From an uncultured Planctomycetia bacterium (GTDB lineage: Bacteria; Omnitrophota; Gorgyraeia; Tantalellales; Tantalellaceae): a stretch of 64,000 nt of DNA. The DNA is taken from positions 10,593 to 74,592 of the forward strand of contig CAZGOG010000004.1 of NCBI GenBank assembly GCA_964527555.1. The letters run 5' to 3'. Below, piece after piece: positions 1-64,000 of the stretch. A program made the position numbers and the translations under genes. Under the pieces are notes generated by a model. The model searched no databases and was not told where the DNA came from. It saw only the letters and a list, made by a program, of their open reading frames with translations. How positions within the stretch are numbered: the first letter of the stretch is position 1; every line of letters starts with the position of its first letter.

Positions 1-859
1 GGTTCTCTTTCCATTTTTTATAGACTTTCACCCAGAGATTCAGATACACGCCTCTCTCAAGAAGCTTTTCAATGTCAATGCGTGCCGTCTCCCCGATTTT
101 TTTCATCATGGAGCCGTCTTTACCGATGACGATGGCTTTCTGGCTGGTGCGTTCCACAAAGATAGTGGCGTAGATCTTTAGCGGGCCTTTGGCAGAGTCG
201 GTTATCTCGTCGATGACCACCGCCACGGAATGGGGAACTTCCTCGTAGGTTTCCGTAAGGACTTTTTCTCTTATGATCTCCTGGATCATGAATTCGTTAG
301 TTTTGTCGGTCAGCTGGTCTTCCGGGTAGAGTAGGGGCCCTTCGGGAAGGTAAGACTTTATTACTTCAAGGAGCTCATCCAGGTCGTTCTGCTTAAGGGC
401 GCATATAGGGACGATCTCGTTGAAGGGGTAGAGGCTTTTAGCTTTCTTTATCAAAGGCAGAAGTCGCTTTTTTTCTTTAAGTTTGTCCGCTTTGTTTATG
501 ACAAAGATGACTTTTTTATTTTCTTCAGGTTTTGGAAGCCGGTTAAAGATATTCTCGTCGTCCTTGTTGAAAGCGCTTCTCGGGTCCGTGACAAAGAGGA
601 TTATGTCTGATTCCATAAGCGTGGATTGCGCGCGTGTAAGCATTATTTTGCCGAGAAGGTCATGCGGTTTATGTATGCCCGGCGTATCGACGAAGATTAT
701 CTGGCAGGCGTTTTCGGTCAATACCCCGCGTATATTGTCCCGCGTTGTTTCGGGCTTTTTGCTGATAATAGCGACCTTTTCTTTTAAAAAGCCGTTCAGC
801 ATGGTCGATTTACCCACGTTTGGCTGGCCTGATATGGCGACAAAACCTGATTTACCCAT
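1..859 (-). CDS. era: GTPase Era (C-terminus runs off window start)
   Basis: The reverse-complement translation from the ATG at 859-857 reads MGKSGFVAISGQPNVGKSTMLNGF..., with P-loop, DTPG and (V)INKAD motifs and a KH-like tail. No stop occurs before position 1. The listed + ORF 483..869 is the antisense shadow. Confidence 0.85.
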   Translation of the reverse strand, partial: MGKSGFVAISGQPNVGKSTMLNGFLKEKVAIISKKPETTRDNIRGVLTENACQIIFVDTPGIHKPHDLLGKIMLTRAQSTLMESDIILFVTDPRSAFNKDDENIFNRLPKPEENKKVIFVINKADKLKEKKRLLPLIKKAKSLYPFNEIVPICALKQNDLDELLEVIKSYLPEGPLLYPEDQLTDKTNEFMIQEIIREKVLTETYEEVPHSVAVVIDEITDSAKGPLKIYATIFVERTSQKAIVIGKDGSMMKKIGETARIDIEKLLERGVYLNLWVKVYKKWKEN

Positions 860-967
860 AGCGCAGTAATTATAGCAGTAAGAGAAACTTATGTAAAGGC
901 GTAGCATGTATATAATATTTCAGGGACGGCAGGGCTATGCATAAATCCGTATTTTATTAAAAAAACA

Positions 968-995
968 TTGGCAATTCATGTTTTAAAAGTATAAT
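968..995 (+). promoter_or_regulatory. sigma70-like promoter upstream of mgtE (TTGGCA-16-TATAAT)
   Basis: ttggca at 968-973, a 16-nt spacer, tataat at 990-995. The mgtE ATG at 1069 lies about 70 nt downstream. Confidence 0.4.
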
Positions 996-1068
996 AATAG
1001 GGTGATATTAATACAATCAGCACTTTTCTACTTGATAGACTCAAGTTCTTAAAAACCGCACGATTATT

Positions 1069-2439
1069 ATGGACGAGAGAAAAAAACCCGAAAACAAAGA
1101 AATCCGGACGACCGAAGAGAGAATAAACCGCATCAGGAAGCTCCTGGGAAAGTCCAAAGACAGTGAGGTGCGCGAGTTTCTTAAGGAGATGGCGCCTGAA
1201 GACGTGGCGGAACTGTTGGGAGAGTTTTCCGCTGGAGATAAGATAAAGATATTTAACTTGCTAAGCGCGGAAAACGCGGCCGTCGTGCTTGATGATACCG
1301 ATCCCGGGTCCCGCCTTCAGATCCTCCAGGGAGTCGAAAGCGATAAGCTTTCCAGTATTTTTGACCAGATGCCGGTAGACGAGGCCGCCGACGTTATAGA
1401 AGAGGTGCCGGAAGAAGACCGGGAAGATTTTCTGGATCTCATGGAGGAAAAAGACGCCGAAGAAGTCGAGGATATCCTCAGCTACCCGGAAGATAGCGCA
1501 GCCCGCGTTATGAACACCGCGTTTATCTCCATCGATGAGGCGAGTGACGTGGAAAACGCTGTTGCGCATATCCGCAGTCTTGAGATCGACGAGGAAGTCT
1601 TTTATATTTATGTGACTGATAAAGAAGGAAAACTGTGCGGGATAGTGCCGATGAGTAAGCTGGTGACTTCCCGCAAAGGGACGCTTATTAAAGACATCAT
1701 GGAGGAAGAAGTCTATTCGGTTCTTGTTGATGAAGACCAGGAAAAAGCGGCTCATATCATGAAAAAGTACGATCTTTTTTCCCTCCCGGTAGTGGATAAA
1801 GAGGGCCGTCCCGTTGGTCGCATAACCGCGGATGACATCATAGACGTCATGGATGAAGAGCACGGGGAGGATATAAGCCGGATGACCGGGACTATAGAGG
1901 AAGAGCAGGGTACCGAGACGGCATTCAAAGCGGCACAGAACCGCCTGCCCTGGCTTGTTACATGTATGCTCGGAAGCATAATTACGGGACTGGTCATACA
2001 ATTGTTCGAGATAACGATCGCCGAGACTATCGCGCTTGTCTCATTCATACCGGTGATTACGGCAACCGGCGGGAATTCGGGTGTACAGGCTTCGACCGTT
2101 GTGGTGAGAGAAATAGCTTTGGGGACCATGGGGTTTGCCAGGGTCGGAGAAGAAGTGTGGCGGCAGCTTAAAATAGCGCTTGGGCTGGGACTGGTCTGCG
2201 GGACCGTGCTTACCGTTCTTGCCGACATCTGGAAAAAAAACAGTACGGTGGGGATGATAGCGGGAGTTTCGATTTTTCTGGTCGTGGTATGGTCGAATAT
2301 CGTAGGCGTTGTAACGCCGGTCATCTTCCAAAAGATACGGATAGACCCGGCCATAGCATCCGGTCCGCTTATTACCACTTTAAACGATGTAATCGGAGTT
2401 TTTATTTATCTGAGTGTCGCGACGTTTTTCTTGGTATAA
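1069..2439 (+). CDS. mgtE: Mg2+ transporter MgtE (MgtE_N + CBS pair + TM domain)
   Basis: 456 aa with an acidic N-domain and CBS-like segments. The C-terminal TM domain carries GNSGVQASTVVVREIALG, typical of MgtE. Confidence 0.9.
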   Translation: MDERKKPENKEIRTTEERINRIRKLLGKSKDSEVREFLKEMAPEDVAELLGEFSAGDKIKIFNLLSAENAAVVLDDTDPGSRLQILQGVESDKLSSIFDQMPVDEAADVIEEVPEEDREDFLDLMEEKDAEEVEDILSYPEDSAARVMNTAFISIDEASDVENAVAHIRSLEIDEEVFYIYVTDKEGKLCGIVPMSKLVTSRKGTLIKDIMEEEVYSVLVDEDQEKAAHIMKKYDLFSLPVVDKEGRPVGRITADDIIDVMDEEHGEDISRMTGTIEEEQGTETAFKAAQNRLPWLVTCMLGSIITGLVIQLFEITIAETIALVSFIPVITATGGNSGVQASTVVVREIALGTMGFARVGEEVWRQLKIALGLGLVCGTVLTVLADIWKKNSTVGMIAGVSIFLVVVWSNIVGVVTPVIFQKIRIDPAIASGPLITTLNDVIGVFIYLSVATFFLV

Positions 2440-2505
2440 GATGGGAATAAGAGGGCTTGTTAAATAGTCCTTGTGTGCGTAAAAAACAAAAAGTGGAGGT
2501 CGATA

Positions 2506-2691
2506 ATGGGAAAAGTATTGAGTTTACTGATCGGGGCGATCGTAGCGGTTGTGGGTGTCATACTTCTTATCGCATGGTGGTATGAATTCCTGTTTATGCT
2601 TAGGGGGGCTCTGCCCGTACTTCTCATACTGGGCGGCGGCATCGCCGTTGCGGCAGGTCTTAGTGAGCTTAAGGATGTCTTAAAAAAATAA
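2506..2691 (+). CDS. small two-TM membrane protein (hypothetical)
   Basis: A ggagg SD lies 6 nt upstream of the ATG at 2506 (an internal Met of track ORF 2473..2691). MGKVLSLLIGAIVAVVGVILLIAWW... gives two hydrophobic helices. Confidence 0.45.
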   Translation: MGKVLSLLIGAIVAVVGVILLIAWWYEFLFMLRGALPVLLILGGGIAVAAGLSELKDVLKK

Positions 2692-2706
2692 AACGCCTGT
2701 TTTAGC

Positions 2707-3282
2707 ATGAAAAAACCTGCGAAATATGCATATTTTGGGCTGGGCGTACTGGCTCTATTTCTTTGCTGCTCTGGATGCATGAAGGACCGCGCTGAGCTTG
2801 AGAAGAGAATACTCAGTTACGATCCGTCTTTCAAAGCGACTATTGAGAAGAGGGATTCTTTGCGTAAAGAACTGGGTGGCCAGCAGGCTATTTTCCTGAA
2901 GAACGTACAAGAGATTGACGGGTCTATAAGTGCCTTGAAGGAAAGAAAGGTTCAGGTAAGGAAGGAGTACTCATCACAGATCGACAGGATCAGAAGACAG
3001 ATGCAGCCGGATAAAAGGCAGCTCGAAAGAGAGCTGATGGAACGAGAGCGCCAGTATAGAAGCAAAAAAGATGATTTAAGGAACATCAAAAGAGACATAA
3101 AAGAGATCACGGCGCTGATGGATAAGAAAGATAAGCTTGCATTCACCCAGGAAGAGATAAGGACATGGGGCGACAGGCTTTCTTATCTTATCGAGAAGAA
3201 GGAAATCGTAAACGGCGAGATAGACAAGCTAAAGGACGAGATCGAGATAACAAAACTTAAAATCGCGGTTATTGAAGTGTAA
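2707..3282 (+). CDS. coiled-coil lipoprotein (signal peptide + lipobox, function unknown)
   Basis: The N-terminus LALFLCCSGC looks like a lipobox. The remainder is charged heptad-like sequence. Confidence 0.45.
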   Translation: MKKPAKYAYFGLGVLALFLCCSGCMKDRAELEKRILSYDPSFKATIEKRDSLRKELGGQQAIFLKNVQEIDGSISALKERKVQVRKEYSSQIDRIRRQMQPDKRQLERELMERERQYRSKKDDLRNIKRDIKEITALMDKKDKLAFTQEEIRTWGDRLSYLIEKKEIVNGEIDKLKDEIEITKLKIAVIEV

Positions 3283-3315
3283 AGATTCTTAAAAAATAAA
3301 AGAAGGGGTTTTTAA

Positions 3316-4884
3316 GTGAAAGTACAAAGGGCACTGGTAAGCGTCTCCGATAAAACGGGTCTGGAAGAGTTTGTTAAAGGGCTCGATAAACTGGGCATCG
3401 AGATAATCTCGACGGGCGGTACCGCTAAAAGGATAAGCGGTCTCGGCATACCCGTGAAACTCGTCTCCGCCTACACGGGCTACCCGGAGATGCTGGACGG
3501 CAGAGTCAAGACGCTTAACCCGAAGATCCATGCGGGTATCTTGGCACTGCGTGACAACAAAGACCATATGCTCAAGCTTGAGGAAAACGGGATATTAACC
3601 ATAGACATGGTGGTGGTGAACCTCTATCCTTTTGAAGAGACGGTGTCACGCGAAGATGTGACTAAAGAAGAGGCTATCGAGAATATCGATATCGGCGGGC
3701 CGACGATGCTGCGCAGCGCCGCCAAGAATTACCGTTTTGTTGCCGCAGTGAGCTCTCCTTCTCAGTATGAGCGCGTTTTGCGCGAGCTCCAAGAGAACGG
3801 CTCAGAGCTTGCAGAAGACACACTTAAAGCCCTGGCCGAAGAAGTCTTCGCCAAGACTTCCAGATACGACGCTCTTATAGCCCGGTATCTGGCGAAAGGT
3901 GAGAAGACTGCCTCCCGGGAGGAGGCGGAGCTGCCCGATAGAATAGACTTTCACTTCGAGAAAGTACGCAAGCTGAGATACGGCGAGAACCCCCATCAGC
4001 ATGCGGCGTTTTACCGTGACACTTCATCGCGTGACGCGGGTATATGCGGCTTGGAGCAGTTGCAGGGCAAGGAACTTTCCTTTAACAATATACTCGACCT
4101 CAACGCCGCTTTTGAGATGGTAAGAAGTTTTACGTCTCCCACGGTAAGCATAGTCAAACATAACAACCCTTGTGGTGTCGCCACGGCAGAGACGCTGGAA
4201 GAAGCGTATCTGGAGGCGCTTGACTCTGATCCGTTAAGCGCTTTCGGGAGCATCATGGGTTTTAACGGAGTTATTGACGGGAAGATGGCTGAGACTATAC
4301 TGGATAAAGCTGATTTCATTGAATGCATTATCGCCCCGGCGTATGAAGAGGAAGCCCTTACGGTCTTTAAAAACAAAAAGAACCTCCGTCTTCTGAAAGT
4401 TCCGCTTTTAGTAAAATCTTCGACGAGCGAGCGGGACCTCAAAAAAATACGCGGAGGAGCGCTCATCCAGGATATAGACGAGAGGGCCGTCTCAAGGGAC
4501 GATATCAAAATCGTTACAAAACAAAAACCTTCGAACGATCAACTGGAGTCGCTTTTATTCGCATGGAAGGTCGTAAAATACGTCAAAAGTAACGCTATTG
4601 TGTTATCCCGTGGGACAAAGACTGTCGGTATAGGCGCGGGACAGATGTCGCGCGTTGATTCAGTGATAATAGCCATACGTAAAGCTGCCGAAAGGGCAAA
4701 AGGCGCATCTTTAGCCAGTGACGCGTTTTTCCCCAAGACGGATTCCATAGAAGCAGCCCAGAAAGCCGGCATAAGCTCCATTATACAGCCCGGCGGGTCC
4801 ATACGCGATGAAGAGATAATCGAAGCATGTAACCGTCTAAAAATCCCCATGGTCTTTACCGGGGTCCGGCACTTTAAACATTGA
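3316..4884 (+). CDS. purH: bifunctional AICAR formyltransferase / IMP cyclohydrolase PurH
   Basis: GTG start preceded by aagaagggg. The MGS-like N-domain reads VSVSDKTGLEEF...ISTGGTAK, and the 522-aa length fits PurH. Confidence 0.9.
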   Translation: MKVQRALVSVSDKTGLEEFVKGLDKLGIEIISTGGTAKRISGLGIPVKLVSAYTGYPEMLDGRVKTLNPKIHAGILALRDNKDHMLKLEENGILTIDMVVVNLYPFEETVSREDVTKEEAIENIDIGGPTMLRSAAKNYRFVAAVSSPSQYERVLRELQENGSELAEDTLKALAEEVFAKTSRYDALIARYLAKGEKTASREEAELPDRIDFHFEKVRKLRYGENPHQHAAFYRDTSSRDAGICGLEQLQGKELSFNNILDLNAAFEMVRSFTSPTVSIVKHNNPCGVATAETLEEAYLEALDSDPLSAFGSIMGFNGVIDGKMAETILDKADFIECIIAPAYEEEALTVFKNKKNLRLLKVPLLVKSSTSERDLKKIRGGALIQDIDERAVSRDDIKIVTKQKPSNDQLESLLFAWKVVKYVKSNAIVLSRGTKTVGIGAGQMSRVDSVIIAIRKAAERAKGASLASDAFFPKTDSIEAAQKAGISSIIQPGGSIRDEEIIEACNRLKIPMVFTGVRHFKH

Positions 4885-4940
4885 TCTCAGGGGCCGGGTC
4901 GTTGTTCTTAAGAGAATAACGATTATACAAGTGAAATCTT

Positions 4941-6257
4941 ATGCTTACCTACACTCAAACCCTCGAATATCTGGATTCTTTGGTTAACTATGAAAAGACG
5001 GGGATCCCCCCGGGTAAAAAAGATTTTGATCTGGACAGGCTTAAGGAAGCCTTGAAAGTTCTGGGAGGCCCCGAGCGCACTTACCGTTCGGTTCATATCG
5101 CCGGGACGAAAGGCAAGGGTTCCGTCTCTACGTTTACTTCCGCCATACTTGAGAGAAGCGGGTTCACCGTGGGCCTCTATACCTCGCCTCATTTATACTT
5201 TGAAAGGGAACGCATCAAGATAAACGGTGTAATGATCAGCGAGGAGGATTTTGCCGGTGCTTTCGATTTGATACTCGGGAGGCTCGGCGATCCTTTTTGC
5301 AGACAGTTCAGCTATTTTGAGATCTATACGTTAATCGCGATTGTTCATTTCAGCATGAATAAAGTGGATTTTGCCGTTTTTGAGACGGGCATGGGCGGAA
5401 GGCTGGATGCCACGAACGTGATCGATTCGGAAGTTTCTGCGGTAACGCCGGTGAGCTATGATCACATGGATTCTCTCGGCTATAAGATCGAAGAGATAGC
5501 CGGCGAGAAAGCGGCTATTATAAAGGGACGCTCACACTGCATAAGTTCTCATCAAGAGCCTTCCGTCATTAAGATAATAGAAGAGAAGTGCAGGGAGGCC
5601 GGCGCCTCTTTATCGGTCGTGGGCCGCGACATAACTTACCGGATCAGTCATATCGGCGAGGAGGGAAGCTCTTTTGACGTAGAGGGGCTTTTGAATAGTT
5701 ACCGGGGATGCCATACTAATATGCTGGGGGATTTCCAGGTGGCGAATGCCGCAACGGCTATAGGTATATGTGAGAAGCTCCTCGGGGATATCGGGGATAA
5801 AGGGATTTATAAAGACAGGGTCAAAGAAGGCATAAGATGCGCCTTTATCCACGGCAGGATGGAGGTCTTCTCCAAGGCGCCGCTTATCCTCATCGATGGC
5901 GCACAGAACGGGGATAGCGCCAGGAAACTGAAAAATTCTATTGAACAAATTTTTAGATATGATAGATTAATACTTCTCTTGGGGCTTTCGAAAGACAAGG
6001 ACATAAAAGGCGTGTGCGAAGAGCTTCTGCCGATTGCGGACGAGATAATACTTACGCGTGCTTCCGTAAAGCGCGCCCAGGACCCTTGTATTATACGGGG
6101 ATATATCAAAAGGAAGCCGGTGAGGGTGACCAGTGACGTCAAAGAAGCGCTCGGAGTAGCGTTTGAGACAGCTTCAAGAAGCGATATGATAGTGGTTACG
6201 GGATCATTCTTCTTGATCGGTGAAGCGGGCAAGCTGCTTTCCGCGGGAAAGTTGTAG
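4941..6257 (+). CDS. folC: folylpolyglutamate synthase / dihydrofolate synthase FolC
   Basis: The N-terminus is TLEYLDSL...HIAGTKGKGS, a Mur-ligase P-loop. The protein is 438 aa. Confidence 0.85.
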   Translation: MLTYTQTLEYLDSLVNYEKTGIPPGKKDFDLDRLKEALKVLGGPERTYRSVHIAGTKGKGSVSTFTSAILERSGFTVGLYTSPHLYFERERIKINGVMISEEDFAGAFDLILGRLGDPFCRQFSYFEIYTLIAIVHFSMNKVDFAVFETGMGGRLDATNVIDSEVSAVTPVSYDHMDSLGYKIEEIAGEKAAIIKGRSHCISSHQEPSVIKIIEEKCREAGASLSVVGRDITYRISHIGEEGSSFDVEGLLNSYRGCHTNMLGDFQVANAATAIGICEKLLGDIGDKGIYKDRVKEGIRCAFIHGRMEVFSKAPLILIDGAQNGDSARKLKNSIEQIFRYDRLILLLGLSKDKDIKGVCEELLPIADEIILTRASVKRAQDPCIIRGYIKRKPVRVTSDVKEALGVAFETASRSDMIVVTGSFFLIGEAGKLLSAGKL

Positions 6258-6270
6258 CGCTTTTTACCCA

Positions 6271-6391
6271 TGCACCAGAAGGCCACGCCCGTAAGGGCGT
6301 GGCCTTCGGTGCAGGGTTCCGCTTGACGGAAAGACTGAAACTGTGGATGCCATGGGCGTTAGCCCATGGAGCTTCACCTCCGGTTTTTTTT
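6271..6391 (+). terminator. extended GNRA-capped hairpin (6271-6313) plus second hairpin and T8 tract (6350-6391) between folC and mnmE
   Basis: TGCACC-AGA-AGGCCACGCCC-GTAA-GGGCGTGGCCT-TC-GGTGCA, then CCATGGGC-GTTA-GCCCATGG, then GGAG..CTCC followed by TTTTTTTT. The tract ends 20 nt before the mnmE ATG. Confidence 0.45.
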
Positions 6392-6411
6392 AAATTAATA
6401 AACCAGCAGAT

Positions 6412-7806
6412 ATGATGGCGAGACTAGATAATGATACCATAGCGGCTATTTCCACGCCTCTCGGCCAGGGGGGTATAGTGGTAGTGCGTATAAGCGGAAC
6501 GGATGCGACCGGTATCGCGGACAGGATATTTGACTCAGCCGGCGGCAGTAAACCCTCTTCGTTTGCCAGTTACACGCTTAGGCGCGGATATATAAAAGCG
6601 CCTAAAACTGAGGAAATAATAGATGAAGTGCTTCTTACCGTCATGCGTGCTCCGAAGACATACACGGCTGAAGACGTGGTGGAGATAAACTGTCACGGCG
6701 GCACGATGCCTTCAAAAAGGGTGCTTGAAGTGTGTCTCGATGAAGGGGCGCGACTGGCGGAACCCGGAGAGTTTACCAAAAGGGCCTTTTTAAACGGCAG
6801 GATCGATCTTTCACAGGCCGAAGCGGTACTTGATATTATAAGATCCGAGACCGAAGCTTCCAGGAAAATAGCTCTCAGCCAGATGCGGGGCGAGTTTTCC
6901 GCCAGGATCCGCGTTCTCAGGGATTCGATGATAGGGATACTTTCTTCTATTGAGCTTGCGATAGATTTTTCGGACGAAGACGTGGAATTTGCCAAAACTA
7001 AAGAGATTATTAAACGGGTGGAGGATGTCCACTCTTCCATCAGCGAGATACTTGAAACTTCTGAAAAAGGCATAGTCTTGCGTGAAGGCGCAAGTGTCGT
7101 CATATGCGGCAGGCCCAACGTGGGTAAATCGAGTTTGATGAATGCACTCCTGAGGGATGAGAGGGTGATCGTCACCCCTGTTGCGGGTACGACAAGGGAT
7201 ATTATCGAAGAAGCGATAAACATCAGCGGCGTAAAGGTGCGTATCTCTGATACGGCCGGTATAATCGAGACGAAAGACAGAGTCGAGATAGAAGGCATCA
7301 AGCGTTCCAAACAAAAACTCGAATGCGCCGATATCGTGATTTTTATGCTGGATAACAGCCTTCCATTATCCGGGAAGGACAAGGATATATACGATGCGAT
7401 TAAGGATAAAAGTGTCATAATCGCCGCGAACAAGTCGGATCTAAAGAGGCAGCTTGATATAGACGAAGTAAAAGCGTCTTTTTCCGCCGGCGAGGTTTTG
7501 GAAGTTTCCGCGCTTAAGAAGAAGGGACTTGGAAAACTTGAAAACGCCATAGCCGAAAAACTTTTTAAAGGAAAAGTAATAATACCGGAAGGCCCTATCG
7601 TGACGAATATGCGCCACAAGAAGCTTCTTGAGCGTGCCCGCACGGCGACGGGTAGGGCGATGGAGCTTGCCGGGAGTGAATATAACGGTGAACTGGTGGC
7701 AAGCGACCTTAATGAGGCGGTGCACCAGATGGGACTTATTATAGGCGAATCTATCGAAGATGATATCCTCCAGAGGATATTCCGCGGATTTTGCATAGGT
7801 AAATAA
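6412..7806 (+). CDS. mnmE: tRNA modification GTPase MnmE (TrmE)
   Basis: The G-domain carries [14 protein letters not shown] and NKSD, and the protein ends in the diagnostic C-terminal CIGK. Confidence 0.9.
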
Positions 7807-7817
7807 AGGGAGGCGTA

Positions 7818-8384
7818 ATGGATAAAGAAAAAATAAAAAAAGCGGTAAAAGACATACTTAAAGCGATCGGGGAGGATCCTTCGAGAAGCGGACTTAAATA
7901 TACCCCCCAAAGGGTAGCGGATATGTATGAGGATATACTGAGCGGCATGAAAAAAAACGCCGAAGATGATCTAAAAGTGGTTTTTGAGGAAGAACATGAC
8001 GAGATCATACTTCTTAAAGACATTCCGCTGTATTCCATATGTGAGCATCATCTGGTCCCATTTATGGGGAGGGCGCATGTGGCATATATTCCTGATGGGA
8101 ACAGGATCACGGGTCTGAGTAAAGTCGTCAGGGTCGTTGACACCCTTTCCAGGAGGCTTCAGCTGCAGGAAAGGCTTACTACCGAAATAGCTGGAGTCCT
8201 GATGAAAAAACTCAAGCCCAAAGGGGTTTTGGTGGTCATAGAGGCGGAACATCTCTGTATGAGCATGAGGGGCGTACGTAAACCCGGCGTAATCACTACC
8301 ACAAGTGCGGTAAAAGGCATTTTTCGTACCAGCCAGAAGACCCGTTCGGAAGCCTTGTCACTTATAAGGCATTCCAGATGGTAA
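7818..8384 (+). CDS. folE: GTP cyclohydrolase I FolE
   Basis: Carries the CEHHLVPF motif and is 188 aa. Confidence 0.9.
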
Positions 8385-8519
8385 GGGCCCTCTTCTTTAG
8401 CGGCATAAGCAGAAAACCCTTTATTTTTTCAGTAGTCTATAATATAATTGGCTAATAAATTATATAGAAATATGCCCCTCAAAAGGCTTTAACAGACAAA
8501 AAAGATAGATTATAAGAAT

Positions 8520-8978
8520 ATGAATGATCATACCGATTTATGGTATTTTTTACATAACGATGTAGTCGTTAATACGTTTTTGGGATGGTTTGCCGCCCAG
8601 ACCGTTAAGGTTATTATGGGCGTTATAAGGGAAAAACGCTTTAATTTTAAATGGTTTGTGGGTACCGGCGGTATGCCGAGTTCACATGTGGCAGGGGTGA
8701 CAGCCATGGTCACAAGCGTAGGTCTCTACGAAGGAGTGGCGACGGCTCTGTTTGGAGTGACGCTTATGTTTACCATAGTGGTCATATGTGACGCCCAGGG
8801 TGTGAGGTGGTCTACGGGCAAGCAGGCAGAGATATTAAACAAGATAATGGACGATATCTACTGGAAGAAAAGGATCCAGGAAGACAGGCTGAAAGAACTT
8901 ATAGGCCACACCCCGATGCAGGTAGTAGCGGGTATACTCGTCGGACTTATAGTCGCATTTGCGTTATATATTTTCTAA
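8520..8978 (+). CDS. divergent PAP2 (acid phosphatase/vanadium haloperoxidase-related, YuiD-like) membrane protein
   Basis: 152 aa with 3-4 TM segments. It carries a GGMPSSHVAG motif typical of the DUF212/divergent PAP2 family. Confidence 0.5.
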   Translation: MNDHTDLWYFLHNDVVVNTFLGWFAAQTVKVIMGVIREKRFNFKWFVGTGGMPSSHVAGVTAMVTSVGLYEGVATALFGVTLMFTIVVICDAQGVRWSTGKQAEILNKIMDDIYWKKRIQEDRLKELIGHTPMQVVAGILVGLIVAFALYIF

Positions 8979-8996
8979 AAAGACAGGAGAGGATCC

Positions 8997-9953
8997 GTGC
9001 AAAGAAACGCCCCTGTTCTAATCATGATACTTATAGCGGTCTCTGTTATCACGGCGCTGTCGTTTTTCTCGATAAACAAGGCTTACCATGGACTCGAGGA
9101 GGCGGGCTACCTTGATAAATCTCAGCTGATTTATGACAGGGCCCAGGAATTTTTGGAGAGAAACGAGCGCGATAAAGCCATCAACGCTTTTGTGATGAAC
9201 ACTAAAGCGTATCCCACCTCCAGCTATACTAAGGAATCACTCAAGGCTTTGATATACATTTATCTTGACAGAGGCGATTATGAAAAGGCGGGGTATTATT
9301 ACAGGTCGCTGGTGAATAATTTCCCCGAGACAGAGGATGCCGATAAGATACTCGCCAGGATCGAAGAGCTTAACATGGAGATGCTTAAGTCCCGGTCTCC
9401 GGATGAAGAGAGCGTTGACTATAAAGTCCGGGCGGGGGACACCCTTTACGGTATCGCGAAGAAGTTTAATACGACGGTGGAACTCATCAAGAAAACCAAC
9501 AACCTTTCAAGCGATACTATACGTATGGGCCAGAACCTTAAGGTAAATATCTCGACGTTCTCCATCTTTATCGATAAATCCAGGAACACTTTAGTGCTCA
9601 AAAAGAATGAAGTGCCTTTTAAGACGTACAGGGTTGCGACGGGTGAGAATAATTCCACCCCGGTGGGCAGCTTCACCATCGTAGAGAAAATGATTAAGCC
9701 TCCATGGACGAAACCCGGTGTCGGTATAGTCATGCCCGACAGTCCCGAATATGAACTGGGTGAGAGGTGGATGGCTATTTCTGTTTCAGGATACGGTATT
9801 CACGGCACCAATGACGCTTCTTCCATAGGGAAACAATCGACTGCCGGATGCGTGCGTATGCACAACGGTGATGTTATCGAACTGTATGACATTGTTCCGG
9901 TAGGAACCCGGGTTGAGATAGTAAACGCCGAAGATGCTGTTATAAGACGGTAA
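8997..9953 (+). CDS. LysM-domain L,D-transpeptidase (YkuD family) with N-terminal TPR-like region
   Basis: GTG start with an aggagagg SD. The LysM domain reads [29 protein letters not shown]. The catalytic YkuD motif is HGT....AGCVRM. Confidence 0.75.
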
Positions 9954-9976
9954 ACGATCAGCGGAAACGAATAAAC

Positions 9977-10933
9977 ATGGCTATTACCCTTGATTTCGAA
10001 AAACCTATAATAGAGCTCGAGACAAAGATCGAAGAGCTCAAGAAGTTTACCAGGGATGAACATATTGATCTTTCCGATGAGATAATCAGGCTCAATGAGA
10101 GGCTGGAGAAGCTCAGGAAAGAGGTATTTCATAACCTTACTTCCTGGCAGAAAGTGCAGCTTTCACGGCATCCGGACAGGCCCTATACGCTTAATTATAT
10201 CGACATGATCACAGAAGATTTCATGGAGATCCATGGTGACCGCCATTTTTCTGACGATAAAGCCCTTATAGGGGGGCTGGCCAGGATCGGCGGACAGAAA
10301 CTCATGATCCTGGGACATCAAAAAGGCCGTGAGACCAAAGAGAACCTTGAAAGGAATTTCGGTTGCGCTCACCCCGAGGGATACCGCAAAGCCATGCGTC
10401 TTATGAGAATGGCTGAAAAATATAATATACCGGTAGTTGCTTTTATAGATACCCCCGGCGCTTATCCCGGTATAGGCGCTGAGGAACGCGGGCAAGCCGA
10501 GGCGATAGCTTACAACCTTAGGGGAATGGCGGGGCTTAAAGTGCCCATACTCGTATTTGTCATCGGTGAGGGAGGTTCCGGCGGAGCCCTCGGAATAGGC
10601 ATAGGGGATAGGATATTTGTCTTGGAGAACGCCTATTATTCCGTGATCTCACCGGAAGGCTGCGCCGCGATACTGTGGAGGGAGCCTTCAAAAGCCTCTG
10701 CTGCGGCTAAGTGCCTCAGGCTGACAGCGCCGGAACTGCTCGAGCTGGGTATAATCGACGGGATAATACCTGAGCCTCTCGGGGGTGCTCACAGAAATCC
10801 CGTTCTTGCGGCAAACGAGATAAAAAAGGTCATAGACAAAAACCTTAAAGAGCTCTCAAAGCTTTCGGAAGATGAACTTCTTGATGCCAGGTACAGAAAA
10901 TACAGGAGTATCGGCGTATATGACGAGGGGTGA
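9977..10933 (+). CDS. accA: acetyl-CoA carboxylase carboxyltransferase alpha subunit AccA
   Basis: [15 protein letters not shown]... with the crotonase-fold motif GGSGGALG. The protein is 318 aa. Confidence 0.9.
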
Positions 10934-10943
10934 TTTTAAAGAC

Positions 10944-11351
10944 ATGAAAACCACTATTGATAACGACAGTCATCTGCTCAAAGAAGTGAGTAAAAAACTC
11001 ATAAGCACGCTTCGGGCGCATAAAGTCAGGGAAGATATTATCTTTGATATTCATGTAGGTTTTGAGGAAGCCCTTCGCAATGCCATGATACATGGGAACA
11101 AGCAGGATCCCGGCAAAAAAGTGGTTGTTGAGACGGATATTATAGAAAACGCCGTGGTGATATCGGTAGAAGACGAGGGAGAAGGGTTCGATCCGAAAAA
11201 ACTGCCGGATCCCACGCTTGATGAGAACATTCTTAAGGAAGGCGGCCGCGGGGTCTATCTTATAAACCATCTTATGGACGAGGTCAAATATGAAAATGGC
11301 GGAAGAAGAGTTGTTATGATAAAATATTTTAATAAAAATGCCAACAAATGA
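10944..11351 (+). CDS. RsbW/SpoIIAB-like anti-sigma factor serine kinase (GHKL HATPase_c)
   Basis: N-box EALRNAMIHG, G1 DEGEGFD and G2 GGRGVYLI are all present. The start was chosen at the internal ATG at 10944, after the accA stop. Track ORF 10872 and the alternative 10920 start both overlap accA. Confidence 0.7.
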   Translation: MKTTIDNDSHLLKEVSKKLISTLRAHKVREDIIFDIHVGFEEALRNAMIHGNKQDPGKKVVVETDIIENAVVISVEDEGEGFDPKKLPDPTLDENILKEGGRGVYLINHLMDEVKYENGGRRVVMIKYFNKNANK

Positions 11352-11363
11352 CGGAGGCAGGAG

Positions 11364-11696
11364 ATGCAGATCAATCTGGAAAAGAAAGGCGAGGTATCGG
11401 TTTTTAAGGTCACCGGTGACATCGATATCGAAAGCGCACCTCAGGTAAAAAAGACCTTTGATAAAGCGATTACTTCAGCCAGTAAACAGGTCGTGATAAA
11501 CCTGCAGGAAGTCAGTTACGTGGACAGCTCCGGGCTTGCCACGCTGGTTGAGATCCTGAAAAACATGCGCAGCCACGGAGGAAAGCTGAAACTGGCCAAT
11601 CTTTCCGCCAAGGTAAAGGGGCTTTTTGAGATAACCAAACTGGATAAACTGTTTGATATCGCTCAAAGCGAAGAAGAAGCTATTAATTCTTTCTGA
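11364..11696 (+). CDS. STAS-domain anti-sigma-factor antagonist (SpoIIAA/RsbV-like, phosphorylatable Ser)
   Basis: 110 aa. It carries the ...YVDSSGLATLVEIL motif, in which the DSSG serine matches the phospho-site of SpoIIAA/RsbV. Confidence 0.75.
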   Translation: MQINLEKKGEVSVFKVTGDIDIESAPQVKKTFDKAITSASKQVVINLQEVSYVDSSGLATLVEILKNMRSHGGKLKLANLSAKVKGLFEITKLDKLFDIAQSEEEAINSF

Positions 11697-11737
11697 TTTA
11701 GGGTAAACTAATAGCAATATTATTAGAAAAGAAAACT

Positions 11738-12535
11738 ATGAAGAATCCGATAAGTGTCGTAGGAAGTATAGCGATCAGGCTCGTTAAGAGCATCACGGAC
11801 ATACTGGCGCTTTTGTGTAATACGATCATATGGATAATAATGGGGCCCCTTAAGGGCAAGGCGGCCAGCCGGCAGAGTATTTTCCAGCAGATGGTCTTTG
11901 CGGGAGTGCAGTCCGTTGTCATTGTCTTTTTCGTGTCGTTTTTTACCGGTATAGTCATAGCCATGCAGAGCGCCTATCAGCTTAAACAGCTGGGCGCGAT
12001 AATTTACGTGGCTCCCATGGTCAGCATAAGTCTGGCCAGGGAACTGGGGCCGGTCTTCACCGCACTGGTTGTAACCGGCAGAGTCGGCTCGGCGATAACG
12101 GCGGAGCTGGGGACCATGAAAGTCTCCGAGCAGATCGAGGCCCTTGAGACTTTGGCGCTCGATCCCGTAAGGTTCCTTGTGGTGCCGCGCTTTTTAGCGC
12201 TTCTGGTGATGCTTCCGTGTCTTACGATCATGAGCGATATCGTCGGCATACTGGGCGGCCTTCTTGTCGGCGTGTTCAACCTTCAGATCAACCCCTACAG
12301 GTACATAACTTTTTCTTTTGATTTCATGACATGGAAGGACGTATGGACGGGTCTGGTGAAAAGCGGAGTATTTGCGGTTATAATTTCCATGGTGGCCTGC
12401 CACGTGGGGCTTGAGACGCGCGGCGGCGCCGAGGGCGTAGGAAGATCCACGACGCTGAGCGTCGTTATCAGTTTTATAATGATCATTGTTTTTGATTGTC
12501 TCTTGACGGGACTGTTTTATTTTTCAAACGTATAA
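11738..12535 (+). CDS. mlaE: MlaE-family ABC transporter permease
   Basis: 265 aa and 5-6 TM segments, with an N-terminus typical of the MlaE/Ttg2B family. Confidence 0.8.
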   Translation: MKNPISVVGSIAIRLVKSITDILALLCNTIIWIIMGPLKGKAASRQSIFQQMVFAGVQSVVIVFFVSFFTGIVIAMQSAYQLKQLGAIIYVAPMVSISLARELGPVFTALVVTGRVGSAITAELGTMKVSEQIEALETLALDPVRFLVVPRFLALLVMLPCLTIMSDIVGILGGLLVGVFNLQINPYRYITFSFDFMTWKDVWTGLVKSGVFAVIISMVACHVGLETRGGAEGVGRSTTLSVVISFIMIIVFDCLLTGLFYFSNV

Positions 12536-12550
12536 ATATTTCAGGAAAAT

Positions 12551-13351
12551 ATGGAAGAAAGAGAAGTTGTAGTAGAAGTCAAGGATCTGGTAAAAAAGTT
12601 CGGCGAAAGGACCGTTTTAAACGGGGTCGACCTCAAAGTATACAGGGGAGAGACCTTTGTTATCATGGGCGGCTCCGGCTGCGGTAAAAGCACGCTGCTG
12701 CGTCATATGATAGGAAGCCTCAAGGCCACCAGCGGAAGGGTTATCTTGCTTGGCGAGGATATCACGGATCTATACGACTCCCAGCTCGATGATGTCCGCA
12801 AGAAAATAGGAATGTCGTTTCAGTCTTCCGCGCTTTTCGATTCGATGACGGTAGCTGAAAACGTAAGCCTGGCGCTTAGGGAACACACGAAACTGGAAAG
12901 GAGCGTCATCGATATCGTGGTAAAGATGAAGCTCGAACTCGTGGGCCTGAGGGGCTTTGAGGACCTTATGCCCAGCGAGCTTTCCGGCGGTATGAGAAAA
13001 AGAGTGGGCCTGGCCCGGGCCATAGCGATGGATCCCGAGATAATTTTTTATGACGAGCCTACCGCGGGACTCGATCCTATCGTGGCGGCTGTGATAGACA
13101 AGCTTATAATAGATCTTTCCAAGAAAATGGCCATAACAAGCGTCGTGGTCACGCATGACATGAAGAGCGTAATGGCTATAGCGGACAGGATAGCCATGCT
13201 TTATGAAGGCAAAGTCCTCGAGACGGGGACGCCTTATGAGATACAGAATTCCGCAAACGAGATGGTCCAGCAGTTCATAAACGGCAACCATGACGGGCCG
13301 ATACGGTTTTTCCAGCAGAAAGATGATTATCTGGAACACTTAACCCAGTAA
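12551..13351 (+). CDS. mlaF: MlaF-family ABC transporter ATP-binding protein
   Basis: Walker A GGSGCGKST, signature LSGGMRKRV and Walker B IIFYDEPT. Confidence 0.85.
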   Translation: MEEREVVVEVKDLVKKFGERTVLNGVDLKVYRGETFVIMGGSGCGKSTLLRHMIGSLKATSGRVILLGEDITDLYDSQLDDVRKKIGMSFQSSALFDSMTVAENVSLALREHTKLERSVIDIVVKMKLELVGLRGFEDLMPSELSGGMRKRVGLARAIAMDPEIIFYDEPTAGLDPIVAAVIDKLIIDLSKKMAITSVVVTHDMKSVMAIADRIAMLYEGKVLETGTPYEIQNSANEMVQQFINGNHDGPIRFFQQKDDYLEHLTQ

Positions 13352-13375
13352 AACGGTATAAAAAGGAGAGAAATC

Positions 13376-13972
13376 ATGAGATTGTCCAACGAAATAAAAG
13401 CAGGTTTTGTTGTTGTGGTAGCGATCGCTATCGGGGTGTTCTTTTTTGCCAAGACCGCCACTTTCATGGCCCAGACGTATGACCTGAAGACGTTTTTCGG
13501 GTATGCGGGCAATCTCAAACCCGATGCGATAGTAAAACTTGCCGGGGTCGAAGTCGGGAGGGTGAAAACCATAGACTTTGTATATGATCCCGAGACAAGG
13601 GTGGAATGCCTGCTTGAATTAGACGTGAGCGCCAGGGTCCGGAAAGACTCCCTGGCTTATGTGGCTACCTCCGGGTTTGTGGGGGATGCGTACGTCGGCC
13701 TTACGTCGGGAAGTGCCGATGAGTTTATGGTCCCCGGAAGCACCGTGGAGAGCGAAGATCCTATCGAGATGCGCCTCTTAATGAAAAAAGCCGAGGATAT
13801 TGCAAACAACCTTGACAGCATACTCGTCCAGATAAAGGGGGTTGTCACGGATAACCGGCAGAACATGGATAATATCGTGGTTAACCTCGAAAAGACTACG
13901 GAGAACTTCAAAGAGTTCAGCGAAGACGTCAAAAAGAATCCATGGAAGCTCCTTTTTAAACCCAAAGACTAG
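13376..13972 (+). CDS. mlaD: MlaD-like MCE-domain periplasmic substrate-binding protein
   Basis: An N-terminal TM anchor is followed by an MCE domain (LAGVEVGRVKTIDF). Confidence 0.75.
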   Translation: MRLSNEIKAGFVVVVAIAIGVFFFAKTATFMAQTYDLKTFFGYAGNLKPDAIVKLAGVEVGRVKTIDFVYDPETRVECLLELDVSARVRKDSLAYVATSGFVGDAYVGLTSGSADEFMVPGSTVESEDPIEMRLLMKKAEDIANNLDSILVQIKGVVTDNRQNMDNIVVNLEKTTENFKEFSEDVKKNPWKLLFKPKD

Positions 13973-13989
13973 TATACGAAAGGACTGAT

Positions 13990-14781
13990 ATGAAAAAACT
14001 TTTGCTGTTATTAGTATGCCTCGCTTTGTCTATAGGCTTGACCAGCGCTTACGCGCTGGATGAAAAAGTTGTCGTCGTATCGCATGACGGGGACGTAAAA
14101 GTCATTCCTGCCGGCCAGGCACAGGCGATTGCGTGCCAGAACGGAATGCTGCTGAAAGAGGGCAGCCGCGTGATCACCGGCAAGGCTTCCTATGTCACGA
14201 TAGCTTTTGATAAAGCCGGGCGCAATCTTGTGAAAATAAAAGAAAACACCGAAGTAGTCATAAAACTTGACGGCTCCGACAAGATAGAGCTTGTTGACGG
14301 CGTGGTCTTTGCTCTTTTGCAAAAACTTGACCGGGGCGAGACGTTCCGCGTGAGAACGCCCTGCGCGGTCTGCGGCGCAAGAGGAACGGCCTGGATGACG
14401 GAGACGAACGGCTTAGTCACATATGTAGGCGTTTTCGGAAGCAACGTCTTTGCAAGCGGTATCAATAAAGACGGCTCCGTTATGGAGAAGAAATACTGGG
14501 TGAAAAACGGATACCAGAGGATGATAGAGAAGTTCAAAGATCCGGGTGATGAAAAGAAGGTGCCTGAAGACACGCTTAAAAAATGGAAGAAAGAATTCGG
14601 CCTTGGGGAAAAAGGCAGGAAAGACAAGGAAAAAGGTTTCTGGGGCGGCACAAACTACCGCGAGAAGCAGATAAACACGCTCGAGGACCGTAAAAGCAGG
14701 GAAGAAGTAGAAGAAGAGCAAGAGGAGAAAGATAAACATAACCGTAAATACACCGGTTACGGATTTACTACGGGAACGTAA
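13990..14781 (+). CDS. secreted FecR-domain protein, paralog 1
   Basis: Signal peptide MKKLLLLLVCLALSIGLTSAYA. The FecR-like pattern is LLKEGSRVITGKASYVTIAFD...VVIKL...GETFRVRTPCAVCGARGTAWMTET, with a charged C-terminal tail. Confidence 0.5.
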   Translation: MKKLLLLLVCLALSIGLTSAYALDEKVVVVSHDGDVKVIPAGQAQAIACQNGMLLKEGSRVITGKASYVTIAFDKAGRNLVKIKENTEVVIKLDGSDKIELVDGVVFALLQKLDRGETFRVRTPCAVCGARGTAWMTETNGLVTYVGVFGSNVFASGINKDGSVMEKKYWVKNGYQRMIEKFKDPGDEKKVPEDTLKKWKKEFGLGEKGRKDKEKGFWGGTNYREKQINTLEDRKSREEVEEEQEEKDKHNRKYTGYGFTTGT

Positions 14782-14790
14782 CAGCGCGTA

Positions 14791-15825
14791 ATGAGATTTG
14801 ATATAAAGAAAATTCTGATCTTACTAGTGTATATCGCCTCGGTTATCTGGGGAGGATGCTCTTCTCATGCCGCGGAAGAGGCGGTCGTAGTTATCTCTTA
14901 CGCGGGGGATGTAAAAGTAATCCCTCCTTCCAGCACGGAAAAGGTGGCGTGTAAACCGGGTATGATCCTCAAGGAAGGCACCCGTGTTGTTACGGGAAAA
15001 GAATCATACTTAAAGATAGCTTTCGACAGGTCCGAACGAAACGTTGTAAAAATAGAAGAAAACAGCGAAGTAGTCATAAAGCTTGACGGTGACGACAAGA
15101 TAGAGCTTGTAGACGGAAAGGTTTTTGCTTCACTACAGGACATTAAAAAAGGCGAGACGTTTCGCATAAGGACTCCTTGCGCCACTTGCGGCGCAAGGGG
15201 CACAGGATGGCTTACCGAAACGGACGGATCGACAATGAATGTGTCTGTTTACGAAGGTACCGTCTTTGTGCGCGGCATGAATAAAGACGGTACTGTCATG
15301 GAGAAAGAGTATTTAGTCAAAGAAGGATTTCAGAGGAAAGTTAATATATTCAAACGCCCGGAAAAGCCGATAAAGATCCCGGAGCGGAAGTTCACGCAGA
15401 TAAAAGACGGGGCTAGAGGCATAGTGGGGGTCAGACATCCGGCAAAGGAAGGGGCGAATCCCCTCGTAGATGTCCCCAGGGAACTGATTACAGAGGTCAT
15501 CAAGGATACTGAGGGGCTTATTGGACTTCGCAGGGAGCCGGAAGAGCCGGCACTTAAAGAGATTGAGAAGCCGGAAGTTATAGAAGTCGACAGGACCGAG
15601 TTAATTGAGAGGATCGAAAGTTCAGGTGCCGTGACGGATAAACTGGAAAGAATAGAGACTTTTGAAAAACCGGAATTTTTTGAAAGGCCTGAAGTCTTCG
15701 GAAGGGACGAAAGGCCCGAAAAACCCGAAAGACCCGAAATGCCGCCGAGAGACGAAAGATTCAACAAAATAGAGAGGCCCCGGGTACTGGACTCTAATTT
15801 AAGGGATAAAATAAATACAAGGTAA
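14791..15825 (+). CDS. secreted FecR-domain protein, paralog 2 with Glu/Arg/Pro-rich repetitive C-terminal tail
   Basis: The core is about 60% identical to paralog 1 (ISYAGDVKVIPP...GETFRIRTPCATCGARGTGWLTETDG). The tail has ERPE/KPE repeats. Confidence 0.5.
   Translation: MRFDIKKILILLVYIASVIWGGCSSHAAEEAVVVISYAGDVKVIPPSSTEKVACKPGMILKEGTRVVTGKESYLKIAFDRSERNVVKIEENSEVVIKLDGDDKIELVDGKVFASLQDIKKGETFRIRTPCATCGARGTGWLTETDGSTMNVSVYEGTVFVRGMNKDGTVMEKEYLVKEGFQRKVNIFKRPEKPIKIPERKFTQIKDGARGIVGVRHPAKEGANPLVDVPRELITEVIKDTEGLIGLRREPEEPALKEIEKPEVIEVDRTELIERIESSGAVTDKLERIETFEKPEFFERPEVFGRDERPEKPERPEMPPRDERFNKIERPRVLDSNLRDKINTR
15709..15744 (+). repeat. four imperfect 9-bp tandem repeats (GAAAGGCCC/GAAAAACCC/GAAAGACCC/GAAATGCCG) inside the paralog-2 tail
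   Basis: Read directly from the sequence. They encode RPE-KPE-RPE-MPP. Confidence 0.6.
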
Positions 15826-15850
15826 CGAGATAAAAAGAAGGGGGAGACAG

Positions 15851-16912
15851 GTGACTATAAAATATAATCGCATATTGAAGCTTCCCGTTATAATAACTCT
15901 GATTCTGGCAGTTTTTGTATTTTTCCCGGTACCAGAAGCTGTAGCTATTGACGAACAGATAACCGACAGGTACCCGTCGGCTACCGCGTCTCCCAAACAG
16001 AAGATAAAAGAAGCGGGAGAGGAATATGTATACGAACCTGAAACACGCACGAGTTTCACCGGTTATGTGGATATGCAGGGCGGGTACGACAATAACGTGG
16101 ATCTTGACTCCCAGAGGAATAAGGACGGGTTTATCCAGACCACGGCTAACGTGGATATTGCGTATGAACAGACGGAAAACTTAAAACTAAGGACCGGTCT
16201 CGATCTTTTTAATTCCACCTATTTTAATTACAACAGAAACAATCTCTTAGACACTTCCCCGTACATCGGGTTTGATTACAAGTTTGCTCCGAATATAATC
16301 TCCAAGAACCGGATCATATTCGATTATTACTGGTTCCCGACGGAGGAGGAAGACACTTTTTATGGGCCCGCACTTTCGACGTCTCTGAGGCATTATTTCG
16401 CGAATAATTTTTTCCAGGAAGCCGGCTTTGAATACCTGTGGAGATGGTATACGAAGCAGAAGGTGGTCCTTTCCAACCTTTCAACGGGGTCCGATAAACG
16501 TTACGACAGCCGTTACAGGGTGCAGTATACCGTAGGATACTACTCGAACCGTTTTATCGCAAAACTCAGGAACGAGTTCAGCCAGAACAACTCCAACTAT
16601 GAATACGAAAACTATTATGATTACTGGCGCTGGAGGGTTAAGCCGTCGGTAATGTTCTTTTTTACGGATAAGTTTTATACGGACGTTAGTTTGATTTACA
16701 GGTATACCGATTACAGCGATCGCCTGGCGACGGATAATGCCAGCGAGAAAGTTCACAATAACACTTATATAATTAACGCCTCGTTCTATTACGATATTAC
16801 CAAGGATATTACCTGGGGCATTACGTATTCCTACAGCGAGAACCTTTCTAACGACCCGTATGAGAAATATTCCGGCAGCGTCGTGACCAGCGGTATTTAT
16901 TACAGCTTTTAG
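15851..16912 (+). CDS. putative outer-membrane beta-barrel protein
   Basis: Signal-anchor-like N-terminus, Tyr/Asn/Asp-rich alternating segments, and a C-terminal ...GIYYSF ending in Phe. Confidence 0.45.
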   Translation: MTIKYNRILKLPVIITLILAVFVFFPVPEAVAIDEQITDRYPSATASPKQKIKEAGEEYVYEPETRTSFTGYVDMQGGYDNNVDLDSQRNKDGFIQTTANVDIAYEQTENLKLRTGLDLFNSTYFNYNRNNLLDTSPYIGFDYKFAPNIISKNRIIFDYYWFPTEEEDTFYGPALSTSLRHYFANNFFQEAGFEYLWRWYTKQKVVLSNLSTGSDKRYDSRYRVQYTVGYYSNRFIAKLRNEFSQNNSNYEYENYYDYWRWRVKPSVMFFFTDKFYTDVSLIYRYTDYSDRLATDNASEKVHNNTYIINASFYYDITKDITWGITYSYSENLSNDPYEKYSGSVVTSGIYYSF

Positions 16913-17030
16913 CTTTATATAAACTTTGCAGTAGGATGAGCGCCTTGCCGGTATGTATGGGTTTTCAGTTATCCCTTTCACCGGGACCGACCGGCAAGCC
17001 GGCTAAATGAGAGATCCTGACTAAGAGCCG

Positions 17031-18944
17031 ATGAATAAATTCGATAAAAATAGAATAACTTATTTTGCTTTAGGGGCTTTTTTAATAGCACTCTTTCTTT
17101 TCTTTTCCTATTCCAGGGTATTCGACGAGTTCGAGTACAGTACCCTTGACCTCAGGTACAGGCTCCGGCCTCCCCAGCCCGTCAGTAAAGACATAATAAT
17201 CGTCGAGGTAGGAGACGATTCCATAGAAAAAATAGGCCAGTGGCCTTTTCCCCGTAATTACCACGCGCTTTTGACCAAAGCACTCAGTGTTTCCGGCGCG
17301 CGCACGATCGTTTTTGATATCTTTTTCAGCGAAGAAAAAGAGAAAGACGCGGATTTTGCGGAAGCCATCAAAGCATCCGGGAGGGTATACCTGCCTTATG
17401 TTTTTGAGCCGGACAGAAACCCATCCGATAGGACCTGCCTCCATGCCATTGGCTATGCCGCACCACTTATAGAAGTGCTGAAGAAGGAAGCCAAAGGCAC
17501 GGGGTTTATAAACGTTGAGCCGGACATAGACGGGAAGATACGCCGTATACCTCCTTTTATCGAATATAAGGGTGAGTTTTACCCGCATTTAACGGTACTG
17601 GCCGCACTTAACAATCTTGGGTATTCGTTCAGTGACGTGCAGATAATTCCCGGCAAGAAAATAATAGTAAGCGGAAGTATGGTGATCCCTTTAGATGAAG
17701 ACTCTTCTCTTTTAGTCGATTATCCGGCAGTCTGGGGCAAAGCTTTCCGTCATTATTCTTATGTGGATGTACTCCAGTCGTATCTTGCGGACATAACCGG
17801 GCAGGAACCGGTGTTGGACCTGAGTGTATTCAAGGACGCAGTGTGTTTTATCGGTATGACGGCGACCGCCTCTCCCGATGCGCACCCCTCGCCGCTGGAG
17901 CCGCTCTATGCGGGTATAGGGGTCCATACCAGCGTTTACAACAGTATAATCGAAAATATCTTCCTGCGCAGACTTAACAGATGGGGCAATCTCCTTATCC
18001 TTGTCTTTATGTGGTTTTTGACGGCCCACGTGACGGTGAGAAGCCGTAAGAGGTTTGCGCTCTTTTCCATCCTGCTTATTATGGCGGTATATATTATCCT
18101 GGCGGTACTTCTTTTCTGGCCGCTGGGCCTGTGGATAGACGTTTTCTATCCGCTTATCACGATGGCCGCGGTTTACGTTATTTTCACGTTTAAAAAATAT
18201 ATAGGTGAGATCCAGAAAAGGGAGATCATTGAAAAAGAGCTTGATATCGCCAAAGACATTCAGCAGAGCTTTCTGCCGTCAGAAGTGCCGACTGTCGGAG
18301 GCATGGATGTGAAAGTCGAGATGCTGACGGCGCGCCAGGTCGGCGGTGATCTTTATGACATAATCCAGCTGGATGATAAAAAACTGGGAGTCATGATAGG
18401 GGATGTTTCCGGAAAAGGCGTACCCGCGGCTCTTTATATGGCAAGGGTCGTAAGCGTCTTTAAAACTTTTGTAAGGGAAGGGGCGCCTTCTGTGGTCCTT
18501 AAAAAGGTCAATGAAAGGCTTGTAAGTGAAGCCGGCAGTAATCTTTTCGTGACTGTTACATACATGATCTTCGATTCTGAAAAGAATACCACCACCTTTT
18601 CCATCGGCGGACACCTGCCGACACTTCTTATTGAACCTGACGGGGGAGTGGAACTCTTGGACGTATCTGAAGGTATGCCGCTGGGTATGATAGAAGGCGA
18701 TTTCGGTTCCGGCGAAAGAGAGTATAGACCGGGGAGCATCTTCGTCCTTTATACCGATGGTGTCACCGAGGCGATGAATATAAAAAACGAGATGTTCGGC
18801 GAGGAACGCCTGGTCGAGCTGGCCAGGAGTTTGAAAGGTTTCTCATCTGAAGACGTAGTCAAGGTTCTGCATAAAGCGGTTTTGGACTTTGCGGGAAAAG
18901 CAAAACAGCACGATGATATAACTGTAATGGCCATAAAGATTTAG
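17031..18944 (+). CDS. CHASE2 sensor domain / TM / PP2C-type (SpoIIE/RsbU-like) serine phosphatase
   Basis: An N-terminal TM and an extracytoplasmic CHASE2-like region of about 300 aa are followed by TM helices. The C-terminal SpoIIE-like domain has MIGDVSGKGVPAALYM and ...YTDGVTEA. Confidence 0.8.
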   Translation: MNKFDKNRITYFALGAFLIALFLFFSYSRVFDEFEYSTLDLRYRLRPPQPVSKDIIIVEVGDDSIEKIGQWPFPRNYHALLTKALSVSGARTIVFDIFFSEEKEKDADFAEAIKASGRVYLPYVFEPDRNPSDRTCLHAIGYAAPLIEVLKKEAKGTGFINVEPDIDGKIRRIPPFIEYKGEFYPHLTVLAALNNLGYSFSDVQIIPGKKIIVSGSMVIPLDEDSSLLVDYPAVWGKAFRHYSYVDVLQSYLADITGQEPVLDLSVFKDAVCFIGMTATASPDAHPSPLEPLYAGIGVHTSVYNSIIENIFLRRLNRWGNLLILVFMWFLTAHVTVRSRKRFALFSILLIMAVYIILAVLLFWPLGLWIDVFYPLITMAAVYVIFTFKKYIGEIQKREIIEKELDIAKDIQQSFLPSEVPTVGGMDVKVEMLTARQVGGDLYDIIQLDDKKLGVMIGDVSGKGVPAALYMARVVSVFKTFVREGAPSVVLKKVNERLVSEAGSNLFVTVTYMIFDSEKNTTTFSIGGHLPTLLIEPDGGVELLDVSEGMPLGMIEGDFGSGEREYRPGSIFVLYTDGVTEAMNIKNEMFGEERLVELARSLKGFSSEDVVKVLHKAVLDFAGKAKQHDDITVMAIKI

Positions 18945-18957
18945 AAAGAGGGAGGAG

Positions 18958-20589
18958 ATGCAGCTAAAACTTGAAAGACTTAAGAATTTTACCCCCAGAA
19001 AGGGGCCGCTTCTTTTAATCATCATGGACGGTGTGGGGATGGGTAAGGAGGATGAGACCAACGGCGTGTACGTTGCCAAGACGCCGTGCCTGGATAAACT
19101 CTTTAAGAGTAAACTTTTCACTACACTCCAGGCTCACGGTACCGCGGTCGGCCTTCCCTCGGATGATGATATGGGGAACAGTGAAGTCGGACACAACGCT
19201 TTAGGTGCCGGAAGAGTGTTCGCGCAAGGAGCGAAACGGGTAAATGTGGCGATAAGAGACGGATCTATCTTTAAAAGCGATGTCTGGAAGAAACTCGTTT
19301 CAAGAGTCAAGGAAAAGGGAAGCACCTTTCACTTGATAGGACTTTTATCGGACGGCAACGTCCACTCTAATATCAAGCAGCTCTTCGACATGGTGAGGCG
19401 CCTTGCGGAAGAAGGAGTGAAGCGCGTGCGAATTCATGCGCTTTTAGACGGACGCGACGTGCCTGAGAAGTCCGCCCTCACTTATATAGACATGACGGAA
19501 GAAGTGCTTGATAAAGTGCGCAAAGATAAAGGTTATGATTACAGGATCGCTTCCGGCGGGGGACGCATGGTCACGACCATGGACAGGTATGAGGCTGACT
19601 GGTCAGTTGTAAAGCGGGGCTGGGATGCCCATGTCCTCGGCAAGGCGAGACAGTTTCCTTCCGCTGGCGCAGCCGTTCAGACATATTATGACGAGGATCC
19701 CGGTATGACGGATCAGTATATGGACTCTTTCGTTGTAGCCGAGGGTGGCGAACCCGTAGGCCGCATATTAGACGGCGATTCTGTTGTCTTTTTTAATTTT
19801 AGAGGCGACCGGGCTATTGAGATATCCCGGGCTTTTGAGGAGAAAGATTTTAAATTCTTTGACCGCGAAAGGTATCCCGATATTCTTTATGCGGGGATGC
19901 TGCAATATGACGAGGATACGCACATACCTAAGTATTATCTTGTTGAGCCGCCTGAGATTGATAAAACAGTGAGTGAATACTTATGCACCGCCGGAGTAAG
20001 GATGTTCGCTATCAGCGAGACGCAGAAGTTCGGGCATGTGACGTATTTCTGGAATGGGAACAAGTCCGGGTACGTTTGCAAGGAGCTTGAAGAATATTAC
20101 GAAATACCGTCGGATAAAGTGCAGTTCGACAAGGCCCCGAAGATGAAAGCGCCTGAGATAACGGAGAAGACCACGGGACTCTTAAAAAGCGGGAAGTTCC
20201 GGTTCGGCAGGCTGAATTTCGCAAACGGGGATATGGTGGGGCATACTGCTGTAGTGCCGGCTATTATAAAGGCTATGGAGACGGTGGACTCCTGCGTCGA
20301 GAAACTTCTTGATGTAGTAAAAGCGCTTGATGGGATAGCAATAGTTACCGCTGATCACGGCAATTCAGAGGAGATGTTCACCTATAAAGAAGGCAAGAAA
20401 GTCGTTCCCAAGACGGCTCACACATTGAATCCGGTACCTTTTATCATATATGACCCCGGGTATGCGGGAGAATACAGTATGGCCGATATTCCCGAAAAAG
20501 GGCTTTCGAATGTGGCTGGGACTATCCTGAATCTTTTGGGGTACGAGAACGTCAAGGACTATGATCCACCCCTTATAACGTTTAATTAA
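18958..20589 (+). CDS. gpmI: 2,3-bisphosphoglycerate-independent phosphoglycerate mutase
   Basis: Carries MGNSEVGHNALGAGRV, a C-terminal ADHGN and is 543 aa. Confidence 0.9.
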   Translation: MQLKLERLKNFTPRKGPLLLIIMDGVGMGKEDETNGVYVAKTPCLDKLFKSKLFTTLQAHGTAVGLPSDDDMGNSEVGHNALGAGRVFAQGAKRVNVAIRDGSIFKSDVWKKLVSRVKEKGSTFHLIGLLSDGNVHSNIKQLFDMVRRLAEEGVKRVRIHALLDGRDVPEKSALTYIDMTEEVLDKVRKDKGYDYRIASGGGRMVTTMDRYEADWSVVKRGWDAHVLGKARQFPSAGAAVQTYYDEDPGMTDQYMDSFVVAEGGEPVGRILDGDSVVFFNFRGDRAIEISRAFEEKDFKFFDRERYPDILYAGMLQYDEDTHIPKYYLVEPPEIDKTVSEYLCTAGVRMFAISETQKFGHVTYFWNGNKSGYVCKELEEYYEIPSDKVQFDKAPKMKAPEITEKTTGLLKSGKFRFGRLNFANGDMVGHTAVVPAIIKAMETVDSCVEKLLDVVKALDGIAIVTADHGNSEEMFTYKEGKKVVPKTAHTLNPVPFIIYDPGYAGEYSMADIPEKGLSNVAGTILNLLGYENVKDYDPPLITFN

Positions 20590-20590
20590 C

Positions 20591-20619
20591 TTGACTATAA
20601 AAGAGACAAGTACTAAAAT
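20591..20619 (+). promoter_or_regulatory. sigma70-like promoter for tRNA-Leu (TTGACT-17-TAAAAT)
   Basis: ttgact at 20591-20596, a 17-nt spacer, taaaat at 20614-20619. The tRNA begins at 20645. Confidence 0.5.
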
Positions 20620-20644
20620 TATTTTTTCAAAGTCTCGAAACCTT

Positions 20645-20732
20645 GCCGGAGTGGTGGAATTGGCAGACGCGCTGGACTCAAAATCCAGTGGGGTATCCCC
20701 CCATGTGGGTTCGACTCCCACCTCCGGCACCA
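20645..20732 (+). tRNA. tRNA-Leu (anticodon CAA), long variable arm, encoded CCA
   Basis: Acceptor GCCGGAG pairs with CTCCGGC. The anticodon stem CTGGA/TCCAG closes a CTCAAAA loop, and the T-arm is GGTTCGACTCC. 88 nt. Confidence 0.9.
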
Positions 20733-20750
20733 TGGTTCGACGCGCAAAAA

Positions 20751-20776
20751 AGCCTGTTCAAAAACAGGCTTTTTTG
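20751..20776 (+). terminator. rho-independent terminator after tRNA-Leu
   Basis: A 7-bp stem (AGCCTGT ... ACAGGCT) with a 6-nt loop, followed by TTTTTT. Confidence 0.7.
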
Positions 20777-20901
20777 CTTGCTCACCATTTGTGCTCAGAG
20801 GAGTCGAACCATGATCCCGAGCAAGCTAAATATTCTGACGATAGGAAGAATATTTAGCGCGCCGAGGGACAATCTACACAGCTCTCGAACAGCGAAGCAG
20901 A

Positions 20902-20917
20902 CCCACCTCCGGCACCA
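20902..20917 (+). repeat. 16-bp perfect direct repeat of the tRNA-Leu 3-prime end (CCCACCTCCGGCACCA)
   Basis: It is identical to 20717-20732. An inverted copy of the T-arm core (GGAGTCGAACC) lies between them at 20791-20801. Confidence 0.7.
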
Positions 20918-21134
20918 CTATTAAAATTCGGACCTTTGGCCGGCGGTAATAGGTCAACCGCCGCCTTCGGCCCCTTCGGGCTGCTGGTAAACGCAGCCGA
21001 ATTTTTTTGAGAGGGAACCGATGGTTCCCTCTCAACGCCCGCCTTCGGCGGGCTGCTCACCCTCCTTTATAGGTAAGACGGGTGTAAACCCATGGGGCTC
21101 CACTTTTTAACAAACACAAAAAACCCGATTTAGG

Positions 21135-21163
21135 TTGACACATATAAAAAAAAGAGGTAACTT
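21135..21163 (+). promoter_or_regulatory. candidate promoter (TTGACA-17-TAACTT) in the 600-bp intergenic region
   Basis: ttgaca at 21135-21140, a 17-nt spacer, taactt at 21158-21163. Confidence 0.35.
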
Positions 21164-21244
21164 AAATTCAAGAAGTGTTATGACTCCCTAGAAATGGACA
21201 TTTTAAAGGGATGACCCATGAAAAGCAGATATTTCAGATAATAA

Positions 21245-21285
21245 GGGCAATACGCAACTCTGGATAGTGTATTGTCCTTTTTTTT
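21245..21285 (+). terminator. intrinsic terminator / attenuator hairpin 50 nt upstream of the subtilase gene
   Basis: GGGCAATAC plus a 15-nt loop plus GTATTGTCC (9 bp with one G-U pair), followed by TTTTTTTT. Confidence 0.55.
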
Positions 21286-21334
21286 ATGAAGAGTTTATAC
21301 GAGGCACAAAATCTATTGAAATAAGGAGAGAAAA

Positions 21335-24300
21335 ATGAGGATTCAAAAAATATACAAGCTATTTTTAGGGATTTCTATAATAAGTCTGTTCGTATTATCT
21401 TTAATGATGCCTGAAGCTGCGGCAGTTGAGACCTACGACGTGATAAGATTTATTGCTCCGGTAGATGGGGATACATGGACTTATACGGGCGACGCGGAAA
21501 TGACTGTGACCGTGGATGGCACAAAGAATATATCGGGAGTGCCGGTGACATGTTACAGTTATAACGGCGGCCAGGCGGGAGGAGAAGAGGACGGCTCGGA
21601 GGAATATCAGATTATTGACCTAGAGGGTATAAACAGTTATGGTGTCGGGGCCCGGGATGATAACGGAGACTGGCTGGAGATGATTTTTGACGCGCCGCTT
21701 TCAATAGCGCCGAGATATGTAGAGTTAGGAGAGACTTATTACGGCAGCACGACTTATACGATATTTACGTATAAAATCCAGATAACTTCCAGTTTTACGG
21801 TTGATGAAGTGGAGGATGTCACTCTTCCCTCCGGAGTTGCCTACAAAGACGCATTAAAAGTTACAATGACACTTCATATGGAGAACTCTCTTCTTGGAAT
21901 AAATGAGACTTCAGGATACGAAAGCTGGAATGTAAGCGGTCTGGGGCCGGTTAAAGTCGTAAATACTATACTTCCGGCGGAACCCGAAGAGTCATACCTT
22001 GAAAGTGCTACAGTGCATCACGATTCCGGATATAAGAAGGCGGAGGTGTTTTCCGCACCTGACGGGGAAGGGTATTTTTATTATCAGTATCGTGATGAGG
22101 ATTATAATGGCCAGGGTTTCGGCAGAGTAAGCAGGAAACAGAGACCGGATACGAGCTATACAACATTCGAGGGCTATTATGAAAGAGCCGGTTCTAACCT
22201 TGACGGGTACCTTGAGAAAAACGGCGGGAAGATAGCTGATGAAGACAGCATCCTTATGCAGGGTTCTCATGCGGTTAAGGTAACCCCTAAACTTAACTCT
22301 TCAGACGTAAGATATGAAATACCGAATTATGCCGATTATGCGGGAGAGACTGTGACTTTTTCATGCTGGGTGCGTTCCTCGGGAGAAAGAGCGGCATGTA
22401 TTGAAATAAGGGACGGTTCGACTATCACCAGATCCGAGAGGCATTCCGGTAGCGGCGGATGGGAGCTTCTTACAATCACGCATACGGTAGCTAATGACCC
22501 GGCATATTTAAGGCTTAGATTTATTCCGGATAAAAGAGACGGGGATGATATCGCTTATTTTGACAATGCGATGTTCGGCAAGCCTTCTCTTCCGGGTAAG
22601 AACCTTCTTTTTAACAACGATTTTGAGTATTGGCATACGGCAGATGCGGACCAGGCGAAATATGTCAAAGAATATAATGAAAACGGTCTTATCGTAAAGT
22701 CCAGTGAGTATTATTCAGACGGTACGCTGTTTCGCCAGACGCTTTTTGATGGTTATTATGACGGTTCCCCTTCGGGGCTCGACGGCTGGGAAGTTGCCAA
22801 CGGGGGCAGCTTGGATGATGAAACTGCCACCGTGAGATCCGAGTCTCATTCCGCAGAAGTGGCAGCGGACCTGGTATCTTCAGACTTAAGATACGAAGTT
22901 TTGCACTACACGGATTATGCAGGCGCAGAAATCACTTTTTCGTGCTGGGTGTATTCCGAGGCGGCAAATTCAGCTCTTATCGAAGTAAGAGACGGCTCAA
23001 GCGTTACAAGATCCGCGTATCATTCGGGTTCCGGCGCCTGGGAGCTTCTCACAGTCACTCATACCGTCTCAGGATCTCCCGATTATCTAAGGTTTAGACT
23101 CATCCCTGATAAAAACGACGGGAATGATCCCGCCTGTTTTGATGATGCGGCATTCGAAAGAAGCGCCGATCCTGGAAACGACCTCTTTTTAAACAGCGGT
23201 TTTGAACACTGGTATGCTCCGGGTGATGATCAAGCCAGATACGTTACCGAGCGTGGGGCGGGCGGCGCTTTTATCAGTAGATGCGAATATTATTCCGACG
23301 GCACGCTTCATAAGCAAACATGCGACGAGGGTGAAGCTGTTTACTCCTGGTATGCGCCCAGCGGCAGGATGCACACTAAAGAGCTGCTTCTTGAGAACGG
23401 TGACCCCGCGGGGACGATATACGAGTATAGCGATGAAGACTGGAACTGCAGTAATTACGGCAGATTGATCAAAAAGACTGGGCCCAGCGGGACATATACG
23501 GTATTTGAAAATTATTTTGATTGCACCCGTTTTGGACTTGATGGATGGGAGATTGGAAACTTTGCTTCTTTCGCGGATGAGACTTCTACGGTGAGAGGAG
23601 GTTCGCATTCTACTAAAGTCAATGCTACGCTCACTTGTTCAGATATGAGATATGAAGGGGCAAACTATATGGATTATGCAGGTGAGGAAATCACTTTTTC
23701 GTGCTGGGTGTATTCCGAGGCGGCAAATTCAGCTCTTATCGAAGTAAGAGACGGCTCAAGCGTTACAAGATCCGCGTATCATTCGGGTTCCGGCGCCTGG
23801 GAGCTTCTCACAGTCACTCATACCGTCTCAGGATCTCCCGATTATCTAAGGTTTAGACTCATCCCTGATAAAAACGATGGGAATGATTCCGCCTATTTTG
23901 ATGATGCGACTTTTGAGCGAAGCGCCGATCCCGGGAATAACCTCCTTTTCAACAGCGGCTTTGAGCATTGGCGCGCTCCGGCGACCGACCAGGCGAGATA
24001 CGTAAAAGAGTATGCAGCGGACGATACTTTGCTTGAAACGTACGAATACTATTCTGACGGTACGCTGTATGAGTATTTGAATTTTGGGCCCAGTTCGCTG
24101 GTTTTAGAGGAGGGATTACAGTTTAATGAGGTAGCTGATCCCCCCTTACCGGAAAGCGTGGAGTATTTCTATGGGAGGATAGACGAGCTTAAAGCTGTTT
24201 CGGATGGACGCGGTGTCACAATTGCAATACTTGATACGGGGTTAGATACAGGCCGCCTTGATATTGATGTCATCGGCGGATTTGATTTTGCAGGGGAAAA

Positions 24301-25033
24301 CTGCTTTGACGGATTTTCCGATAGCGATTATACCGACTTTATAGGGCACGGCACTTTTACAGCCAGTGTCATTAAAGGTGAAGATGCGAGGGGAGTTGCC
24401 CCGGAGGCCGATATTCTTTCGGTTAAGGTGTTTGATAACCAGGGTGGGACGACTTCAGGCATTGTCGCCCGGGCGATCCGTTACGCGGCGGATATGGGCG
24501 CAAAAATCATAGCGATGCCGTTCAGTCTACTTCCGATAAACGGCCAGGTTGAAAGTGCTATTGACTATGCTACCGGCAAAGGCGCTATATTAATAGCTTC
24601 AGCAGGCAACGAGGGAAGTGAAGTAGAGGATACAAGCCTTGCGGCAAATGGTAAAGTTATCACGGTAGGCGCAGCTGATAATAACGGAAAAATGTCGGCG
24701 TGGAGCAATTACGGAAGTGAACTGGACCTTCTGGCGCCCTGGGATGTTGTGACCCTGGAAGAGGGAGGGGCGGGGACTTCTTTCTCGGCGGCCTTTGTAG
24801 CCGGTCTTACGGCGCTCATGCTTTCTGAGAATCCGGATATGACTGAGGAAGACGTGATTGAAGAACTCAAGGCTCTTACATCTGGCTTTGATATGGGAGG
24901 CGCAGAAGAAATCAAAGGCGCCGCTTATAATGACGTCATCTCCATGCAGGAAGCAGAAAGCAAAAACCGCACTGACTTTACCGGGTATTCGCCGGAGATG
25001 GATATTTATGTCGCGCCCGGCGCCGAGCATTAA
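21335..25033 (+). CDS. secreted modular subtilisin-like serine protease (peptidase S8) with three ~250-aa N-terminal repeat modules (YD-repeat-like motif + CBM4/9-like beta-sandwich)
   Basis: Signal peptide with AAAVE. Each repeat carries ...SHS..V......SDLRYE..NY.DYAGE.ITFSCWV.S.....ALIEVRDGSSVTRSAYHSGSGAWELLTVTHTV...PDYLRFRLIPDKNDG. Each also carries EYYSDGTL and YEYSDEDWN..NYGRL motifs. The C-terminal S8 triad is D(TIAILDTG), H(HGTFTAS), S(GTSFSAAFVAG). Confidence 0.85.
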   Translation: MRIQKIYKLFLGISIISLFVLSLMMPEAAAVETYDVIRFIAPVDGDTWTYTGDAEMTVTVDGTKNISGVPVTCYSYNGGQAGGEEDGSEEYQIIDLEGINSYGVGARDDNGDWLEMIFDAPLSIAPRYVELGETYYGSTTYTIFTYKIQITSSFTVDEVEDVTLPSGVAYKDALKVTMTLHMENSLLGINETSGYESWNVSGLGPVKVVNTILPAEPEESYLESATVHHDSGYKKAEVFSAPDGEGYFYYQYRDEDYNGQGFGRVSRKQRPDTSYTTFEGYYERAGSNLDGYLEKNGGKIADEDSILMQGSHAVKVTPKLNSSDVRYEIPNYADYAGETVTFSCWVRSSGERAACIEIRDGSTITRSERHSGSGGWELLTITHTVANDPAYLRLRFIPDKRDGDDIAYFDNAMFGKPSLPGKNLLFNNDFEYWHTADADQAKYVKEYNENGLIVKSSEYYSDGTLFRQTLFDGYYDGSPSGLDGWEVANGGSLDDETATVRSESHSAEVAADLVSSDLRYEVLHYTDYAGAEITFSCWVYSEAANSALIEVRDGSSVTRSAYHSGSGAWELLTVTHTVSGSPDYLRFRLIPDKNDGNDPACFDDAAFERSADPGNDLFLNSGFEHWYAPGDDQARYVTERGAGGAFISRCEYYSDGTLHKQTCDEGEAVYSWYAPSGRMHTKELLLENGDPAGTIYEYSDEDWNCSNYGRLIKKTGPSGTYTVFENYFDCTRFGLDGWEIGNFASFADETSTVRGGSHSTKVNATLTCSDMRYEGANYMDYAGEEITFSCWVYSEAANSALIEVRDGSSVTRSAYHSGSGAWELLTVTHTVSGSPDYLRFRLIPDKNDGNDSAYFDDATFERSADPGNNLLFNSGFEHWRAPATDQARYVKEYAADDTLLETYEYYSDGTLYEYLNFGPSSLVLEEGLQFNEVADPPLPESVEYFYGRIDELKAVSDGRGVTIAILDTGLDTGRLDIDVIGGFDFAGENCFDGFSDSDYTDFIGHGTFTASVIKGEDARGVAPEADILSVKVFDNQGGTTSGIVARAIRYAADMGAKIIAMPFSLLPINGQVESAIDYATGKGAILIASAGNEGSEVEDTSLAANGKVITVGAADNNGKMSAWSNYGSELDLLAPWDVVTLEEGGAGTSFSAAFVAGLTALMLSENPDMTEEDVIEELKALTSGFDMGGAEEIKGAAYNDVISMQEAESKNRTDFTGYSPEMDIYVAPGAEH
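22928..23118 (+). repeat. 191-bp perfect intragenic direct repeat, copy A (copy B at 23687-23877, period 759 bp)
   Basis: The DNA is identical between the second and third protease repeat modules. The flanks are about 75-85% identical. Confidence 0.8.
23687..23877 (+). repeat. 191-bp perfect intragenic direct repeat, copy B
   Basis: Identical to 22928-23118. Confidence 0.8.
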
Positions 25034-25087
25034 CCCTATCGGTTATTATCTATTCTGAAAAATTCCTGGGGATAAGACCAAAAACTA

Positions 25088-25116
25088 TTGACATCGTTTT
25101 ATGGCGATGTTATATT
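25088..25116 (+). promoter_or_regulatory. near-consensus sigma70 promoter for tRNA-Ala (TTGACA-17-TATATT)
   Basis: ttgaca at 25088-25093, a 17-nt spacer, tatatt at 25111-25116. The tRNA starts at 25139. Confidence 0.6.
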
Positions 25117-25138
25117 TGTTTTTCAGCAGACACCAAGT

Positions 25139-25214
25139 GGGGCTGTAGCTCAGCTGGGAGAGCGCGTGCATGGCATGCATGAGGTCAGGGGTTCGATCCC
25201 CCTCAGCTCCACCA
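25139..25214 (+). tRNA. tRNA-Ala (anticodon GGC) with G3:U70 identity pair and encoded CCA
   Basis: The acceptor GGGGCTG pairs with CAGCTCC, giving a G3:U70 pair. The anticodon loop ATGGCAT gives GGC. The T-arm is AGGGG-TTCGATC-CCCCT. Confidence 0.9.
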
Positions 25215-25335
25215 TCCTTCGACGCGCCAAAAAACCTCTTAGGTTATACTGGAAAGGTTTTTTGGCTTGCTCAGGATGTGGTGAGCAAGGCTCTCGACTA
25301 CGCTCAGGCCGCGCCGAACCACAATAATACCGGCT

Positions 25336-25614
25336 ATGTGGTATGTATATATACTAAAATGTGCAGACAGCACGCTTTACACAGGCGTTAATATCGATAT
25401 TTCCCGACGAGTAAAGCGGCATAACGCGAGAATAGGCGGCACTTATACCCGAACTCGTGTGCCCGTTGCTTTGGCTTACTCTGAAGAATGTCCCAGTTAT
25501 TCGGCAGCTCTTAAACGTGAAGCTCAGATCAAACGTTGGACAAAAAAGAAGAAGCTTGCGTTAATAGCTGGCGATGTCTCTTATCTGCACGAATTGAGCA
25601 AATCCTGCGATTAA
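25336..25614 (+). CDS. GIY-YIG nuclease family protein (YhbQ/UPF0213-like)
   Basis: WYVYILKCADSTLYTGVNIDISRRVKRHN is a classic GIY-YIG N-terminal motif. The protein is 92 aa. Confidence 0.7.
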   Translation: MWYVYILKCADSTLYTGVNIDISRRVKRHNARIGGTYTRTRVPVALAYSEECPSYSAALKREAQIKRWTKKKKLALIAGDVSYLHELSKSCD

Positions 25615-25622
25615 TTTCAAGT

Positions 25623-26273
25623 CTAAGGCAGAAACTCTTCCTCAAGTGCGGAAAGCGCTTCTTGCAGGAAATCCGTCAAAAGCTTCTCCTTTTTATCCAG
25701 ACTCTCTCCGCCCGGTTTTGCAGAAAGCTGAAAAGTGAACGCGGAGTTTCTCCTTTTCACGATAGAGTCAAGTACGTTTATTATCCTGAACTCTAAAAGG
25801 TCAGCTACATATCTTCGGTTTATCCTGTAACTGTAAAACATAAGTATTTTACTGCCGTTTTTTTGCGCAAGTATTTTTTTGAGCGGAACACGAGGGCTTT
25901 TTTCATCGTTTAGGATTATCATTTCATCCCCCAGGCTTTTAAACGACCAGCCGGATCCGACCCAGCATAGCTGAGGAGCGTGGGGAGTTTTGTCTTTTTT
26001 TGTGTATTCAAAATAAGCGAGATACAACTCGACTTTTTCGCCCTCCTTGTTTTTATACTCGCGGATCAGTATATCATCCGCTCCGAGATAAGTCGCCAGG
26101 TAATCTGAGCTGGTTTGTTCTTTGCCCTGCCACTCGCCGAGCTCGAAAGGAAAATATAAAAATGCTTTTCTAAGAGGAACAGGCTTACCCTCCGGAATAA
26201 AATTAATGTACAAAATAGAGGCAATCAGGATCAGCCATGATGCGAGTATGATTATAGTTTTTGAGAGTTTCAT
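25623..26273 (-). CDS. epsI: exosortase-associated EpsI-family protein
   Basis: 216 aa with an N-terminal anchor and a His-x-Pro...Cys region (HAPQLCW). It is translationally coupled (ATGA overlap) to the upstream exosortase gene. Confidence 0.65.
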   Translation of the reverse strand: MKLSKTIIILASWLILIASILYINFIPEGKPVPLRKAFLYFPFELGEWQGKEQTSSDYLATYLGADDILIREYKNKEGEKVELYLAYFEYTKKDKTPHAPQLCWVGSGWSFKSLGDEMIILNDEKSPRVPLKKILAQKNGSKILMFYSYRINRRYVADLLEFRIINVLDSIVKRRNSAFTFQLSAKPGGESLDKKEKLLTDFLQEALSALEEEFLP

Positions 26274-27082
26274 TAAGTCTTCCTCGATAAAAGGTCGTTT
26301 ATCGTAAAAAGTATTAAAAAGCCTATTATAAGAACCACTATGCCGGTCGTGTCATGGATGGAGGGGAGAATTTCCTGAAGGTTACGCATGTAAGCGATAT
26401 ACGCCGTTGAGACCAGTCTTACCGTATTCATGAGGACCGCTAGGATTATACTCGATATAAAAAGAAGCACTCTATTCTTAATATTTTTCTGAAATATATA
26501 TCCCAGGGCTAATGATATCGCCATGAACACTATAAGACTTCTTAAGCCGCTGCAGGGGGTTGCAACTACCAGTTTGCAGGAAGGGAGGTTTATTATGTTC
26601 CCTTCGCGCATAGCGCTGATACCGAAAAGTTTTATGAAGAAAAAAGCCAGGCGTGTACTGAACAGCCTCAGGTGAAACGTGATCGTTGTGTACACAAGCT
26701 GAGGCAGGGGTATCATAAAAACAAGATACGATATGGAAAAGGCGGTTTTTTTTGCCATTTCCCTGCCTGCCTGGGCGTAGACAAGGCCGAATAACACTAT
26801 CAACATGGAAAAGCATTGCAGGAAGAACTGGTATCCCATCCTTGCTGAGATGTACAGGATCACGCCGGAGAGAATAAACAAGACGCCTGAAGCCGAAGGA
26901 GAAATCCGTGTGTTTTTCAAGCTTTCCCTGTTCCTCCATAGGAAATAGATCGAAAGAATGGGGATAAAGAACCCGTGAGAATAATCCTCAACTGTCATCC
27001 ATTCTGTAACAAGCTCGGGGAATAGAGGCAGATACAACAGGGTAAAGAGGACTATATTTGTGGCAAGCTGGACATAACCCAT
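26273..27082 (-). CDS. xrt: exosortase (PEP-CTERM protein-sorting transpeptidase, Xrt family)
   Basis: A polytopic membrane protein with the N-terminal EDYSHGFFIP motif, an active-site-like Cys in ATPCSGLRSL, and a conserved N..R (LMNTVRL). Confidence 0.8.
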   Translation of the reverse strand: MGYVQLATNIVLFTLLYLPLFPELVTEWMTVEDYSHGFFIPILSIYFLWRNRESLKNTRISPSASGVLFILSGVILYISARMGYQFFLQCFSMLIVLFGLVYAQAGREMAKKTAFSISYLVFMIPLPQLVYTTITFHLRLFSTRLAFFFIKLFGISAMREGNIINLPSCKLVVATPCSGLRSLIVFMAISLALGYIFQKNIKNRVLLFISSIILAVLMNTVRLVSTAYIAYMRNLQEILPSIHDTTGIVVLIIGFLILFTINDLLSRKT

Positions 27083-27202
27083 TTGGTGTTAGTATATACT
27101 TAAGTGCGGGCAAAGGCAAATTCTCCGGTTTTGTGACGCAAACATGGTTTCTGGGTCAGGAAATTTTTGATTTTTAATATTTGAAAGAGTATACTCCTTA
27201 TA

Positions 27203-28129
27203 ATGACGCATAAGCTAATAATATTAGTTTTATTTCTATCACCCCTTTTTACTGTCTCTTTAGGTGCAGACGAAGATACGGATCTTAAGGAATATATCGA
27301 GGACAAACTGGTAATAGCCAGATCCTATTACCAGCAGGGTTTTGCCGCTGGCCGGGATCCGGTATATTTTGACCGCGCAATAGAGGAATATACGAATATA
27401 CTGAAAACAGATCCCTGGAACAAAGAGGCAATAGTCGGCATGGCGGACATATATACCTCGAGAAAGAATTATGACGAGGCTGAAAGATTATACAGGCAAT
27501 CGATCAAATTAGACCCCTGGAACGTGGATTATCATCTAAAGCTGGGATTTCACTATATCGCCAGAGATTTAAGAGAAGAGGCGCTCGAAGAGGCGAACTG
27601 GGTGATCGAGTATGACCCGGAAAACGTAAGAGCACGCCTCTTAAGAGGTATTGTATATGAAAAAACGAGAGATCCGGCGGACGCGATAGACGAGTATCTC
27701 TATGCGATCAGGCATTTCGAGGCCGAAGGCAAAATTGCCTTTGAGATAGACGCGCGTTTAAGACTCGGCGCTCTGTACCTAAAAGAAAAGCTGATATTTG
27801 ATGGAGTAGAGCAGTATGAAGAAGTGGTTAAGATCGAACCAAGGTTTATAAGAGGGTATCTGGAGCTGGCGAATGTTTATTATCGCCTGGGCCGTATAGA
27901 TAAAGCGATTTCCACGCTTAAATTGCTGCTCAGGCATGGGGAGAGAGTTCCACAAGCGCATGTGATGCTCGCGCTTATATATTTCTATAGCGGCGATTAT
28001 GATGCCTCTTTTGCTTATTTTAAGAAGGCGGAGGCTTTTGGGGTCAGCTTTGGGGGCGAGCTTCTGGAGACGTTTAATAAGGTTAAAAGGGCCAAGGAAG
28101 AAAGCGTTAGAGCCGGGGAGCAAGAATAA
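27203..28129 (+). CDS. secreted TPR-repeat protein
   Basis: A signal peptide followed by multiple 34-aa TPR-like repeats (W-LG-Y-A-Y-A-P patterns). Confidence 0.65.
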   Translation: MTHKLIILVLFLSPLFTVSLGADEDTDLKEYIEDKLVIARSYYQQGFAAGRDPVYFDRAIEEYTNILKTDPWNKEAIVGMADIYTSRKNYDEAERLYRQSIKLDPWNVDYHLKLGFHYIARDLREEALEEANWVIEYDPENVRARLLRGIVYEKTRDPADAIDEYLYAIRHFEAEGKIAFEIDARLRLGALYLKEKLIFDGVEQYEEVVKIEPRFIRGYLELANVYYRLGRIDKAISTLKLLLRHGERVPQAHVMLALIYFYSGDYDASFAYFKKAEAFGVSFGGELLETFNKVKRAKEESVRAGEQE

Positions 28130-28134
28130 AGCCG

Positions 28135-29964
28135 ATGGATAAAATGTCTAAAAAAGGAATCCTATCAATAATCGCGGTTCTAGCCGTAGTCAGTATACTA
28201 TTTTTGTTCATAAGACTCTTCTTCTGGCCCCAGAGCAAAAAACCCAATATTCTTCTTATTACAACCCAGTCGTTAAGACCCAGCCACTTAAGCTGTTACG
28301 GTTACAGGCGTTTTAAGACCGGAGCTATTGATAATCTGGCAGGCGAGGGGCTCGTATTTGAGAATTCTTACTGCGACGTACCCGTCCCTGTTTACGGTTA
28401 TGCCTCAATCCTGAGCGGCAAGACCGGTTCCTCAGCGATATCAAGGCAAGGAGACAGTATCTATCTTAATATTTCAAGTAAGTTCTTAAGTGAGTACCTC
28501 CAGGAAAGCGGCTATGAAACGGTAGCCCTTACCGCTAACCCTGAACTCTCGAAAGCCATGGGTTTTGGAAAAGGATTTAATACGTTCCAGAATATAGGGG
28601 CGTCTCTGCCGAGGGCCGGTTTTCCTTTTGCCAGCAAAAAAGTCACTGAGGAAACCCTGGAAAATCTAAAAAAGTTTAGAAAAGGGAAAAAACCCGTTTT
28701 CCTGTGGGCAGATTACGCTATACCGCGGTTCCCTTACATCGTGCCCAGTTATTTTCTGGAGGCGGAGAATGATTTTGCCTATGATAGACAAGTAGTCTTC
28801 CTGGATAGTGAAATATCAAAGCTGATGGCAGGTGTTAAAAAACTCGGCCTGGACAATAATACCATAGTTATATTCACCGCGACGAACGGGGAAGCTCTTG
28901 GCGAACACGAAGAGCCGACCCACGGTGTGTTCTTGTATGATGCGACCGTAAAAACCCCGCTTATTATAAGATTTCCAAAGGATTTTTTTAAAGGAAATAG
29001 AATAAAAAAAGCTGTTTCTAATATCGACATCACTCCTACTGTTTTAGATATTCTCGGGATAGATAGTACGGAAGGCGGGTTTGACGGGATAAGCCTTCTT
29101 GACAGGCTTGAAGAGAGAAGAAGAGGTTCGGAAGACGTCTATCTTGAGTCCTTGGTCGGTTATTATGAATTCGGATGGAGCCCGCTTGTCGGGATAGTCT
29201 CAGACGGCTATAAATATATCCAGGCGCCTGAGCCTGAGCTTTATGATCTGGCAAAAGACCCTCATGAACTTAAAAATATAGCATCTTTTGATGAAGAAAA
29301 AGCCGAAGAGTTAAAAAATAAACTGTTTAAATACATCACCGAGAAAAGACCCCAGCTTCTTAGTATGGTGGACAGGGGAGAAGACCCCAAAGAGAGGGCA
29401 GGGGTGCTTAAGCCTTATCTACTGGCCATGTATTTCGGCAATGTCAATGTAGAGTGGCTCATAAGTATTTACAGGAATCTCCTGGCCATGGATCCGGATA
29501 ATAAGACGTTCAAGTATGTTCTGGCAAAACTTTTCATGCGCGTTAATAAACCACACCTGGCGGAGTATTATCTGGAAGAGATCACTGCCGCAAGCCCCGA
29601 TTCCAACCAGGCGTGGGAACTTCTGGGGATGGCGTATGCCCAGCAGAAGGAGGGCGACAATGCCGTTGAGTGTTACGAAAAGGCGATTGCCATTATTTAT
29701 GATATGCCGGTCTCTTTGAATAATCTTGCGTGGGCATACGCGCAAAAAGGCGTAAAGCTGGAGGAAGCTCTTAAATACGCACAGCGGGCGAACGAGCTTT
29801 TGCCCAATCAGCCCAAGATGATGGACACGCTTGCAGAAGTTTATTTTAAAATGGGGGATAAAGAGGAAGCCCTTGAAATAATTAGAAAAGCCGCGTCACT
29901 CGATCCACAGTCAGAATATCTTCAGAAAAGGTTAGGAGAAATAGAGGGGTTTATTTCTTCATAA
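28135..29964 (+). CDS. membrane-anchored sulfatase-like (alkaline phosphatase superfamily) enzyme fused to C-terminal TPR domain
   Basis: An N-terminal TM, then a sulfatase N-domain pattern (LLITTQSLRPSHLSCYGY, ...TNGEALGEHEEPTHG), then C-terminal TPR repeats. No canonical C/S-x-P-x-R formylglycine motif is present. Confidence 0.6.
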   Translation: MDKMSKKGILSIIAVLAVVSILFLFIRLFFWPQSKKPNILLITTQSLRPSHLSCYGYRRFKTGAIDNLAGEGLVFENSYCDVPVPVYGYASILSGKTGSSAISRQGDSIYLNISSKFLSEYLQESGYETVALTANPELSKAMGFGKGFNTFQNIGASLPRAGFPFASKKVTEETLENLKKFRKGKKPVFLWADYAIPRFPYIVPSYFLEAENDFAYDRQVVFLDSEISKLMAGVKKLGLDNNTIVIFTATNGEALGEHEEPTHGVFLYDATVKTPLIIRFPKDFFKGNRIKKAVSNIDITPTVLDILGIDSTEGGFDGISLLDRLEERRRGSEDVYLESLVGYYEFGWSPLVGIVSDGYKYIQAPEPELYDLAKDPHELKNIASFDEEKAEELKNKLFKYITEKRPQLLSMVDRGEDPKERAGVLKPYLLAMYFGNVNVEWLISIYRNLLAMDPDNKTFKYVLAKLFMRVNKPHLAEYYLEEITAASPDSNQAWELLGMAYAQQKEGDNAVECYEKAIAIIYDMPVSLNNLAWAYAQKGVKLEEALKYAQRANELLPNQPKMMDTLAEVYFKMGDKEEALEIIRKAASLDPQSEYLQKRLGEIEGFISS

Positions 29965-30170
29965 GGAATCTTGTTACTGCCGCCCCTCGCTAATCCTTAA
30001 CAAAAGCCAGCTGTTGCGCTTTAGGAGAAGGGTGATAGTTGATAACAAATATAAACAAACCTGATTATATCGTATGATATTTATGAATATGTCTTGAGGA
30101 AGAAAAGTTATTATGTTATATTATGCCTTCAGAAGGGGTATTAACCTTATATCTTTTTACATTTAGTATA

Positions 30171-32630
30171 ATGGAAGCATACAATTTCAACGAAATCGAA
30201 AAAAAGTGGCAAAAGAGATGGAGGAAAGAAGGCCTTTTTAAGGTTGACGTAAAAGATTACGCCAACAAGTTTTACTGTCTTATGATGTTCCCGTATCCTT
30301 CAGCCGGACTTCATGTGGGCCATGGACGCAATTATATCATTGGGGATGTAGTGGCCAGATACAAGATGATGAGAGGATTTAATGTCCTTACTCCCATGGG
30401 CTGGGATGCGTTTGGCCTGCCGGCGGAAAACGCCGCTATCAAAAACGGTATTCATCCAAAAAAATCCACTTTAAACAATATAGCTCTTATGAAAAGGCAG
30501 CTTGATTCCTGGGGGGTTGAATACGACTGGGACCGGGAAGTAACCTCATGCCTGCCTGATTATTACAAATGGACGCAGTGGATATTCCTTAAGCTTTATG
30601 AAAAAGGCCTTGTTTACAGAAAAAAAGCCTTTGTTAACTGGTGCCCTTCCTGCAGTACTGTTCTTGCTAATGAGCAGGTTGTTAGCGGCAGCTGCGAAAG
30701 ATGCGATACCCAGGTTGAGCAGAAGGAACTTGAGCAGTGGTTTTTCGGGATCACCTCTTACGCGGAACGACTTTTAAACGACTTGGGTAAGCTGGACGAG
30801 TGGCCCGAGAAGGTAAAGACTATGCAGCGCAACTGGATAGGTCGCTCGGAAGGGGTTAATATAGACTTTCCGATTGCCGGTTCCGATGAAAAGCTTACCT
30901 GCTTCACTACGCGCGTTGATACTATTTATGGATGCACTTATATGGTGCTTGCCCCTGAACATCCAATGGTCGATGAGCTTATAGAGAAGAGTCCGGATAA
31001 AGCTAAAATTAAGAAATTTGTCCAAGGAGTCCGCAGTCAGTCTATGCTGAGCCGCCTCCAGGCCCAGGAGGAGAAAAAAGGTATTTTTACCGGCAAATAC
31101 GTGATAAACCAGGTGAATGGCAGGAAGATCCCGCTTTGGATAGCCGATTATGTGCTTATGGAGTATGGTACTGGCGCCGTAATGGCCGTGCCGGCGCACG
31201 ACCAGAGGGACTTCGAGTTCGCAACAAAATATGATCTGCCTATAGAAATTGTAATAGATAATCCTTCAGAGCACCTTGAAGCAGGTAAATTGACCGAAGC
31301 TTATGAGGATGAAGGTGTTCTAATTTCTTCCGGGCCTTTTGACGGCGTGAAGAACACTCTTGCCATGGGAAAAATAGCCGATTACATGGAAAAAAAAGGT
31401 ATCGGCAAAAGAGCCATCCACTATAAACTGCGGGACTGGCTTATCTCAAGACAGAGGTACTGGGGCGCACCTATCCCCATGGTTTACTGCGGGGTTTGCG
31501 GTGTTGTGCCTGTTCCAGAGGAAGAGCTTCCCGTTCTTCTTCCGGAAGGCGCCCAGTTCAGGCCTACGGGCGAGTCGCCTTTAAAAGATGCGCCGGAATT
31601 CGTAAACGCGAAATGTCCCTCCTGCGGCGGTCAGGCAAGGCGCGAGATCGACACGATGGATACCTTTGTTGACTCCAGCTGGTATTACTTGAGGTATATC
31701 TCCCCAAAAACAGAAGATAAACCGTTCGTGACGGAAGACGTCAACAGGTGGCTTCCGGTAGACCAGTATATAGGCGGCGTGGAACACGCGATACTCCACC
31801 TTCTATATTCAAGGTTTATAACGAAAGTGTTTTTTGACATGGGTCTTGTCGCGTTCGATGAGCCGTTCCAGAGGCTTTTTACTCAAGGGATGATAATTAA
31901 AAATGGCGCCAAAATGTCCAAATCCAAAGGTAATGTCGTAAGCCCTGACGCCCTTATAGAAAAATATGGAGCAGATACGGTTCGCCTCTATACGCTTTTT
32001 ATTGGACCTCCCGAGAAGGACGCCGAGTGGTCCGATAGAGGCGTCGAGGGCGCGTATAGATTTTTAAGGCGGGTATGGAATCTTCTGGATATAGTCAAAG
32101 ATGCTCCTCAGTCCGCGAAGGATAAAGGGAGTGAAGAGGACCTCATCAGAAAGATGCACCAGACTATAAAGAAGGTTACCGAAGACGTTGATGAGGAATT
32201 TCATTTTAATACGGCTATTAGCGCCGTTATGGAGCTGGTTAACCAGGCGTACGCTTCGCTTGGCGAGAAGGGCGAGGTGCCTTACGGGAAGGACTGCGTC
32301 CGTGAAGTACTGGGCAATATAACGCTTCTTTTGGCGCCTTTTGTTCCTCATATAGCCGAAGAGATGAGGGAAAGGATGGGTGAGAAAGGAAGCATTTTCA
32401 GCTGCACCTGGCCGGCTTTTAAGGAAGAGATGCTGGAAGCCGATACTGTTGTCGTCCCCGTGCAGGTGAACGGCAAACTGCGAGGCACTATCGAGATGCC
32501 CCGGGGTCTTGAAGAAGAAAAAGTAAAAAAAATCATCCTCGATGACGAAAAGATAAAAGAGTTCTTAGGCGACAAAGATATCCGCAAATGGATAATCTTG
32601 CCGAATAAACTGGTCAATATAGTCATATAA
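30171..32630 (+). CDS. leuS: leucyl-tRNA synthetase
   Basis: HIGH motif (PYPSAGLHVGHGRNY) and KMSKS motif (KMSKSKGN). The start was set at MEAYNFNEIEKKWQ (30171), matching the LeuS N-terminus. The track ORF begins at 30123. Confidence 0.9.
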   Translation: MEAYNFNEIEKKWQKRWRKEGLFKVDVKDYANKFYCLMMFPYPSAGLHVGHGRNYIIGDVVARYKMMRGFNVLTPMGWDAFGLPAENAAIKNGIHPKKSTLNNIALMKRQLDSWGVEYDWDREVTSCLPDYYKWTQWIFLKLYEKGLVYRKKAFVNWCPSCSTVLANEQVVSGSCERCDTQVEQKELEQWFFGITSYAERLLNDLGKLDEWPEKVKTMQRNWIGRSEGVNIDFPIAGSDEKLTCFTTRVDTIYGCTYMVLAPEHPMVDELIEKSPDKAKIKKFVQGVRSQSMLSRLQAQEEKKGIFTGKYVINQVNGRKIPLWIADYVLMEYGTGAVMAVPAHDQRDFEFATKYDLPIEIVIDNPSEHLEAGKLTEAYEDEGVLISSGPFDGVKNTLAMGKIADYMEKKGIGKRAIHYKLRDWLISRQRYWGAPIPMVYCGVCGVVPVPEEELPVLLPEGAQFRPTGESPLKDAPEFVNAKCPSCGGQARREIDTMDTFVDSSWYYLRYISPKTEDKPFVTEDVNRWLPVDQYIGGVEHAILHLLYSRFITKVFFDMGLVAFDEPFQRLFTQGMIIKNGAKMSKSKGNVVSPDALIEKYGADTVRLYTLFIGPPEKDAEWSDRGVEGAYRFLRRVWNLLDIVKDAPQSAKDKGSEEDLIRKMHQTIKKVTEDVDEEFHFNTAISAVMELVNQAYASLGEKGEVPYGKDCVREVLGNITLLLAPFVPHIAEEMRERMGEKGSIFSCTWPAFKEEMLEADTVVVPVQVNGKLRGTIEMPRGLEEEKVKKIILDDEKIKEFLGDKDIRKWIILPNKLVNIVI

Positions 32631-32662
32631 GTTCTAAAAAATAGAAGAGAAAATATTTATCT

Positions 32663-33418
32663 ATGAAAAAACTGATTTGGGTATTGTTTGCGCTGAGTAT
32701 TTTCTCTTGCGGCGTTGCCTTTTCAGAAGACCTTGCCATAAAGCGCGCGGAAGAATACCAATCAAAGATCCCTGTCTCTTTAGTTAAAAGAATCACACTT
32801 CCGAAAGGGTATCACGAAGGCCTTTTCTTTGACGATAGATTCATCTGGGTAAGTAACGGCGAGGGGAAGAACACCTGGCTTATAGACCCGGCTACCGGCA
32901 GCATAGCCTCAGAGATAACATCCCCCGGAAGTTTTACCGAAGGGATAGTCGCCTCCGGCGACGGCACTTTCTGGGTAACGGATTGGCTTGATAAGAAGCT
33001 GTACAGGACAACTCTCGAGAACGGTAAGATGATCATCAAGCACGCAATAGACCTTGCGCCCGCTCATCCCGCGGGTCTTGTATGGACGGGCAGGAGACTT
33101 TTTGTCGTTACCTGGACAAGGGGGCTGGGGACGAAGTTTCACCTGCTTGAATTTGACGAGAAAGGAAACCTTCTGGGAAAGATCCGTATTAAACGGATAC
33201 ATGAACCGGCTCACCTGGGGTGGGACGGGAAGCACCTTTGGATTACAAGCTGGTATAACCAGTTGGTTTACAAAATAGACACAGACAAGTTTAAGATTTT
33301 AGGGTCCTTCAAGTCTCCTGCGCCGGATACAACCGGGATAACGTGGGACGGCAGATATTTTTGGGTTACCGGTACTCACGCAGACTTGTACCAGCTGGAG
33401 GTGGGCAGATCCGATTAA
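32663..33418 (+). CDS. secreted beta-propeller-like repeat protein (function unknown; Vgb/NHL/glutamine-cyclotransferase-like)
   Basis: A signal peptide, with repeated G..FWVTDW / LFVVTW / LWITSW / FWVTG blade-like motifs. Confidence 0.4.
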   Translation: MKKLIWVLFALSIFSCGVAFSEDLAIKRAEEYQSKIPVSLVKRITLPKGYHEGLFFDDRFIWVSNGEGKNTWLIDPATGSIASEITSPGSFTEGIVASGDGTFWVTDWLDKKLYRTTLENGKMIIKHAIDLAPAHPAGLVWTGRRLFVVTWTRGLGTKFHLLEFDEKGNLLGKIRIKRIHEPAHLGWDGKHLWITSWYNQLVYKIDTDKFKILGSFKSPAPDTTGITWDGRYFWVTGTHADLYQLEVGRSD

Positions 33419-33528
33419 AAACAACTTTTTTATACTTATTTATTTGATATTTAATAAAAATAAAGTTGACAAAAAGTTAAATAAGGTAAATAATAGACTT
33501 GTAATAGAAGAGATTAAAAGGGGAGAAG

Positions 33529-33897
33529 ATGCGGTTTACCATTCAGGAAAAAATAGCGCTTATCATCCTTGCGATATTATTATGCATAGGTTCGGCTGTT
33601 CTTTATTCGAAAGAAGCCCGCCCTTATTGCCGGATTATTATTGAAGAAAACGGCATAAGGGAAGAGTTTACGCTCAAGGAAATAGAGGCGCGTCTTAAAG
33701 AGCGCCGAAAAATCGACATTAATACCGCCGCATGTAAAGAGATCACGGCAATCGACGGTATCGGTGAAGTTCTTGCCGGAAGGATAGTCCGGTATCGGGA
33801 TACTCATGGAGCTTTTTATAGCGAGAAGGACCTCTTAAAAGTAGAAGGTATAGGGCAAAAGAAATTCGAGAAAATCAGAGAGTATGTGAGATTTTAA
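33529..33897 (+). CDS. comEA: ComEA-like helix-hairpin-helix DNA-binding competence protein
   Basis: An N-terminal TM and C-terminal tandem HhH (INTAACKEITAIDGIGEVLAGRIVRYR...KVEGIGQKKFEKI). Confidence 0.75.
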   Translation: MRFTIQEKIALIILAILLCIGSAVLYSKEARPYCRIIIEENGIREEFTLKEIEARLKERRKIDINTAACKEITAIDGIGEVLAGRIVRYRDTHGAFYSEKDLLKVEGIGQKKFEKIREYVRF

Positions 33898-33923
33898 ATA
33901 GTTGTGGAGGGGAAAATAGATTT

Positions 33924-36359
33924 ATGAAACGTCCTTTGCTGGTACCAATAGCTGGTTTTCTTATCGGCATAATTGCCGCCGAATCAAGCGGGAGCTTGGG
34001 CCTTATGGAGGGTATTTGGATTACTATTCTCGGTGCGGCGGCTTTTCTGATTTTTCTTTTTATCAGAAAGAATAAGACTTTTTATTTTTTTCTGTGCCTT
34101 TTGTTTTTTCTTCTTGGCGTTTTCAGATATTCCAGCAGCTTTACACTGGAGGAAAACGGTATATCAAACTTTGTTACGGAAGCGCAAAAAGAGGCCCTCC
34201 TTTTCGGGACTGTAGCAAAAGAACCCGAACGGAAGGGTATCTCATATCTGTCGCGTCTTGTCTTTCCCTTAGAAGTGGAACGCGTTCTCATGGGAGACAG
34301 AGAGGAGCCTACAGGCGGGCTTATCCAGGTGAACCTGTACAAACCTCAAGAGGAGCCTCGCATAGGCGATAGATTGATTATCGGAGGCAAGCTCTCTCTT
34401 GCGGAAGGATCGAATAACCCGGCCGGGTTTGATTACAGGAAATATTTAAGACGTAAAGGTATAAATGCGGTTTTGTCCTCTTCCGGGAAAGATTATTATC
34501 TGAAAGTGGGCGAAAAAAAGGGAGGCGCGCTTCGAATCCGCCGTTTTTTAAGCGTGCTCAGAAATAATTCGGACCAGGCTATCAAAAAATATCTTTCACC
34601 TGGGGCAAGCGCTTTTACCAGAAGCGTTATCCTGGGTTTAAGATCGGATATCAGCGACGAGGTTAACGATACATTTGTCAAGACCGGTACCATGCATATA
34701 CTGGCCGTAAGCGGTCTTCATATAGGGCTGGTAGCTCTTATCATCATGGGAGTGTTACGGTTTGTGCGATGTCCCAGGAGTTTTGGACATTTTTTAGTGA
34801 TCATCGGTATCTTCGCCTTCAGCATCTTTACAGGGAGCCGTCCTTCCTCCATGCGTGCCGCTATCATGGGAGCGTTTCTTCTTATCAGCATGTTACTTGG
34901 CCGCAAAAGCGATATTGTAAGCGCTCTCAGCCTTTCAGCGTTTTTAATAATGTTCTTTTATCCCGCCCAGATTTTTGACGGAGGATTCGTACTTTCATAT
35001 ATGGCGGTTCTTTCCATTATCTATATTGTGCCTCTTACCGATACTTTTTTTGGTTTAAAACCCCCTGTCTTTGGCGAGAGAAAAACCCTTCGCGCTAAAA
35101 AATATCTGGCTAAATCGATTTCGCTATCACTTGCTGTGTGGATAGGGATGATGCCGGTTATTGCTTCATATTTCCGCATAGTAACGCCTTCGGTAGTTCT
35201 TTCGAATCTTCTGGCAGTTCCGGTGCTTTTTATAGTGGTGATACTGGGCTTTTGCCTGATCGTGACCGGATCTGTAGGGTTTCTTGCACCTCTTGCCGGT
35301 TTTATAGCGGACATTTTAGATCTTGTCATACCTTTTTTTATTAAAGCAATGCAGCTGGTTACAAAAATTCCTTTTTCGCATATAAGGGTATCGGCACCAT
35401 CAGTTGGACTGGTAGTCTTTTTTTATGTGGTATTGATCATCTCTTTTCTGTATTTTCATAAAAATAATAAAAAAAGCGTTCTTTTAATATCAGCACTTTT
35501 CGTGTTTAACCTTTTTGTGTGGAATGAGGCAGCCCACAGGCCGCCGGATTCAACGCGTATCACGTTTTTTGATACGGGTAAGGCCGACGCCTCTTTGATG
35601 GAGTTTCCTGACGGGAGCGTTATGCTTATTGACGGCGCCTCGGGCGGCATGGTTAAGGGCATGGATGCGGGTTATTGTATTTTAGCGCCGTACCTTTGGC
35701 AGAAGGGGATAAGGCGTATAGATTGCGTTCTTCTTACTCATGCACATGAGGATCATATAGGGGGGCTCGCATATATACTGAAAAATTTTGATGTAGGAAC
35801 TTTTATTGATGGAGGGGAAGTAGAAGAGGACGGATTTGAGAAGCGGCTTTACAAAGAGATACAGAGGTGCGTTAAAAAAAGAAATATACGTTATGTGAGG
35901 GTAAAAAGAGGAGATGTCATAAAGGGATTTCCGCATATGGACCTTTTTGTACTTAATCCGGACAATAAAAGTGGTTTTAAAGACTTAAATAATAGGTCAG
36001 TTGTCTTAAAGGCTGTTACCAAAGGCGGTAACAGCCTTCTTTTTTGCGCGGATGCCGAAGCAGAAGCCATAAAAGAGATGCTTAAGTTTGGTTCTTTTCT
36101 CCAAGCGGATATTCTGAAAGCTCCCCATCATGGTGCGGGATTGGGGGATATGTATGTAATAGAGGAGTTTTTAAGTCAGGGAAAGTATCCTTTCTGTGTA
36201 GTTACAAATTATGATGCGCTTCATCTGAACAAAGAACTCGTAAAGATATTTGATAGGGAAAAAGCAGATATGTATGTAACAGGAGAGAAGGGCGCGATCA
36301 TTGCCCAAGAGGAGGATGATGGGTTTAAGATTTTTTCTTATAAGAAGACTAAGTCTTAA
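33924..36359 (+). CDS. comEC: DNA internalization-related competence protein ComEC/Rec2
   Basis: 811 aa with a competence polytopic domain. The C-terminal metallo-beta-lactamase motif is LLTHAHEDHIGG. Confidence 0.85.
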   Translation: MKRPLLVPIAGFLIGIIAAESSGSLGLMEGIWITILGAAAFLIFLFIRKNKTFYFFLCLLFFLLGVFRYSSSFTLEENGISNFVTEAQKEALLFGTVAKEPERKGISYLSRLVFPLEVERVLMGDREEPTGGLIQVNLYKPQEEPRIGDRLIIGGKLSLAEGSNNPAGFDYRKYLRRKGINAVLSSSGKDYYLKVGEKKGGALRIRRFLSVLRNNSDQAIKKYLSPGASAFTRSVILGLRSDISDEVNDTFVKTGTMHILAVSGLHIGLVALIIMGVLRFVRCPRSFGHFLVIIGIFAFSIFTGSRPSSMRAAIMGAFLLISMLLGRKSDIVSALSLSAFLIMFFYPAQIFDGGFVLSYMAVLSIIYIVPLTDTFFGLKPPVFGERKTLRAKKYLAKSISLSLAVWIGMMPVIASYFRIVTPSVVLSNLLAVPVLFIVVILGFCLIVTGSVGFLAPLAGFIADILDLVIPFFIKAMQLVTKIPFSHIRVSAPSVGLVVFFYVVLIISFLYFHKNNKKSVLLISALFVFNLFVWNEAAHRPPDSTRITFFDTGKADASLMEFPDGSVMLIDGASGGMVKGMDAGYCILAPYLWQKGIRRIDCVLLTHAHEDHIGGLAYILKNFDVGTFIDGGEVEEDGFEKRLYKEIQRCVKKRNIRYVRVKRGDVIKGFPHMDLFVLNPDNKSGFKDLNNRSVVLKAVTKGGNSLLFCADAEAEAIKEMLKFGSFLQADILKAPHHGAGLGDMYVIEEFLSQGKYPFCVVTNYDALHLNKELVKIFDREKADMYVTGEKGAIIAQEEDDGFKIFSYKKTKS

Positions 36360-36421
36360 TATACAAAAATTGATGGGTGTTTAAGCAGATGTTAGAAACC
36401 AAAAAGTAAGGAGCAAACTCC

Positions 36422-36450
36422 TTGACGCTAAATTGCTTTAATAATATAAT
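36422..36450 (+). promoter_or_regulatory. candidate sigma70 promoter upstream of cysD (TTGACG-17-TATAAT)
   Basis: ttgacg at 36422-36427, a 17-nt spacer, tataat at 36445-36450. Confidence 0.4.
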
Positions 36451-36535
36451 AAAAAGTCACTATTCATGTCAAAAGACAAAGTGTGTATGTTGGTAGCGTT
36501 CATTAATATTATAATCACATAGATCACATATACAT

Positions 36536-37336
36536 ATGACACATCTCGATAAATTAGAAAATCAAAGTATTTATATCATAAGGGAAGCGTACAGTCAGTT
36601 CAGAAAAGTGGCTATGCTCTGGTCAATCGGTAAAGATTCTACCGCTCTTCTTTGGCTGGTAAGAAAAGCATTCCTGGGAAAAATACCTTTCCCAGTGGTC
36701 CATATCGATACTACCCATAAATTTCAGGAAATTTACGATTTTCGCGATAAATACGCGAAAGAATGGGGACTTAACCTCATAACCGCGAAAAATGAGGAAG
36801 CCCTTGAAAAAGGGGTAGGGCCCGAGACGGGGAAGTTCCAGTGCTGTACGGAACTTAAGACAAACGCTTTGAAAAAAGCCATAGATAAATACGGTTTCAA
36901 AGCCTTGTATCTGGCTATTAGAAGGGATGAGCACGGCATCAGGGCGAAAGAAAGGATCTTTTCACCGAGAGATGAGGATTTTGAATGGGATTATAAAGAC
37001 CAGCCCCCGGAATTATGGGACCAGTATAAGTCGAAAGCCAGGGAAGAGGAGCACTTAAGGGTGCATCCTCTTTTGGGCTGGAGGGAAATAGACGTCTGGG
37101 AATATGTGAAGCGCGAGAACCTGCCTATAACGTCTCTATATTTCGCGAAAAGCGGCCAGAGATACAGGAGTATAGGATGCGAATGTTGCTGCAGGCCTAT
37201 AGATTCGGTTGCGGCGACGGTGGAAGAGGTTGTCGAAGAATTAAAGGTCACCAAGATCTCGGAAAGAAGCGGACGCGCCCAGGATAAGGAATCCGCATAC
37301 ATGATGCAGAAACTCAGGTCCCTGGGGTATATGTAA
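36536..37336 (+). CDS. cysD: sulfate adenylyltransferase subunit 2 (PAPS-reductase-like fold)
   Basis: MLWSIGKDSTALLWL is a PP-loop SGGKDS-like motif. The protein is 266 aa. Confidence 0.8.
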   Translation: MTHLDKLENQSIYIIREAYSQFRKVAMLWSIGKDSTALLWLVRKAFLGKIPFPVVHIDTTHKFQEIYDFRDKYAKEWGLNLITAKNEEALEKGVGPETGKFQCCTELKTNALKKAIDKYGFKALYLAIRRDEHGIRAKERIFSPRDEDFEWDYKDQPPELWDQYKSKAREEEHLRVHPLLGWREIDVWEYVKRENLPITSLYFAKSGQRYRSIGCECCCRPIDSVAATVEEVVEELKVTKISERSGRAQDKESAYMMQKLRSLGYM

Positions 37337-37348
37337 AACGGGCAATTT

Positions 37349-38575
37349 ATGGAAACACTTAACTTTGTAATAGTGGGGCATATTGATCACGGTAAATCCA
37401 CTCTTATCGGGAGGCTCCTTTATGACACCGACTCTCTTGCCCCGGACAAGATAGAAGAGATAAGGAACTCCTCGGAAGAATTGGGGAAAGATACTGAGTT
37501 TGCTTATCTACTGGATCACCTGGAAGAAGAGCGCCAGCAAGGCATCACCATCGAGACGACACAGGTCTTTTTCAAATCCGGCGGACGGGAATATGTCATT
37601 ATCGATGCTCCCGGTCATGTGGAGTTCGTCAAAAATATGATCACAGGCGCTTCACACGCCGAGGCGGCGGTTCTTTTAATCGATGCCGCTGAAGGCGTTA
37701 AGGAACAGACGAAACGGCATACTTACCTCCTGTCACTATTAGGGATAAAACAGATAATAGTGCTTATTAACAAGATGGACCTAGTTGGGTACAGTGAGGA
37801 GACGTTTAGATCTATCAAGGAAAAAATAGAGAAGTTCCTTGCCGGTATCGGCATGGAAGGCGCTTTTTACATACCGATCTCCGCTTTAAAGGGTGAAAAC
37901 GTCACAAAAACGTCAAAAGAAATACCTTGGTATAAAGGCCCCGCTTTCTTGGGATCCCTTAGCTCGCTTAAAGTGGAAAAGTCCGAAGAGGAAAAGCCGC
38001 TTCTTTTTCCTGTCCAGGATGTGTATAAGATCGAAGATAAAAGAGTGACCGTAGGCAGAGTCGAAGCAGGCGTCATTAAAAAAGGCCAGACCATAAAGAT
38101 CCTACCGCACGAACAGACTACCAAGGTAAAGACCATAGAGAAATATCCTTTCGTTGTAAATGAAAGCTCAAGCGGAGAAAGCATAGGAATTACTACCGAG
38201 GATAGGGTTTTCTTGGACCGCGGTGATATCGTGTGCGCCGAAGGGGAAGAGCCGCGTTTTACGGATTCTTTTTATGCGAATATAGTATGGCTTTCAAAAA
38301 AGGATTTCAGTAAAGATGAAAAACTGATCATTAAGTGCGCCACCCAGGAGACCACCTGCAGGATCGAAGAGATTAAAGAAAGAATAAATTCTTCTACTCT
38401 TGAAGTCGTTGAGGAAAACGCTAGCGGACTTAAAAATCTCGAAGTAGGAGAAGTTTTAATAAAGACCAAAAAACCCATAGCGGTTAAAACGTTTAGTGAT
38501 GTCCAGGAACTGGGCAGGTTCGTGCTTGTCAAGGACGAGAACACCTGCGCCGGCGGTATCGTAACTTCTTTATAA
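37349..38575 (+). CDS. cysN: sulfate adenylyltransferase subunit 1 (GTPase), no fused APS-kinase domain
   Basis: GTPase motifs [14 protein letters not shown] and NKMD. The 408-aa protein ends after the beta-barrel domains. Confidence 0.8.
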
Positions 38576-38594
38576 ACAAGGGAAACTACTAAAA

Positions 38595-39887
38595 ATGGCT
38601 AGAGTGGTAATCATAGGACTTGATGGCGTTCCGTACGGTCTTCTTGAGGATTTTGCAAAGCGGGGTATCATGCCCAGGACGAAAGAAGTCATTGAGAGGG
38701 GGACTTTCAGGAAAATGGCTTCTTCGATACCCGAGATCTCCTCGGTTGCCTGGTCTTCTGTCATAACAGGCAAAAATCCTGCCGAGCACGGGATCTTCGG
38801 GTTTACTGATTTCCCGGATAATACTTACAGGCTATCATTTCCCAATTTCAGTCAGCTGAAGACCGAGACTTTTTGGGAGAAGGATGCTTCCAGTCGTCAC
38901 ATCATCGTAAACGTCCCTTCCACTTATCCGGCACGCCGGCTTAACGGTATCCTGATATCGGGTTTTGTGGCTTTGGATCTTGAAAGAGCCGTTTATCCGA
39001 CTGCCATGCTCGCTCACCTGGAGAAAATGGATTACAGGGTCGATGTCGATTCCGCTAAAGCGCATAAATCGCTGGAGCTTTTTCTTAAGGACCTTAATAT
39101 CACCAACGAAACGCGTATAGGCGCTTACAGGCATCTCTGGGAAGAAGAATGGGACACCTTCATGTTTGTTTTTACCGGCAGTGATCGTCTCATGCACTTT
39201 TTGTGGGATGCTTACGAGGATGAGAGGCATGAGTTTCATCAGGAATTTGTGAATTATTTTCGAAGGATAGATATGATAATAGGTGAAATAGCCTCTAAGA
39301 TGAAAGAGGATGACTCGCTAATAATGCTTTCTGATCATGGGTTTGAAAGATTGGAAAAGGACGTGTATGTGAACCGCATCTTAAAGGAAGCCGGTTTTCT
39401 TAAATTGATGGAGGGGCAAGCGGTAAGTTTCAGCAGTATTGACCATGGCACTAGAGCATTTGCGCTTGACCCGGCTCGCATATATATAAATCTGGAAGAG
39501 AGGTATCCCCGCGGCAGCGTCCCTTTGAGAATGAGGGAGAAGGTTACGGAAGAAGTGGAAGAACTATTCAATAATTTCGAAATAGAGGGTGAAAAAGTCA
39601 TAAAGAGCCTTTACAGGAAGGAAGAGATATATTCCGGGACTTATTTTGACAGGGCTCCGGATCTTGTTCTTGTTGGAGAAAAAGGTTTTAACTTAAAGGC
39701 GGCTATAAACGCCGAAGAGGTCTGGTCAAAAGGTATTTTTACGGGCAAGCATACACAAGAGGATGCGTTTCTTCTGGTTAACAGGAAATGTAATACTGAT
39801 ATTATTCCAGAAAACGTCACAGTAAGCGATGTTGTCGGTGTTATAGACAGATTAAAGGAGGCAATAAATGAGCGGCAAGTTGCATAA
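38595..39887 (+). CDS. type I phosphodiesterase / nucleotide pyrophosphatase family (alkaline phosphatase superfamily) protein
   Basis: IIGLDG...IPEISSVAWSSVITGKNPAEHGI matches the Phosphodiest family pattern. Confidence 0.6.
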   Translation: MARVVIIGLDGVPYGLLEDFAKRGIMPRTKEVIERGTFRKMASSIPEISSVAWSSVITGKNPAEHGIFGFTDFPDNTYRLSFPNFSQLKTETFWEKDASSRHIIVNVPSTYPARRLNGILISGFVALDLERAVYPTAMLAHLEKMDYRVDVDSAKAHKSLELFLKDLNITNETRIGAYRHLWEEEWDTFMFVFTGSDRLMHFLWDAYEDERHEFHQEFVNYFRRIDMIIGEIASKMKEDDSLIMLSDHGFERLEKDVYVNRILKEAGFLKLMEGQAVSFSSIDHGTRAFALDPARIYINLEERYPRGSVPLRMREKVTEEVEELFNNFEIEGEKVIKSLYRKEEIYSGTYFDRAPDLVLVGEKGFNLKAAINAEEVWSKGIFTGKHTQEDAFLLVNRKCNTDIIPENVTVSDVVGVIDRLKEAINERQVA

Positions 39888-41415
39888 TGCGGAATGTACA
39901 TGCTGGAACTGTCCTGCGATAAACTTGGCAGGTAAGGTGGATTTCAGGGCCTGTGGCCAGTCCACGGCTGAATTTGACAAGCGTAAAGACACCTCTTCCG
40001 AAAGTCACATCATGGCTGAGTGTAAGAGGCGTCCCGAGCTCGGGCTTTTTGACCCGACGAGCATCACTTTCAGGGAGTGTCCCGAATGGGTCGAAAGCCC
40101 TTACGGATATCTGCTTAAGAACATGCGCGTCATGATACTGGGGATGGACGGGTATCTGGGGTGGACACTGGCGCTCTGGCTTTCTAAACTGGGATGCAGG
40201 GTAAGCGGAGTGGATAATTACAGCCGGCGCAATTGGGTGAAAGAGAGAGGTTCTCATACGGTTGTTCCTGTAGCTACCATGACGGACCGGCTTCATGTCG
40301 CAAAGGAGGTGCTGGACACGACCATAGATTTCCGTGAACTTGATATAATGGACAGGGAGCTATTAAAGGAGTTCATCGAAGAAATAAAACCGGAGGCGAT
40401 CGTCCATTACGGCGAGTGCCCCAGTGCGCCGTACAGTATGATAGATTTTGAGCATGCAAGCTATGTCCAGAAGAACAATGTCATAGGGACGCTGGGATTA
40501 CTTTTCACCATGCACGAGGCTGTTCCAGAGACTTCTCTCATAAAACTCGGTACGATGGGTGAGTACGGTACGCCTCTTACCGGCCGGCCGCTTTTTGAGG
40601 GGATGTTTCCCGCCGATGCCGTTCTTAGCTGGCAGGGACGCCAGTGGAGCATGGGAGGGGAACTTACCCCGCGCGACCCGGTTTCTTTTTATCACTGCTC
40701 TAAAGTGCAGGATACTTTCAACGTCTATGAAGCGTGTAAATACTGGTGGCTGCGTTCCTATGACGTAATGCAGGGCGTTATATACGGGGTTCATACCGAT
40801 CAGGTAAGCGCCGATCCGCGTCTCAGGACGCGTTTTGATATAGACGAATGTTTCGGCACGGTTATAAACCGTTATGTTGCCCAGGCGGTTATAGGATTCC
40901 CGCTTACGCTTTACGGGGCGGGAGAACAGGTAAGGGGTTTTATCGCTTTGGAAGAAGCGATGAGATGCATGACTAGACTCATTGCCAAACCTCCCGAACC
41001 GGGACAGTACGGGGTTGTGAACCAGATGTCGGGGTACTGCAGCATGAGGAGGCTTGCTGAGACGGTCAAAAAAGTCGGGGAGAAGGAATTCGGACTCAAG
41101 GTAAAGATCCAGCGCGTTGAGAACCCGCGGGTTGAAGCTGATAGGCACCCCTTTGAGCCCATCTTCAAGAACCTTCCCGAAGAGTTCGGATTCGTTCAGA
41201 AAAATATGCTCGAGGAAGAGATTTACAGGATGTTTAAACTTCTTACCCAGCGTAGGATAAAAGGAAGGATCGAGGAGAAAAAGCACCTTATCCTGCCTAA
41301 GACCTGGTGGTCAGGCGTGAAGAAAGAAGTTGAAAGACTGGAACTTATTGAAAACGGAAATGATATCAAAAAGGTGAAAGCCGAAGATGGCGAAACCGTT
41401 AGCGTTGGCAGATAA
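39868..41415 (+). CDS. sqdB: UDP-sulfoquinovose synthase (SqdB/SQD1 family) with ~85-aa Cys-rich N-terminal extension
   Basis: A strong aggagg SD lies 6 nt before the ATG at 39868. From MRVMILGMDGYLGW onward the protein shows HYGECPSAPYSMID, KLGTMGEYGTP, SFYHCSK, GFPLTLYGAGEQVRGF and NPRVEADRH. These are the SQD1/SqdB signature blocks. Confidence 0.8.
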   Translation: MSGKLHNAECTCWNCPAINLAGKVDFRACGQSTAEFDKRKDTSSESHIMAECKRRPELGLFDPTSITFRECPEWVESPYGYLLKNMRVMILGMDGYLGWTLALWLSKLGCRVSGVDNYSRRNWVKERGSHTVVPVATMTDRLHVAKEVLDTTIDFRELDIMDRELLKEFIEEIKPEAIVHYGECPSAPYSMIDFEHASYVQKNNVIGTLGLLFTMHEAVPETSLIKLGTMGEYGTPLTGRPLFEGMFPADAVLSWQGRQWSMGGELTPRDPVSFYHCSKVQDTFNVYEACKYWWLRSYDVMQGVIYGVHTDQVSADPRLRTRFDIDECFGTVINRYVAQAVIGFPLTLYGAGEQVRGFIALEEAMRCMTRLIAKPPEPGQYGVVNQMSGYCSMRRLAETVKKVGEKEFGLKVKIQRVENPRVEADRHPFEPIFKNLPEEFGFVQKNMLEEEIYRMFKLLTQRRIKGRIEEKKHLILPKTWWSGVKKEVERLELIENGNDIKKVKAEDGETVSVGR

Positions 41416-41704
41416 TAGTTTTGAAAACGAAGTTATAGCTTCCAAGCAGCCAGTTTTGGTGGATTTTTGGGCATCTTGGTGCCCTCCGTGCAAAATGGTG
41501 GAGCCCACGATCGGGGAACTTGCACAAGAGATCAGCGATAAGGTGAAGATAACAAAGATAAACGTTGACCAGAATCCTAAAAGCGCATCTGACTATAATA
41601 TAATGGGTGTTCCGACCTTTATTCTTTTTAAAGACGGCAAGGAGGTCACCAGGCGGGTAGGCGCTCAATCCAAGGCGCAGCTTTTAGATATGCTAGAGAC
41701 ATAA
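41387..41704 (+). CDS. trxA: thioredoxin (CPPC active site)
   Basis: VLVDFWASWCPPCKM... in a 105-aa protein. It overlaps the sqdB 3-prime end by 29 nt. Confidence 0.85.
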   Translation: MAKPLALADNSFENEVIASKQPVLVDFWASWCPPCKMVEPTIGELAQEISDKVKITKINVDQNPKSASDYNIMGVPTFILFKDGKEVTRRVGAQSKAQLLDMLET

Positions 41705-41719
41705 ATACTAGACAAACAA

Positions 41720-42670
41720 ATGCGGAAGAAAGTTTTTATAACAGGAGGCGCCGGCTTCATCGGCGCCAATTTTGTCAAATACCTCCTGGATAAAGGAGGG
41801 GTTGATATAACTGTCTATGATAACCTTTCGGCATGTTCCGGGGCAAATTTAACGGCAGCTATAGAAGATTCCGCGAGGAAAGGGAAAGTAAAACTCGTTG
41901 AAGGTGATATTCTAGATACTACTGAATTATATAAATCTATTAAAGGACATAACGCGGTAGTTCATCTCGCTGCGCATACACAGGTGGTGGAGTCCCTTAA
42001 GGACCCCAAAGAGAATTTTGAAATTAATGCCACGGGTACTTTGAATATTCTGGAAGCCGCCCGGGCAAATAAGATAAAAAGGTTTGTTTTTGCTTCTTCT
42101 AATGCGGCAGTTGGGGAGCAAATCCCTCCAATAAATGAACGGATGGTACCAGCGCCCCTTTCCCCGTACGGAGCGACCAAGCTGCACGGGGAGGCATTAT
42201 GCTCGGCGTATTTTCATTCCTATGATATGGAGACTATATCTCTTCGTTTCGCGAATGCTTACGGGCTGTATTCGAAGCATAAGACGTCAGTGGTGGCGAA
42301 ATTTTTAAAGAAATCTAAAAAAGCGCAAAAACTTGAGATATACGGCGACGGCAAGCAAACCCGCGATTTTATCCACGCGCGTGACATCGCGCAGGCGATA
42401 TTTTTATCTCTTAAGACTTATAATAATAACCGTAAAAATTCGGTTTTTGGCGGAGTTTTTCAGATTGCTACGGGAGAAGAGACCAGGATAACCGATTTAG
42501 CTAAAATGGTAAATGCACTCAAAGGTAAAGAGAGGGGGAATGTAAAGTTTTCTCCTCCCAGAAAAGGCGAGATAAGGAAGAATTTCTCGGATATCTCAAA
42601 AGCGAAAAGACTTCTAAAGTTCTGCCCTTCCATTACCCTGGAAGAAGGTATAAGTGAGCTTTTTGCCTAG
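41720..42670 (+). CDS. NAD-dependent epimerase/dehydratase (extended SDR)
   Basis: Rossmann motif GGAGFIGANF, catalytic YGATK and 316 aa. Confidence 0.75.
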   Translation: MRKKVFITGGAGFIGANFVKYLLDKGGVDITVYDNLSACSGANLTAAIEDSARKGKVKLVEGDILDTTELYKSIKGHNAVVHLAAHTQVVESLKDPKENFEINATGTLNILEAARANKIKRFVFASSNAAVGEQIPPINERMVPAPLSPYGATKLHGEALCSAYFHSYDMETISLRFANAYGLYSKHKTSVVAKFLKKSKKAQKLEIYGDGKQTRDFIHARDIAQAIFLSLKTYNNNRKNSVFGGVFQIATGEETRITDLAKMVNALKGKERGNVKFSPPRKGEIRKNFSDISKAKRLLKFCPSITLEEGISELFA

Positions 42671-42701
42671 CACGGCAAAAAGAAAAGCGTTGGAGCCGGC
42701 C

Positions 42702-43673
42702 ATGGATATGAACACTGCGAAAGATAAGAAGTTTTTACTCTCCGTTGTAGTGCCAGTCTGTAACGAGGAAGAGAACCTTAAAGGGTTTCATAGGTGCTTA
42801 AGAGACGTTCTTGACAAGACGGGTGAAAGGACTGAGATTGTTTTTGTCGATGACGGTAGCCGTGATTCCAGCCTTGAAATAATGAAGGAGCTTTACAAAG
42901 AGGATCCCGACATAGTCATAGTGCATCTTTCCAGAAATTTCGGTCACCAGCTTGCCATTACCGCAGGGATAGATCATGCCAGAGGTGACGCGGTAGTTAC
43001 GATCGATGCGGATCTTCAGGACCCGCCGGAACTTATCCTTAAGATGCTCGAGGAATGGAAAAAGGGATACGATGTTGTCAATGCTGCCAGAGACGCGCGG
43101 GAGGGCGAGGGAATTATCAAACTTTTTACCGCTTCAGCGTTTTACTGGGTGATACAGAGGATCACGCATGTGGATATGTCTATGAGCGAGGGAGATTTTC
43201 GTCTGATTGACAGGAAAGTCGCTCAAGGGCTGAAGAGAATAAAGGAGAGACACCGTTATATACGGGGTTTGGTTTCCTGGATGGGGTATAAGCAAACGGT
43301 AATAAAATATAAGCGCGACAGGAGGGCAAAGGGGAAACCAAAATATTCATTATGGAAATCTTTTATCCTGGCTGTTGATGCGATTACCACCTTTTCATAT
43401 ATTCCGCTACGCATAGCTGTCGTAACGGGATTTTTTCTGTCGTTCTGCGCATTGGTAATGGGAATTTATATAGTATTTTTGAAGGTTTTTACAAGCCAAA
43501 TAAGGGTCCCCGGCTATGCGGCCTTGTTTACAGCCACGGTGTTTCTGGGTGGAGTGCAGCTAATTGTTCTGGGTATTGTAGGAGAGTATTTGGGGCGCTG
43601 TTTTGAAGAAACCAGGCAAAGGCCGCTGTATTATGTCAGGGATTTGATTCGAAGGGACTCTTGTGAAAAATAA
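42702..43673 (+). CDS. GT2 polyprenol-phosphate glycosyltransferase (ArnC/GtrB/DPM1-like) with C-terminal TM helices
   Basis: LSVVVPVCNEEENL...VFVDDGSRDSS and a DAD-type motif, with two C-terminal TM helices. The start was set at MDMNTAKDKKF; the track ORF begins at 42654. Confidence 0.75.
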   Translation: MDMNTAKDKKFLLSVVVPVCNEEENLKGFHRCLRDVLDKTGERTEIVFVDDGSRDSSLEIMKELYKEDPDIVIVHLSRNFGHQLAITAGIDHARGDAVVTIDADLQDPPELILKMLEEWKKGYDVVNAARDAREGEGIIKLFTASAFYWVIQRITHVDMSMSEGDFRLIDRKVAQGLKRIKERHRYIRGLVSWMGYKQTVIKYKRDRRAKGKPKYSLWKSFILAVDAITTFSYIPLRIAVVTGFFLSFCALVMGIYIVFLKVFTSQIRVPGYAALFTATVFLGGVQLIVLGIVGEYLGRCFEETRQRPLYYVRDLIRRDSCEK

Positions 43674-43693
43674 AAGGGTGATAAATCAAGTAG

Positions 43694-44425
43694 ATGCTTA
43701 GGACTCTCAATGAAAAAAAAAATAGAGGCACCAGATTTGATACCCAAAGGTCTAAAGATTTTTTCAATAAACTAGGGAAAAATTATGTCAAGTCTGCCAA
43801 AGCTGAATACGACCGCATATACAGCCGTACCGCCAGTATCATAGAGCCATATCTAAAAGGAAAAGTCTTGAATCTGGGGAGCGGCGGGATAGATCTTCCA
43901 GATTCAAGGGGTATGACCCTGCAAGTTTCACTAGATACCTCAGAGGAACTGATTAAATGTCACAAGCTTGGAGAAGGGCGCGAAGCTATTTGCGCGGAGG
44001 CAAGAGATCTCCCTTTCGAAGGGGAATCGTTTGATGTGATTGTGGCTCATTTTTCCCTGCATCATTTTGCTCAAGAATCGGTCTTTCTCACGTTCGAATA
44101 CGTTCGAGAGGTTTTTCGAAGTATAAAAAGAATTATAAAAAAAAGGGGCAAGGTAATAATAGCGGAAAACACCGTCAATGATGCTGTCGCTTTTTTTGAG
44201 AAACTGGGCTACCCTGCGCTAAGGTCAATATTAAGCAGATCAAAACGACCTCCTGTTTATTTATTTTCCGTGAGGACGCTGAACGCCTTTTTAAAAGAGG
44301 CGGGATTCAGGCTTTTAAATTTCACAAGTTTCAAAGAGGAGGCAAAACCGCTTCTACTGCCTTTTTCTATTCCAAGAAGCGTGAACCCTATGTCCATATC
44401 TGTATTTATCGGGGAAAAACAATGA
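43694..44425 (+). CDS. class I SAM-dependent methyltransferase (1 of 4 in tandem)
   Basis: Motif I reads VLNLGSGG. Confidence 0.65.
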   Translation: MLRTLNEKKNRGTRFDTQRSKDFFNKLGKNYVKSAKAEYDRIYSRTASIIEPYLKGKVLNLGSGGIDLPDSRGMTLQVSLDTSEELIKCHKLGEGREAICAEARDLPFEGESFDVIVAHFSLHHFAQESVFLTFEYVREVFRSIKRIIKKRGKVIIAENTVNDAVAFFEKLGYPALRSILSRSKRPPVYLFSVRTLNAFLKEAGFRLLNFTSFKEEAKPLLLPFSIPRSVNPMSISVFIGEKQ

Positions 44426-45249
44426 ATACTGAAAGTACTGGGCTTAAGAGGCTGGACTCCGAAGAGAGATTTCATGACAGCTATGCGGATTCGCTAAAAG
44501 CGGAAGAGCTTTTGGTCGATGAAAGCTTTGAAGCCCTTACTGCGCAGGAGAATAAGTTTGTACTGGAAGAGTTTGGTTCACTTTGCGGTAAGTCATTACT
44601 TGATCTTGGCTGCGGCGCGGGAGAATCCGCCGTTTATTTCGCAAAGAAAGGCGCCAAAGTCACGGCGGTAGATATTTCAAGCGGGATGCTGAGGCGAGCG
44701 GAAGAGCTGGCCGGCATTCACGGCGTAAGTATCGAAACTTTGCAACTGGACGCCGGGGACATTATGTCGTTGGGGAGTCGATTTGATTACATCTACGGAA
44801 ACGGCGTTTTGCATCATATGGATTTCGAGAACATGATAGCTGACGTTAAAAAAGTGCTATCTCCCGGCGGTAAAGCCGTCTTTATAGAGCCGTTTGCCCA
44901 CAATTTTATAATTAACATATACCGCAGGCTAGCGAAAGATGTGCGCAGTCCGCAGGAAGAGCCGCTTAAGTTTAGGGATATAAAATTCTTCAGGAGACAT
45001 TTTAAAGAGGTAAAGCATAAAGAATTCTGGTTTTTTTCTTTGTTGGTTTTTGTCGTTTTGTTTCTTAAGGGGATACATCCCTCAAGGGAGCGTTATTGGA
45101 AGTATGTTATCAGACATGCTGAGGAATATAAACAAATGTTTCTTATTTTAAGTTCTTTGGACAGAGTGATATTAAAAGTGTTCCCCTTTCTTGGGAGATT
45201 TTGTTGGAATACGGTAGTTGTTCTGGAAGAGCCGTACCATGAGAAGTGA
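44422..45249 (+). CDS. class I SAM-dependent methyltransferase (2 of 4)
   Basis: Motif I LLDLGCGAGE and motif post-I VTAVDIS. Confidence 0.7.
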   Translation: MNTESTGLKRLDSEERFHDSYADSLKAEELLVDESFEALTAQENKFVLEEFGSLCGKSLLDLGCGAGESAVYFAKKGAKVTAVDISSGMLRRAEELAGIHGVSIETLQLDAGDIMSLGSRFDYIYGNGVLHHMDFENMIADVKKVLSPGGKAVFIEPFAHNFIINIYRRLAKDVRSPQEEPLKFRDIKFFRRHFKEVKHKEFWFFSLLVFVVLFLKGIHPSRERYWKYVIRHAEEYKQMFLILSSLDRVILKVFPFLGRFCWNTVVVLEEPYHEK

Positions 45250-45964
45250 TACATATAAATGGCTTGATGATATTCAAGACAACCATTGGTGGCTTAATGC
45301 CAGGAAAGAGATCGTCACGAATCTATTTGAGAAATATTCGGATTCTGATTTGTTGAATATTCTGGAGATAGGTTTTGGGACCGGTGGAGTTTTGGAAGCG
45401 GTATCAAGGTATGGTCAAGCGTGGGGTATGGATAGTGCTGAGGCTATAAAGTATGCCCAAAAGCGGTATCCCGACACTCGTCTTTTTGAGGGCAGATTAC
45501 CCGATGAAGTACCTTTTCCGGAAAACTCGGTCGATAGAGTCATAATGCTTGATGTGCTTGAGCATATTGAGGATGACTCTTTATCTCTGAAAAAAATAGC
45601 GGGTTTACTTCGGCCTGGAGGAATGCTTTTTTTGACGGTTCCAGCATTTAGTTTTTTATGGGGCAAGCATGATATGGATGCAATGCATAGAAGAAGGTAC
45701 AGCCGTAGAGAAATCATCCAGAAACTAAAAGGGGCAGGGTTTGATATAGTAAAATGCAGTTATTTTAATATGTTTTTATTCTTTCCGATAGCTCTTGCAA
45801 AGATGAGTAACAAAATAAGGACTAGTTCTGTGGAAAAAAAAGAATTTCCGCAAGTGATAGAGAATTTATTTTATAACATTTTTAGAAGCGAAAAGATTTT
45901 TCTTGAGAGATTCAATTTGCCCTTTGGCATATCAATAATCTGTATCGTTCAAAAAAATAAATGA
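45218..45964 (+). CDS. class I SAM-dependent methyltransferase (3 of 4)
   Basis: Motif I ILEIGFGTGG. Confidence 0.7.
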   Translation: MFWKSRTMRSDTYKWLDDIQDNHWWLNARKEIVTNLFEKYSDSDLLNILEIGFGTGGVLEAVSRYGQAWGMDSAEAIKYAQKRYPDTRLFEGRLPDEVPFPENSVDRVIMLDVLEHIEDDSLSLKKIAGLLRPGGMLFLTVPAFSFLWGKHDMDAMHRRRYSRREIIQKLKGAGFDIVKCSYFNMFLFFPIALAKMSNKIRTSSVEKKEFPQVIENLFYNIFRSEKIFLERFNLPFGISIICIVQKNK

Positions 45965-46602
45965 AAATGAATAATATAGAGAAAAAAATCTTATCTTTAT
46001 GTAAAAGGGGTAAAATCTTCAGATTTTTTACTAGACTTAAATTTTCTCTGATACCTTTTAATAAGATAAGCGAGCTATTGCCGGATGAAGGTCAGATTTA
46101 TGAACTTGGTTCAGGGTACGGGTTTGAGGCAGCTTATCTGGCTTTAGATAAACCGGGAAGAGTTGTTACCGGGATTGATATAGATAAAAAACGCGTTGAA
46201 ACAGCTAAAAATATCACAGAAAAAGTGTCTAATCTAAGATTCTCATGTGCGGATATAAAAGAGGTAGATCTTTCCGAGTCTAACGGTATATTGATGGTTA
46301 GTTTCCTGCATCATTTGCAATACCCGGATCAGGTGGCTCTAATAAAGAAGTGCTACGATTCTTTAACAGCGAATGGGACATTACTTATTTTAGATCCGGT
46401 TAATCATCCTCCGTTTAAAAATTTCATGAACTGGTTAAGTGACTGGCTATTGTATCCGTTCTCTGATAAGGCTTTTTTACGTTCGAAAGATGATCTGGTG
46501 GATTTGGTAGAGTCAGCCGGTTTTGACGCGCGGGGTGAGATAGAGAAAAGTAGCGGCTGGGGACTATTTTCTTATGCGCTTGTTGTGGGGAAGAAGCTAT
46601 GA
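45961..46602 (+). CDS. class I SAM-dependent methyltransferase (4 of 4)
   Basis: Motif I IYELGSGYGF. Confidence 0.65.
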   Translation: MKMNNIEKKILSLCKRGKIFRFFTRLKFSLIPFNKISELLPDEGQIYELGSGYGFEAAYLALDKPGRVVTGIDIDKKRVETAKNITEKVSNLRFSCADIKEVDLSESNGILMVSFLHHLQYPDQVALIKKCYDSLTANGTLLILDPVNHPPFKNFMNWLSDWLLYPFSDKAFLRSKDDLVDLVESAGFDARGEIEKSSGWGLFSYALVVGKKL

Positions 46603-48236
46603 AAAAGGCAAATTTAAGAGGAGCAACTATCGCATTAATGATATTCATTCTTGTAATAAGTCTGGCCTATTACGGCGCTTATTACAACAAGCTGGCGTAT
46701 CCCGTTAAGGATTACGGCTGTTTGCTTTCAGGCGGGGCGAGGGTTTCTTCCGGACAGATGCCTTATATCAATTTTTTCTCTTATTATCCGCCGTTACGTT
46801 ATCTAGTGTTGGGGGGATGGTTTAAAATGTTGGGAGTTTCGGTGGAATCCTCTCAATTACTTTTAGCTTTCTTGTTAACTCTTTCTAATCTTTTGCTTTT
46901 TTTGGTTGCTTGCAGATTTCTGCCCAGGATCTTAGCTTTGATCCCGGTGATCATTCATCTAATAATGCCGGGACCATGGTGGAAAGTCTGGTTTATGCTT
47001 TCCGTGTTAACGGGTCTTTTGTTTATTTTGAGGTATATTGAAAGACCCGATAAACTGCGCGCTTCTCTAGCGGGTTTTGCATGCGGTATTATGATATGGA
47101 TAAGGCAGGATATAGGATGTTATCTTCTGCTTACACTGGCGGTTATTTTCGTAATAACATATCTAAAGAAAACTCCGCTAAGGAATTTTATTTACTGCGT
47201 TTCAGGTGGGATAGCAAGCGGCATGACATTTATCTTTTATTACATGCTAAGAGGCGGCAATATAGTTGATTTTTTCAGGGATACCCTATGGACCGTTTAT
47301 ATCACCAGGCAGGCTGCCGGTGATGCTGCGCGTTTCTGGGTCTATCCCAATACTTTGTTCGGCATTGCAGGAATTCTGTTTATGTTCATTTTCGCTTTTA
47401 TCATATATAAGAGAAGGGAAGATATGACACTTTTTACCCGTTTGTGTGCTTTATTGATCATGACGGGTTTTTGCTTTTTCCATATGCAGATAGGCAGTTT
47501 CAAGTATTATAGGTTCCCGCAGGATCAGGCGTTAATGTATATAATTATGGTGTTTATCGGATTAGAGACATACCGGCTTATGGCGGGTAAAACAAATAAG
47601 ATGCTTGTGAGAGTAAGCTCTTCCTTGGTTCTTGTATTTATAATTTCCGGCATTTCCTTTTATTCTTATTATACTTTCTTTGCCCTAAGTAAAAGCGGTT
47701 ACTTTGCTTACACGGGTATTTTACCGTACTTTAAGAAAAACTGGCAAAAGACAAATATAGAACGCATGGGTAATGTCATGATTAAACGGGAAAAAGCCAT
47801 GGCGTTTAAGAATGCGATTAAGGCGATCGACAGCGCCGCGGAAGTCAATGAAGATGTTTTCTATGGCAGTAATGCTTTTTTGGCTTTTCTTTCCGCCCAT
47901 CCCACACCGGCAAGGGAGGATGTAGTGTACTTTCTTTTTGCCGATAAAAGCGTTATGCGGGATTTTCTGGAAAGGGCAAAAGAAAAAGCTCCAAAAGTTG
48001 TTGTTTTATCGGCGGTAGATCGCCGGATCGCAAGACGTAATCCCGAAGAAAATATTAGGCCGGTTCTTGATTTTGTTAAGAATAACTATGATTTTTCCGA
48101 GAAAGTTGGCAGATATTACGTTTTTGTTAAGGCTGAAAACCCTGATAGGATTGAGACGGAAAAGCGTCTTAACAGTCTATTCTTTGGAGGCGGGAAGAAA
48201 GAGAAATCAGCCAGGGCGAAGCATGATTATGAATAA
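46599..48236 (+). CDS. polytopic membrane protein with GT-C-like architecture (candidate ArnT/GtrC-type periplasmic glycosyltransferase)
   Basis: About 370 aa containing 10 or more predicted TM helices, then a soluble C-terminal domain of about 170 aa. The assignment is from architecture only. Confidence 0.35.
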   Translation: MKKANLRGATIALMIFILVISLAYYGAYYNKLAYPVKDYGCLLSGGARVSSGQMPYINFFSYYPPLRYLVLGGWFKMLGVSVESSQLLLAFLLTLSNLLLFLVACRFLPRILALIPVIIHLIMPGPWWKVWFMLSVLTGLLFILRYIERPDKLRASLAGFACGIMIWIRQDIGCYLLLTLAVIFVITYLKKTPLRNFIYCVSGGIASGMTFIFYYMLRGGNIVDFFRDTLWTVYITRQAAGDAARFWVYPNTLFGIAGILFMFIFAFIIYKRREDMTLFTRLCALLIMTGFCFFHMQIGSFKYYRFPQDQALMYIIMVFIGLETYRLMAGKTNKMLVRVSSSLVLVFIISGISFYSYYTFFALSKSGYFAYTGILPYFKKNWQKTNIERMGNVMIKREKAMAFKNAIKAIDSAAEVNEDVFYGSNAFLAFLSAHPTPAREDVVYFLFADKSVMRDFLERAKEKAPKVVVLSAVDRRIARRNPEENIRPVLDFVKNNYDFSEKVGRYYVFVKAENPDRIETEKRLNSLFFGGGKKEKSARAKHDYE

Positions 48237-49389
48237 AACTAAATTAATTCTTGTTATAACTCTTAGTATGATCTTTGTGTTTTTATGGGCAAAGAGCACC
48301 AGCTGGGTTCGTCTGGCTAAAGCAGATTTTTATATTAAGGAAGGCCAGACGGATAAGGCCCTCAAGGTTTATGAGAGTATTTTTCGTAAGGAAGAAATAT
48401 TATCCGAAAGCGGGACAGTTCGCACGTTTTTTAAATTAAAACCGCAGAAAGAGTATAATGTCGGTTCTTTTTTGGCTGATTATTATAAAAATAACGGCGA
48501 TCTTGAGAAAGAAATAAAATGCCTGAAAAGACTCGCGCAGTTAAAACCAAATGAGGAAAATAGTTATCTCAGGCTTTATGATATTTATGTAAGTAAAGAT
48601 GATATCAGGGAAGCAACGAAGGTGGTTGCCTGTTATGAAAAGGCCAATAGTCGCATTTTCCCGAGAGAAATGCCCCGCGATTTACTTTGGGAATATAACC
48701 TGGGGAAAAGTTATTTGGATAAAGGCATGCTCGAAAAGGCTGAAAAATCATTCAAGTTTTGTCTTGAGAAAAACAGTAAATTCGCGGATGTATATTATTT
48801 ACTAGGCGCAGTTTACCAGAAAGAAGGGAGGAGGGAGGAGGCAATCGAAGAGTACCGGCAGGCTGTCAGCATCGCTCCGAACCACATGGGCTCATTGGTT
48901 GCTTTAAGCGGATTATATGAAAAGCCGGGTGCAGGTGAAGGCCAGTTTATAGAAAAGAGAATTGAGGAATTAACGCCTCCCGATAAGGCGGATATTAATT
49001 TTTCTGATAAGATTCAGCTTTTGGGGTATGATATCGGAATAGGCGCGGATAAAAGAGCGCTTTTTAAGTTCTGGTTTAAATGTTTGAGTGAAATAGACAG
49101 GGATTATTTGTGTGTGATCTATGTTAAAACAAAGGATCTGGATTTATTGCCGCCAAAACGAAAAAATATAGGATTTTTATGTTTTTCCGATAAAATAGCG
49201 GGAGGTACTTCAAACTGGCAGATAGGTGAAGTATATACGACTGAATTTAAAAGAAGAGTAAAGACAGAAAAATATCAGGTGATATTTTTTCTTAAAAGTT
49301 CCGGCGGTGAAGATTCTTCCCCGATGGTTTTAAGAAACACTGCCACAGGCGGAAGGAACGCGGATCTGGGGGTTATAAGGATTTTTTAA
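48223..49389 (+). CDS. membrane-anchored TPR-repeat protein
   Basis: An N-terminal TM (MIMNKTKLILVITLSMIFVFLW) and several TPR-like repeats. The start is an internal Met of track ORF 48067. Confidence 0.5.
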   Translation: MIMNKTKLILVITLSMIFVFLWAKSTSWVRLAKADFYIKEGQTDKALKVYESIFRKEEILSESGTVRTFFKLKPQKEYNVGSFLADYYKNNGDLEKEIKCLKRLAQLKPNEENSYLRLYDIYVSKDDIREATKVVACYEKANSRIFPREMPRDLLWEYNLGKSYLDKGMLEKAEKSFKFCLEKNSKFADVYYLLGAVYQKEGRREEAIEEYRQAVSIAPNHMGSLVALSGLYEKPGAGEGQFIEKRIEELTPPDKADINFSDKIQLLGYDIGIGADKRALFKFWFKCLSEIDRDYLCVIYVKTKDLDLLPPKRKNIGFLCFSDKIAGGTSNWQIGEVYTTEFKRRVKTEKYQVIFFLKSSGGEDSSPMVLRNTATGGRNADLGVIRIF

Positions 49390-49410
49390 ATCAAAGGTTT
49401 TCAGTTTATT

Positions 49411-50970
49411 ATGCAAGCTAAGAAGAGAAGAAGGATGTTTAAGGCGCTATTGGTAGGGACGGTATTTTCCTTTATCGGCATTGTGACTAACCAGCTTGGG
49501 GGAATAGGTCTTAAGGTAATGCTTGCGCGTCTCCTGGGGCCGGAAGAATTTGGTCTGGTGAACCTGAGTTTAGCCATACTGGTAGTTGTGACAAGTTTCA
49601 CCCTTATGGGATACCAGAACGGGGTCACGCGTTTTACTGCCTTTTACAAAGGACAGGGTGAAACGGGTAAAATCAAAACCACGATTCAAATTGTCTGGAA
49701 AATCATACTTCTTTCGTCATGTGCAGGGGGGCTTCTTGTTTATCTATTTTCCGGGAAGATGGCCGCAAGCGTTTTCCACGATCAGAAACTGATGCCGGTA
49801 TTAAAGATATTTGCTTTCGCCGTGCCCTTACTCGCTTTAAGCAGGGTGTTTAATGCGGGCCTGCGCGGGTTTAAAAAGATCCATCTTGTTATCATCACGG
49901 ACAGAATCTTGTGGCGGGTAATGCCTTTGGTATTAGTTGCGTTTCTCTTCCTGTTCTTTAATCTCGAGCTTAACGGTGTGGCATATTCATTTCTTATTAC
50001 TGTTGCTATGATGCTTATGGTATCGGCGATCTTTTTATATAGGGAAATCGTCTCTTACCCGAATAGTTTGGATAAAAAAACATGTTTAAGGGAAATAACC
50101 CAGTATTCATGGCCGGTAGCTCTGGTAGAAATCGGGAATAACTTAAAAACCAGGACCGACACACTTCTAATAGCGTTTTTCCTGGGGGCTTATGAAGTTG
50201 GTATATTTTCCGTGGCGCTTACCCTTGCCGCTTTTTTACACCTTTTTTTAAGTTCAATAGTTGTCATATTTAATCCGGTCGCTTCAGAGCTCTTTGGTGA
50301 GAATAATATGGCTGAGATAGGCAGGATCTTTTCGCTTGTCACAAAATGGCTTGTCTTATTGGCGCTTCCGATTTTACTATTCCTTATGTTTTTTCCCGGG
50401 ATAACGATTTCGGTTTTGTTTGGCGCCTCTTACAAAAGCGCGGCTCCCGCATTAGCTATTCTCGCATTTTGTTTTTTTGCAAAAACCGCTGTGGGGCCCA
50501 GTGGAGCTACGTTGCTTGCTATGGGGCATTCAAAGATTAACATGCTGATTTCTATTTCGACGCTTCTTGTCAGTATTTTCCTGTGTCTTTTGCTGATTCC
50601 AAGGTACGGGATAATCGGGGCGGCGATAGCAACAGGATCTGCTACTATATTCCAGCAGGCAAGCATGTTTGTTATGATGAGGAAATATATCGAAGTACAC
50701 TTTTTCAGAAAAAAACTGTTTTTTTATATCGGCTATTGTATTACGCTAAGCGCGATCTTTCGGATATCTTTAGGCAATTTCATGCATAACATATTAGGTC
50801 TTTTTGCACTTGGCGTATTGTTTTACGTTCTTGCCCTATATGGGGTATTAATCACCAAACAGCTGGAAAGAGATGATCTTGTCCTGATCGCCAGGTTTCG
50901 TCGGAAGATCAGGTCGAAAAGAAAATATTCCAACAAAACCCTGCAGGCTGGGGATAATAACTATATGTAG
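49411..50970 (+). CDS. wzx: Wzx-type polysaccharide flippase (MOP superfamily, Polysacc_synt)
   Basis: 519 aa and about 14 TM segments, with an N-terminus typical of O-unit flippases. Confidence 0.75.
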   Translation: MQAKKRRRMFKALLVGTVFSFIGIVTNQLGGIGLKVMLARLLGPEEFGLVNLSLAILVVVTSFTLMGYQNGVTRFTAFYKGQGETGKIKTTIQIVWKIILLSSCAGGLLVYLFSGKMAASVFHDQKLMPVLKIFAFAVPLLALSRVFNAGLRGFKKIHLVIITDRILWRVMPLVLVAFLFLFFNLELNGVAYSFLITVAMMLMVSAIFLYREIVSYPNSLDKKTCLREITQYSWPVALVEIGNNLKTRTDTLLIAFFLGAYEVGIFSVALTLAAFLHLFLSSIVVIFNPVASELFGENNMAEIGRIFSLVTKWLVLLALPILLFLMFFPGITISVLFGASYKSAAPALAILAFCFFAKTAVGPSGATLLAMGHSKINMLISISTLLVSIFLCLLLIPRYGIIGAAIATGSATIFQQASMFVMMRKYIEVHFFRKKLFFYIGYCITLSAIFRISLGNFMHNILGLFALGVLFYVLALYGVLITKQLERDDLVLIARFRRKIRSKRKYSNKTLQAGDNNYM

Positions 50971-51015
50971 GGTTACTTGCGTGCTATTTTATAAGATGTA
51001 TATGATGGGTGAAAG

Positions 51016-51903
51016 ATGTCAATTATAGTTAATATTTGCGGTCCGGGTCGTTCCGGGAGCACTCTGCTTGGTTCAATGCTGGGCAATTCTCCAAATGCTT
51101 TTCATTGCGGGGAAGTTTATGCCTGGTTCAGACCGTATCGAACGCATCATTTTAAAATCAAGTGCACCTGTAAGGAAGACCCATGTCCATACTGGGAAAA
51201 GATCAAGGATTATCCGGAGAGTGACTTTCACAAAAAGGCATTCGAAAGGCTGGGTGTTGATTTTGTAATAGACTCCTCAAAAGAAATTTCATGGGTGGTA
51301 GACAATAACAGGTGGGCCGCTAGAAACGGCATCAAAGTGATTAATTTGATAATCTGGAAAAAACTATTAGATCTAGTTTATTCCCACTGGAAACGGGGTA
51401 GGGGTATGGTAAGTTGGCGCAGAAATTTTTTGAACTGGCATAGAAAATTTTCTGATACGCGCCTTCCGTTTGTTTCCGTGTGTTATAACGAGCTTGCAAG
51501 TGACCCCTCGGGTAAGTTAAAAGATATATGCAGAGTGATCGGTATGGAATATTCCCCGGGAAAAGAGGACTTCTGGAATAGACCCCAGCATCATCTTTTT
51601 GGCAGCTTAGGCATAAGGAAACAACTGGAAACTGGCAATTTCGAAGGGATTAGACCGCCGGAAGAATTTTCACCTGAGTTTAAAAAAAATTTGGAATTTT
51701 TAAATGAAAAAATCACCAAGGATAAAGAAGTTCAAGGAATAATGGAGAGACTGGAGGAAAGGGAGGTCTCGAACATTGACTATCAGGCGTGTGGGGAGAC
51801 GGCAAAGTGGATGCGCAGGGTCTATCCGCCCTGGTATTATCTTAAGAAAGTGCAAAGAGTATATAAGAGACACTTTCCTCAAGTTTGGATTCATGAGCAA
51901 TAG
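51016..51903 (+). CDS. sulfotransferase-family protein
   Basis: ICGPGRSGSTLLGSML is a 5-prime-PSB-like P-loop of PAPS-dependent sulfotransferases. Confidence 0.6.
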   Translation: MSIIVNICGPGRSGSTLLGSMLGNSPNAFHCGEVYAWFRPYRTHHFKIKCTCKEDPCPYWEKIKDYPESDFHKKAFERLGVDFVIDSSKEISWVVDNNRWAARNGIKVINLIIWKKLLDLVYSHWKRGRGMVSWRRNFLNWHRKFSDTRLPFVSVCYNELASDPSGKLKDICRVIGMEYSPGKEDFWNRPQHHLFGSLGIRKQLETGNFEGIRPPEEFSPEFKKNLEFLNEKITKDKEVQGIMERLEEREVSNIDYQACGETAKWMRRVYPPWYYLKKVQRVYKRHFPQVWIHEQ

Positions 51904-51933
51904 GGGCTATTAAGAGAAGGATATTGGTGGCTA

Positions 51934-53250
51934 ATGGATGAGGTGTTAAAGATTCCCAGCATAAAAATCCGTCAGATTTTCTTTCTGTTAGCTCTGGGGA
52001 TTATACCATTTTATGTCATAGCGCGGCTTACGCAGTATAAGTTCTTTTTTATATATACCGCATTTGTTTTTTATAACCTCTTGATACTGTCCTTTTATTA
52101 CCGTAAGGCGCTGTTTTACACGGTCAAAAACAATGTCTTAATGATCGGGTTGTTTGCTTCTTTCTATGTGTCGTCAGTCTGGAGTATAAACCGCGGCGAA
52201 GTTTTATGGTCCTCTTTTGTTGTTACTATTTACCTTTTGGTATATATGATTTTCTGCTTTATTGTGGTCAACTATACCCATAAGGACATCGAAGGCATAT
52301 ACATGTTTATACCGGTTTTCTTGTTCGTGCTAAACGTAGTTTTGATCTATAAATACGGCAATATCCGCGTTGAAACCGTACAGGTAAACGAATTTATTAT
52401 AAGCCGGGGAGGGGAAGCAACCGATTTGATCGGTATCGAGAGGGTCAGGGACGTCTTGCGGTCTTTTCCTAATCATATGGTCGCGCTGGTGGAAGTGTGT
52501 ATTCCCTTCCTTTTGTACTTTATCAAATTCCAGAGGAGAAAACTGTTCTTGTATATGATACTGGCACTTGCCCTGTTCGATGTTTTTATTTCACAGTCAC
52601 TAAGTGCGTATGCGGTTCTTATAATCGTGCTTGTAATGACTTCGCTTATGTATAGCCGTAATGCCTTTAGATTTATAAAATACATGTTTGCCATGCTGCT
52701 AGTGGTGGGTATAATTTTTTCAGTGCTTCTCGCTATACCGCGGACTAACCGGTTCATAAATATAACATGGTACCGGCTTGCCCGGTTTTCAGACAATGTG
52801 CAGACTTTCGTGGAAGGAGGGGAAGAGGAGGCTGGTAACAGAATAAAGATGTACAAGACGGGGTTTAAAATCATAAGGAAACATCCTGTTTTAGGTGTTG
52901 GGTTTGACAATTTCGGCGCGTATATGCAGAAAATATACGGTTTTGAAGTTATTTCACACAATGTTATTTTTACGGTTTGGACTGGATCCGGAATTATAGG
53001 CTTAATTTTGTTTTTAAGCATTATCTTTAAAGCTTTTAAGAATTTATGGAGAAAGCACAAGCATTACTATCGCAGCAATCCGGAACTTTCATACTGGTTT
53101 TTGGCTAACTGGATAGCGCTACTGCTCTTGCTGATTCACGGACAAACGCGGCCACTGTTGAATAACCCTGTTTTTTATCTGCCTCTGGCGGTAGGGCTTA
53201 TGAGCAAGGATACTGCTTCTGGCGAGGAAGAATACTTGAAGAGGGCATGA
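51934..53250 (+). CDS. O-antigen ligase / Wzy-like polymerase family membrane protein
   Basis: About 10 TM segments and a periplasmic loop with a ...GVGFDNFGAY... motif typical of the Wzy_C family. Confidence 0.6.
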   Translation: MDEVLKIPSIKIRQIFFLLALGIIPFYVIARLTQYKFFFIYTAFVFYNLLILSFYYRKALFYTVKNNVLMIGLFASFYVSSVWSINRGEVLWSSFVVTIYLLVYMIFCFIVVNYTHKDIEGIYMFIPVFLFVLNVVLIYKYGNIRVETVQVNEFIISRGGEATDLIGIERVRDVLRSFPNHMVALVEVCIPFLLYFIKFQRRKLFLYMILALALFDVFISQSLSAYAVLIIVLVMTSLMYSRNAFRFIKYMFAMLLVVGIIFSVLLAIPRTNRFINITWYRLARFSDNVQTFVEGGEEEAGNRIKMYKTGFKIIRKHPVLGVGFDNFGAYMQKIYGFEVISHNVIFTVWTGSGIIGLILFLSIIFKAFKNLWRKHKHYYRSNPELSYWFLANWIALLLLLIHGQTRPLLNNPVFYLPLAVGLMSKDTASGEEEYLKRA

Positions 53251-54341
53251 AGATACTGATAATTACGACAAGAGACAAAAGGGAGAGATATCGTTTTTTA
53301 TCTGAACCGTTGGCAAAGATAGAGAATGTTAAAATCACTCTCTTTCGAAACGATGAAAACATTTTAAACTTTATTGTTAAATCTTTATTCTATGCGGTAA
53401 GAAACAGGGATTTTAATCTTATCCTCGTTTATGGTGGTGACTTTAAGAGTCTTTTCTGGACTTTTCTAGCAAGGACGGTGGTAAAAGCGAAAGTAATCTG
53501 TCGTCTAGGGGGTGACCCTATAGTTATAAGGAAAAAAGTCATAAAAACTGTTTTAGCGAATCATAAGTTTTTCAGGTATGTTAAACTGGCGATAAATTAT
53601 TTTATTACGAAAATACTTTTGCGATGCATCGATGGGGCCGTGGTCGTAAATAAATCTTTGATCGTTAGTTTAAAGAAATATACGCGCGAAGGAATACCAA
53701 TAGCAGTTATCCCGCAGCCCATAGCTGTAAAAGAGAGAGCCGAAAACAGTTTCTTTACAGCTAAAAGGGAGGAGTTTCATTTGTTGACGGTGACAAATCT
53801 CTCTTATCGGGATAAATATGAAGGTGTGTGTATGGTAATAAAAAATCTAAGTGAAGAGTTTAAATCAAATTATGGAAGCGCAAGGATTGTGTACGATATT
53901 CTCGGGGGAGGGTATTACCTTGAGAAGCTGAAAAAATTTTTAGAAAAATATACAGACCTACCCGACAATCTCAAAATTAACATGCATGGTTATGTTGAGA
54001 GGACAGAGCCTTTTTATAAAAATGCGGATTTATTTATTTACTCTTCTACTGTCGATGCAACGCCGAATGTTTTACTGGAAGCACAAAGTTACGGATTGGC
54101 GCTTCTGGTCAACTCCTATGAACCGTTTTATAATATCCTCAAAGAGGATGTAAATGCGCTCTTTTTCGATGACAGGGCGGGGGTAATTTTTCGCAGTAAG
54201 TTTAATGAGCTTTTGGAGAACAAGGCATTACGGGAGAGAATGGGGCGGAACAATCTCGAAAATATAGAGAAAAATTATTCCATTGGAGCGATAGCACAGA
54301 AATGGGAGTCATTTTTATCAAAACAAGAAATTAGAAAATAA
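53247..54341 (+). CDS. GT4 glycosyltransferase
   Basis: C-terminal Glycos_transf_1 pattern (...TPNVLLEAQSYGLALLV). Confidence 0.7.
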   Translation: MKILIITTRDKRERYRFLSEPLAKIENVKITLFRNDENILNFIVKSLFYAVRNRDFNLILVYGGDFKSLFWTFLARTVVKAKVICRLGGDPIVIRKKVIKTVLANHKFFRYVKLAINYFITKILLRCIDGAVVVNKSLIVSLKKYTREGIPIAVIPQPIAVKERAENSFFTAKREEFHLLTVTNLSYRDKYEGVCMVIKNLSEEFKSNYGSARIVYDILGGGYYLEKLKKFLEKYTDLPDNLKINMHGYVERTEPFYKNADLFIYSSTVDATPNVLLEAQSYGLALLVNSYEPFYNILKEDVNALFFDDRAGVIFRSKFNELLENKALRERMGRNNLENIEKNYSIGAIAQKWESFLSKQEIRK

Positions 54342-54342
54342 C

Positions 54343-55107
54343 ATGAATATAGCATTGATTTACAGAGGGATGATGGTATATGGTTTTTCGGGGATATTAC
54401 CACTGTATGTAGTTGCCGAATACCCAAGATCAGGCGGTACGTGGTTTGGGCAGATACTTGCAGAGTATCTGAATATTCCGTTTCCACGAAACAGGAAACC
54501 TGCTTTCAGATCATGTGTCATGCATGGGCATTATTTATATTCTCCTCTTATCAAGAACATCTTTATCGTTGTCAGGGATGGCCGTGACGTTATGGTCTCT
54601 TACTATTTTCACAGCTTGTTCATAAACGATAAATTTAATGCTTCGAGAGTGGAGCGTACAAGAAGAGCCCTGAGGTTTGAGGATTACCATGACGTAAAGA
54701 AAAACCTGCCGAAGTTTATCAAATATAAATTCACAAAAAGCATTTACAACAGGTTTACATGGTGTGAATTTGCTAACAATTGGCTTGATAAAGGGGTTAC
54801 TTTAGTAAAATACGAGAATTTGTTACAGGATGCTGCACGCGAAGCGGGAAGAGCTATAGAAAACGTGTGTGGTGTCAAAGCAGATTACGAACGCCTTGAA
54901 AAAGCGGCCGCGAAATATTCGTTTAAGAATCAGTCCCAAAGGGATCCCGGTGAAGAGAATAGGTCAAAATTTTTAAGAAAAGGAATAGCGGGGGATTGGA
55001 AAAATTATTTTACTAAGGATGCCTGCGAGGTTTTTGATAATTACGCCGGGGAAACTCTCATCCGTCTGGGATACGAAAAGGATAAAAGCTGGATAAACGA
55101 TATTTAA
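54343..55107 (+). CDS. sulfotransferase (Sulfotransfer_1-like)
   Basis: YPRSGGTWF matches the PKSGTTW 5-prime-PSB motif, plus an RDGRDV 3-prime-PB-like region. Confidence 0.7.
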   Translation: MNIALIYRGMMVYGFSGILPLYVVAEYPRSGGTWFGQILAEYLNIPFPRNRKPAFRSCVMHGHYLYSPLIKNIFIVVRDGRDVMVSYYFHSLFINDKFNASRVERTRRALRFEDYHDVKKNLPKFIKYKFTKSIYNRFTWCEFANNWLDKGVTLVKYENLLQDAAREAGRAIENVCGVKADYERLEKAAAKYSFKNQSQRDPGEENRSKFLRKGIAGDWKNYFTKDACEVFDNYAGETLIRLGYEKDKSWINDI

Positions 55108-55119
55108 ATTAGGAATATT

Positions 55120-56244
55120 ATGAATATTGCGATTAGTACTTTAGCTATAGGTTTTGCGGGAGGTAAGGATTACGCCAAGATGCTGATAAAGCACTTGGCT
55201 GAGAATGACAGAGATAACAATTACTTTATTTTCCTGAACCCACAGAAAGAAGAACTTATAAAAGAGGCAGAAAATTTTCAGTATATAAAATGCGGGTTTC
55301 CCTCACGAAATATTATTTTCAGATTACTATGGGAGCAGCTGTATCTGCCCTTTATCTTAAAGAGAAGAAGGATAGACGTTTTGTATAATCTTTCGGGGTA
55401 TGATGTTTTTTTTGCGCCCTGTAAGAAGGTTCTTAAGATAGCCAACATGGCTCCTTTTTGTCAGCAGACTGTAAGAGAAGCAGACCCGGTAAGCAAGGCA
55501 AGGCTTTTTCTTTTGAAGTATTTGGGGCTGATTTCTTTTAAGACGGTGGATGCGGTTATCGTTATGAGCGAGAGCGCAAAAACGGATCTGTTGAAAAAGA
55601 CAGGGGCTTCAGCTGACAAGTTTTTTGGAATCCTGCACAGCGCGGATATACAGAATCTAAAAGACTGTGGCGACACAGAAGAAAAACTCGTTGACGGTGA
55701 TTATGCACTTGCAGTCTCTAACATATACCCCTATAAGAAACTCATCGAAACTATTGAAGCTTTCCATATTTTCTTGAAAGAAAGCAAAAATCCTTCTTTA
55801 AAGCTGGTTATAGCAGGGGCGATTAAGAATAAAAAGTATTATGCTAAAGTACTTAAGTTTATTAAAGACAAGGACTTAGGGGGCAAAGTGGTTTTCCTGG
55901 GTTTTGTCCCCAGAAATCAATTGTACTGGCTGTATAAAAGGTGTAAAATTTTTATTTTTAGTTCGATAGTTGAAACTTGTTCCAGAGCGTTGATTGAAGC
56001 CATGAAATGCGGCACTGCTATCCTGTGTTCCGAAAGAAGCGTTCTGCCAGAGATATGTCAGGAGGCAGCTGTTTATTTTGATCCGGATAACCCTGTAGAT
56101 TTATCCGAGAAAATGGAGAAGTTGTTACAGTCCTCGGATTTAATTGAACAGATGAAGACAAAGAGTTTAAAGAGAGCAGAAGAATTTGATTGGGACAAAA
56201 CTGCACTTAAAACGCTTGAGGCATTAGAGCGAGTAGCTTCCTGA
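55120..56244 (+). CDS. GT4 glycosyltransferase
   Basis: A GT-B fold with ...ETCSRALIEAMKCGTAILCSE. Confidence 0.75.
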   Translation: MNIAISTLAIGFAGGKDYAKMLIKHLAENDRDNNYFIFLNPQKEELIKEAENFQYIKCGFPSRNIIFRLLWEQLYLPFILKRRRIDVLYNLSGYDVFFAPCKKVLKIANMAPFCQQTVREADPVSKARLFLLKYLGLISFKTVDAVIVMSESAKTDLLKKTGASADKFFGILHSADIQNLKDCGDTEEKLVDGDYALAVSNIYPYKKLIETIEAFHIFLKESKNPSLKLVIAGAIKNKKYYAKVLKFIKDKDLGGKVVFLGFVPRNQLYWLYKRCKIFIFSSIVETCSRALIEAMKCGTAILCSERSVLPEICQEAAVYFDPDNPVDLSEKMEKLLQSSDLIEQMKTKSLKRAEEFDWDKTALKTLEALERVAS

Positions 56245-56293
56245 TGATGCAGTAGATGGCCTTTAAACGGACAATAAGGAAGAGAGCGGATAT

Positions 56294-57592
56294 ATGAATA
56301 AAAAGAATGTGATACTTATAACTGTTGATTCCCTGAGGAAAGATTTCTTGTCACTTTCTGATGGCGCATTCCCTAATTTAAAAAAACTAGCTGGAGAAAG
56401 CTGTGTTTTTAACAATGTTTACGCGACTGCACCGGCAACTAGGGGGGCCTTTTCTTCGATTTTTACATCCACATATCCGTCAATGTACGGGGGCAAGATC
56501 TCGATATCCGAGGAGAGGATGACGATAGCGGAAGCATTTAAAAGATCTGGATGGAGAACTTACGGGTTTCATTCCAATCCGTTTTTAAGCAAGCTATTTA
56601 AATATGACAAGGGTTTTAAGGTTTTTTATGATGATCTTTCCATTACTGAGAGGATGAGCGGCAGCAAGATGCACCTGGTGAATAGAATAAAAAGGATTAT
56701 AAAACTGCAAGCATATTTACCGGCGGAAAAACTTAATAAAAAAGTTTTTGGTATCTTAGATAATAACGACTTGAAAGAAGAGAATAATTTCATCTGGGTA
56801 CATTATATGGATGCCCATGGGCCGTATTACGGGAGGAGAAGAGGTATTTCTTTAGCAAGACCTTTTTATGAAATGAGATGGCAAAAAGCCATAAGAGCAA
56901 GAAGTAACAGCCACCTGACAGCAAAACTTAAGAAGGATTACGTCAATGAACTTAAATATTTGGATGTTTATATAGGAGAGCTAATAGATTATTTTAAAAA
57001 GCGCGGTATCTATGACCAAAGCATTATTGTATTTATGGCGGATCATGGAGACGCGTTTGGGGAGCATGGGTTTTATTCACATCCACAGAAATTATATAAT
57101 GAACTTATAAAAATACCACTAATGATGAAGTTTCCAAAAAAGTTTACTACTAAAATTGATTTAGATAAGTTAATAAGTACAATTGATTTAGCTCCGTCAT
57201 TGTTGAATTTTTGTGAAGTGAAAGTACCGGAGAAATTTTTAGGTATTGATTTTGTCTCAGATAATTTTAATGAGTATGTTTTCAGTGAAGCGGATACTCG
57301 CATAGATATGAATACCGGAGAGCAAATAGAGCAAATGTTTTCGCTTGTAAACGATAAATGGAAGTATATATTTGAGACGGAGAGCAAAACTGAAGAATTG
57401 TTCGATCTTATCTCTGATCCACATGAAATTACGGATTTATCGGGAGATCATCCTGAAGTCATGCTAATGATGAAACGCAAACTTGCGGAGTATAGAAACT
57501 TACTTGCTAGTGGTGAGAAAGAAACTCGCCTCGAACAAAAAGAGGATATTGAACAGATTGAAGAAAGATTAAAAACTTTAGGATACATGTAA
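56294..57592 (+). CDS. sulfatase-like hydrolase/transferase (alkaline phosphatase superfamily), non-canonical FGly position
   Basis: ILITVDSLRKDFL and ADHGDAFGEHG sulfatase blocks. The CxPxR position reads ATAPATR. Confidence 0.65.
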   Translation: MNKKNVILITVDSLRKDFLSLSDGAFPNLKKLAGESCVFNNVYATAPATRGAFSSIFTSTYPSMYGGKISISEERMTIAEAFKRSGWRTYGFHSNPFLSKLFKYDKGFKVFYDDLSITERMSGSKMHLVNRIKRIIKLQAYLPAEKLNKKVFGILDNNDLKEENNFIWVHYMDAHGPYYGRRRGISLARPFYEMRWQKAIRARSNSHLTAKLKKDYVNELKYLDVYIGELIDYFKKRGIYDQSIIVFMADHGDAFGEHGFYSHPQKLYNELIKIPLMMKFPKKFTTKIDLDKLISTIDLAPSLLNFCEVKVPEKFLGIDFVSDNFNEYVFSEADTRIDMNTGEQIEQMFSLVNDKWKYIFETESKTEELFDLISDPHEITDLSGDHPEVMLMMKRKLAEYRNLLASGEKETRLEQKEDIEQIEERLKTLGYM

Positions 57593-57594
57593 AA

Positions 57595-59790
57595 ATGAAG
57601 CAGCTCATCCAGAATTTTAAATCAGGCCACTTAAGTCTTATGGAAGCGCCGGTTCCTAATCCGGGTGAAAACGATCTGTTGCTTAAAACTCTTAATTCCG
57701 TTGTCAGTGTAGGGACTGAAAAGAATATAAATGCGTTTGCCAAAAGTTCATTATTGGCAAAAGCTAAATCACGGCCGGATCTTCTCAAACAGCTATTAAA
57801 CAAAGCCGCGAGGGAAGGGGTCTTCGGAGCTTTCAGCGGTGCCATGAGAAGATTGGATGAGCTTCTGCCGCTTGGGTACAGCTCCTGTGGCACCGTAATC
57901 AAAGGCGGGGCAAAAGTCACCGGCTTTAGAACGGGCGAGAGGGTAGCGGTTTTCGGCACAAGGTATGCCTCACATGCGGAATACACCGCTAGCCCCCAAG
58001 AAAACGTAGTCAAAGTTCCGGATAATGTTGATAGCGAATCAGCGGCATTTACGTCTTTAGGTGCTATAGCAATAAACGGTGTGCGTAATACGCAGTTAAA
58101 GGAAAAGGCTGATGTCGCAGTTATAGGCCTAGGGATTATAGGGTTTATTACGGCGCTGGTTTTAAAAGCCTATGGGCATAATGTCGCCGTTTTTGATATA
58201 AATCATGGAAGAGTTGAAAAGGCAAGAAAGCTGGGGATAACAAAATCTTTTGATAACAGCAATTCCGGCGCCGAAGAGGCGGCGCTAGCGGTTACAAATC
58301 ATAAAGGATTTGATTCTGTAATAATAACAGCTTCCACAAAGTCAAGTCAGCCCATAGATTTAGCTGCGAAGATTTCCCGGTTCAGGGGAAGGATAGTTTT
58401 GGTTGGAGTTGTAGGGTTGGATCTTTCCAGAAGGTCTTTCTATGAGAAAGAATTGGAATTTGTGGTCTCTAAGGATGCCGGACCGAAACCGGATACATCC
58501 GGTGAAGACAGCAGAAAAAATTACGTTCTTCCGGATAAAGAGTGGACTCAGGGAGGAAATATGGAAGAGTTCTTGAGTCTGCTTTCGGAAAAGAAGCTGG
58601 ATGTCAGACCCTTGATTACGCACAGGATTGATTTTGACGATATATTAAACTCTTATAAGGAGATATTGTCTGGTACCACGGGCACAGATTATTTGGGCAC
58701 AGTCATCAAATATAAGGGGGAAAGCGAGGAGTCAAACCTCCTGCATTTAGAAAAAAATAAACAGCCGAAAAGAGCAAACTCACAAGATAAGGTTAATATC
58801 GCCGTCATCGGTACGGGACAGTTCGCCCGGAATATTTTTCTGCCCCTCTTGTTTAAGAATAATAAACTAAACTTAAGAGCGGTCTCAAGCGAAAAAGGGC
58901 TTTCTGCCCGGCAGACAGGCCAAAAGTATAATGCCGAGTATGTGACTACGGATTATAAGGAGATTTTAAAGGACAAATGCACGGATTCGGTGTTTATTAT
59001 GACAAGACATGATAAACATGCAAGTATGGTCATTGATGCGTTAAATGCCGGTAAAAATATTTATGTTGAAAAACCTTTGTGCTTAACTAGGAATGAGTTA
59101 AAGGAGGTTGCGGAGAATTACCGGCGAAAATCGTCCGGTGAAAAAGCGCCTTTTATAATGGTTGGATTTAACAGGCGCTTTTCCTCTCTTGCCAAAGAGG
59201 CTAAGGAGTTTTTATCTGAGTCCGGCAATTCGCCCAAGGTAATAACCATCAGGGCCAATGTGGGTTATATCCTCCGGGATCACTGGTCCCAGGACATGAA
59301 TATCGGCGGCGGAAGGATAATAGGCGAGGTATGTCATTACATCGATCTGGTTAATTATTTCACCGATAGTTTTCCCATAAGCGTGTATGCATCAAAGATG
59401 GCAGGTTCCGAAAACAAGGATGACGTGCTTATAAATTTGGAATATTCTGACGGTTCGGTCGCGAACATTTGTTACTCTGCCAGCGGCACTAAAGCATATC
59501 CCAGAGAACGCATTGAGGTCTTTTCCGCCGGCAGCGTTTGTGTGATAGATGATTTTATGATGACCGAATATGCAAGATCTGGTTCCAGGAAGAAAAAACG
59601 CCTTCTTACCAGAGACATGGGTTACAAAGCTGAAATAGATGCTTTCATGGATGTTGTATCTCTGGGCACAGAACCTCCGGTTGATTTTAATAGTTACCTC
59701 AGGACCACTTTGGCAAGTTTTAGTATTATTGAGTCTATTGATAGACGCGCAAAGATTGATATTGATTATTCGGATTATTTAATGAGGTAA
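57595..59790 (+). CDS. fusion protein: MDR-type (alcohol-dehydrogenase-like) domain + Gfo/Idh/MocA oxidoreductase domain
   Basis: N-terminal GTVIKGG...GERVAVFG plus Rossmann VAVIGLGIIG. C-terminal Rossmann NIAVIGTGQFARN plus a Gfo/Idh/MocA C-domain. Confidence 0.65.
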   Translation: MKQLIQNFKSGHLSLMEAPVPNPGENDLLLKTLNSVVSVGTEKNINAFAKSSLLAKAKSRPDLLKQLLNKAAREGVFGAFSGAMRRLDELLPLGYSSCGTVIKGGAKVTGFRTGERVAVFGTRYASHAEYTASPQENVVKVPDNVDSESAAFTSLGAIAINGVRNTQLKEKADVAVIGLGIIGFITALVLKAYGHNVAVFDINHGRVEKARKLGITKSFDNSNSGAEEAALAVTNHKGFDSVIITASTKSSQPIDLAAKISRFRGRIVLVGVVGLDLSRRSFYEKELEFVVSKDAGPKPDTSGEDSRKNYVLPDKEWTQGGNMEEFLSLLSEKKLDVRPLITHRIDFDDILNSYKEILSGTTGTDYLGTVIKYKGESEESNLLHLEKNKQPKRANSQDKVNIAVIGTGQFARNIFLPLLFKNNKLNLRAVSSEKGLSARQTGQKYNAEYVTTDYKEILKDKCTDSVFIMTRHDKHASMVIDALNAGKNIYVEKPLCLTRNELKEVAENYRRKSSGEKAPFIMVGFNRRFSSLAKEAKEFLSESGNSPKVITIRANVGYILRDHWSQDMNIGGGRIIGEVCHYIDLVNYFTDSFPISVYASKMAGSENKDDVLINLEYSDGSVANICYSASGTKAYPRERIEVFSAGSVCVIDDFMMTEYARSGSRKKKRLLTRDMGYKAEIDAFMDVVSLGTEPPVDFNSYLRTTLASFSIIESIDRRAKIDIDYSDYLMR

Positions 59791-59791
59791 T

Positions 59792-60931
59792 ATGAGTATA
59801 AAAATCCTAAAGAAAGAAGAATTAACTAAAAATGTCGCGGTCATCATCGGAACCAGGCCGGGGATAGTCAAATTTGCCCCTGTGGTAAAAGAACTGAAAA
59901 AAAGGAAAGTGGATTTTTTCATAATACATGCTGGCCAGCATTATTCCTATAATATGGATAGGCAGTTTTTCGAACAACTTAATCTGCCAAGACCTAAGCA
60001 TGTTAATACCCATGTGAGGAATTACAAACTGCACGGGGAACAGACTGCTGAGATGATAAAGGGCATTGAAAGAGTGCTTTTTAAAGAAAAGCCTTCCGTG
60101 GTTATAGTGGGGGGAGACGCGAACACGAATCTCGCAGGAGCTTTAGCCGCCAGAAAACTGGGGATAAAACTGGTGCATATGGAGGCCGGCCTAAGAAGCA
60201 ATGACTGGAGTATGCCCGAAGAGCATAACAGGGTAATGATCGATCACATATCGGAGATTTTACTCGCGCCTACAAAGATAGCGCGGGAAAACCTTAAAAA
60301 AGATAATGTGAAGGGGAAAATAGTAGTGGTCGGCAATCCCATAGTCGATGCTGTAAACGATCATGTTAAGATCGCCAAGAAAAGCAGCCAGATACTGGGT
60401 AAGTTGCGTCTTGAGCCAAAAAAGTTTTTTCTTTTGACCTTTCACAGGGAAGAAAACGTCGATTCAAAGAAGAAAGTAAAAGCTATTATCAAAGTCATTA
60501 AAGAGGTTGTAAAGACTTTTCCGTATCCTATCGTGTTTCCTGTCCATCCCAGAACCATGAGAAGGATAAAGTTTTTTGGGTATATGGACGAGATAAAAAA
60601 CATAAGAGGTCTAAAGGTAATAAAAGCAGTCGGTTACTTTGATTTTCTTCAGCTTTTATCCAACAGCAAAGTTGTCCTTACGGATTCAGGCGGGGTGCAG
60701 GAGGAGTGCTGTATTTTAAAGGTCCCCTGCGTTACTCTACGCGAAAATACCGAAAGGCCTGAGACCGTCGCGGTAGGCGCTAACATAATCGCTTCCACCG
60801 ACCACAAGAAGGTAGCTGGAGCAGTGAAACAGTTTTTATCAAAAAACAAGAAAAAGAATTGGAAAAATCCTTTCGGAAGGAATTGCGCAAAAAAGATTGT
60901 CGACATTCTGGGTTCAGAGATAGAGGATTAA
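59792..60931 (+). CDS. wecB: UDP-N-acetylglucosamine 2-epimerase (non-hydrolysing)
   Basis: VAVIIGTRPGIVKFAPV..., HAGQHYSYNM, and the HMEAGLRS and DSGGVQEE motifs. Confidence 0.85.
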   Translation: MSIKILKKEELTKNVAVIIGTRPGIVKFAPVVKELKKRKVDFFIIHAGQHYSYNMDRQFFEQLNLPRPKHVNTHVRNYKLHGEQTAEMIKGIERVLFKEKPSVVIVGGDANTNLAGALAARKLGIKLVHMEAGLRSNDWSMPEEHNRVMIDHISEILLAPTKIARENLKKDNVKGKIVVVGNPIVDAVNDHVKIAKKSSQILGKLRLEPKKFFLLTFHREENVDSKKKVKAIIKVIKEVVKTFPYPIVFPVHPRTMRRIKFFGYMDEIKNIRGLKVIKAVGYFDFLQLLSNSKVVLTDSGGVQEECCILKVPCVTLRENTERPETVAVGANIIASTDHKKVAGAVKQFLSKNKKKNWKNPFGRNCAKKIVDILGSEIED

Positions 60932-60932
60932 A

Positions 60933-61979
60933 TTGATAAACATGAAAAGCTACGTTGATCTACTCAGGTTGTATTTATACGACAAAACAGGAGCCGGAAA
61001 GGTTCTTCCTGCCAGAGTGAACCCTTTTCGGTCCAGTATAAGACTCACGGAGAGGTGTAACTCGAGATGTACCACCTGCGGTTACTGGAAAAAAGAGTGG
61101 GAAGACAGAATATCGACGGAGAAGGCGATAGACGTGATCAAGCAGCTTAAGGATTTGGGTGTAAAACGGCTGCGGTTTACGGGTGGAGAACCTTTATTAC
61201 GCGAAGATTTGTTTAATATTCTTAAGGAAATAGACACTTTGAGATTCGAAAAAATCACACTGGCGACCAACGGCATACTTCTCGATAAGTATTATAAGGA
61301 AATAAACAATTCCTGTTTGACCGATCTTGGGGTTTCCATTGACGGTCTGGCTGAAGTAAACGATAAAATCCGCGGCATACCCGGAGGTTTTGAAAGAGTA
61401 ATGGACTCTTTAAAACTTATACAGGGCAAGAGGATAACGATCATGTCCACGTTGAGTTCATATCTGGCGAAAGACCTTGAGGGGCTGTTCGCTTTGATAG
61501 AAGAGAAAAAACTCTTATGGGACATGAATCTGCCCGATAATAGACCGTATTTTCTTAAAGATGTGGATATTGACGATTTTTGGCCTCTTCCGGCGGAAGT
61601 GGATGCTATTCTGGAGGCGATAAACAGGAATATAGGTAAACCTTTTATGAAGAGGATATCAAAGAGTCAGCTTGATTATACGGAAAAGTATCTTAAAAAA
61701 GAGAAACTTGAAGAAGTGCCTTGTTTTCTTGGGTATACCGATATAGACATTGACTCGGAAGGCAGAGTTTATTCAGGCTGTTACGTGCTGCCGGAGATCG
61801 GGAACATCCTTGATGACGACCTTAAGACGACAATAAGTAGAGGCTCTTATAATGAGAGGTTACGCAGCATGCTTGATAGAAACTGTCCGGGGTGTAATTG
61901 CGGATACGAACTTAATTTAATTGTTCAAAATTTGCCTTCGCGCTTCTTAAAATCTATACTAGGACGCGGAAGAAAATAG
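60933..61979 (+). CDS. radical SAM enzyme with C-terminal SPASM-like Cys cluster
   Basis: CNSRCTTC (Cx3Cx2C), with C-terminal Cys residues ...CFLGY...GCYV...CPGCNCGY. Confidence 0.7.
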   Translation: MINMKSYVDLLRLYLYDKTGAGKVLPARVNPFRSSIRLTERCNSRCTTCGYWKKEWEDRISTEKAIDVIKQLKDLGVKRLRFTGGEPLLREDLFNILKEIDTLRFEKITLATNGILLDKYYKEINNSCLTDLGVSIDGLAEVNDKIRGIPGGFERVMDSLKLIQGKRITIMSTLSSYLAKDLEGLFALIEEKKLLWDMNLPDNRPYFLKDVDIDDFWPLPAEVDAILEAINRNIGKPFMKRISKSQLDYTEKYLKKEKLEEVPCFLGYTDIDIDSEGRVYSGCYVLPEIGNILDDDLKTTISRGSYNERLRSMLDRNCPGCNCGYELNLIVQNLPSRFLKSILGRGRK

Positions 61980-61986
61980 GGGGAAA

Positions 61987-63207
61987 ATGCATGTCTTGTA
62001 CATAACGGATTACTTTAATACCCCCGAAGACGGTGGGCTCTTAAGAACCTGGGAAATAGCACAGTACTTGCGGAAAAAGGATCATAAGGTAACCGTTATT
62101 TGTTCCTCTGCTCATCATATGACCGGCAAGACCGCGGAAAGAAACGGCCTGCTTAACAGGATGAATGTTAATGGGATAGATGTAATAAAAACTCATTCAT
62201 TCGCTAATTACAGGAATTCAAATTTAAACAGGATTATTTATTATATATTTTTCCCGATACTAGCATTTTTTGGCGCTTTGACTGTCAGAAAACCCGACGT
62301 TGTCATAACTTCATCGCCGCCCTTATCATTACTTCCTTTCGGGTTTTTGTTCTGCAGAATGAAACGCAAAAAATTCATAATAGAAGTCCGTGACGCATGG
62401 CTTGAGTTTGCGATCGCCCGCGGTCTTGTTCCGATGAAACTCATCAAACCGCTAAAAGTCCTTCAATATTACCTATTCAAAAAAGCAGACAGGATCATTG
62501 CCGTAACTCCCAGGATTAAAAAGATAGTGGATAAGTATTCAAAAGACAGTTCCAAAAGCATTCTTCTGATGAACGGGTTTGAAGACGATGTTGATGAGGG
62601 AATCAAACATTCCGAAGAAGAAATGATGAAGCTCAAGGAAGAATACGCTTTAGAGGACAAATTCATCGTCATATATACGGGTACACTGGGGCTTGCTCGT
62701 GATCACGAGGTTTTTGGAAAGACCGCTCTTTTGCTTAAGGGATATGAGGATATGCTGTTCCTCTTCATCGGTGAAGGGGAGAAAAAGAAGGAGCTGGTCA
62801 ATTACTGCAGGGATAACGCTCTTGGGAACTGTAAGTTTTTGCCGCTTCAACCGCGCTATAAAATCCCTTTATTTTTGAAAGTATCGCATGTGGCCATAAA
62901 CTCTATACGCAAAAATGACGCTCTTGAATCAAGCCTTTCAAATAAGATTTTTGATTATCTTGGAAATGGCGTTCCTGTCGTCTTTGCCGGCAAGGGCGAT
63001 ACAGCTGACTTCCTCGAGGAAAGCGGCGGCGGGATATGCACTGAGGCGGAGAACGCCGAAGAGATGAAGCGCGCCATCCTTAAATTTTACAAATCGGAAA
63101 AGTTCAGAGAAGAGACGGCAAAGCAGGGGCAAACGTACGTTCTTAAAAACTATACAAGGAGCAGGCTCCTTTCGAAACTGGATGATTTATTGAAAGATAT
63201 AACCTAA
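61987..63207 (+). CDS. GT4 glycosyltransferase
   Basis: An N-terminal Glyco_trans_4-like domain and a C-terminal GT-B domain (GEGEKKKEL...). Confidence 0.7.
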   Translation: MHVLYITDYFNTPEDGGLLRTWEIAQYLRKKDHKVTVICSSAHHMTGKTAERNGLLNRMNVNGIDVIKTHSFANYRNSNLNRIIYYIFFPILAFFGALTVRKPDVVITSSPPLSLLPFGFLFCRMKRKKFIIEVRDAWLEFAIARGLVPMKLIKPLKVLQYYLFKKADRIIAVTPRIKKIVDKYSKDSSKSILLMNGFEDDVDEGIKHSEEEMMKLKEEYALEDKFIVIYTGTLGLARDHEVFGKTALLLKGYEDMLFLFIGEGEKKKELVNYCRDNALGNCKFLPLQPRYKIPLFLKVSHVAINSIRKNDALESSLSNKIFDYLGNGVPVVFAGKGDTADFLEESGGGICTEAENAEEMKRAILKFYKSEKFREETAKQGQTYVLKNYTRSRLLSKLDDLLKDIT

Positions 63208-63262
63208 AGGCGGATTATTGAACATCGATAAAGAAAAAATAATAAGGTGGATTGACGGGCTC

Positions 63263-64000
63263 ATGGAATTCGCGCTCTTGTTCCTGATATTTACCCTGCC
63301 TTTTTCAAAGTCGCTTTTGGAAGGAGCTTTTATAACTTTACTTTCTTTATGGGTTATAAAACGGCTCGTATGTTATAGCAGAGGAGCCTCATTAATCACT
63401 GCGTTTAAGCCGGTAAGTACGGAACCAGGTCCGGCTATCGGTGTTTTTATTTTTATCGGTTTTTTGTCAACACTTGCGAGTGTTTCATTTTATTTGAGTT
63501 TAGAGGGGTTTTTCTGTAAGCTCTTTGAATGGGTTATGTTATATTTTATCGTCACTGAACTTCTGACCGAGAGAAAACAGTTGATCAGGGTCCTGGCAGT
63601 GTTTTTTATTTCGATGATAGTCATATCCGCGGATGGTATTTTCCAGATGATCACGGGTACAGATCTTTTAAGAGGGCGTCCCATTTTCGGCTGCAGGATC
63701 AGCAGCTCCTTCCACAACCCCAATGAATTCGCCGGCTGGCTTGTGGTGATGATCCCGGTGGCATTAAGCTTCGCATATTGCGGCGGAAGCACTTGGTCTG
63801 ATGTTTTCCTGAAATTCAAATGGGTCAGATATTTAATCAGGCCGCTGCTATGGATTTTATTGGCCCTATTGATATTTTGCCTGATTTTTACTTATACAAG
63901 AGGCGCCTGGGTAGCGGTACTAATATCGATAATTTTTCTCGGGATTCTTAAAAGCAAGAAATTGATAGTGTGCTTTTTGATAGTTCTAATGTTCATGCCT
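63263..64000 (+). CDS. O-antigen ligase/Wzy-like membrane protein (3-prime end beyond window)
   Basis: Manual translation reads MEFALLFLIFTLPF...FTYTRGAWVAVLISIIF..., with a Wzy_C-like TYTRGAW motif and multiple TM helices. aaggtgg lies 12 nt upstream of the ATG. Confidence 0.55.
   Translation, partial: MEFALLFLIFTLPFSKSLLEGAFITLLSLWVIKRLVCYSRGASLITAFKPVSTEPGPAIGVFIFIGFLSTLASVSFYLSLEGFFCKLFEWVMLYFIVTELLTERKQLIRVLAVFFISMIVISADGIFQMITGTDLLRGRPIFGCRISSSFHNPNEFAGWLVVMIPVALSFAYCGGSTWSDVFLKFKWVRYLIRPLLWILLALLIFCLIFTYTRGAWVAVLISIIFLGILKSKKLIVCFLIVLMFMP

Follow-up and report, generated by a model that had tools for sequence, protein, structure and literature searches.

The MlaFEDB lipid-asymmetry ABC transporters of E. 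coli and A. baumannii combine MlaE, MlaF, and a short MlaD with a single-domain STAS protein, MlaB, encoded by the last gene of the operon. In E. coli, Tyr261, Leu265, and Leu266 of MlaF sit in the MlaF-MlaB groove (PMC7367683). The phosphomimetic substitution T52E in E. coli MlaB weakens binding to MlaF, and T52A abolishes ATPase activity. Phosphoregulation of MlaB has been hypothesized in two Mla papers, neither of which has a kinase.

STAS proteins are also central to partner switches such as RsbU-RsbV-RsbW and SpoIIE-SpoIIAA-SpoIIAB, in which they are combined with a kinase and with a PP2C phosphatase that receives input through an N-terminal sensor domain. In SypE-SypA of V. fischeri, a kinase and a PP2C phosphatase act on a STAS (or STAS-like) protein to set an output that is not a sigma factor; other partner switches with non-sigma outputs are Bordetella BtrUVW, P. 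aeruginosa HsbR-HsbA, and SiaABC. These systems govern biofilm, type III secretion, or c-di-GMP enzymes and, unlike the system described here, have no link to an MCE/Mla transporter. The term "MlaB" is absent from a 2021 review of STAS-domain-only proteins, and we found no paper describing an Mla system coupled to a kinase, a STAS protein, and a PP2C phosphatase, in agreement with an earlier note on this DNA that considered such coupling not to be a described system.

Here we analyzed a 64-kb stretch of a Candidatus Omnitrophota genome (the window). We consider it moderately likely that the locus under study encodes an ABC lipid transporter of the MlaFED (MCE) type and that a partner switch controls its cytoplasmic STAS subunit. 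Here and in at least three other phyla, a transporter operon includes genes for a STAS protein, a serine kinase, and a sensor phosphatase but none for a sigma factor. This suggests a phosphorylation-based on/off switch, and a kinase is what the Mla-field proposal has been missing.

Gene Content of the Locus

Nine genes, all on the + strand according to the ORF calls, occupy positions 10944-18944 (Table 1). They are separated by gaps of 12, 41, 15, 24, 17, 9, and 25 nt, with a further 118 nt before the phosphatase gene. The start of the kinase gene was placed at 10944 because this fits the length and position of its orthologs, which have 132-136 aa and start just past accA; ORFs beginning at 10872 or 10920 overlap accA. 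The 64-kb window yielded no sigma-70-family ORF in phmmer searches with RpoD, RpoE, and SigB queries or in Pfam scans of its ORFs. Gene order, strand, spacing, and domain content were thus as the earlier note had described them, with Pfam matches to HATPase_c_2, STAS, MlaE, ABC_tran, MlaD, FecR (twice), CHASE2, and SpoIIE, and its view that a partner-switching trio brackets MlaEFD with no sigma factor present is supported by both domain matches and gene order within the 64 kb covered.

Table 1. Genes of the locus, with positions in the window and the match or model behind each assignment.
Feature	Position	Strand	Evidence
RsbW/SpoIIAB-type GHKL serine kinase, 135 aa	10944..11351	+	Pfam HATPase_c_2, E 9e-29
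Single-domain STAS protein, 110 aa	11364..11696	+	Pfam STAS, E 4e-25
MlaE permease	11738..12535	+	Pfam MlaE, E 2e-79; TIGR00056 246 bits, above cutoff
MlaF ABC ATPase, C-terminal extension ending DDYLEHLTQ	12551..13351	+	Pfam ABC_tran, E 1e-33
Short MlaD, 198 aa	13376..13972	+	Pfam MlaD, E 1e-14
Secreted FecR-domain protein 1 (FecR1), 263 aa	13990..14781	+	Pfam FecR, E 4e-8; signal peptide
Secreted FecR-domain protein 2 (FecR2), 344 aa	14791..15825	+	Pfam FecR, E 3e-12
Putative outer-membrane 14-strand beta-barrel (OMP), 353 aa	15851..16912	+	AlphaFold model
CHASE2-sensor PP2C phosphatase, 637 aa	17031..18944	+	Pfam CHASE2, E 8e-51; SpoIIE/PP2C, E 1e-50

The transporter proteins are homologous to MlaE, MlaF, and MlaD of MlaFEDB. 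The top NCBIfam family for MlaF is MlaF itself (256 bits, under the equivalog cutoff), and its closest PDB chains are the MlaF proteins of A. baumannii, P. aeruginosa, and E. coli. MlaD consists of an N-terminal TM helix (residues 7-25), an MCE domain, and a C-terminal helix. Further resemblances to MlaFEDB are the single-domain STAS protein encoded in the operon and the MlaF C-terminal extension with a conserved Tyr. However, the STAS gene is ahead of mlaE here rather than last, no window ORF has a Pfam match to MlaC or MlaA, and a dedicated kinase and PP2C phosphatase are encoded, whereas phosphorylation of MlaB in E. coli is hypothesized only.

The kinase, STAS protein, and phosphatase belong to the same three families as the Rsb and SpoII proteins, with catalytic and phospho-acceptor motifs intact. 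The kinase scored 62 bits against NCBIfam RsbW, under the 145-bit cutoff, and its N box (EALRNAMIHGN), G1 (DEGEGF), and G2 (GGRGV) are kept in orthologs. The phosphatase has a TM helix (9-27), a periplasmic CHASE2 domain, three further TM helices (318-336, 344-362, and 369-387), and a cytoplasmic SpoIIE-type PP2C domain carrying the family motifs GGD, GDVSGKG, TDG, and DDIT.

Identity of the STAS Protein

The STAS protein has the motif YVDSSG, in which Ser55 is the predicted phosphorylation site; in alignments, this residue corresponds to Ser58 of SpoIIAA and Thr52 of MlaB. DSSG is present in 31 of the 33 Mla-linked STAS proteins, one has DTAG, and the motif is lost in that of locus L081. The protein scored 91.5 bits against NCBIfam ant_ant_sig, above the cutoff, and 36 bits against mlaB_1, well under the 90-bit cutoff; it is therefore of the RsbV/SpoIIAA type rather than an MlaB equivalog. 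Its best PDB matches were TM1442, RsbV, and SpoIIAA, and MlaB was not found among them. Judged by sequence, it is a canonical anti-sigma antagonist, and this criterion alone does not separate it from a sigma-regulating RsbV.

The resemblance of both proteins to ordinary RsbV and RsbW would fit a conventional partner switch with its output elsewhere, in which the kinase is an anti-sigma factor or another inhibitor of a protein encoded outside the window and the Mla genes are co-transcribed cargo or regulon, just as rsbV-rsbW-sigB is found together with other genes in Bacillus. The genome beyond the 64 kb covered could encode a cognate sigma factor or a different target. We nevertheless regard this explanation as unlikely given the comparative data below, and propose the STAS protein as a candidate MlaB-like transporter subunit.

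Conservation of the Linkage Between STAS and Mla Genes

The order accA-kinase-STAS-MlaEFD-(FecR, 0-2)-(OMP)-CHASE2-PP2C was found in more than 25 Omnitrophota loci (L001-L025 and L090-L092). It is kept down to 34% OMP identity, which argues that the arrangement is not due to chance. The kinase-STAS-MlaEFD set recurs in MAGs labeled Nitrospinota, Acidobacteriota, Limnocylindrales, and Actinomycetes, these labels being taken from MAG record titles and subject to possible binning errors. Outside Omnitrophota the PP2C gene is upstream, giving the order PP2C/kinase/STAS/MlaEFD, with GAF (L044 and L047) or HAMP (L053 and L059) in place of CHASE2. L060 and L072 combine kinase/STAS/MlaEFD with an ABC_trans_aux lipoprotein, and L079 has the same order with a 221-aa ORF in the lipoprotein position. 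Against our reading, no PP2C was found within 10 kb in the kinase-STAS-Mla loci L023, L024, L043, L060, L072, and L079. The STAS gene, by comparison, is directly before mlaE in every STAS-linked locus, including those that lack the kinase or PP2C. Three verrucomicrobial loci (L076, L078, and L081) have STAS alone ahead of MlaE, much as MlaB goes with Mla in E. coli, so that STAS is the constant Mla partner, with the kinase and PP2C as add-ons. A PP2C that varies in sensor and position while STAS stays beside MlaE is the pattern that would be expected of a functional module.

These observations weigh against an output encoded elsewhere. In none of the roughly 33 STAS-linked loci, which come from several phyla, is a group-3 sigma factor or any other obvious target adjacent. 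The sole one with a sigma-70-family ORF, which may be counted in favor of that alternative, is L053, where the ORF is of the ECF type, on the opposite strand and at a distance of about 3 kb. Linkage in loci with kinase-STAS-MlaEFD ranging from 36 to 65% GC is also hard to square with passive co-transcription. Unlike in the Rsb and SpoII systems, the conserved partner is an ABC transporter. Coupling of the kinase-STAS pair to Mla is thus supported comparatively, the pair being directly upstream of MlaE in Omnitrophota and four other labeled groups.

Co-occurrence of STAS and the MlaF C-terminal Tail

The MlaF tail aligns without gaps to residues 194-262 of E. coli MlaF, placing Tyr260 on Tyr261. 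We scored the motif Y[LIVMG]x2-3[LIVM] ("handshake," Y-x-x-x-L) at MlaF C-termini, and 25 of the 31 MlaFs linked to STAS carried it, against none of the 44 without STAS, in counts that ignore phylogeny; the exact motif is missing from the other six STAS-linked MlaFs. STAS-less MlaF paralogs of Omnitrophota stop at about GPIT. That the tail tracks STAS supports the MlaB-like reading of the STAS protein and is a further argument against an output elsewhere. However, a short C-terminal extension has been reported for V. parvula MlaF, where there is no MlaB, and therefore the tail is no proof of a STAS partner.

The tail also bears on whether the kinase might be the effector, inhibiting MlaF (or MlaE) as SpoIIAB binds sigma F, with unphosphorylated STAS sequestering the kinase. 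This would be the literal logic of a partner switch, and at least 28 loci have the kinase gene directly beside those of the transporter, but we consider it highly improbable: loci without an adjacent kinase still have STAS at mlaE, two of them (L078 and L085) also retain the MlaF tail motif, and E. coli MlaB binds MlaF directly with no kinase involved.

Proposed Mechanism

In the reading that we favor, the STAS protein would be a phospho-switchable MlaB analog, and the kinase and sensor phosphatase would set transporter activity. Like MlaB in E. coli, STAS with Ser55 unphosphorylated would bind the MlaF helical subdomain and, together with the handshake tail, would stabilize an active MlaF dimer on MlaE. 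Phosphorylation of Ser55 by the RsbW-type kinase would cause STAS to leave MlaF, turning the transporter off or lowering its ATPase activity, and the CHASE2-PP2C phosphatase would dephosphorylate STAS in response to a signal reaching its periplasmic CHASE2 domain. What we infer in this scheme is that STAS binds MlaF, together with whether regulation is positive or negative, what the signal and substrate are, and which way transport runs.

FecR-Domain Proteins and the Outer-Membrane Barrel

While synteny upheld the part of the earlier interpretation that coupled a partner switch to MlaEFD, its second part, that the FecR pair and the OMP replace MlaC and MlaA as periplasmic and outer-membrane parts of the lipid machine, is not favored and seems doubtful to us. 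Its appeal lies in the short MlaD, since short MlaDs are otherwise reported almost exclusively from Proteobacteria, which have MlaC and MlaA, and in the lack of MlaC or MlaA matches in the window. In addition, the FecR/OMP genes directly follow mlaD, and L021 keeps FecR-OMP with no CHASE2-PP2C after them. However, seven otherwise intact Omnitrophota clusters (L010, L011, L012, L014, L015, L017, and L025) have kinase-STAS-MlaEFD-CHASE2-PP2C without FecR or OMP, and their MlaDs have 197-250 aa (197-212 aa in six of the seven). FecR and OMP are likewise absent from all non-Omnitrophota STAS-Mla loci.

Structural models point the same way. The FecR1 core (residues 27-190) was modeled by AF2 with pLDDT >90 in all 10-residue blocks from 31 to 200, and its top folds were FecR-type BDI_1681 and the PupR CCSSD (E 1e-6 to 1e-5), which are cell-surface-signaling domains; lipid carriers such as LolA gave noise-level scores only. 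The OMP, which has a signal peptide, a C-terminal YYSF, and no Pfam match, gave an all-beta AF2 model (pLDDT 80, pTM 0.76) with Foldseek matches to porins, CymA, OmpG, and FadL at TM about 0.5. It is a generic barrel unlike MlaA, which is an alpha-helical lipoprotein.

Secreted FecR-domain proteins are already known beside CHASE2 receptors with other outputs, namely histidine kinases in Burkholderia (BiofilmReg operon) and P. aeruginosa (PA4035-4036) and adenylate cyclases in Campylobacterota clusters, whereas the output here is a PP2C. It is thus more likely that the FecR proteins and OMP feed the CHASE2 sensor than that they replace MlaC and MlaA. By analogy with FecA-FecR/PupB-PupR signaling, in which an OMP is also encoded alongside, the signal would probably arrive via the OMP and the two FecR-domain proteins, although these are soluble or lipid-anchored rather than anti-sigma factors, and the OMP is a small barrel rather than a TonB-dependent transducer. 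FecR2, a paralog of FecR1 (244 bits), is a possible lipoprotein with a tail rich in E/K/P and weak LipL45/Lsa33-like NCBIfam matches. Homologs of the OMP numbered 24 among 5.8 billion proteins, and every named one is from Omnitrophota.

Partner-switch components are encoded together with an Mla-like transporter

Nine consecutive genes, all on the + strand, encode in order a kinase, a STAS protein, MlaE, MlaF, MlaD, two FecR-domain paralogs (FecR1 and FecR2), a putative outer-membrane protein (OMP) and a CHASE2-PP2C phosphatase (see the table). The ORF calls recovered this order at the positions proposed in an earlier note made from the sequence alone, and the intergenic gaps (12, 41, 15, 24, 17, 9 and 25 nt, then 118 nt ahead of the phosphatase gene) correspond to its description of spacings mostly of 9-40 nt followed by one of 118 nt. 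HATPase_c_2, STAS, MlaE, ABC_tran, MlaD, FecR (twice) and CHASE2 with SpoIIE were all matched by HMM searches. The note's further readings of a phosphorylatable DSSG serine in the STAS protein, an Mla-like ABC transporter, two secreted FecR proteins, an outer-membrane beta-barrel, a CHASE2-sensor phosphatase and no accompanying sigma factor likewise agree with the domain, motif and model evidence for each.

Positions of the features discussed, in the window or in loci from an MlaE alignment scan (L-numbers)
Feature	Position	Strand	Remark
Small two-TM ORF	window 2473-2691	+	between mgtE and a 191-aa coiled-coil lipoprotein-like ORF
accA	window 9977-10933		acetyl-CoA carboxylase alpha subunit, fatty-acid synthesis; ends 10 nt 5′ of the kinase gene
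Nine-gene cluster	window 10944-18944	+	kinase to phosphatase
Gap ahead of phosphatase gene	window 16913-17030		118 nt
gpmI	window 18958-20589		starts 13 nt 3′ of the phosphatase gene
tRNA gene	window 20645-20729		3′ of gpmI
Subtilase-exosortase locus	window 21335-27082		EpsH and EpsI genes on the - strand
Glycan locus	window 28135-29964 and 36536-63207		sulfur theme
Sulfotransferase genes	window 51016-51903 and 54343-55107		in the glycan locus
FecR-OMP cluster without CHASE2-PP2C	L021:6374-9689		Omnitrophota
DUF748-like gene	L023:8039-9256		Omnitrophota-like
Example of STAS-less Mla set	L027:9980-12249		Omnitrophota
CHASE2-adenylate/guanylate cyclase	L074:12565-14715		Verrucomicrobiota MAG

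The kinase matched Pfam HATPase_c_2 (E 9e-29), scored under both the RsbW and the SpoIIAB equivalog cutoffs of NCBIfam, keeps the N, G1 and G2 boxes in an alignment of orthologues and belongs to an orthologue group of at least 120 clusters at 90% identity. The STAS protein (Pfam STAS, E 4e-25) scored above the TIGR00377 cutoff (91.5 vs 53.45 bits) and below that of the MlaB model NF033618 mlaB_1 (36 vs 90 bits), and its PDB matches were TM1442, RsbV and SpoIIAA. Judged by its sequence it is a canonical anti-sigma antagonist, and because of these scores and matches we call it MlaB-like in its proposed function and not a member of the MlaB family. Its YVDSSG motif places Ser55, the predicted phosphorylation site, on SpoIIAA Ser58 and MlaB Thr52. 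For comparison, an MlaE alignment scan with one genome per species yielded 80 loci, which were annotated by phmmer and Pfam; DSSG is kept in 31 of the 33 Mla-linked STAS proteins, L024 having DTAG and L081 having lost the motif. The phosphatase combines CHASE2 (E 8e-51) and SpoIIE/PP2C (E 1e-50) domains in one protein, retains the PP2C motifs GGD, GDVSGKG, TDG and DDIT, and has a predicted topology of a TM helix, periplasmic CHASE2, three further TM helices and cytoplasmic PP2C.

PP2C phosphatase, GHKL kinase and phosphorylatable STAS families are common to this cluster and to the RsbU/V/W and SpoIIE/AA/AB systems. In those systems, however, the kinase sequesters a sigma factor or another defined target, whereas sequence searches and Pfam scans of the ORFs in the 64-kb window found no sigma-70-family member. 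Among the STAS-linked loci only L053, from an Acidobacteriota MAG, has one nearby, of ECF type, on the opposite strand and ~3 kb off. That the canonical-looking STAS protein and its kinase instead form a conventional switch whose sigma factor is encoded outside the window seems to us improbable.

In most Omnitrophota loci the flanking accA gene adjoins the kinase gene or overlaps it, and it is not conserved in this position outside the phylum; this lipid-synthesis neighbour may be co-transcribed with the cluster. Promoter and terminator scans of window 9800-21400 gave counts no higher than in shuffled sequences, with no convincing intrinsic terminator within the cluster or until past gpmI. We considered the 118-nt gap as a regulatory RNA and rejected this, because it folded no better than shuffles (z = -0.23) and had no Rfam match. 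The gap is shorter in relatives (3-33 nt), and in the window it holds an 8-nt inverted repeat (CTTGCCGG…CCGGCAAG).

The MlaF tail co-occurs with the STAS gene

The permease MlaE was assigned by PF02405 (E 2e-79), with TIGR00056 above cutoff. The ATPase matched ABC_tran in Pfam, and both its best NCBIfam match (256 bits, below the 441-bit equivalog cutoff) and its best PDB match were MlaF. MlaD matched PF02470 (E 1e-14), under the MlaD equivalog cutoff, and has a predicted N-terminal TM helix. MlaC and MlaA (PF05494, PF04333) had no match among the scanned window ORFs and may have their genes outside the window.

In E. coli, MlaB docks on the MlaF helical subdomain, and the C-terminal extension of the neighbouring MlaF subunit (the "handshake" tail) puts Tyr261, Leu265 and Leu266 in the MlaF-MlaB groove (PMC7367683). 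In MlaB, the substitution T52E makes binding weaker and T52A eliminates ATPase activity; phosphorylation of MlaB at Thr52 was proposed in two E. coli studies, with no kinase or phosphatase known. The window MlaF tail (…DGPIRFFQQKDDYLEHLTQ) aligned without gaps to E. coli MlaF 194-262, with Tyr260 on Tyr261. We found the tail motif Y[LIVMG]x2-3[LIVM] in 25 of 31 STAS-linked MlaFs vs none of 44 STAS-less ones (Fisher p = 1.4e-14, a value that ignores relatedness among the loci), and the STAS-less Omnitrophota paralogs end at about GPIT, without the tail. In STAS-linked loci the STAS gene is always directly upstream of mlaE. The motif tracks the STAS gene rather than the kinase gene, as L078 and L085 have STAS and motif with no adjacent kinase. 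Direct inhibition of MlaF by the kinase itself appears very unlikely.

We propose that unphosphorylated STAS would bind MlaF and, with the handshake tail, stabilize the active MlaF2E2D6 complex, that the kinase would release STAS by phosphorylating Ser55, and that the CHASE2-PP2C protein would undo this phosphorylation upon a periplasmic or outer-membrane cue. Gene content, motifs, synteny and the co-occurrence of tail and STAS are observed; putative elements for the window system are STAS-MlaF binding, the sign of the regulation, the signal, the substrate and the transport direction.

The FecR-domain proteins and the OMP probably serve the CHASE2 sensor

Both FecR paralogs matched PF04773 above cutoff (Pfam E 4e-8 and 3e-12). 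FecR-type cell-surface signalling employs an anti-sigma domain, an ECF sigma factor and a TonB-dependent transducer; the window proteins, in contrast, have a signal peptide alone ahead of the FecR domain, with no N-terminal cytoplasmic anti-sigma domain and TM helix, and are accompanied by neither of the other components (the ECF factor was sought across the 64 kb). The AF2 model of FecR1, with mean pLDDT > 90 in every 10-residue block of residues 31-200, matched PDB 4m0n and PupR 6ovk_R. Its only significant PDB matches were FecR-type periplasmic domains (BDI_1681 and the PupR cell-surface signalling domain, the latter crystallized together with its outer-membrane partner), while lipid carriers such as LolA scored at noise level. 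The OMP belongs to no Pfam family, has a signal peptide and a C-terminal YYSF, and was modelled as a 14-strand beta-barrel (pLDDT 80, pTM 0.76) with only a generic resemblance to porins, CymA, OmpG and FadL (TM ~0.5); neither Pfam nor the model gave a match to a plug or STN domain. Its family has 24 members among 5.8 billion proteins, every named one from Candidatus Omnitrophota, and searches for homologues of the OMP, FecR and kinase returned Omnitrophota-like sequences only.

Omnitrophota contigs with as little as 34% OMP identity retain the order accA-kinase-STAS-MlaE-MlaF-MlaD-FecR(1-2)-OMP-CHASE2-PP2C, so that the neighbourhood singled out in the earlier note is syntenic across relatives. 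Seven Omnitrophota loci (L010, L011, L012, L014, L015, L017 and L025) have CHASE2-PP2C directly after MlaD, without FecR or OMP; in other STAS-linked loci of the phylum FecR-OMP is inserted ahead of CHASE2-PP2C. In L055 the order is CHASE2-PP2C, an unknown ORF and FecR, and in L021 FecR-OMP follows MlaD, no CHASE2-PP2C is present and a ComM/Mg-chelatase-like gene comes next. Apart from L021, no departure from the pairing of FecR/OMP with CHASE2 was found. FecR genes are optional among STAS-linked clusters and lie next to the CHASE2 gene. Outside Omnitrophota the association rests on the literature, in which secreted FecR-domain proteins adjoin CHASE2 receptors, namely histidine kinases in Burkholderia and P. 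aeruginosa and adenylate cyclases in Campylobacterota. Because of the FecR fold match, these known neighbours and the optional occurrence of FecR beside the CHASE2 gene, we think that the OMP and FecR proteins probably constitute the input arm of the CHASE2 sensor.

Alternatively, these proteins may form a transport bridge in the lipid machine, standing in for MlaC and MlaA as the earlier note had suggested. The window MlaD is short, and a phylogenomic Mla survey reports short MlaDs as almost confined to Proteobacteria, where MlaC and MlaA exist; the lack of MlaC and MlaA matches in the window ORFs and the retention of FecR-OMP without a phosphatase in L021 also favor a bridge. However, FecR1 has a signalling-type fold and no carrier-like match, the FecR/OMP genes are dispensed with in the seven clusters listed, and FecR proteins are already known beside CHASE2 receptors with other outputs. 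We therefore consider a bridge unlikely and prefer the input-arm reading.

A second Omnitrophota MlaE-MlaF-MlaD paralog set, at ~30 loci, lacks STAS and kinase genes and is sister to the STAS-linked set in an MlaE neighbour-joining tree without support values. This paralog set is a natural within-phylum control. It comprises the loci without STAS in L026-L054 and others, such as L027. In L023 a sub-threshold DUF748 protein (49 vs 50-bit cutoff) is encoded directly upstream of kinase-STAS-MlaEFD, overlapping the kinase start; DUF748 is an AsmA-like lipid-transfer family.

STAS-linked Mla loci occur outside Omnitrophota

Related arrangements were found in MAGs whose record titles, the source of our taxon labels, place them in other phyla. 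L044 and L047 (Nitrospinota) have the order GAF-PP2C, kinase, STAS, MlaEFD, and L053 and L059 (Acidobacteriota) begin instead with HAMP-PP2C. In L060 (Limnocylindrales) and L072 (Acidobacteriota), kinase, STAS and MlaEFD are joined by an ABC_trans_aux lipoprotein; the order is shared by L079 (Acidobacteriota), where a 221-aa ORF occupies the lipoprotein position. The verrucomicrobial L076, L078 and L081 have STAS and MlaE(F) only. The phosphatase differs between lineages in both sensor domain and position. We rejected the possibility that these are mis-binned Omnitrophota contigs, on the basis of their GC content (36-65%), long MlaDs (322-374 aa), different PP2C architectures and placement on separate deep branches of the MlaE neighbour-joining tree (no support values). 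In L074 a STAS-less MlaE-MlaF pair is followed after ~1 kb by a CHASE2 cyclase gene, which could be coincidence or a further CHASE2-Mla link.

We tentatively suggest, with slightly less than even confidence, that these loci represent an unrecognized, phylogenetically widespread class of MCE/Mla systems, gated post-translationally by serine phosphorylation of an MlaB-like STAS protein through a dedicated RsbW-type kinase and a sensor PP2C (CHASE2, GAF or HAMP), and wired in Omnitrophota to the cell surface via the OMP, FecR-domain proteins and CHASE2. If so, inter-membrane lipid traffic in Omnitrophota would be under direct control of outer-membrane status, CHASE2 would be linked to envelope lipid homeostasis, and an ABC transporter would join the short list of non-sigma partner-switch outputs. 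All components are of known kinds; their combination is new. Literature searches (partner switching with MlaB/STAS; RsbW/RsbV/SpoIIE with MlaE/F/D; Omnitrophota with Mla) found no description of a kinase- and phosphatase-equipped Mla system, in keeping with the earlier note's view of the coupling as undescribed. The Mla survey scored synteny-linked STAS genes as "MlaB" and reported them to be sparse and mostly proteobacterial, and neither its phylogenomic section nor term searches of it gave any mention of kinases or phosphatases; a term search of a review of STAS-only proteins gave no occurrence of "MlaB". Since these operons pair Mla with a kinase, a phosphatase and a canonical phospho-acceptor STAS protein, they offer a natural test system for the MlaB phosphoregulation hypothesis, for which four or five purified proteins would suffice. 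The organisms are uncultured, so tests would need heterologous hosts.

Other features of the window

Downstream of the tRNA gene lies a PEP-CTERM/exosortase protein-sorting locus, with a gene for a 1232-aa protein bearing a C-terminal S8 subtilase domain followed by exosortase (EpsH) and EpsI genes. The large glycan locus encodes PAPS-reductase-family/CysD-like and CysN-like proteins, two sulfatases, two sulfotransferases, a radical SAM enzyme, a Wzx-like flippase, a Wzy_C protein and many glycosyltransferases and methyltransferases, which suggests a sulfated polysaccharide as its product. GC content falls from 0.46-0.50 in the first 26 kb to 0.39-0.42 from 44 kb onward. Almost every long ORF lies on the + strand and each 2-kb bin has a positive GC skew, which fits a long run of co-oriented genes on the leading strand. 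The small two-TM ORF near the start of the window had no match in our local Pfam copy; the ORFs at the corresponding position in L090-L092 have a precomputed Pfam assignment to PF26391 "MamI".

Follow-up and report, generated by a model that had tools for sequence, protein, structure and literature searches.

Carbohydrate-binding modules (CBMs) of families 4, 9, 16 and 22, as found in glycoside hydrolases, have a galactose-binding-domain-like jelly-roll fold, which is also that predicted for the repeated modules of the protein considered here, a subtilase; in contrast to the enzyme-borne CBMs, however, the latter modules fall below the Pfam cut-off, are attached to a protease and are nested in YD repeats. 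The nearest sequence family is formed by phage receptor-binding modules, namely the GTA/phage head-spike fibre domain (NF048003), tail-fibre modules, the CBM insertions of evolved Dit proteins and gp31 of HFTV1. CBM insertions in Dit proteins and phage head spikes have been described as saccharide binders, and CBM-fold modules of phage fibres can bind protein receptors too. HFTV1 gp31 joins the same kind of module to a catalytic domain acting on host surface glycans, and the authors of the HFTV1 structure consider its matching region to be a galactose-binding-like carbohydrate module that provides first attachment to host glycans. Unlike these phage modules, the subtilase is encoded by a chromosomal gene with no phage genes around it, carries a Sec signal and an S8 domain, and has its modules interleaved with YD hairpins.

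The RHS/YD proteins (PF05593), among them polymorphic toxins, Tc toxins and teneurins, are related to the subtilase through its hairpin motifs (YxYxD...GRLI and YEYxxDGxL), for which homologous repeats in its relatives pass RHS_repeat; the subtilase has no closed shell, RHS core, C-terminal toxin or immunity gene and is built on a distinct super-repeat of ~92 aa. Furthermore, Omnitrophota and sibling PVC bacteria have been described to secrete large and giant extracellular proteins with carbohydrate-binding, RHS-type, peptidase (S8, C39) and glycosidase domains, for which roles in prey adhesion and wall digestion or in polymer degradation are proposed (West-Roberts et al. 2023 bioRxiv; Environ Microbiome 2025, 20:48). 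The sections consulted hold no description of the module type of the subtilase, which differs from the giant proteins in its ordinary size (1232 aa) and in having neither transmembrane segments nor a SecA-like domain. Set beside these systems, the subtilase is an unusual variant built of known blocks, and not a new kind of system.

Results

The window is the whole 64,000-nucleotide stretch of contig CAZGOG010000004.1 that was analysed, and positions are counted from its first letter. The open reading frame at 21335..25033 (+) is a real gene; it encodes 1232 aa from an ATG start with a Shine-Dalgarno sequence (AAGGAG) 7 nt 5' of it, and 12 contigs, drawn from several JGI and ENA assemblies, encode the identical product. 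Its features are as follows, with homologues denoted by our labels (P or L and a number).

21335..21424 (+), aa 1-30: predicted Sec-type signal peptide, from the translation and the upstream sequence, where AAGGAG precedes
21425..22069 (+), aa 31-245: unique N-terminal domain, from profile and protein searches
22070..22165 (+), aa 246-277: YD-type hairpin linker 0, YYQYRDEDYNGQGFGRVSRKQRPDTSYTTF; phmmer matches to the tandem super-repeats of P0006, P0031 and P0104, domain E down to 4.6e-10
22166..22639 (+), aa 278-435: beta-sandwich module 1, CBM4/9-like, of phage-fibre type; internal repeat, NF048003 E 1.9e-4
22640..22744 (+), aa 436-470: YD-type hairpin linker 1, DQAKYVKEYNENGLIVKSSEYYSDGTL; DUF2963 E 0.002 (Pfam), phmmer matches to RHS_repeat-positive relatives
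22745..23218 (+), aa 471-628: beta-sandwich module 2; internal repeat, contains the 191-nt tract 22928-23118
23219..23503 (+), aa 629-723: full YD super-repeat of ~92 aa between modules 2 and 3; matches tandem units of P0006, P0026, P0050, P0104 and P0048, domain E down to 1e-24
23504..23977 (+), aa 724-881: beta-sandwich module 3; AlphaFold2 pLDDT >90, Foldseek matches, best NF048003 stretch aa 731-866
23978..24109 (+), aa 882-925: YD-type hairpin linker 3, DQARYVKEYAADDTLLETYEYYSDGTLYEY; phmmer match to P0006 residues 965-995
24110..24205 (+), aa 926-957: short connector (32 aa), no Pfam match; the BLASTP alignment with the L007 homologue begins inside it, at aa 938
24206..24856 (+), aa 958-1174: compact Peptidase_S8 catalytic domain, Pfam E 7e-39
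24857..25033 (+), aa 1175-1232 and stop codon: C-terminal tail, partly conserved in the L007 homologue

Read by eye, the N-terminus passes from MRIQK through a 17-residue hydrophobic stretch to PEAAA|VE, and the product is on this reading predicted to be Sec-exported. The domain that follows is non-repeated (215 aa) and very acidic (pI 4.05); searches of Pfam, NCBIfam, the PDB and protein collections returned no relatives of it, comparison with the sandwich gave no indication of a degenerate copy (hhalign probability 0.1), and neither P0004 nor the L007 homologue has a counterpart. At the other end, no PEP-CTERM, LPXTG or other sorting signal was matched in the tail by Pfam or NCBIfam, and with regard to features of an exosortase substrate, the C-terminus (...YSPEMDIYVAPGAEH) lacks a hydrophobic helix and matches no PEP-CTERM model at E<=1.

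The peptidase domain scores 134.3 bits on PF00082 against a gathering cut-off of 21.8. The catalytic residues D967 (ILDTG), H1005 (GHGT) and S1149 (GTSFS), together with the oxyanion residue N1092 (AGNEG), are present in order and align with those of AK.1 protease and thermitase (E 2.7e-28); the triad is intact. Both the secretion and the C-terminal placement of the S8 domain that the preliminary description had claimed are thus borne out, the former as a prediction. Ahead of the domain there is only the connector, and Pfam reports no I9 propeptide there, a domain which is typical of subtilases without defining them. In NCBIfam, the compact S8 is matched best by the mycosin model TIGR03921, though at 142.4 bits it stays below the cut-off of 278.75; the likeness appears to be a resemblance limited to the compact domain, and the protein does not qualify as a mycosin of a T7SS. 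Intracellular subtilisins are also among its PDB matches.

Between these ends lie three internal repeats, the similarity of which is far beyond chance (52-73% identity, E 1e-67 to 1e-92, BLASTP of the segments against their own protein). The three copies are also evident in the DNA, with start-to-start distances of 579 and 759 nt; the corresponding spacings of 193 and 253 aa are unequal since a full super-repeat of ~92 aa lies in the stretch that links modules 2 and 3. The 191-nt tract within module 2 (22928-23118) is identical to 23687-23877. It had been proposed that the N-terminal 870 aa consist of three repeats of about 250 aa. The number of repeats stands, but the repeat region spans approximately aa 246-925, the first ~245 aa being unique, and the spacing is not uniform. 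The motifs quoted for the repeats are present: FSCWV and YYSDGTL each occur three times, the former at aa 342, 535 and 788 and the latter at aa 459, 652 and 905, and GRL lies at aa 709.

The jelly-roll core of module 3 (~aa 736-866) was modelled by AlphaFold2 at pLDDT >90. A Foldseek search of the PDB with this core returned CBM22, CBM16, CBM4-2, a porphyran CBM and the carbohydrate-binding domain of the turret head of HFTV1, all at probability 1.0, with TM scores normalised to the target of 0.58-0.71 for the stand-alone CBMs (4xuo, 1h6x, 2zey, 2y6j, 8xmz); the sequence identity of the modules to the CBMs matched is 10-16%. The top structural matches are genuine CBMs whose structures were determined with ligands. 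The viral matches of the core are tail fibres and proteins annotated 'Carbohydrate-binding, CenC-like', and jelly rolls that are not lectins, namely Cry11 toxins and a MAM domain, are matched as well. A family profile of the modules aligned over nearly the full length of CBM4-2 of T. maritima Lam16A (1gui, E 0.004) and matched HFTV1 gp31 at E 7e-4. From the model core, the Foldseek matches and the profile match, all three modules, each of ~150 aa, are predicted to have the CBM4/9/16/22 jelly-roll fold.

CBM_4_9 (PF02018) does not match the subtilase itself, even with separate segments at E<=10. The modules have 1915 homologue matches at E<=1e-3, and 19 of 99 homologues scanned pass Pfam CBM_4_9 (best E 2.6e-18); P0010 matches it at E 4e-8, and the module of L014 falls just below the cut-off (25.5 against 25.9 bits). 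Many of the 99 match tail-fibre or Dit PHROGs. On NF048003, the phage head spike fiber domain, the whole protein reaches 43.7 bits in two stretches against a cut-off of 36, a membership that rests on the summed score, single modules having 22.0 and 23.5 bits. By sequence, the nearest relatives of the modules are phage tail-fibre, Dit and head-spike modules rather than the CBMs of enzymes. The residues kept across ~1900 homologues (W, H-x-G, W-E and Y-F-D) look structural rather than specificity-determining. Domain and structure searches assigned the repeats neither to a protease propeptide nor to a PKD or fibronectin fold without similarity to CBMs; the resemblance to CBMs suggested at the outset is upheld by the model, the structural matches and the homologues.

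The linkers match P0006, P0026, P0050, P0104 and L014, all of which score above the 22-bit cut-off of RHS_repeat, and the match of linker 3 in P0006 overlaps a Pfam RHS_repeat match at 976-1000. In L008 the super-repeat runs on into canonical YD repeats. On the subtilase itself Pfam reports no RHS_repeat (PF05593), the sole weak match being that to DUF2963, and neither Pfam nor NCBIfam reports an RHS-associated core domain. In keeping with the YD/RHS-like motifs noted in the preliminary description, the linkers are, as judged by homology, divergent YD/RHS hairpins derived from the ~92-aa super-repeat. AlphaFold2 places consecutive beta-hairpins in the super-repeat at aa 629-723 with moderate confidence (pLDDT 50-85), so that the 'ribbon' geometry is tentative. 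The hairpins total ~240 aa in four separate linkers, which is too few to build an RHS shell. A polymorphic toxin system was considered as a class for this locus and rejected, as there is no C-terminal toxin domain and no adjacent immunity gene.

Relatives occur in Omnitrophota and Planctomycetia MAGs and in saline-sediment metagenomes, and the bacterium that carries the subtilase gene is presumably Omnitrophota-like or a member of the PVC (Planctomycetota-Verrucomicrobiota-Chlamydiota) group. L007, an Omnitrophota MAG protein (JBAYES010000076.1, ORF 22-3753, 1243 aa), is of similar length to the subtilase, likewise has N-terminal YD super-repeats and a C-terminal compact S8 and is without an I9 propeptide; the S8 domains share 44% identity across 306 aa, an alignment that takes in part of the connector and the tail. 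It has no CBM-like sandwiches, whereas the subtilase has three, inserted at super-repeat junctions. The layout was described as not standard for a subtilase, and it is indeed uncommon, but L007 demonstrates that it is not unique. In P0004 (the same protein as L013, metagenome Ga0180431, 1808 aa), four [YD + sandwich] modules precede a C-terminal GH5 mannanase-like domain that matches the beta-1,4-mannanase 3vup at E 9e-13. The modules are 61-68% identical to those of the subtilase, whose YD linkers and NLLFNxxFExW motif they share; P0004 differs in having a GH5-type glycosidase in place of S8, another N-terminus and four modules rather than three. Two further members are very large proteins, L014 (>3033 aa) with three such modules and a Peptidase_C39, and L009 with a LamG domain nested in the same ~92-aa super-repeat. 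These comparisons show the array proteins to be a recombining family.

Discussion

We favour a reading in which multivalent lectin-like modules direct a secreted protease to a surface or matrix rich in glycans, and we would assign it, with the binding and the target that we infer, a probability of approximately 0.55. The three lectin-like modules, spaced by the YD ribbon, would bind a repetitive glycan with avidity, the candidates being the polysaccharide of a cell surface, the glycan of an S-layer or a matrix of exopolysaccharide, and the protease would thereby be concentrated where proteins lie within such a layer. The target could be the surface of prey or other foreign cells, an environmental polymer or the producer's own matrix. 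Since the array is found joined to a carbohydrate-cleaving enzyme in relatives, it is most likely an exchangeable targeting arm.

The gene neighbourhood bears on one form of anchoring, in which the modules would bind exopolysaccharide of the producer itself, synthesised by the neighbouring polysaccharide/exosortase locus, and the protease would be retained in the cell's own capsule or biofilm matrix, there to process matrix or PEP-CTERM proteins or to scavenge peptides. On the opposite strand, 600 nt downstream of the subtilase gene, there are a split exosortase and EpsI, followed by TPR and sulfatase-TPR proteins, CysD/CysN-like genes, epimerases, Wzx and Wzy, and such anchoring agrees with the 'surface-glycan-anchored' option of the preliminary description. 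We nonetheless think it unlikely, since the gene is a separate unit between two tRNA genes and terminator-like hairpins, the subtilase bears no PEP-CTERM signal in Pfam or NCBIfam, and the examined flanks of the L007 and L008 relatives contain no exosortase (in L010 and L013 the relative itself extends to the end of its contig). It is also conceivable that no carbohydrate is recognized at all, and that the jelly rolls, together with the YD hairpins, serve as in phage fibres for spacing or as a scaffold for oligomerisation, or else bind a protein receptor. The kinship to phage fibre, Dit and head-spike modules, the structural look of the conserved residues and the matches to Cry11 toxins and the MAM domain would all accord with such a role. 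What makes it rather improbable in our estimation is that in P0004 this array is fused to a GH5 domain resembling mannanases, along with the ligand-bound CBMs that head the structural matches and the saccharide binding ascribed to Dit insertions and head spikes. The carbohydrate-module assignment of the matching HFTV1 turret-head domain by its authors argues in the same direction.

The compact S8 domain could also be imagined to act upon its own molecule, cutting the YD scaffold or releasing a cargo in the manner of a polymorphic toxin. For Sec-dependent toxins that carry RHS repeats, subtilisin is listed as a processing protease (Zhang et al. 2012), possible cleavage of giant Omnitrophota proteins by S8 and C39 domains is suggested by West-Roberts et al., and the array is conserved between relatives whose C-terminal domain varies. 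Those alternative domains are, however, ordinary extracellular hydrolases. Only a 58-aa tail, partly conserved in L007 and with no toxin domain, follows the S8; downstream there are a tRNA-Ala and a GIY-YIG ORF instead of an immunity-like gene, and with the shortage of hairpins and of an RHS core already described, we consider self-processing very unlikely. Subtilases usually need an N-terminal intramolecular chaperone, and in a protein that lacks the I9 propeptide the N-terminal 925 aa might stand in for it as folding chaperone or inhibitor, to be removed and degraded on activation. Yet this array also stands in front of a GH5 domain, for which a chaperone of this kind is unnecessary, and the modules belong to a large receptor-binding family. 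The compact S8, moreover, resembles mycosins (below the cut-off) and intracellular subtilisins, which fold without a classical I9 propeptide, and a giant propeptide is accordingly scarcely to be credited.

If the targeting arm that we favour is placed in the biology of these organisms, a broader and decidedly more doubtful proposal may be entertained. In Omnitrophota-like bacteria, which are possibly predators or epibionts, the array may be a recombining arm dedicated to recognition, a cellular counterpart of the receptor-binding fibres of phages, in which alternative 'warheads' (S8 protease, GH5 mannanase, C39-bearing giant proteins) would attack the glycan-coated envelopes of other cells, and gene conversion between modules, as may be seen in the identical 191-nt tract, would shuffle specificity.

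The subtilase gene and its protease domain

The ORF at window positions 21335-25033 (plus strand), previously described as encoding a 1232-aa subtilase, has an ATG start, a strong Shine-Dalgarno sequence (AAGGAG) 7 nt before it, a subtilisin-type Peptidase_S8 (S8) domain at aa 958-1174 (E 7e-39), which is the sole Pfam match of the protein, and intact catalytic residues, all of which bear that description out. Several metagenome assemblies (JGI, ENA) contain contigs, 12 in all, that encode the identical 1232-aa product with the same neighbours every time, and the gene is therefore no assembly accident. By reading, the N-terminus is a signal peptide of the Sec type (MRIQK, a 17-residue hydrophobic core, then PEAAA/VE). 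The S8 domain is compact and can be aligned to AK.1 protease and thermitase (E 2.7e-28), the catalytic positions being occupied by D967, H1005, N1092 and S1149; neither an I9 propeptide upstream of this domain nor a sorting signal downstream of it is present in the protein. The product is strongly acidic (pI 4.3), as would fit a saline habitat. Three other identities were considered and rejected: a mycosin, for which the score lay far under the cut-off and the T7SS context was absent; an exosortase substrate, since the protein has no PEP-CTERM signal; and a classical RHS toxin, as the repeats are too few for a shell and the core domain, toxin and immunity gene are all lacking.

Architecture of the N-terminal array

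Segment-wise BLASTP recovers three internal repeats (E 1e-67 to 1e-92, identity 52-73%) where whole-protein self-BLAST gave the identity match alone, and the copies are spaced by 579 and 759 nt in the DNA. The three copies of the preliminary description thus stand, while the extent ascribed to them does not: they cover about aa 246-925 (hereafter the array), and aa 31-245 are unique. This latter stretch (window 21425-22069) forms a 215-aa acidic N-terminal domain outside the repeats, which has no match in Pfam, NCBIfam or PDB, nor in the close relatives P0004 and L007, and was ruled out as a degenerate sandwich by hhalign. A word-indexed search with this domain also returned no relatives, which is weak evidence because the same search likewise missed the parent protein.

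Such a search with aa 1-940 returned the window protein itself and nothing more; the family of relatives was opened by an exhaustive HMMER search of 1.84 billion representative proteins with a profile of the three repeats, which yielded 1915 proteins at E<=1e-3. The matches separate cleanly into two independent elements, a beta-sandwich of ~150 aa and the linkers. The sandwich bears the signature NGxFExW..PDGW...YSxK.T...Y.G..VTF.CWV...A.I.I.DG....S.YHSG...WE.LTVT....AT......AYFDGA. Of 99 sandwich relatives scanned, 19 pass Pfam CBM_4_9 and six carry SPP1_Dit, and many are tail fibre or Dit proteins according to PHROGs. The window protein does not reach the Pfam CBM_4_9 threshold; it passes, with 43.7 bits vs 36, the NCBIfam model NF048003 ('phage head spike fiber domain'). 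A profile of the sandwich family matches the carbohydrate-binding part of the HFTV1 turret head protein gp31 (E 7e-4) and, over nearly its full length, CBM4-2 of T. maritima laminarinase (E 0.004). AlphaFold2 modelling of aa 612-925 on a 51-sequence alignment gave a pLDDT of 74.8, with the sandwich core >90 (an alignment of just the three repeats led to an unusable model, pLDDT 43). The top PDB matches of the model are CBM22, CBM16, CBM4-2, the HFTV1 turret and a CBM that binds porphyran, and its top viral matches are tail fibres and 'Carbohydrate-binding, CenC-like' proteins. These sequence-family, profile and structure matches identify the sandwich as a divergent jelly roll with the CBM4/9 fold, belonging to a sub-type found in phage receptor-binding proteins. 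The motif NLLFNxxFExW stands after every sandwich of the window protein, at low confidence in the AlphaFold2 model; in phage-type relatives this motif is the first strand of a module.

Modules 2 and 3 are exactly identical over 191 nt (22928-23118 = 23687-23877), and their DNA outside this tract is 50-70% identical. The tract looks like a recent intragenic gene conversion between modules; since 12 contigs carry the same product, this is more likely than an artefact of assembly.

The 95-aa linker joining modules 2 and 3 is one unit of a super-repeat that is ~92 aa long and comprises about four hairpins, with the consensus ...DQARYVxEYdxxGxLxxxYEYxxxGxL...YxYYxxSGRMxTKxLxDGTxYEYxDExWxxxxYGRLIKxTxPDGTYKTFxxYY, and the sandwiches are inserted at its junction, between ...TYKTFxxYY and xxTxQARYVxEY.... 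The unit occurs in tandem in P0006, P0026, P0050, P0104, P0114 and other relatives. The window hairpins themselves do not pass Pfam RHS_repeat. Since tandem super-repeat proteins score over its cut-off, and since in locus L008 the super-repeats run on into canonical YD repeats, the window hairpins are homologous to YD/RHS repeats. Both likenesses proposed in the preliminary description are hence upheld, that of the sandwich to CBM4/9 modules via the CBM_4_9 hits of relatives, the CBM4-2 profile match, the modelled core and the PDB matches, and that of the linkers to YD/RHS motifs through the super-repeat relatives.

A giant ORF (>3300 aa) in an uncultured Planctomycetia MAG (L009, CAYPCX010000007.1, locus positions 10001-13000) extends past the locus end and is composed of the same super-repeat, with a LamG (Laminin_G_3-like) domain nested within one hairpin; L018 and L019 contain the same sequence. 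Lectin-type domains can therefore be nested in the YD scaffold, and this LamG is a second case of such an insertion.

Relatives and their catalytic or other domains

Proteins and loci related to the window protein
P0004 (= L013), metagenome Ga0180431, 1808 aa: four YD-plus-sandwich modules, 61-68% identical to the window's; C-terminal domain resembling GH5 beta-1,4-mannanases (3vup, E 9e-13)
L014, contig Ga0180432_10009467, 544-9642: ORF >3033 aa; three window-type sandwiches, RHS repeats and Peptidase_C39
L007, Omnitrophota MAG, 1243 aa: YD super-repeats without sandwiches; C-terminal S8
P0023, P0031, P0120, L012, various sources: YD super-repeats and S8
P0006, P0026, P0114, P0132, L010, various sources: YD super-repeats and GH5-like domain

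The S8 domain of L007 is 44% identical to that of the window protein over 306 aa, tail included. L014, with its C39 peptidase, is a third context for the array, after S8 and the GH5-like domain. Every genome match is a MAG that bears the label Candidatus Omnitrophota or uncultured Planctomycetia; L010, from an Omnitrophota MAG, has a ComEC gene at 46-59% identity to that of the window. The window organism probably belongs to an Omnitrophota-like lineage of the PVC (Planctomycetota-Verrucomicrobiota-Chlamydiota) group. Compared for a common genome of origin, the tetranucleotide frequencies of the window and related contigs correlate at r 0.53-0.87.

Genomic surroundings

Features around the subtilase gene (window positions)
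20645-20732: tRNA-Leu(CAA), on one side of the gene
20979-20998 and 25089-25112: terminator-like hairpins around the gene
25139-25214: tRNA-Ala(GGC), on the other side
25336-25614: GIY-YIG-domain ORF, 92 aa, just past tRNA-Ala; called as a gene in some assemblies only
25623-27082, minus strand: split exosortase, an EpsH-type 8-TM protein (269 aa), then a separate EpsI (216 aa)
27203-29964 and 36536-63207: TPR protein and sulfatase-TPR fusion, then polysaccharide genes

The subtilase gene stands alone as a unit between the two tRNA genes, and the slot that they flank could be a hotspot of gene gain. No regulatory RNA was found in the 600 nt upstream, Rfam at gathering thresholds giving two tRNAs only. 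XrtW and XrtD are the models nearest to both the EpsH-type and the EpsI protein, with scores below every subtype cut-off, and the pair may represent an unclassified exosortase subtype. The polysaccharide genes beyond the sulfatase-TPR fusion encode CysD/CysN-like sulfate activation, a phosphodiesterase, epimerases, a Wzx flippase and a Wzy polymerase; together with the TPR genes they probably constitute a (sulfated?) exopolysaccharide locus tied to the exosortase. From about 44 kb onwards, as far as the window end, GC is lower, at 0.39-0.42.

Proposed function and significance

The Sec signal, the intact S8 active site, the three CBM-fold modules and the YD-type linkers are established for the window protein, and we infer that the array targets the protease to glycan: the three modules would bind a repetitive glycan multivalently and, once bound, would keep the S8 domain on a glycan-rich surface or matrix. 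In P0004, a close relative, the same array is fused to a glycosidase. HFTV1 gp31 pairs a CBM with a deacetylase proposed to act on host S-layer glycans, a logic of binding module and catalytic domain at surface glycans like that proposed here, and the same targeting logic has been put forward for the large extracellular proteins of Omnitrophota and sibling lineages, with their CBM, peptidase and glycosidase content (West-Roberts et al. 2023 bioRxiv; Environ Microbiome 2025, 20:48).

That the glycan in question is the producer's own matrix, to which the array would attach the protease, is a reading kept because the polysaccharide and exosortase locus adjoins the subtilase gene. Three points speak against it: the gene is a separate unit between tRNA-Leu and tRNA-Ala, its product carries no PEP-CTERM signal, and exosortase is absent from the examined flanks of L007 and L008. 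Less likely are an array that serves as a structural stalk and nothing more, a polymorphic-toxin-like protein that processes itself, and an N-terminal part that is a giant propeptide.

The S8 domain, the CBM4/9-fold module and the YD repeats are each of a known kind, and comparable domain mixtures are on record for extracellular proteins of the PVC group and for Sec-exported RHS proteins. In the literature consulted we found no description of this particular arrangement, in which phage-fibre-type CBMs are nested in a YD super-repeat before a propeptide-less S8 domain and a GH5 enzyme has the array too. For annotation, 925 aa without a Pfam match are brought to known folds by family profile and structure model. 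The protein documents the use of a phage-fibre-type CBM module by a cellular secreted enzyme, and the family documents that YD repeats can act as a scaffold for nested domains (CBM-like in the window, LamG in L009). Should the array prove to be an arm that recognises glycans, the family, though small, would be a tractable model, with a soluble protein of 1232 aa in place of a 30,000-aa giant. It could then reveal by what means Omnitrophota-like bacteria, and uncultured bacteria related to them, direct extracellular hydrolases to cell surfaces or matrices, a function only inferred until now, for the giant proteins of these bacteria.

Follow-up and report, generated by a model that had tools for sequence, protein, structure and literature searches.

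A recurrent exosortase-EpsI module with TPR and pseudo-sulfatase/TPR proteins in an uncultured Planctomycetia bacterium

The exosortase-EpsI pair and the closest described systems

Exosortases are widespread in environmental bacteria, and the fate of PEP-CTERM proteins after cleavage, like the identity of the partners involved, has been deduced largely from genomics. These enzymes are polytopic, with about 8 transmembrane (TM) helices, and genomes carrying them usually encode more than two cognate PEP-CTERM (TIGR02595) proteins. A sortase-like Cys/Arg/His chemistry was proposed for EpsH. Among the named systems, XrtA is accompanied by PrsT (TIGR02917), a TPR lipoprotein of about 900 aa, and in XrtW and XrtD the exosortase and EpsI are fused into one protein of about 490 aa. 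Among the closest described counterparts of the locus studied here is the XrtA/PEP-CTERM/EpsH-EpsI system (Haft et al. 2006, PMC1569441). In both, an exosortase with conserved Cys/Arg/His, predicted to be polytopic in the window, is followed directly by its own EpsI gene and joined by an accessory TPR protein; both are associated with EPS loci and with PEP-CTERM cargo, found here beside the modules of relatives. The locus and its relatives differ from the XrtA system by exosortases scoring below the XrtA cutoff, by TPR proteins of about 300-550 aa, much shorter than PrsT, by an additional pseudo-sulfatase/TPR protein, and by usually not being embedded in an EPS locus. No PrsK or PrsR gene was found in any clade locus examined.

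A sequence-only reading of the window, the 64,000-nucleotide stretch that we analysed (GCA_964527555.1, CAZGOG010000004.1:10593-74592), had described a minus-strand exosortase-EpsI pair with two divergent TPR-containing genes. All four ORFs were recovered at the positions it gave (table 1). The pair and era, which runs off the window start, are indeed the sole minus-strand units, all other convincing ORFs lying on the plus strand. A hydrophobicity scan detects an N-terminal TM or signal segment in each of the four proteins, in agreement with periplasmic domains. The intergenic region carries one sigma-70-like match per direction (27167-27195 on the plus strand, 27119-27091 on the minus strand), found by a consensus scan that is no proof of function.

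Table 1. Coordinates of the module genes and of the neighboring polysaccharide locus in the window
Feature	Position	Strand	Size	Description
EpsI (DUF3485)	25623-26273	-	216 aa	Predicted N-terminal TM helix and periplasmic domain; TIGR02914, PF11984
Exosortase	26273-27082	-	269 aa	Predicted polytopic membrane protein; PF09721, TIGR02602, TIGR04178
Divergent intergenic region, exosortase/TPR genes	27083-27202		120 bp	
TPR protein, secreted	27203-28129	+	308 aa	Precedes the fusion gene in the divergent two-gene unit
Membrane-anchored pseudo-sulfatase/TPR fusion	28135-29964	+	609 aa	PF00884, PF16347, TPR families
Wzx/Wzy-type polysaccharide biosynthesis locus	36536-63207	+		Context; outside the conserved module

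Hidden Markov models place the two minus-strand genes in the exosortase and EpsI families, as had been proposed, and not in a non-exosortase family. The exosortase scores 207.9 bits against PF09721 (E 2.2e-61; Pfam cutoff 25.7), 166.4 bits against TIGR02602 (NCBIfam cutoff 105.55), and 58.1 bits against TIGR04178 (cutoff 23); EpsI scores 118 bits against PF11984 (E 4.6e-34; Pfam cutoff 26) and 96.8 bits against TIGR02914 (NCBIfam cutoff 42.8). The motifs by which the exosortase had been recognized are all present: EDYSHGFFIP (residues 32-41), PCSGLRS (176-182), and NTVR (219-222). Cys/Arg/His is the putative catalytic triad of the exosortase (EpsH) family (Haft et al. 2006, PMC1569441); among 20-21 aligned homologues, Cys177 and Arg222 are invariant and His243 is found in at least 90%. 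The clade retains 32 invariant columns in addition to the Cys, Arg, and His. Six hydrophobic segments exceed a strict threshold in a simple Kyte-Doolittle scan, and the protein aligns over its whole length with the 8-TM HMM. EpsI directly follows the exosortase in every clade locus of sufficient length. In the window, the stop codon of the exosortase and the start codon of EpsI overlap (TAATG), which suggests that EpsI is translationally coupled to the exosortase.

The window exosortase, like five relatives from its clade, falls below the cutoff of all named subtype models of NCBIfam (window protein: XrtW, 207.8 vs. 425; XrtD, 189.1 vs. 400; XrtA, 171.0 vs. 208). Against the XrtA model, TIGR03109, these six proteins reach 164-172 bits; outgroup exosortases score 205-219 bits, the nearest of them (Desulfonema, Nitrospira, Granulicella) passing the cutoff. 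The subfamily check thus bore out an XrtA-like character and failed to place the protein in any named subtype. On these scores, we assign the exosortase to an unnamed XrtA-related clade, now defined, that current NCBIfam subtype models leave without a name. XrtW (NF038142) and XrtD (TIGR04152) are the best-scoring HMMs for the exosortase and also for EpsI (93.9 and 104.9 bits, respectively), so that each half of the pair resembles these fused proteins. Identity with either was rejected: two genes are present here, and the summed scores of ~302 and ~294 bits remain below the respective cutoffs. Moreover, unlike in the XrtD/VPLPA-CTERM system, the cargo beside the modules of relatives bears PEP tails and not VPLPA.

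The TPR protein and the pseudo-sulfatase/TPR fusion

The 308-aa TPR protein has a signal-peptide-like N-terminus, with a hydrophobic segment at residues 5-23 and no Cys in the signal-peptide region, and matches many TPR Pfam families. Its orthologues are adjacent in seven other loci (L090, L091, L092, L095, L173, L176, and L172); they are 36-41% identical and, where the gene is complete, 305-551 aa long. We rejected PrsT as the identity of this protein or of the fusion, since their matches to TIGR02917, the top NCBIfam model for the 308-aa protein, are both partial, with 72.3 and 99.5 bits, respectively, for a cutoff of 312. Judged by its sequence, the 308-aa protein resembles PrsT, yet lies outside the PrsT family.

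The second plus-strand gene of the module encodes a TM helix (residues 8-26), an S1-sulfatase-fold domain (~37-410), and a TPR domain (~440-604). It matches PF00884 (E 4e-30; 105.6 bits, cutoff 25) and PF16347 (E 4e-19; 69.8 bits, cutoff 29.3). The top Foldseek matches of its AF2 model (pLDDT 90, pTM 0.86) are S1 carbohydrate sulfatases, with E values of about 1e-20 and TM-scores (target) of 0.65-0.71. Like the S1 formylglycine carbohydrate sulfatases (PDB 7stv, 9fo1, 6ust, 5fql), it has a predicted two-subdomain fold. Unlike them, it is fused to TPRs, membrane-anchored, and devoid of the Cys/Ser-x-Pro-x-Arg motif, of the metal-binding Asp/Asp/Asp/His, and of the catalytic Lys/His. At eight catalytic positions the fusion has Q45, S46, P85, Y87, G88, Y89, T250, and N251, where active relatives have, in order, D, T, T, P, S, H, D, and H. 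These residues are invariant in 13 of 13 active, ~30%-identical relatives. In the alignment to IDS (5fql), DD is replaced by QS, C-A-P-S-R by P-V-Y-G-Y, and DH by TN. An active type I (S1) sulfatase was rejected, as the formylglycine motif and the Asp/Asp/Asp/His(Asn) metal site are missing from all 13 clade members. The earlier description of the protein as sulfatase-like therefore holds for the fold and not for the catalytic residues, all eight of which are replaced throughout these 13 proteins.

Fusions of a Thr-nucleophile "sulfatase-like hydrolase/transferase" with TPRs are widespread (Acidobacteriota, Gammaproteobacteria, Coatesbacteria, Pirellulales, and others). They share the N-terminal TM, the PF00884 and PF16347 domains, and the C-terminal TPRs, with 26-30% identity over >90% of the length. 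However, an intact alkaline-phosphatase-superfamily site (xDTLRxD, PxTxPSH, DHGE) is present in all 13 sampled and in none of the 13 members of the window clade, and the PF01663 signal that these active relatives keep is lost in the clade. The sulfatase domain is as conserved within the clade as the TPR domain (48.6% vs. 47.6% identity), which indicates that it is still under purifying selection. The new point here is that, from its residues, the sulfatase domain is predicted to be a conserved pseudoenzyme under selection; the clade clearly illustrates such retention in bacteria.

Conservation of the module and its candidate cargo

The four genes travel as a single conserved module. They recur together in seven contexts (the window, L173, L091, L095, L176, L090, and L092), and the genes around them fall into six unrelated sets, L090 and L092 sharing their flanks. 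In an eighth locus, L177, the TPR and pseudo-sulfatase/TPR pair follows an exosortase unrelated to that of the window (BLAST E=2.6; TIGR04178 50 for a cutoff of 23). This recurrence upholds the expectation that the fusion would accompany exosortases in other genomes and, together with the separate link in L177, supports the suggestion that the divergent genes are accessory components. The fusion can also occur apart from an exosortase: L172 keeps the TPR and fusion genes in L090-type synteny without Xrt-EpsI, and L171 has the fusion alone, with a PEP-CTERM protein as divergent neighbor. Three clade exosortases lie inside EPS loci (L087, L093, and L179), none with a fusion within 10 kb. Taxon-labelled relatives are mostly Omnitrophota. 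Most of the module-bearing contigs are from metagenomes and may all represent one lineage, in which case inheritance, and not selection, could account for some of the synteny.

We consider that the locus probably encodes a working exosortase sorting system of an unnamed XrtA-related subtype, with the four genes as one module and, as its speculative part, the TPR pair as adaptors. It is unlikely that the pair is instead an independent envelope or polysaccharide-assembly unit, placed beside exosortase-EpsI by inherited synteny and with no sorting role. The module is intact across at least six different neighborhoods, and L177 shows a separate recruitment of the dead sulfatase-TPR component to another exosortase, phylogenetically unrelated to the first. 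These observations weigh against an independent unit; the L172 pair and L171 fusion without adjacent exosortase, and the EPS-locus exosortases lacking the pair, weigh for it. Also in its favor, TPR proteins are generic scaffolds, active sulfatase-TPR fusions are widespread, and no sulfatase domain was found near distant exosortases in the loci sampled; yet the lone fusion of L171 has its divergent PEP-CTERM neighbor, and in 3 of 11 contexts the fusion gene adjoins a PEP-CTERM gene, far above a chance of ~3%, which is a rough estimate and not a computed value.

The window had been reported to lack any PEP-CTERM tail, and this was confirmed by a regular-expression search of all ORFs of at least 40 aa, which gave no credible match. 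In an unfiltered search with a local profile of 25 genuine PEP-CTERM tails, the best window ORF reached 3.1 bits, while true tails left out of the profile scored 17.7 and 10.8 bits. Neither the window nor a further 9 kb (~73 kb in all) yielded a PEP-CTERM gene, and none of the matches to the DUF4114/PEP-CTERM family lies on the contig of the window. In L091 (two genes), L095, and L171, PEP-CTERM genes are immediate neighbors of the module or of the fusion gene, and in L087 of Xrt-EpsI; the relatives with PEP-CTERM genes adjoining the module are 49-68% identical. Neighbors in L091 (20.2) and L171 (18.4) pass the TIGR02595 cutoff of 16, and those in L171 and L087 belong to a broad DUF4114+PF07589 family. 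In most module contexts (L090, L092, L173, and L176), no PEP-CTERM gene lies within 10 kb. Because modules of relatives adjoin such genes, PEP-CTERM proteins are the likely cargo of the window exosortase; these neighbors also fit the proposal that its substrates are encoded elsewhere in the genome.

We find it quite improbable that the pair is an orphan or decaying system without cargo, or acts on non-PEP-CTERM targets, for instance through a divergent, unrecognised tail. The 73 kb free of cargo genes would suit this reading, but PEP-CTERM genes are typically scattered across genomes (Haft et al. 2006, PMC1569441) and canonical ones neighbor the module in the 49-68%-identical relatives. The clean loss of Xrt-EpsI from the close relative L172 shows that the pair is dispensable, and an exosortase of no named subtype has its signal specificity set by no curated model. 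Decay is nevertheless at odds with the intact and apparently coupled ORFs, the catalytic residues and invariant columns kept across the clade, and the occurrence of identical copies of these proteins in several independent assemblies.

Proposed sorting mechanism and its link to polysaccharide

In the sorting system that we propose, exosortase and EpsI would form one transcription unit, with the TPR and pseudo-sulfatase/TPR genes divergent from it. Sec-exported cargo with a tail made of a PEP motif, a TM helix, and a basic cluster would be held in the inner membrane by this tail. The exosortase would cut at the PEP motif, and the mature protein would be released or transferred towards the cell surface or the exopolysaccharide matrix. 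We infer this fate of the cargo by analogy with the sortase-like chemistry proposed for EpsH and from the PEP-CTERM genes adjoining relatives' modules; in this genome the cargo genes themselves would be located beyond the 73 kb covered. More speculatively, the TPR and pseudo-sulfatase/TPR proteins may be non-catalytic periplasmic adaptors, whose TPR parts would contact the cargo or Xrt/EpsI by protein-protein interaction. The remodelled sulfatase pocket, where the conserved Tyr87 and Tyr89 occupy catalytic-residue sites, might bind a ligand, for which an anionic or sulfated glycan is the most plausible candidate, and thereby couple sorting to a polysaccharide made elsewhere. That the domain is still an enzyme through non-canonical residues, such as another nucleophile or metal-independent chemistry, is very hard to credit despite the fully retained, confidently modelled fold, the purifying selection, and the conserved GEH (E257/H258) and H263, since the nucleophile and all metal ligands are gone, PF01663 is no longer matched, and the metal-ligand positions vary freely among orthologues (45, Q/H/G/N/S/L/R; 250, T/P/A/V/G), unlike what a relocated active site would show.

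Within the proposed sorting system, the dead sulfatase hints at a new non-enzymatic helper, and the module would give experimenters a defined minimal set of candidate exosortase partners. Should the dead pocket bind glycan, this would favor the long-standing idea of a mechanistic coupling between PEP-CTERM sorting and exopolysaccharide. It seems improbable that the fusion is a dedicated non-catalytic receptor presenting periplasmic sulfated or anionic EPS to the exosortase as acceptor for PEP-CTERM transpeptidation. If it were, the module would lead straight to the long-elusive acceptor in exosortase reactions, and its occurrence at sites where the exosortase lies outside any EPS locus would be explained.

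The EPS-like locus noticed downstream is real; it starts at 36.5 kb, which leaves 6.6 kb between it and the end of the fusion gene and about 9.5 kb between it and the exosortase. From its gene content, we predict a Wzx/Wzy cluster for a sulfated, methylated polysaccharide, a possible functional partner of the module that could, for example, make the polysaccharide to which sorting might be coupled. The cluster includes sulfate activation and modification functions and encodes epimerases, GT2, Wzx, Wzy, GT1s, UDP-GlcNAc 2-epimerase, CysD, CysN, four methyltransferases, two sulfotransferases, a Phosphodiest protein, an active-type sulfatase-like protein, a radical SAM protein, and a TM+TPR protein.

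The exosortase and its gene neighbors

The sequence-only reading had placed four genes at 25623–29964, and all were recovered there: an exosortase (Xrt) and EpsI, divergent from a TPR protein and a membrane-anchored sulfatase-like/TPR protein, hereafter the fusion (see table). The exosortase motifs that it quoted were likewise all located in the 269-aa protein. The exosortase stop codon and the EpsI start codon overlap by one base (ACT TAATG AAA), the two genes being translationally coupled, and 5 nt separate the TPR gene from the fusion gene. These spacings define two divergent two-gene units, with 120 bp between them. As also claimed, Xrt-EpsI is the only minus-strand unit of the window besides era, which runs off the window start on that strand; the other convincing ORFs all lie on the plus strand. 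GC skew is positive along the entire window, which is near-identical (4 mismatches in 20.8 kb) to approximately positions 877–64876 of the 144,881-bp JGI contig Ga0309773_1000204.

Features of the window discussed in the text
Feature	Position	Strand	Size	Remarks
Membrane protein	~2506–2691	+	61 aa	
Secreted protein	21335–25033	+	1232 aa	Three internal repeats; C-terminal S8 subtilase domain
DNA copies of its repeats	22300–22599, 22879–23178, 23638–23937			66–92% identical; spacing 579 and 759 nt
tRNA-Ala	25139–25214			
GIY-YIG nuclease-domain protein	25336–25614	+	92 aa	Stand-alone
EpsI	25623–26273	-	216 aa	
Exosortase	26273–27082	-	269 aa	EDYSHGFFIP 32–41, PCSGLRS 176–182, NTVR 219–222
TPR protein	27203–28129	+	308 aa	
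TM/sulfatase-like/TPR fusion	28135–29964	+	609 aa	
Wzx/Wzy-type polysaccharide locus	36536–63207	+		Sulfate/sugar genes: CysD, CysN, type-I phosphodiesterase-like protein, two epimerases/dehydratases
Transfer/methylation	43694–46602 (methyltransferases)	+		GT2; four tandem methyltransferases
Multi-pass membrane protein	46599–48236	+	545 aa	Without family assignment
Membrane-anchored TPR protein	48220–49389	+		Third of its kind
Assembly		+		Wzx flippase, two sulfotransferases, Wzy polymerase
Further genes	56294–57592 (sulfatase-like)	+		GT1-family transferases, active-type sulfatase-like protein, oxidoreductase
Last genes		+		UDP-GlcNAc 2-epimerase, radical-SAM protein, another GT1

A GIY-YIG gene lies between tRNA-Ala and the EpsI stop codon. 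No gene is called there on two source contigs; we rejected a strain-variable insertion, as the DNA is identical across all source contigs.

Both proteins of the minus-strand unit pass generic family models, in line with the identities first proposed for them. The exosortase scores 166.4 bits against a cutoff of 105.6 with TIGR02602 and 58 against 23 with TIGR04178 (PF09721, 2e-61), and EpsI scores 96.8 against 42.8 with TIGR02914 (PF11984, 5e-34). Across alignments of 20–21 homologues, Cys177 and Arg222 never vary, and at least 90% of the sequences have His243. Such Cys, Arg, and His residues form the likely catalytic triad of exosortases (Haft et al. 2006, PMC1569441).

An XrtA-like or other subfamily assignment, left to subtype models by the sequence-only reading, holds as far as a relationship to XrtA is concerned, but every subtype cutoff was missed by the window exosortase (XrtW, 207.8 against 425; XrtD, 189 against 400; XrtA, 171 against 208). 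Models of the fused type remained below cutoff even after the EpsI scores were added. Five close relatives score 164–172 with XrtA, whereas outgroup exosortases (33–40% identity) reach or nearly reach the XrtA cutoff: Desulfonema magnum (215), Nitrospira (219), Granulicella (210), and Zixibacteria (205). These profile scores indicate that the clade formed by the window exosortase and its close relatives is XrtA-related, without a named subtype. The separate Xrt and EpsI genes do not represent a frameshifted fusion of the XrtW or XrtD type, as they are two genes in all clade members, with overlaps of 1–4 nt or short gaps. The window system would work like the XrtA/PEP-CTERM system, yet it fails the membership cutoffs of XrtA, XrtW, XrtD, and PrsT.

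The databases contain about 28 proteins with 49% identity or more to the exosortase, metagenomic almost without exception. Named relatives carry only two labels, a "Candidatus Omnitrophica/Omnitrophota" MAG (58%) and a Planctomycetia-labelled MAG (49%); the closest named relative of the fusion, with 44% identity, is from an Omnitrophota MAG.

Conservation of the module and its PEP-CTERM neighbors

Co-occurrence of fusion and exosortase, which the sequence-only reading had proposed to look for in other genomes, is borne out by six loci of relatives, although most module contexts are metagenome contigs and possibly all of one lineage. The TPR and fusion genes diverge from the exosortase and EpsI genes in L173, L091, L092, L090 (Omnitrophota MAG JAMWCX01), L095, and L176, whose exosortases are 66%, 68%, 59%, 58%, 55%, and 63% identical to that of the window, respectively. 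Three small genes separate the two divergent units in L176. The genes flanking the module are unrelated between loci, with the exception of L090 and L092, which have flanks in common.

The TPR and fusion pair is also found in L177, directly downstream of, and in the same direction as, a gene encoding a 359-aa exosortase-family protein without BLAST similarity to the window exosortase (E = 2.6). This protein passes TIGR04178 (50 against 23) and, among the subtype models, matches an XrtE-like one best; EpsI was not called beside it. The presence of the pair next to an unrelated exosortase constitutes a second, independent association. The TPR partners in L177 (8424–10004) and in another relative's locus, L178 (1–1917), harbor C-terminal S1/OB-fold repeats similar to rpsA (~1e-40, residues 347–520). 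Behind an N-terminal membrane or signal segment, such repeats are odd for a presumably periplasmic protein. L177 also encodes a 207-aa protein (19002–19625, plus strand) that matches no curated model and ends in ...LPELPPGAMQMMVLMFGSALTWVKMRMK, which may be a divergent sorting tail with PELP for PEP.

The window itself had been described as devoid of PEP-CTERM tails, the sorting tails of exosortase cargo, and our searches agree. A regular-expression scan for the motif, TM segment, and basic tail found no credible case among window ORFs of at least 40 aa in all frames. So as not to rest on this expression, we built a tail profile from 25 tails of the fetched loci and searched it unfiltered; the best ORF in the window and the 9 kb upstream of its start scored 3.1 bits. 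By comparison, true tails withheld from the profile reached 17.7 bits (L095) and 10.8 bits (second L091 gene). The adjacent 1232-aa protein was rejected as cargo: it is without a C-terminal TM segment and basic tail, and no homologue lies beside any relative's module. Its repeats show a weak likeness to a phage head spike-fiber domain (NF048003, 4e-11).

PEP-CTERM proteins are encoded next to the modules of relatives. In L091, two genes just past the fusion gene end in ...GVIPEPATVISFLLGGAGLAAKRFIRRKRR and ...HSPEPATLISALLGLFGFAARRLARKNKVV, and in L095 a 545-aa protein encoded at the same position ends in ...ATPEPATVVSGLIGLLGLAGRRLIRRKRKI. In L087, where the exosortase is 49% identical, Xrt-EpsI is flanked by two DUF4114 proteins with PEP tails. 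The TIGR02595 cutoff of 16 is passed in L091 (20.2) and by the DUF4114 protein of L171 discussed below (18.4). A profile search with the DUF4114 neighbors retrieved 129 proteins, most of them with PF13448 and PF07589, and none on the window's 144,881-bp contig. By association with these neighbors, the clade exosortase is of the PEP-CTERM type, and PEP-CTERM proteins are the likely cargo in the window genome too.

Fusion and exosortase also occur apart. L172 (GCA_964352425.1, CAYGRZ010000003.1, 8104–11842) retains the TPR and fusion genes in the same synteny as L090, between a MiaB-like gene on one side and TPR-SPOR, MiaA, HflX, HrcA, GrpE, DnaK, and DnaJ genes on the other. At the Xrt-EpsI site is a 130-bp gap in which tblastn detected no remnants, and the pair was either cleanly lost or relocated. 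In L171, the fusion is alone and its divergent neighbor is a DUF4114 protein ending in ...GNPEPATILSFFLAGLGLAFRKMRK. Conversely, three clade exosortases lie within classical EPS loci with no fusion within 10 kb: L087 (Bac_transf, WecG, Wzy, sulfotransferase, GT2, flippase), L093 (GT-rich, with a TPR gene kept downstream of EpsI), and L179 (Wza, Bac_transf, FemAB-like, Wzy). Taken together, these few cases suggest that the fusion accompanies exosortases located outside EPS loci. JGI sample 3300017989 contains both L171, with its lone fusion beside a PEP-CTERM gene (527-kb contig), and L093, with Xrt-EpsI-TPR and no fusion (57-kb contig); the two could come from one genome, with the module split over two sites.

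The sulfatase-like domain of the fusion

Catalytic positions were mapped by HMMER alignment to solved sulfatases (iduronate-2-sulfatase 5fql, 4upi, and 5g2v). In the fusion, Gln45-Ser46 replaces the metal-binding Asp-Asp, Pro85-Val-Tyr-Gly-Tyr89 the Cys-x-Pro-Ser-Arg formylglycine motif, and Thr250-Asn251 the Asp-His. Homologues of the fusion fall into two well-separated groups: about 18 orthologues with 41–100% identity and lengths of 588–646 aa, and, below them, hundreds of longer sulfatase-TPR fusions of many phyla, with ~30% identity, that also match PF01663. We aligned 13 clade proteins with 13 distant fusions. At eight positions, the distant fusions have D, T, T, S, H, D, and H in 13/13 and P in 12/13; their motifs xDTLRxD, PxTxPSH, and DHGE correspond to the Thr-nucleophile site of the alkaline phosphatase superfamily. 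None of the 13 clade fusions keeps this site. Their metal-ligand positions vary freely (Q/H/G/N/S/L/R at 45, T/P/A/V/G at 250), and aromatic residues are now conserved, with Tyr or Phe at position 87 and Tyr at position 89 each in 12 of the 13.

The domain (residues 37–410) is not decaying, as it is as conserved within the clade as the TPR domain (mean pairwise identity 48.6% and 47.6%, respectively). An AlphaFold2 model from a 26-sequence alignment (pLDDT 90, pTM 0.86) has as nearest solved structures S1-family carbohydrate sulfatases (7stv, 9fo1, and 6ust; E ~1e-20, target-normalised TM-score 0.65–0.71). The sulfatase-like character proposed initially therefore stands as regards the modelled fold, but the active site is lost in all clade members aligned. 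Alignment and model together indicate that the domain is a pseudoenzyme that retains fold and sequence constraint. The fusion is homologous to the widespread active sulfatase-like/TPR proteins, but is predicted to be a catalytically dead offshoot of them. The stand-alone sulfatase-like protein of the polysaccharide locus differs from it in having retained the DH pair and one Asp.

Putative role and genomic surroundings

A core of exosortase, EpsI, and TPR protein linked to EPS is textbook comparative genomics, and another exosortase subtype as such would not surprise a specialist. In the literature on exosortases, including Omnitrophota, sulfatase, and XrtW/XrtD, we found no account of this module or clade, nor of a sulfatase-like partner. 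What is new, and open to testing, is that a conserved pseudo-sulfatase accompanies the module as an accessory and was recruited independently to a second exosortase lineage. As a minimal set of four genes, the module also provides a way into the question of what exosortase substrates become attached to.

As expected from the family (Haft et al. 2006, PMC1569441), the window exosortase would cut the PEP-CTERM tails of exported proteins on the periplasmic side of the inner membrane and hand the cut proteins outward, coordinated with EPS synthesis. All four module proteins have an N-terminal TM or signal segment, which, under the positive-inside rule, would make the domains of EpsI, the TPR protein, and the pseudo-sulfatase periplasmic. 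The TPR protein and the fusion might act as adaptors, the remodelled sulfatase pocket binding an anionic or sulfated glycan, or cargo. Such binding could stand in for the physical coupling to the EPS machinery of clade members inside EPS loci.

In the source annotation, a 61-aa membrane protein near the window start bears the Pfam label "MamI", the name of a family of magnetosome proteins; our Pfam scan did not reproduce it and gave a weak holin-like match alone.

The large polysaccharide locus announced downstream of the module is present, with a Wzx/Wzy-type gene set. An initiating transferase (Bac_transf), Wza, and Wzz were not found among the window genes, part of which were profile-scanned. 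Genes for LeuRS, a glutaminyl-cyclase-like protein, ComEA, and ComEC lie between the locus and the module, and the same linkage is seen in no relative, which places the locus outside the conserved module. The glycan made by the locus probably carries sulfate and methyl groups.
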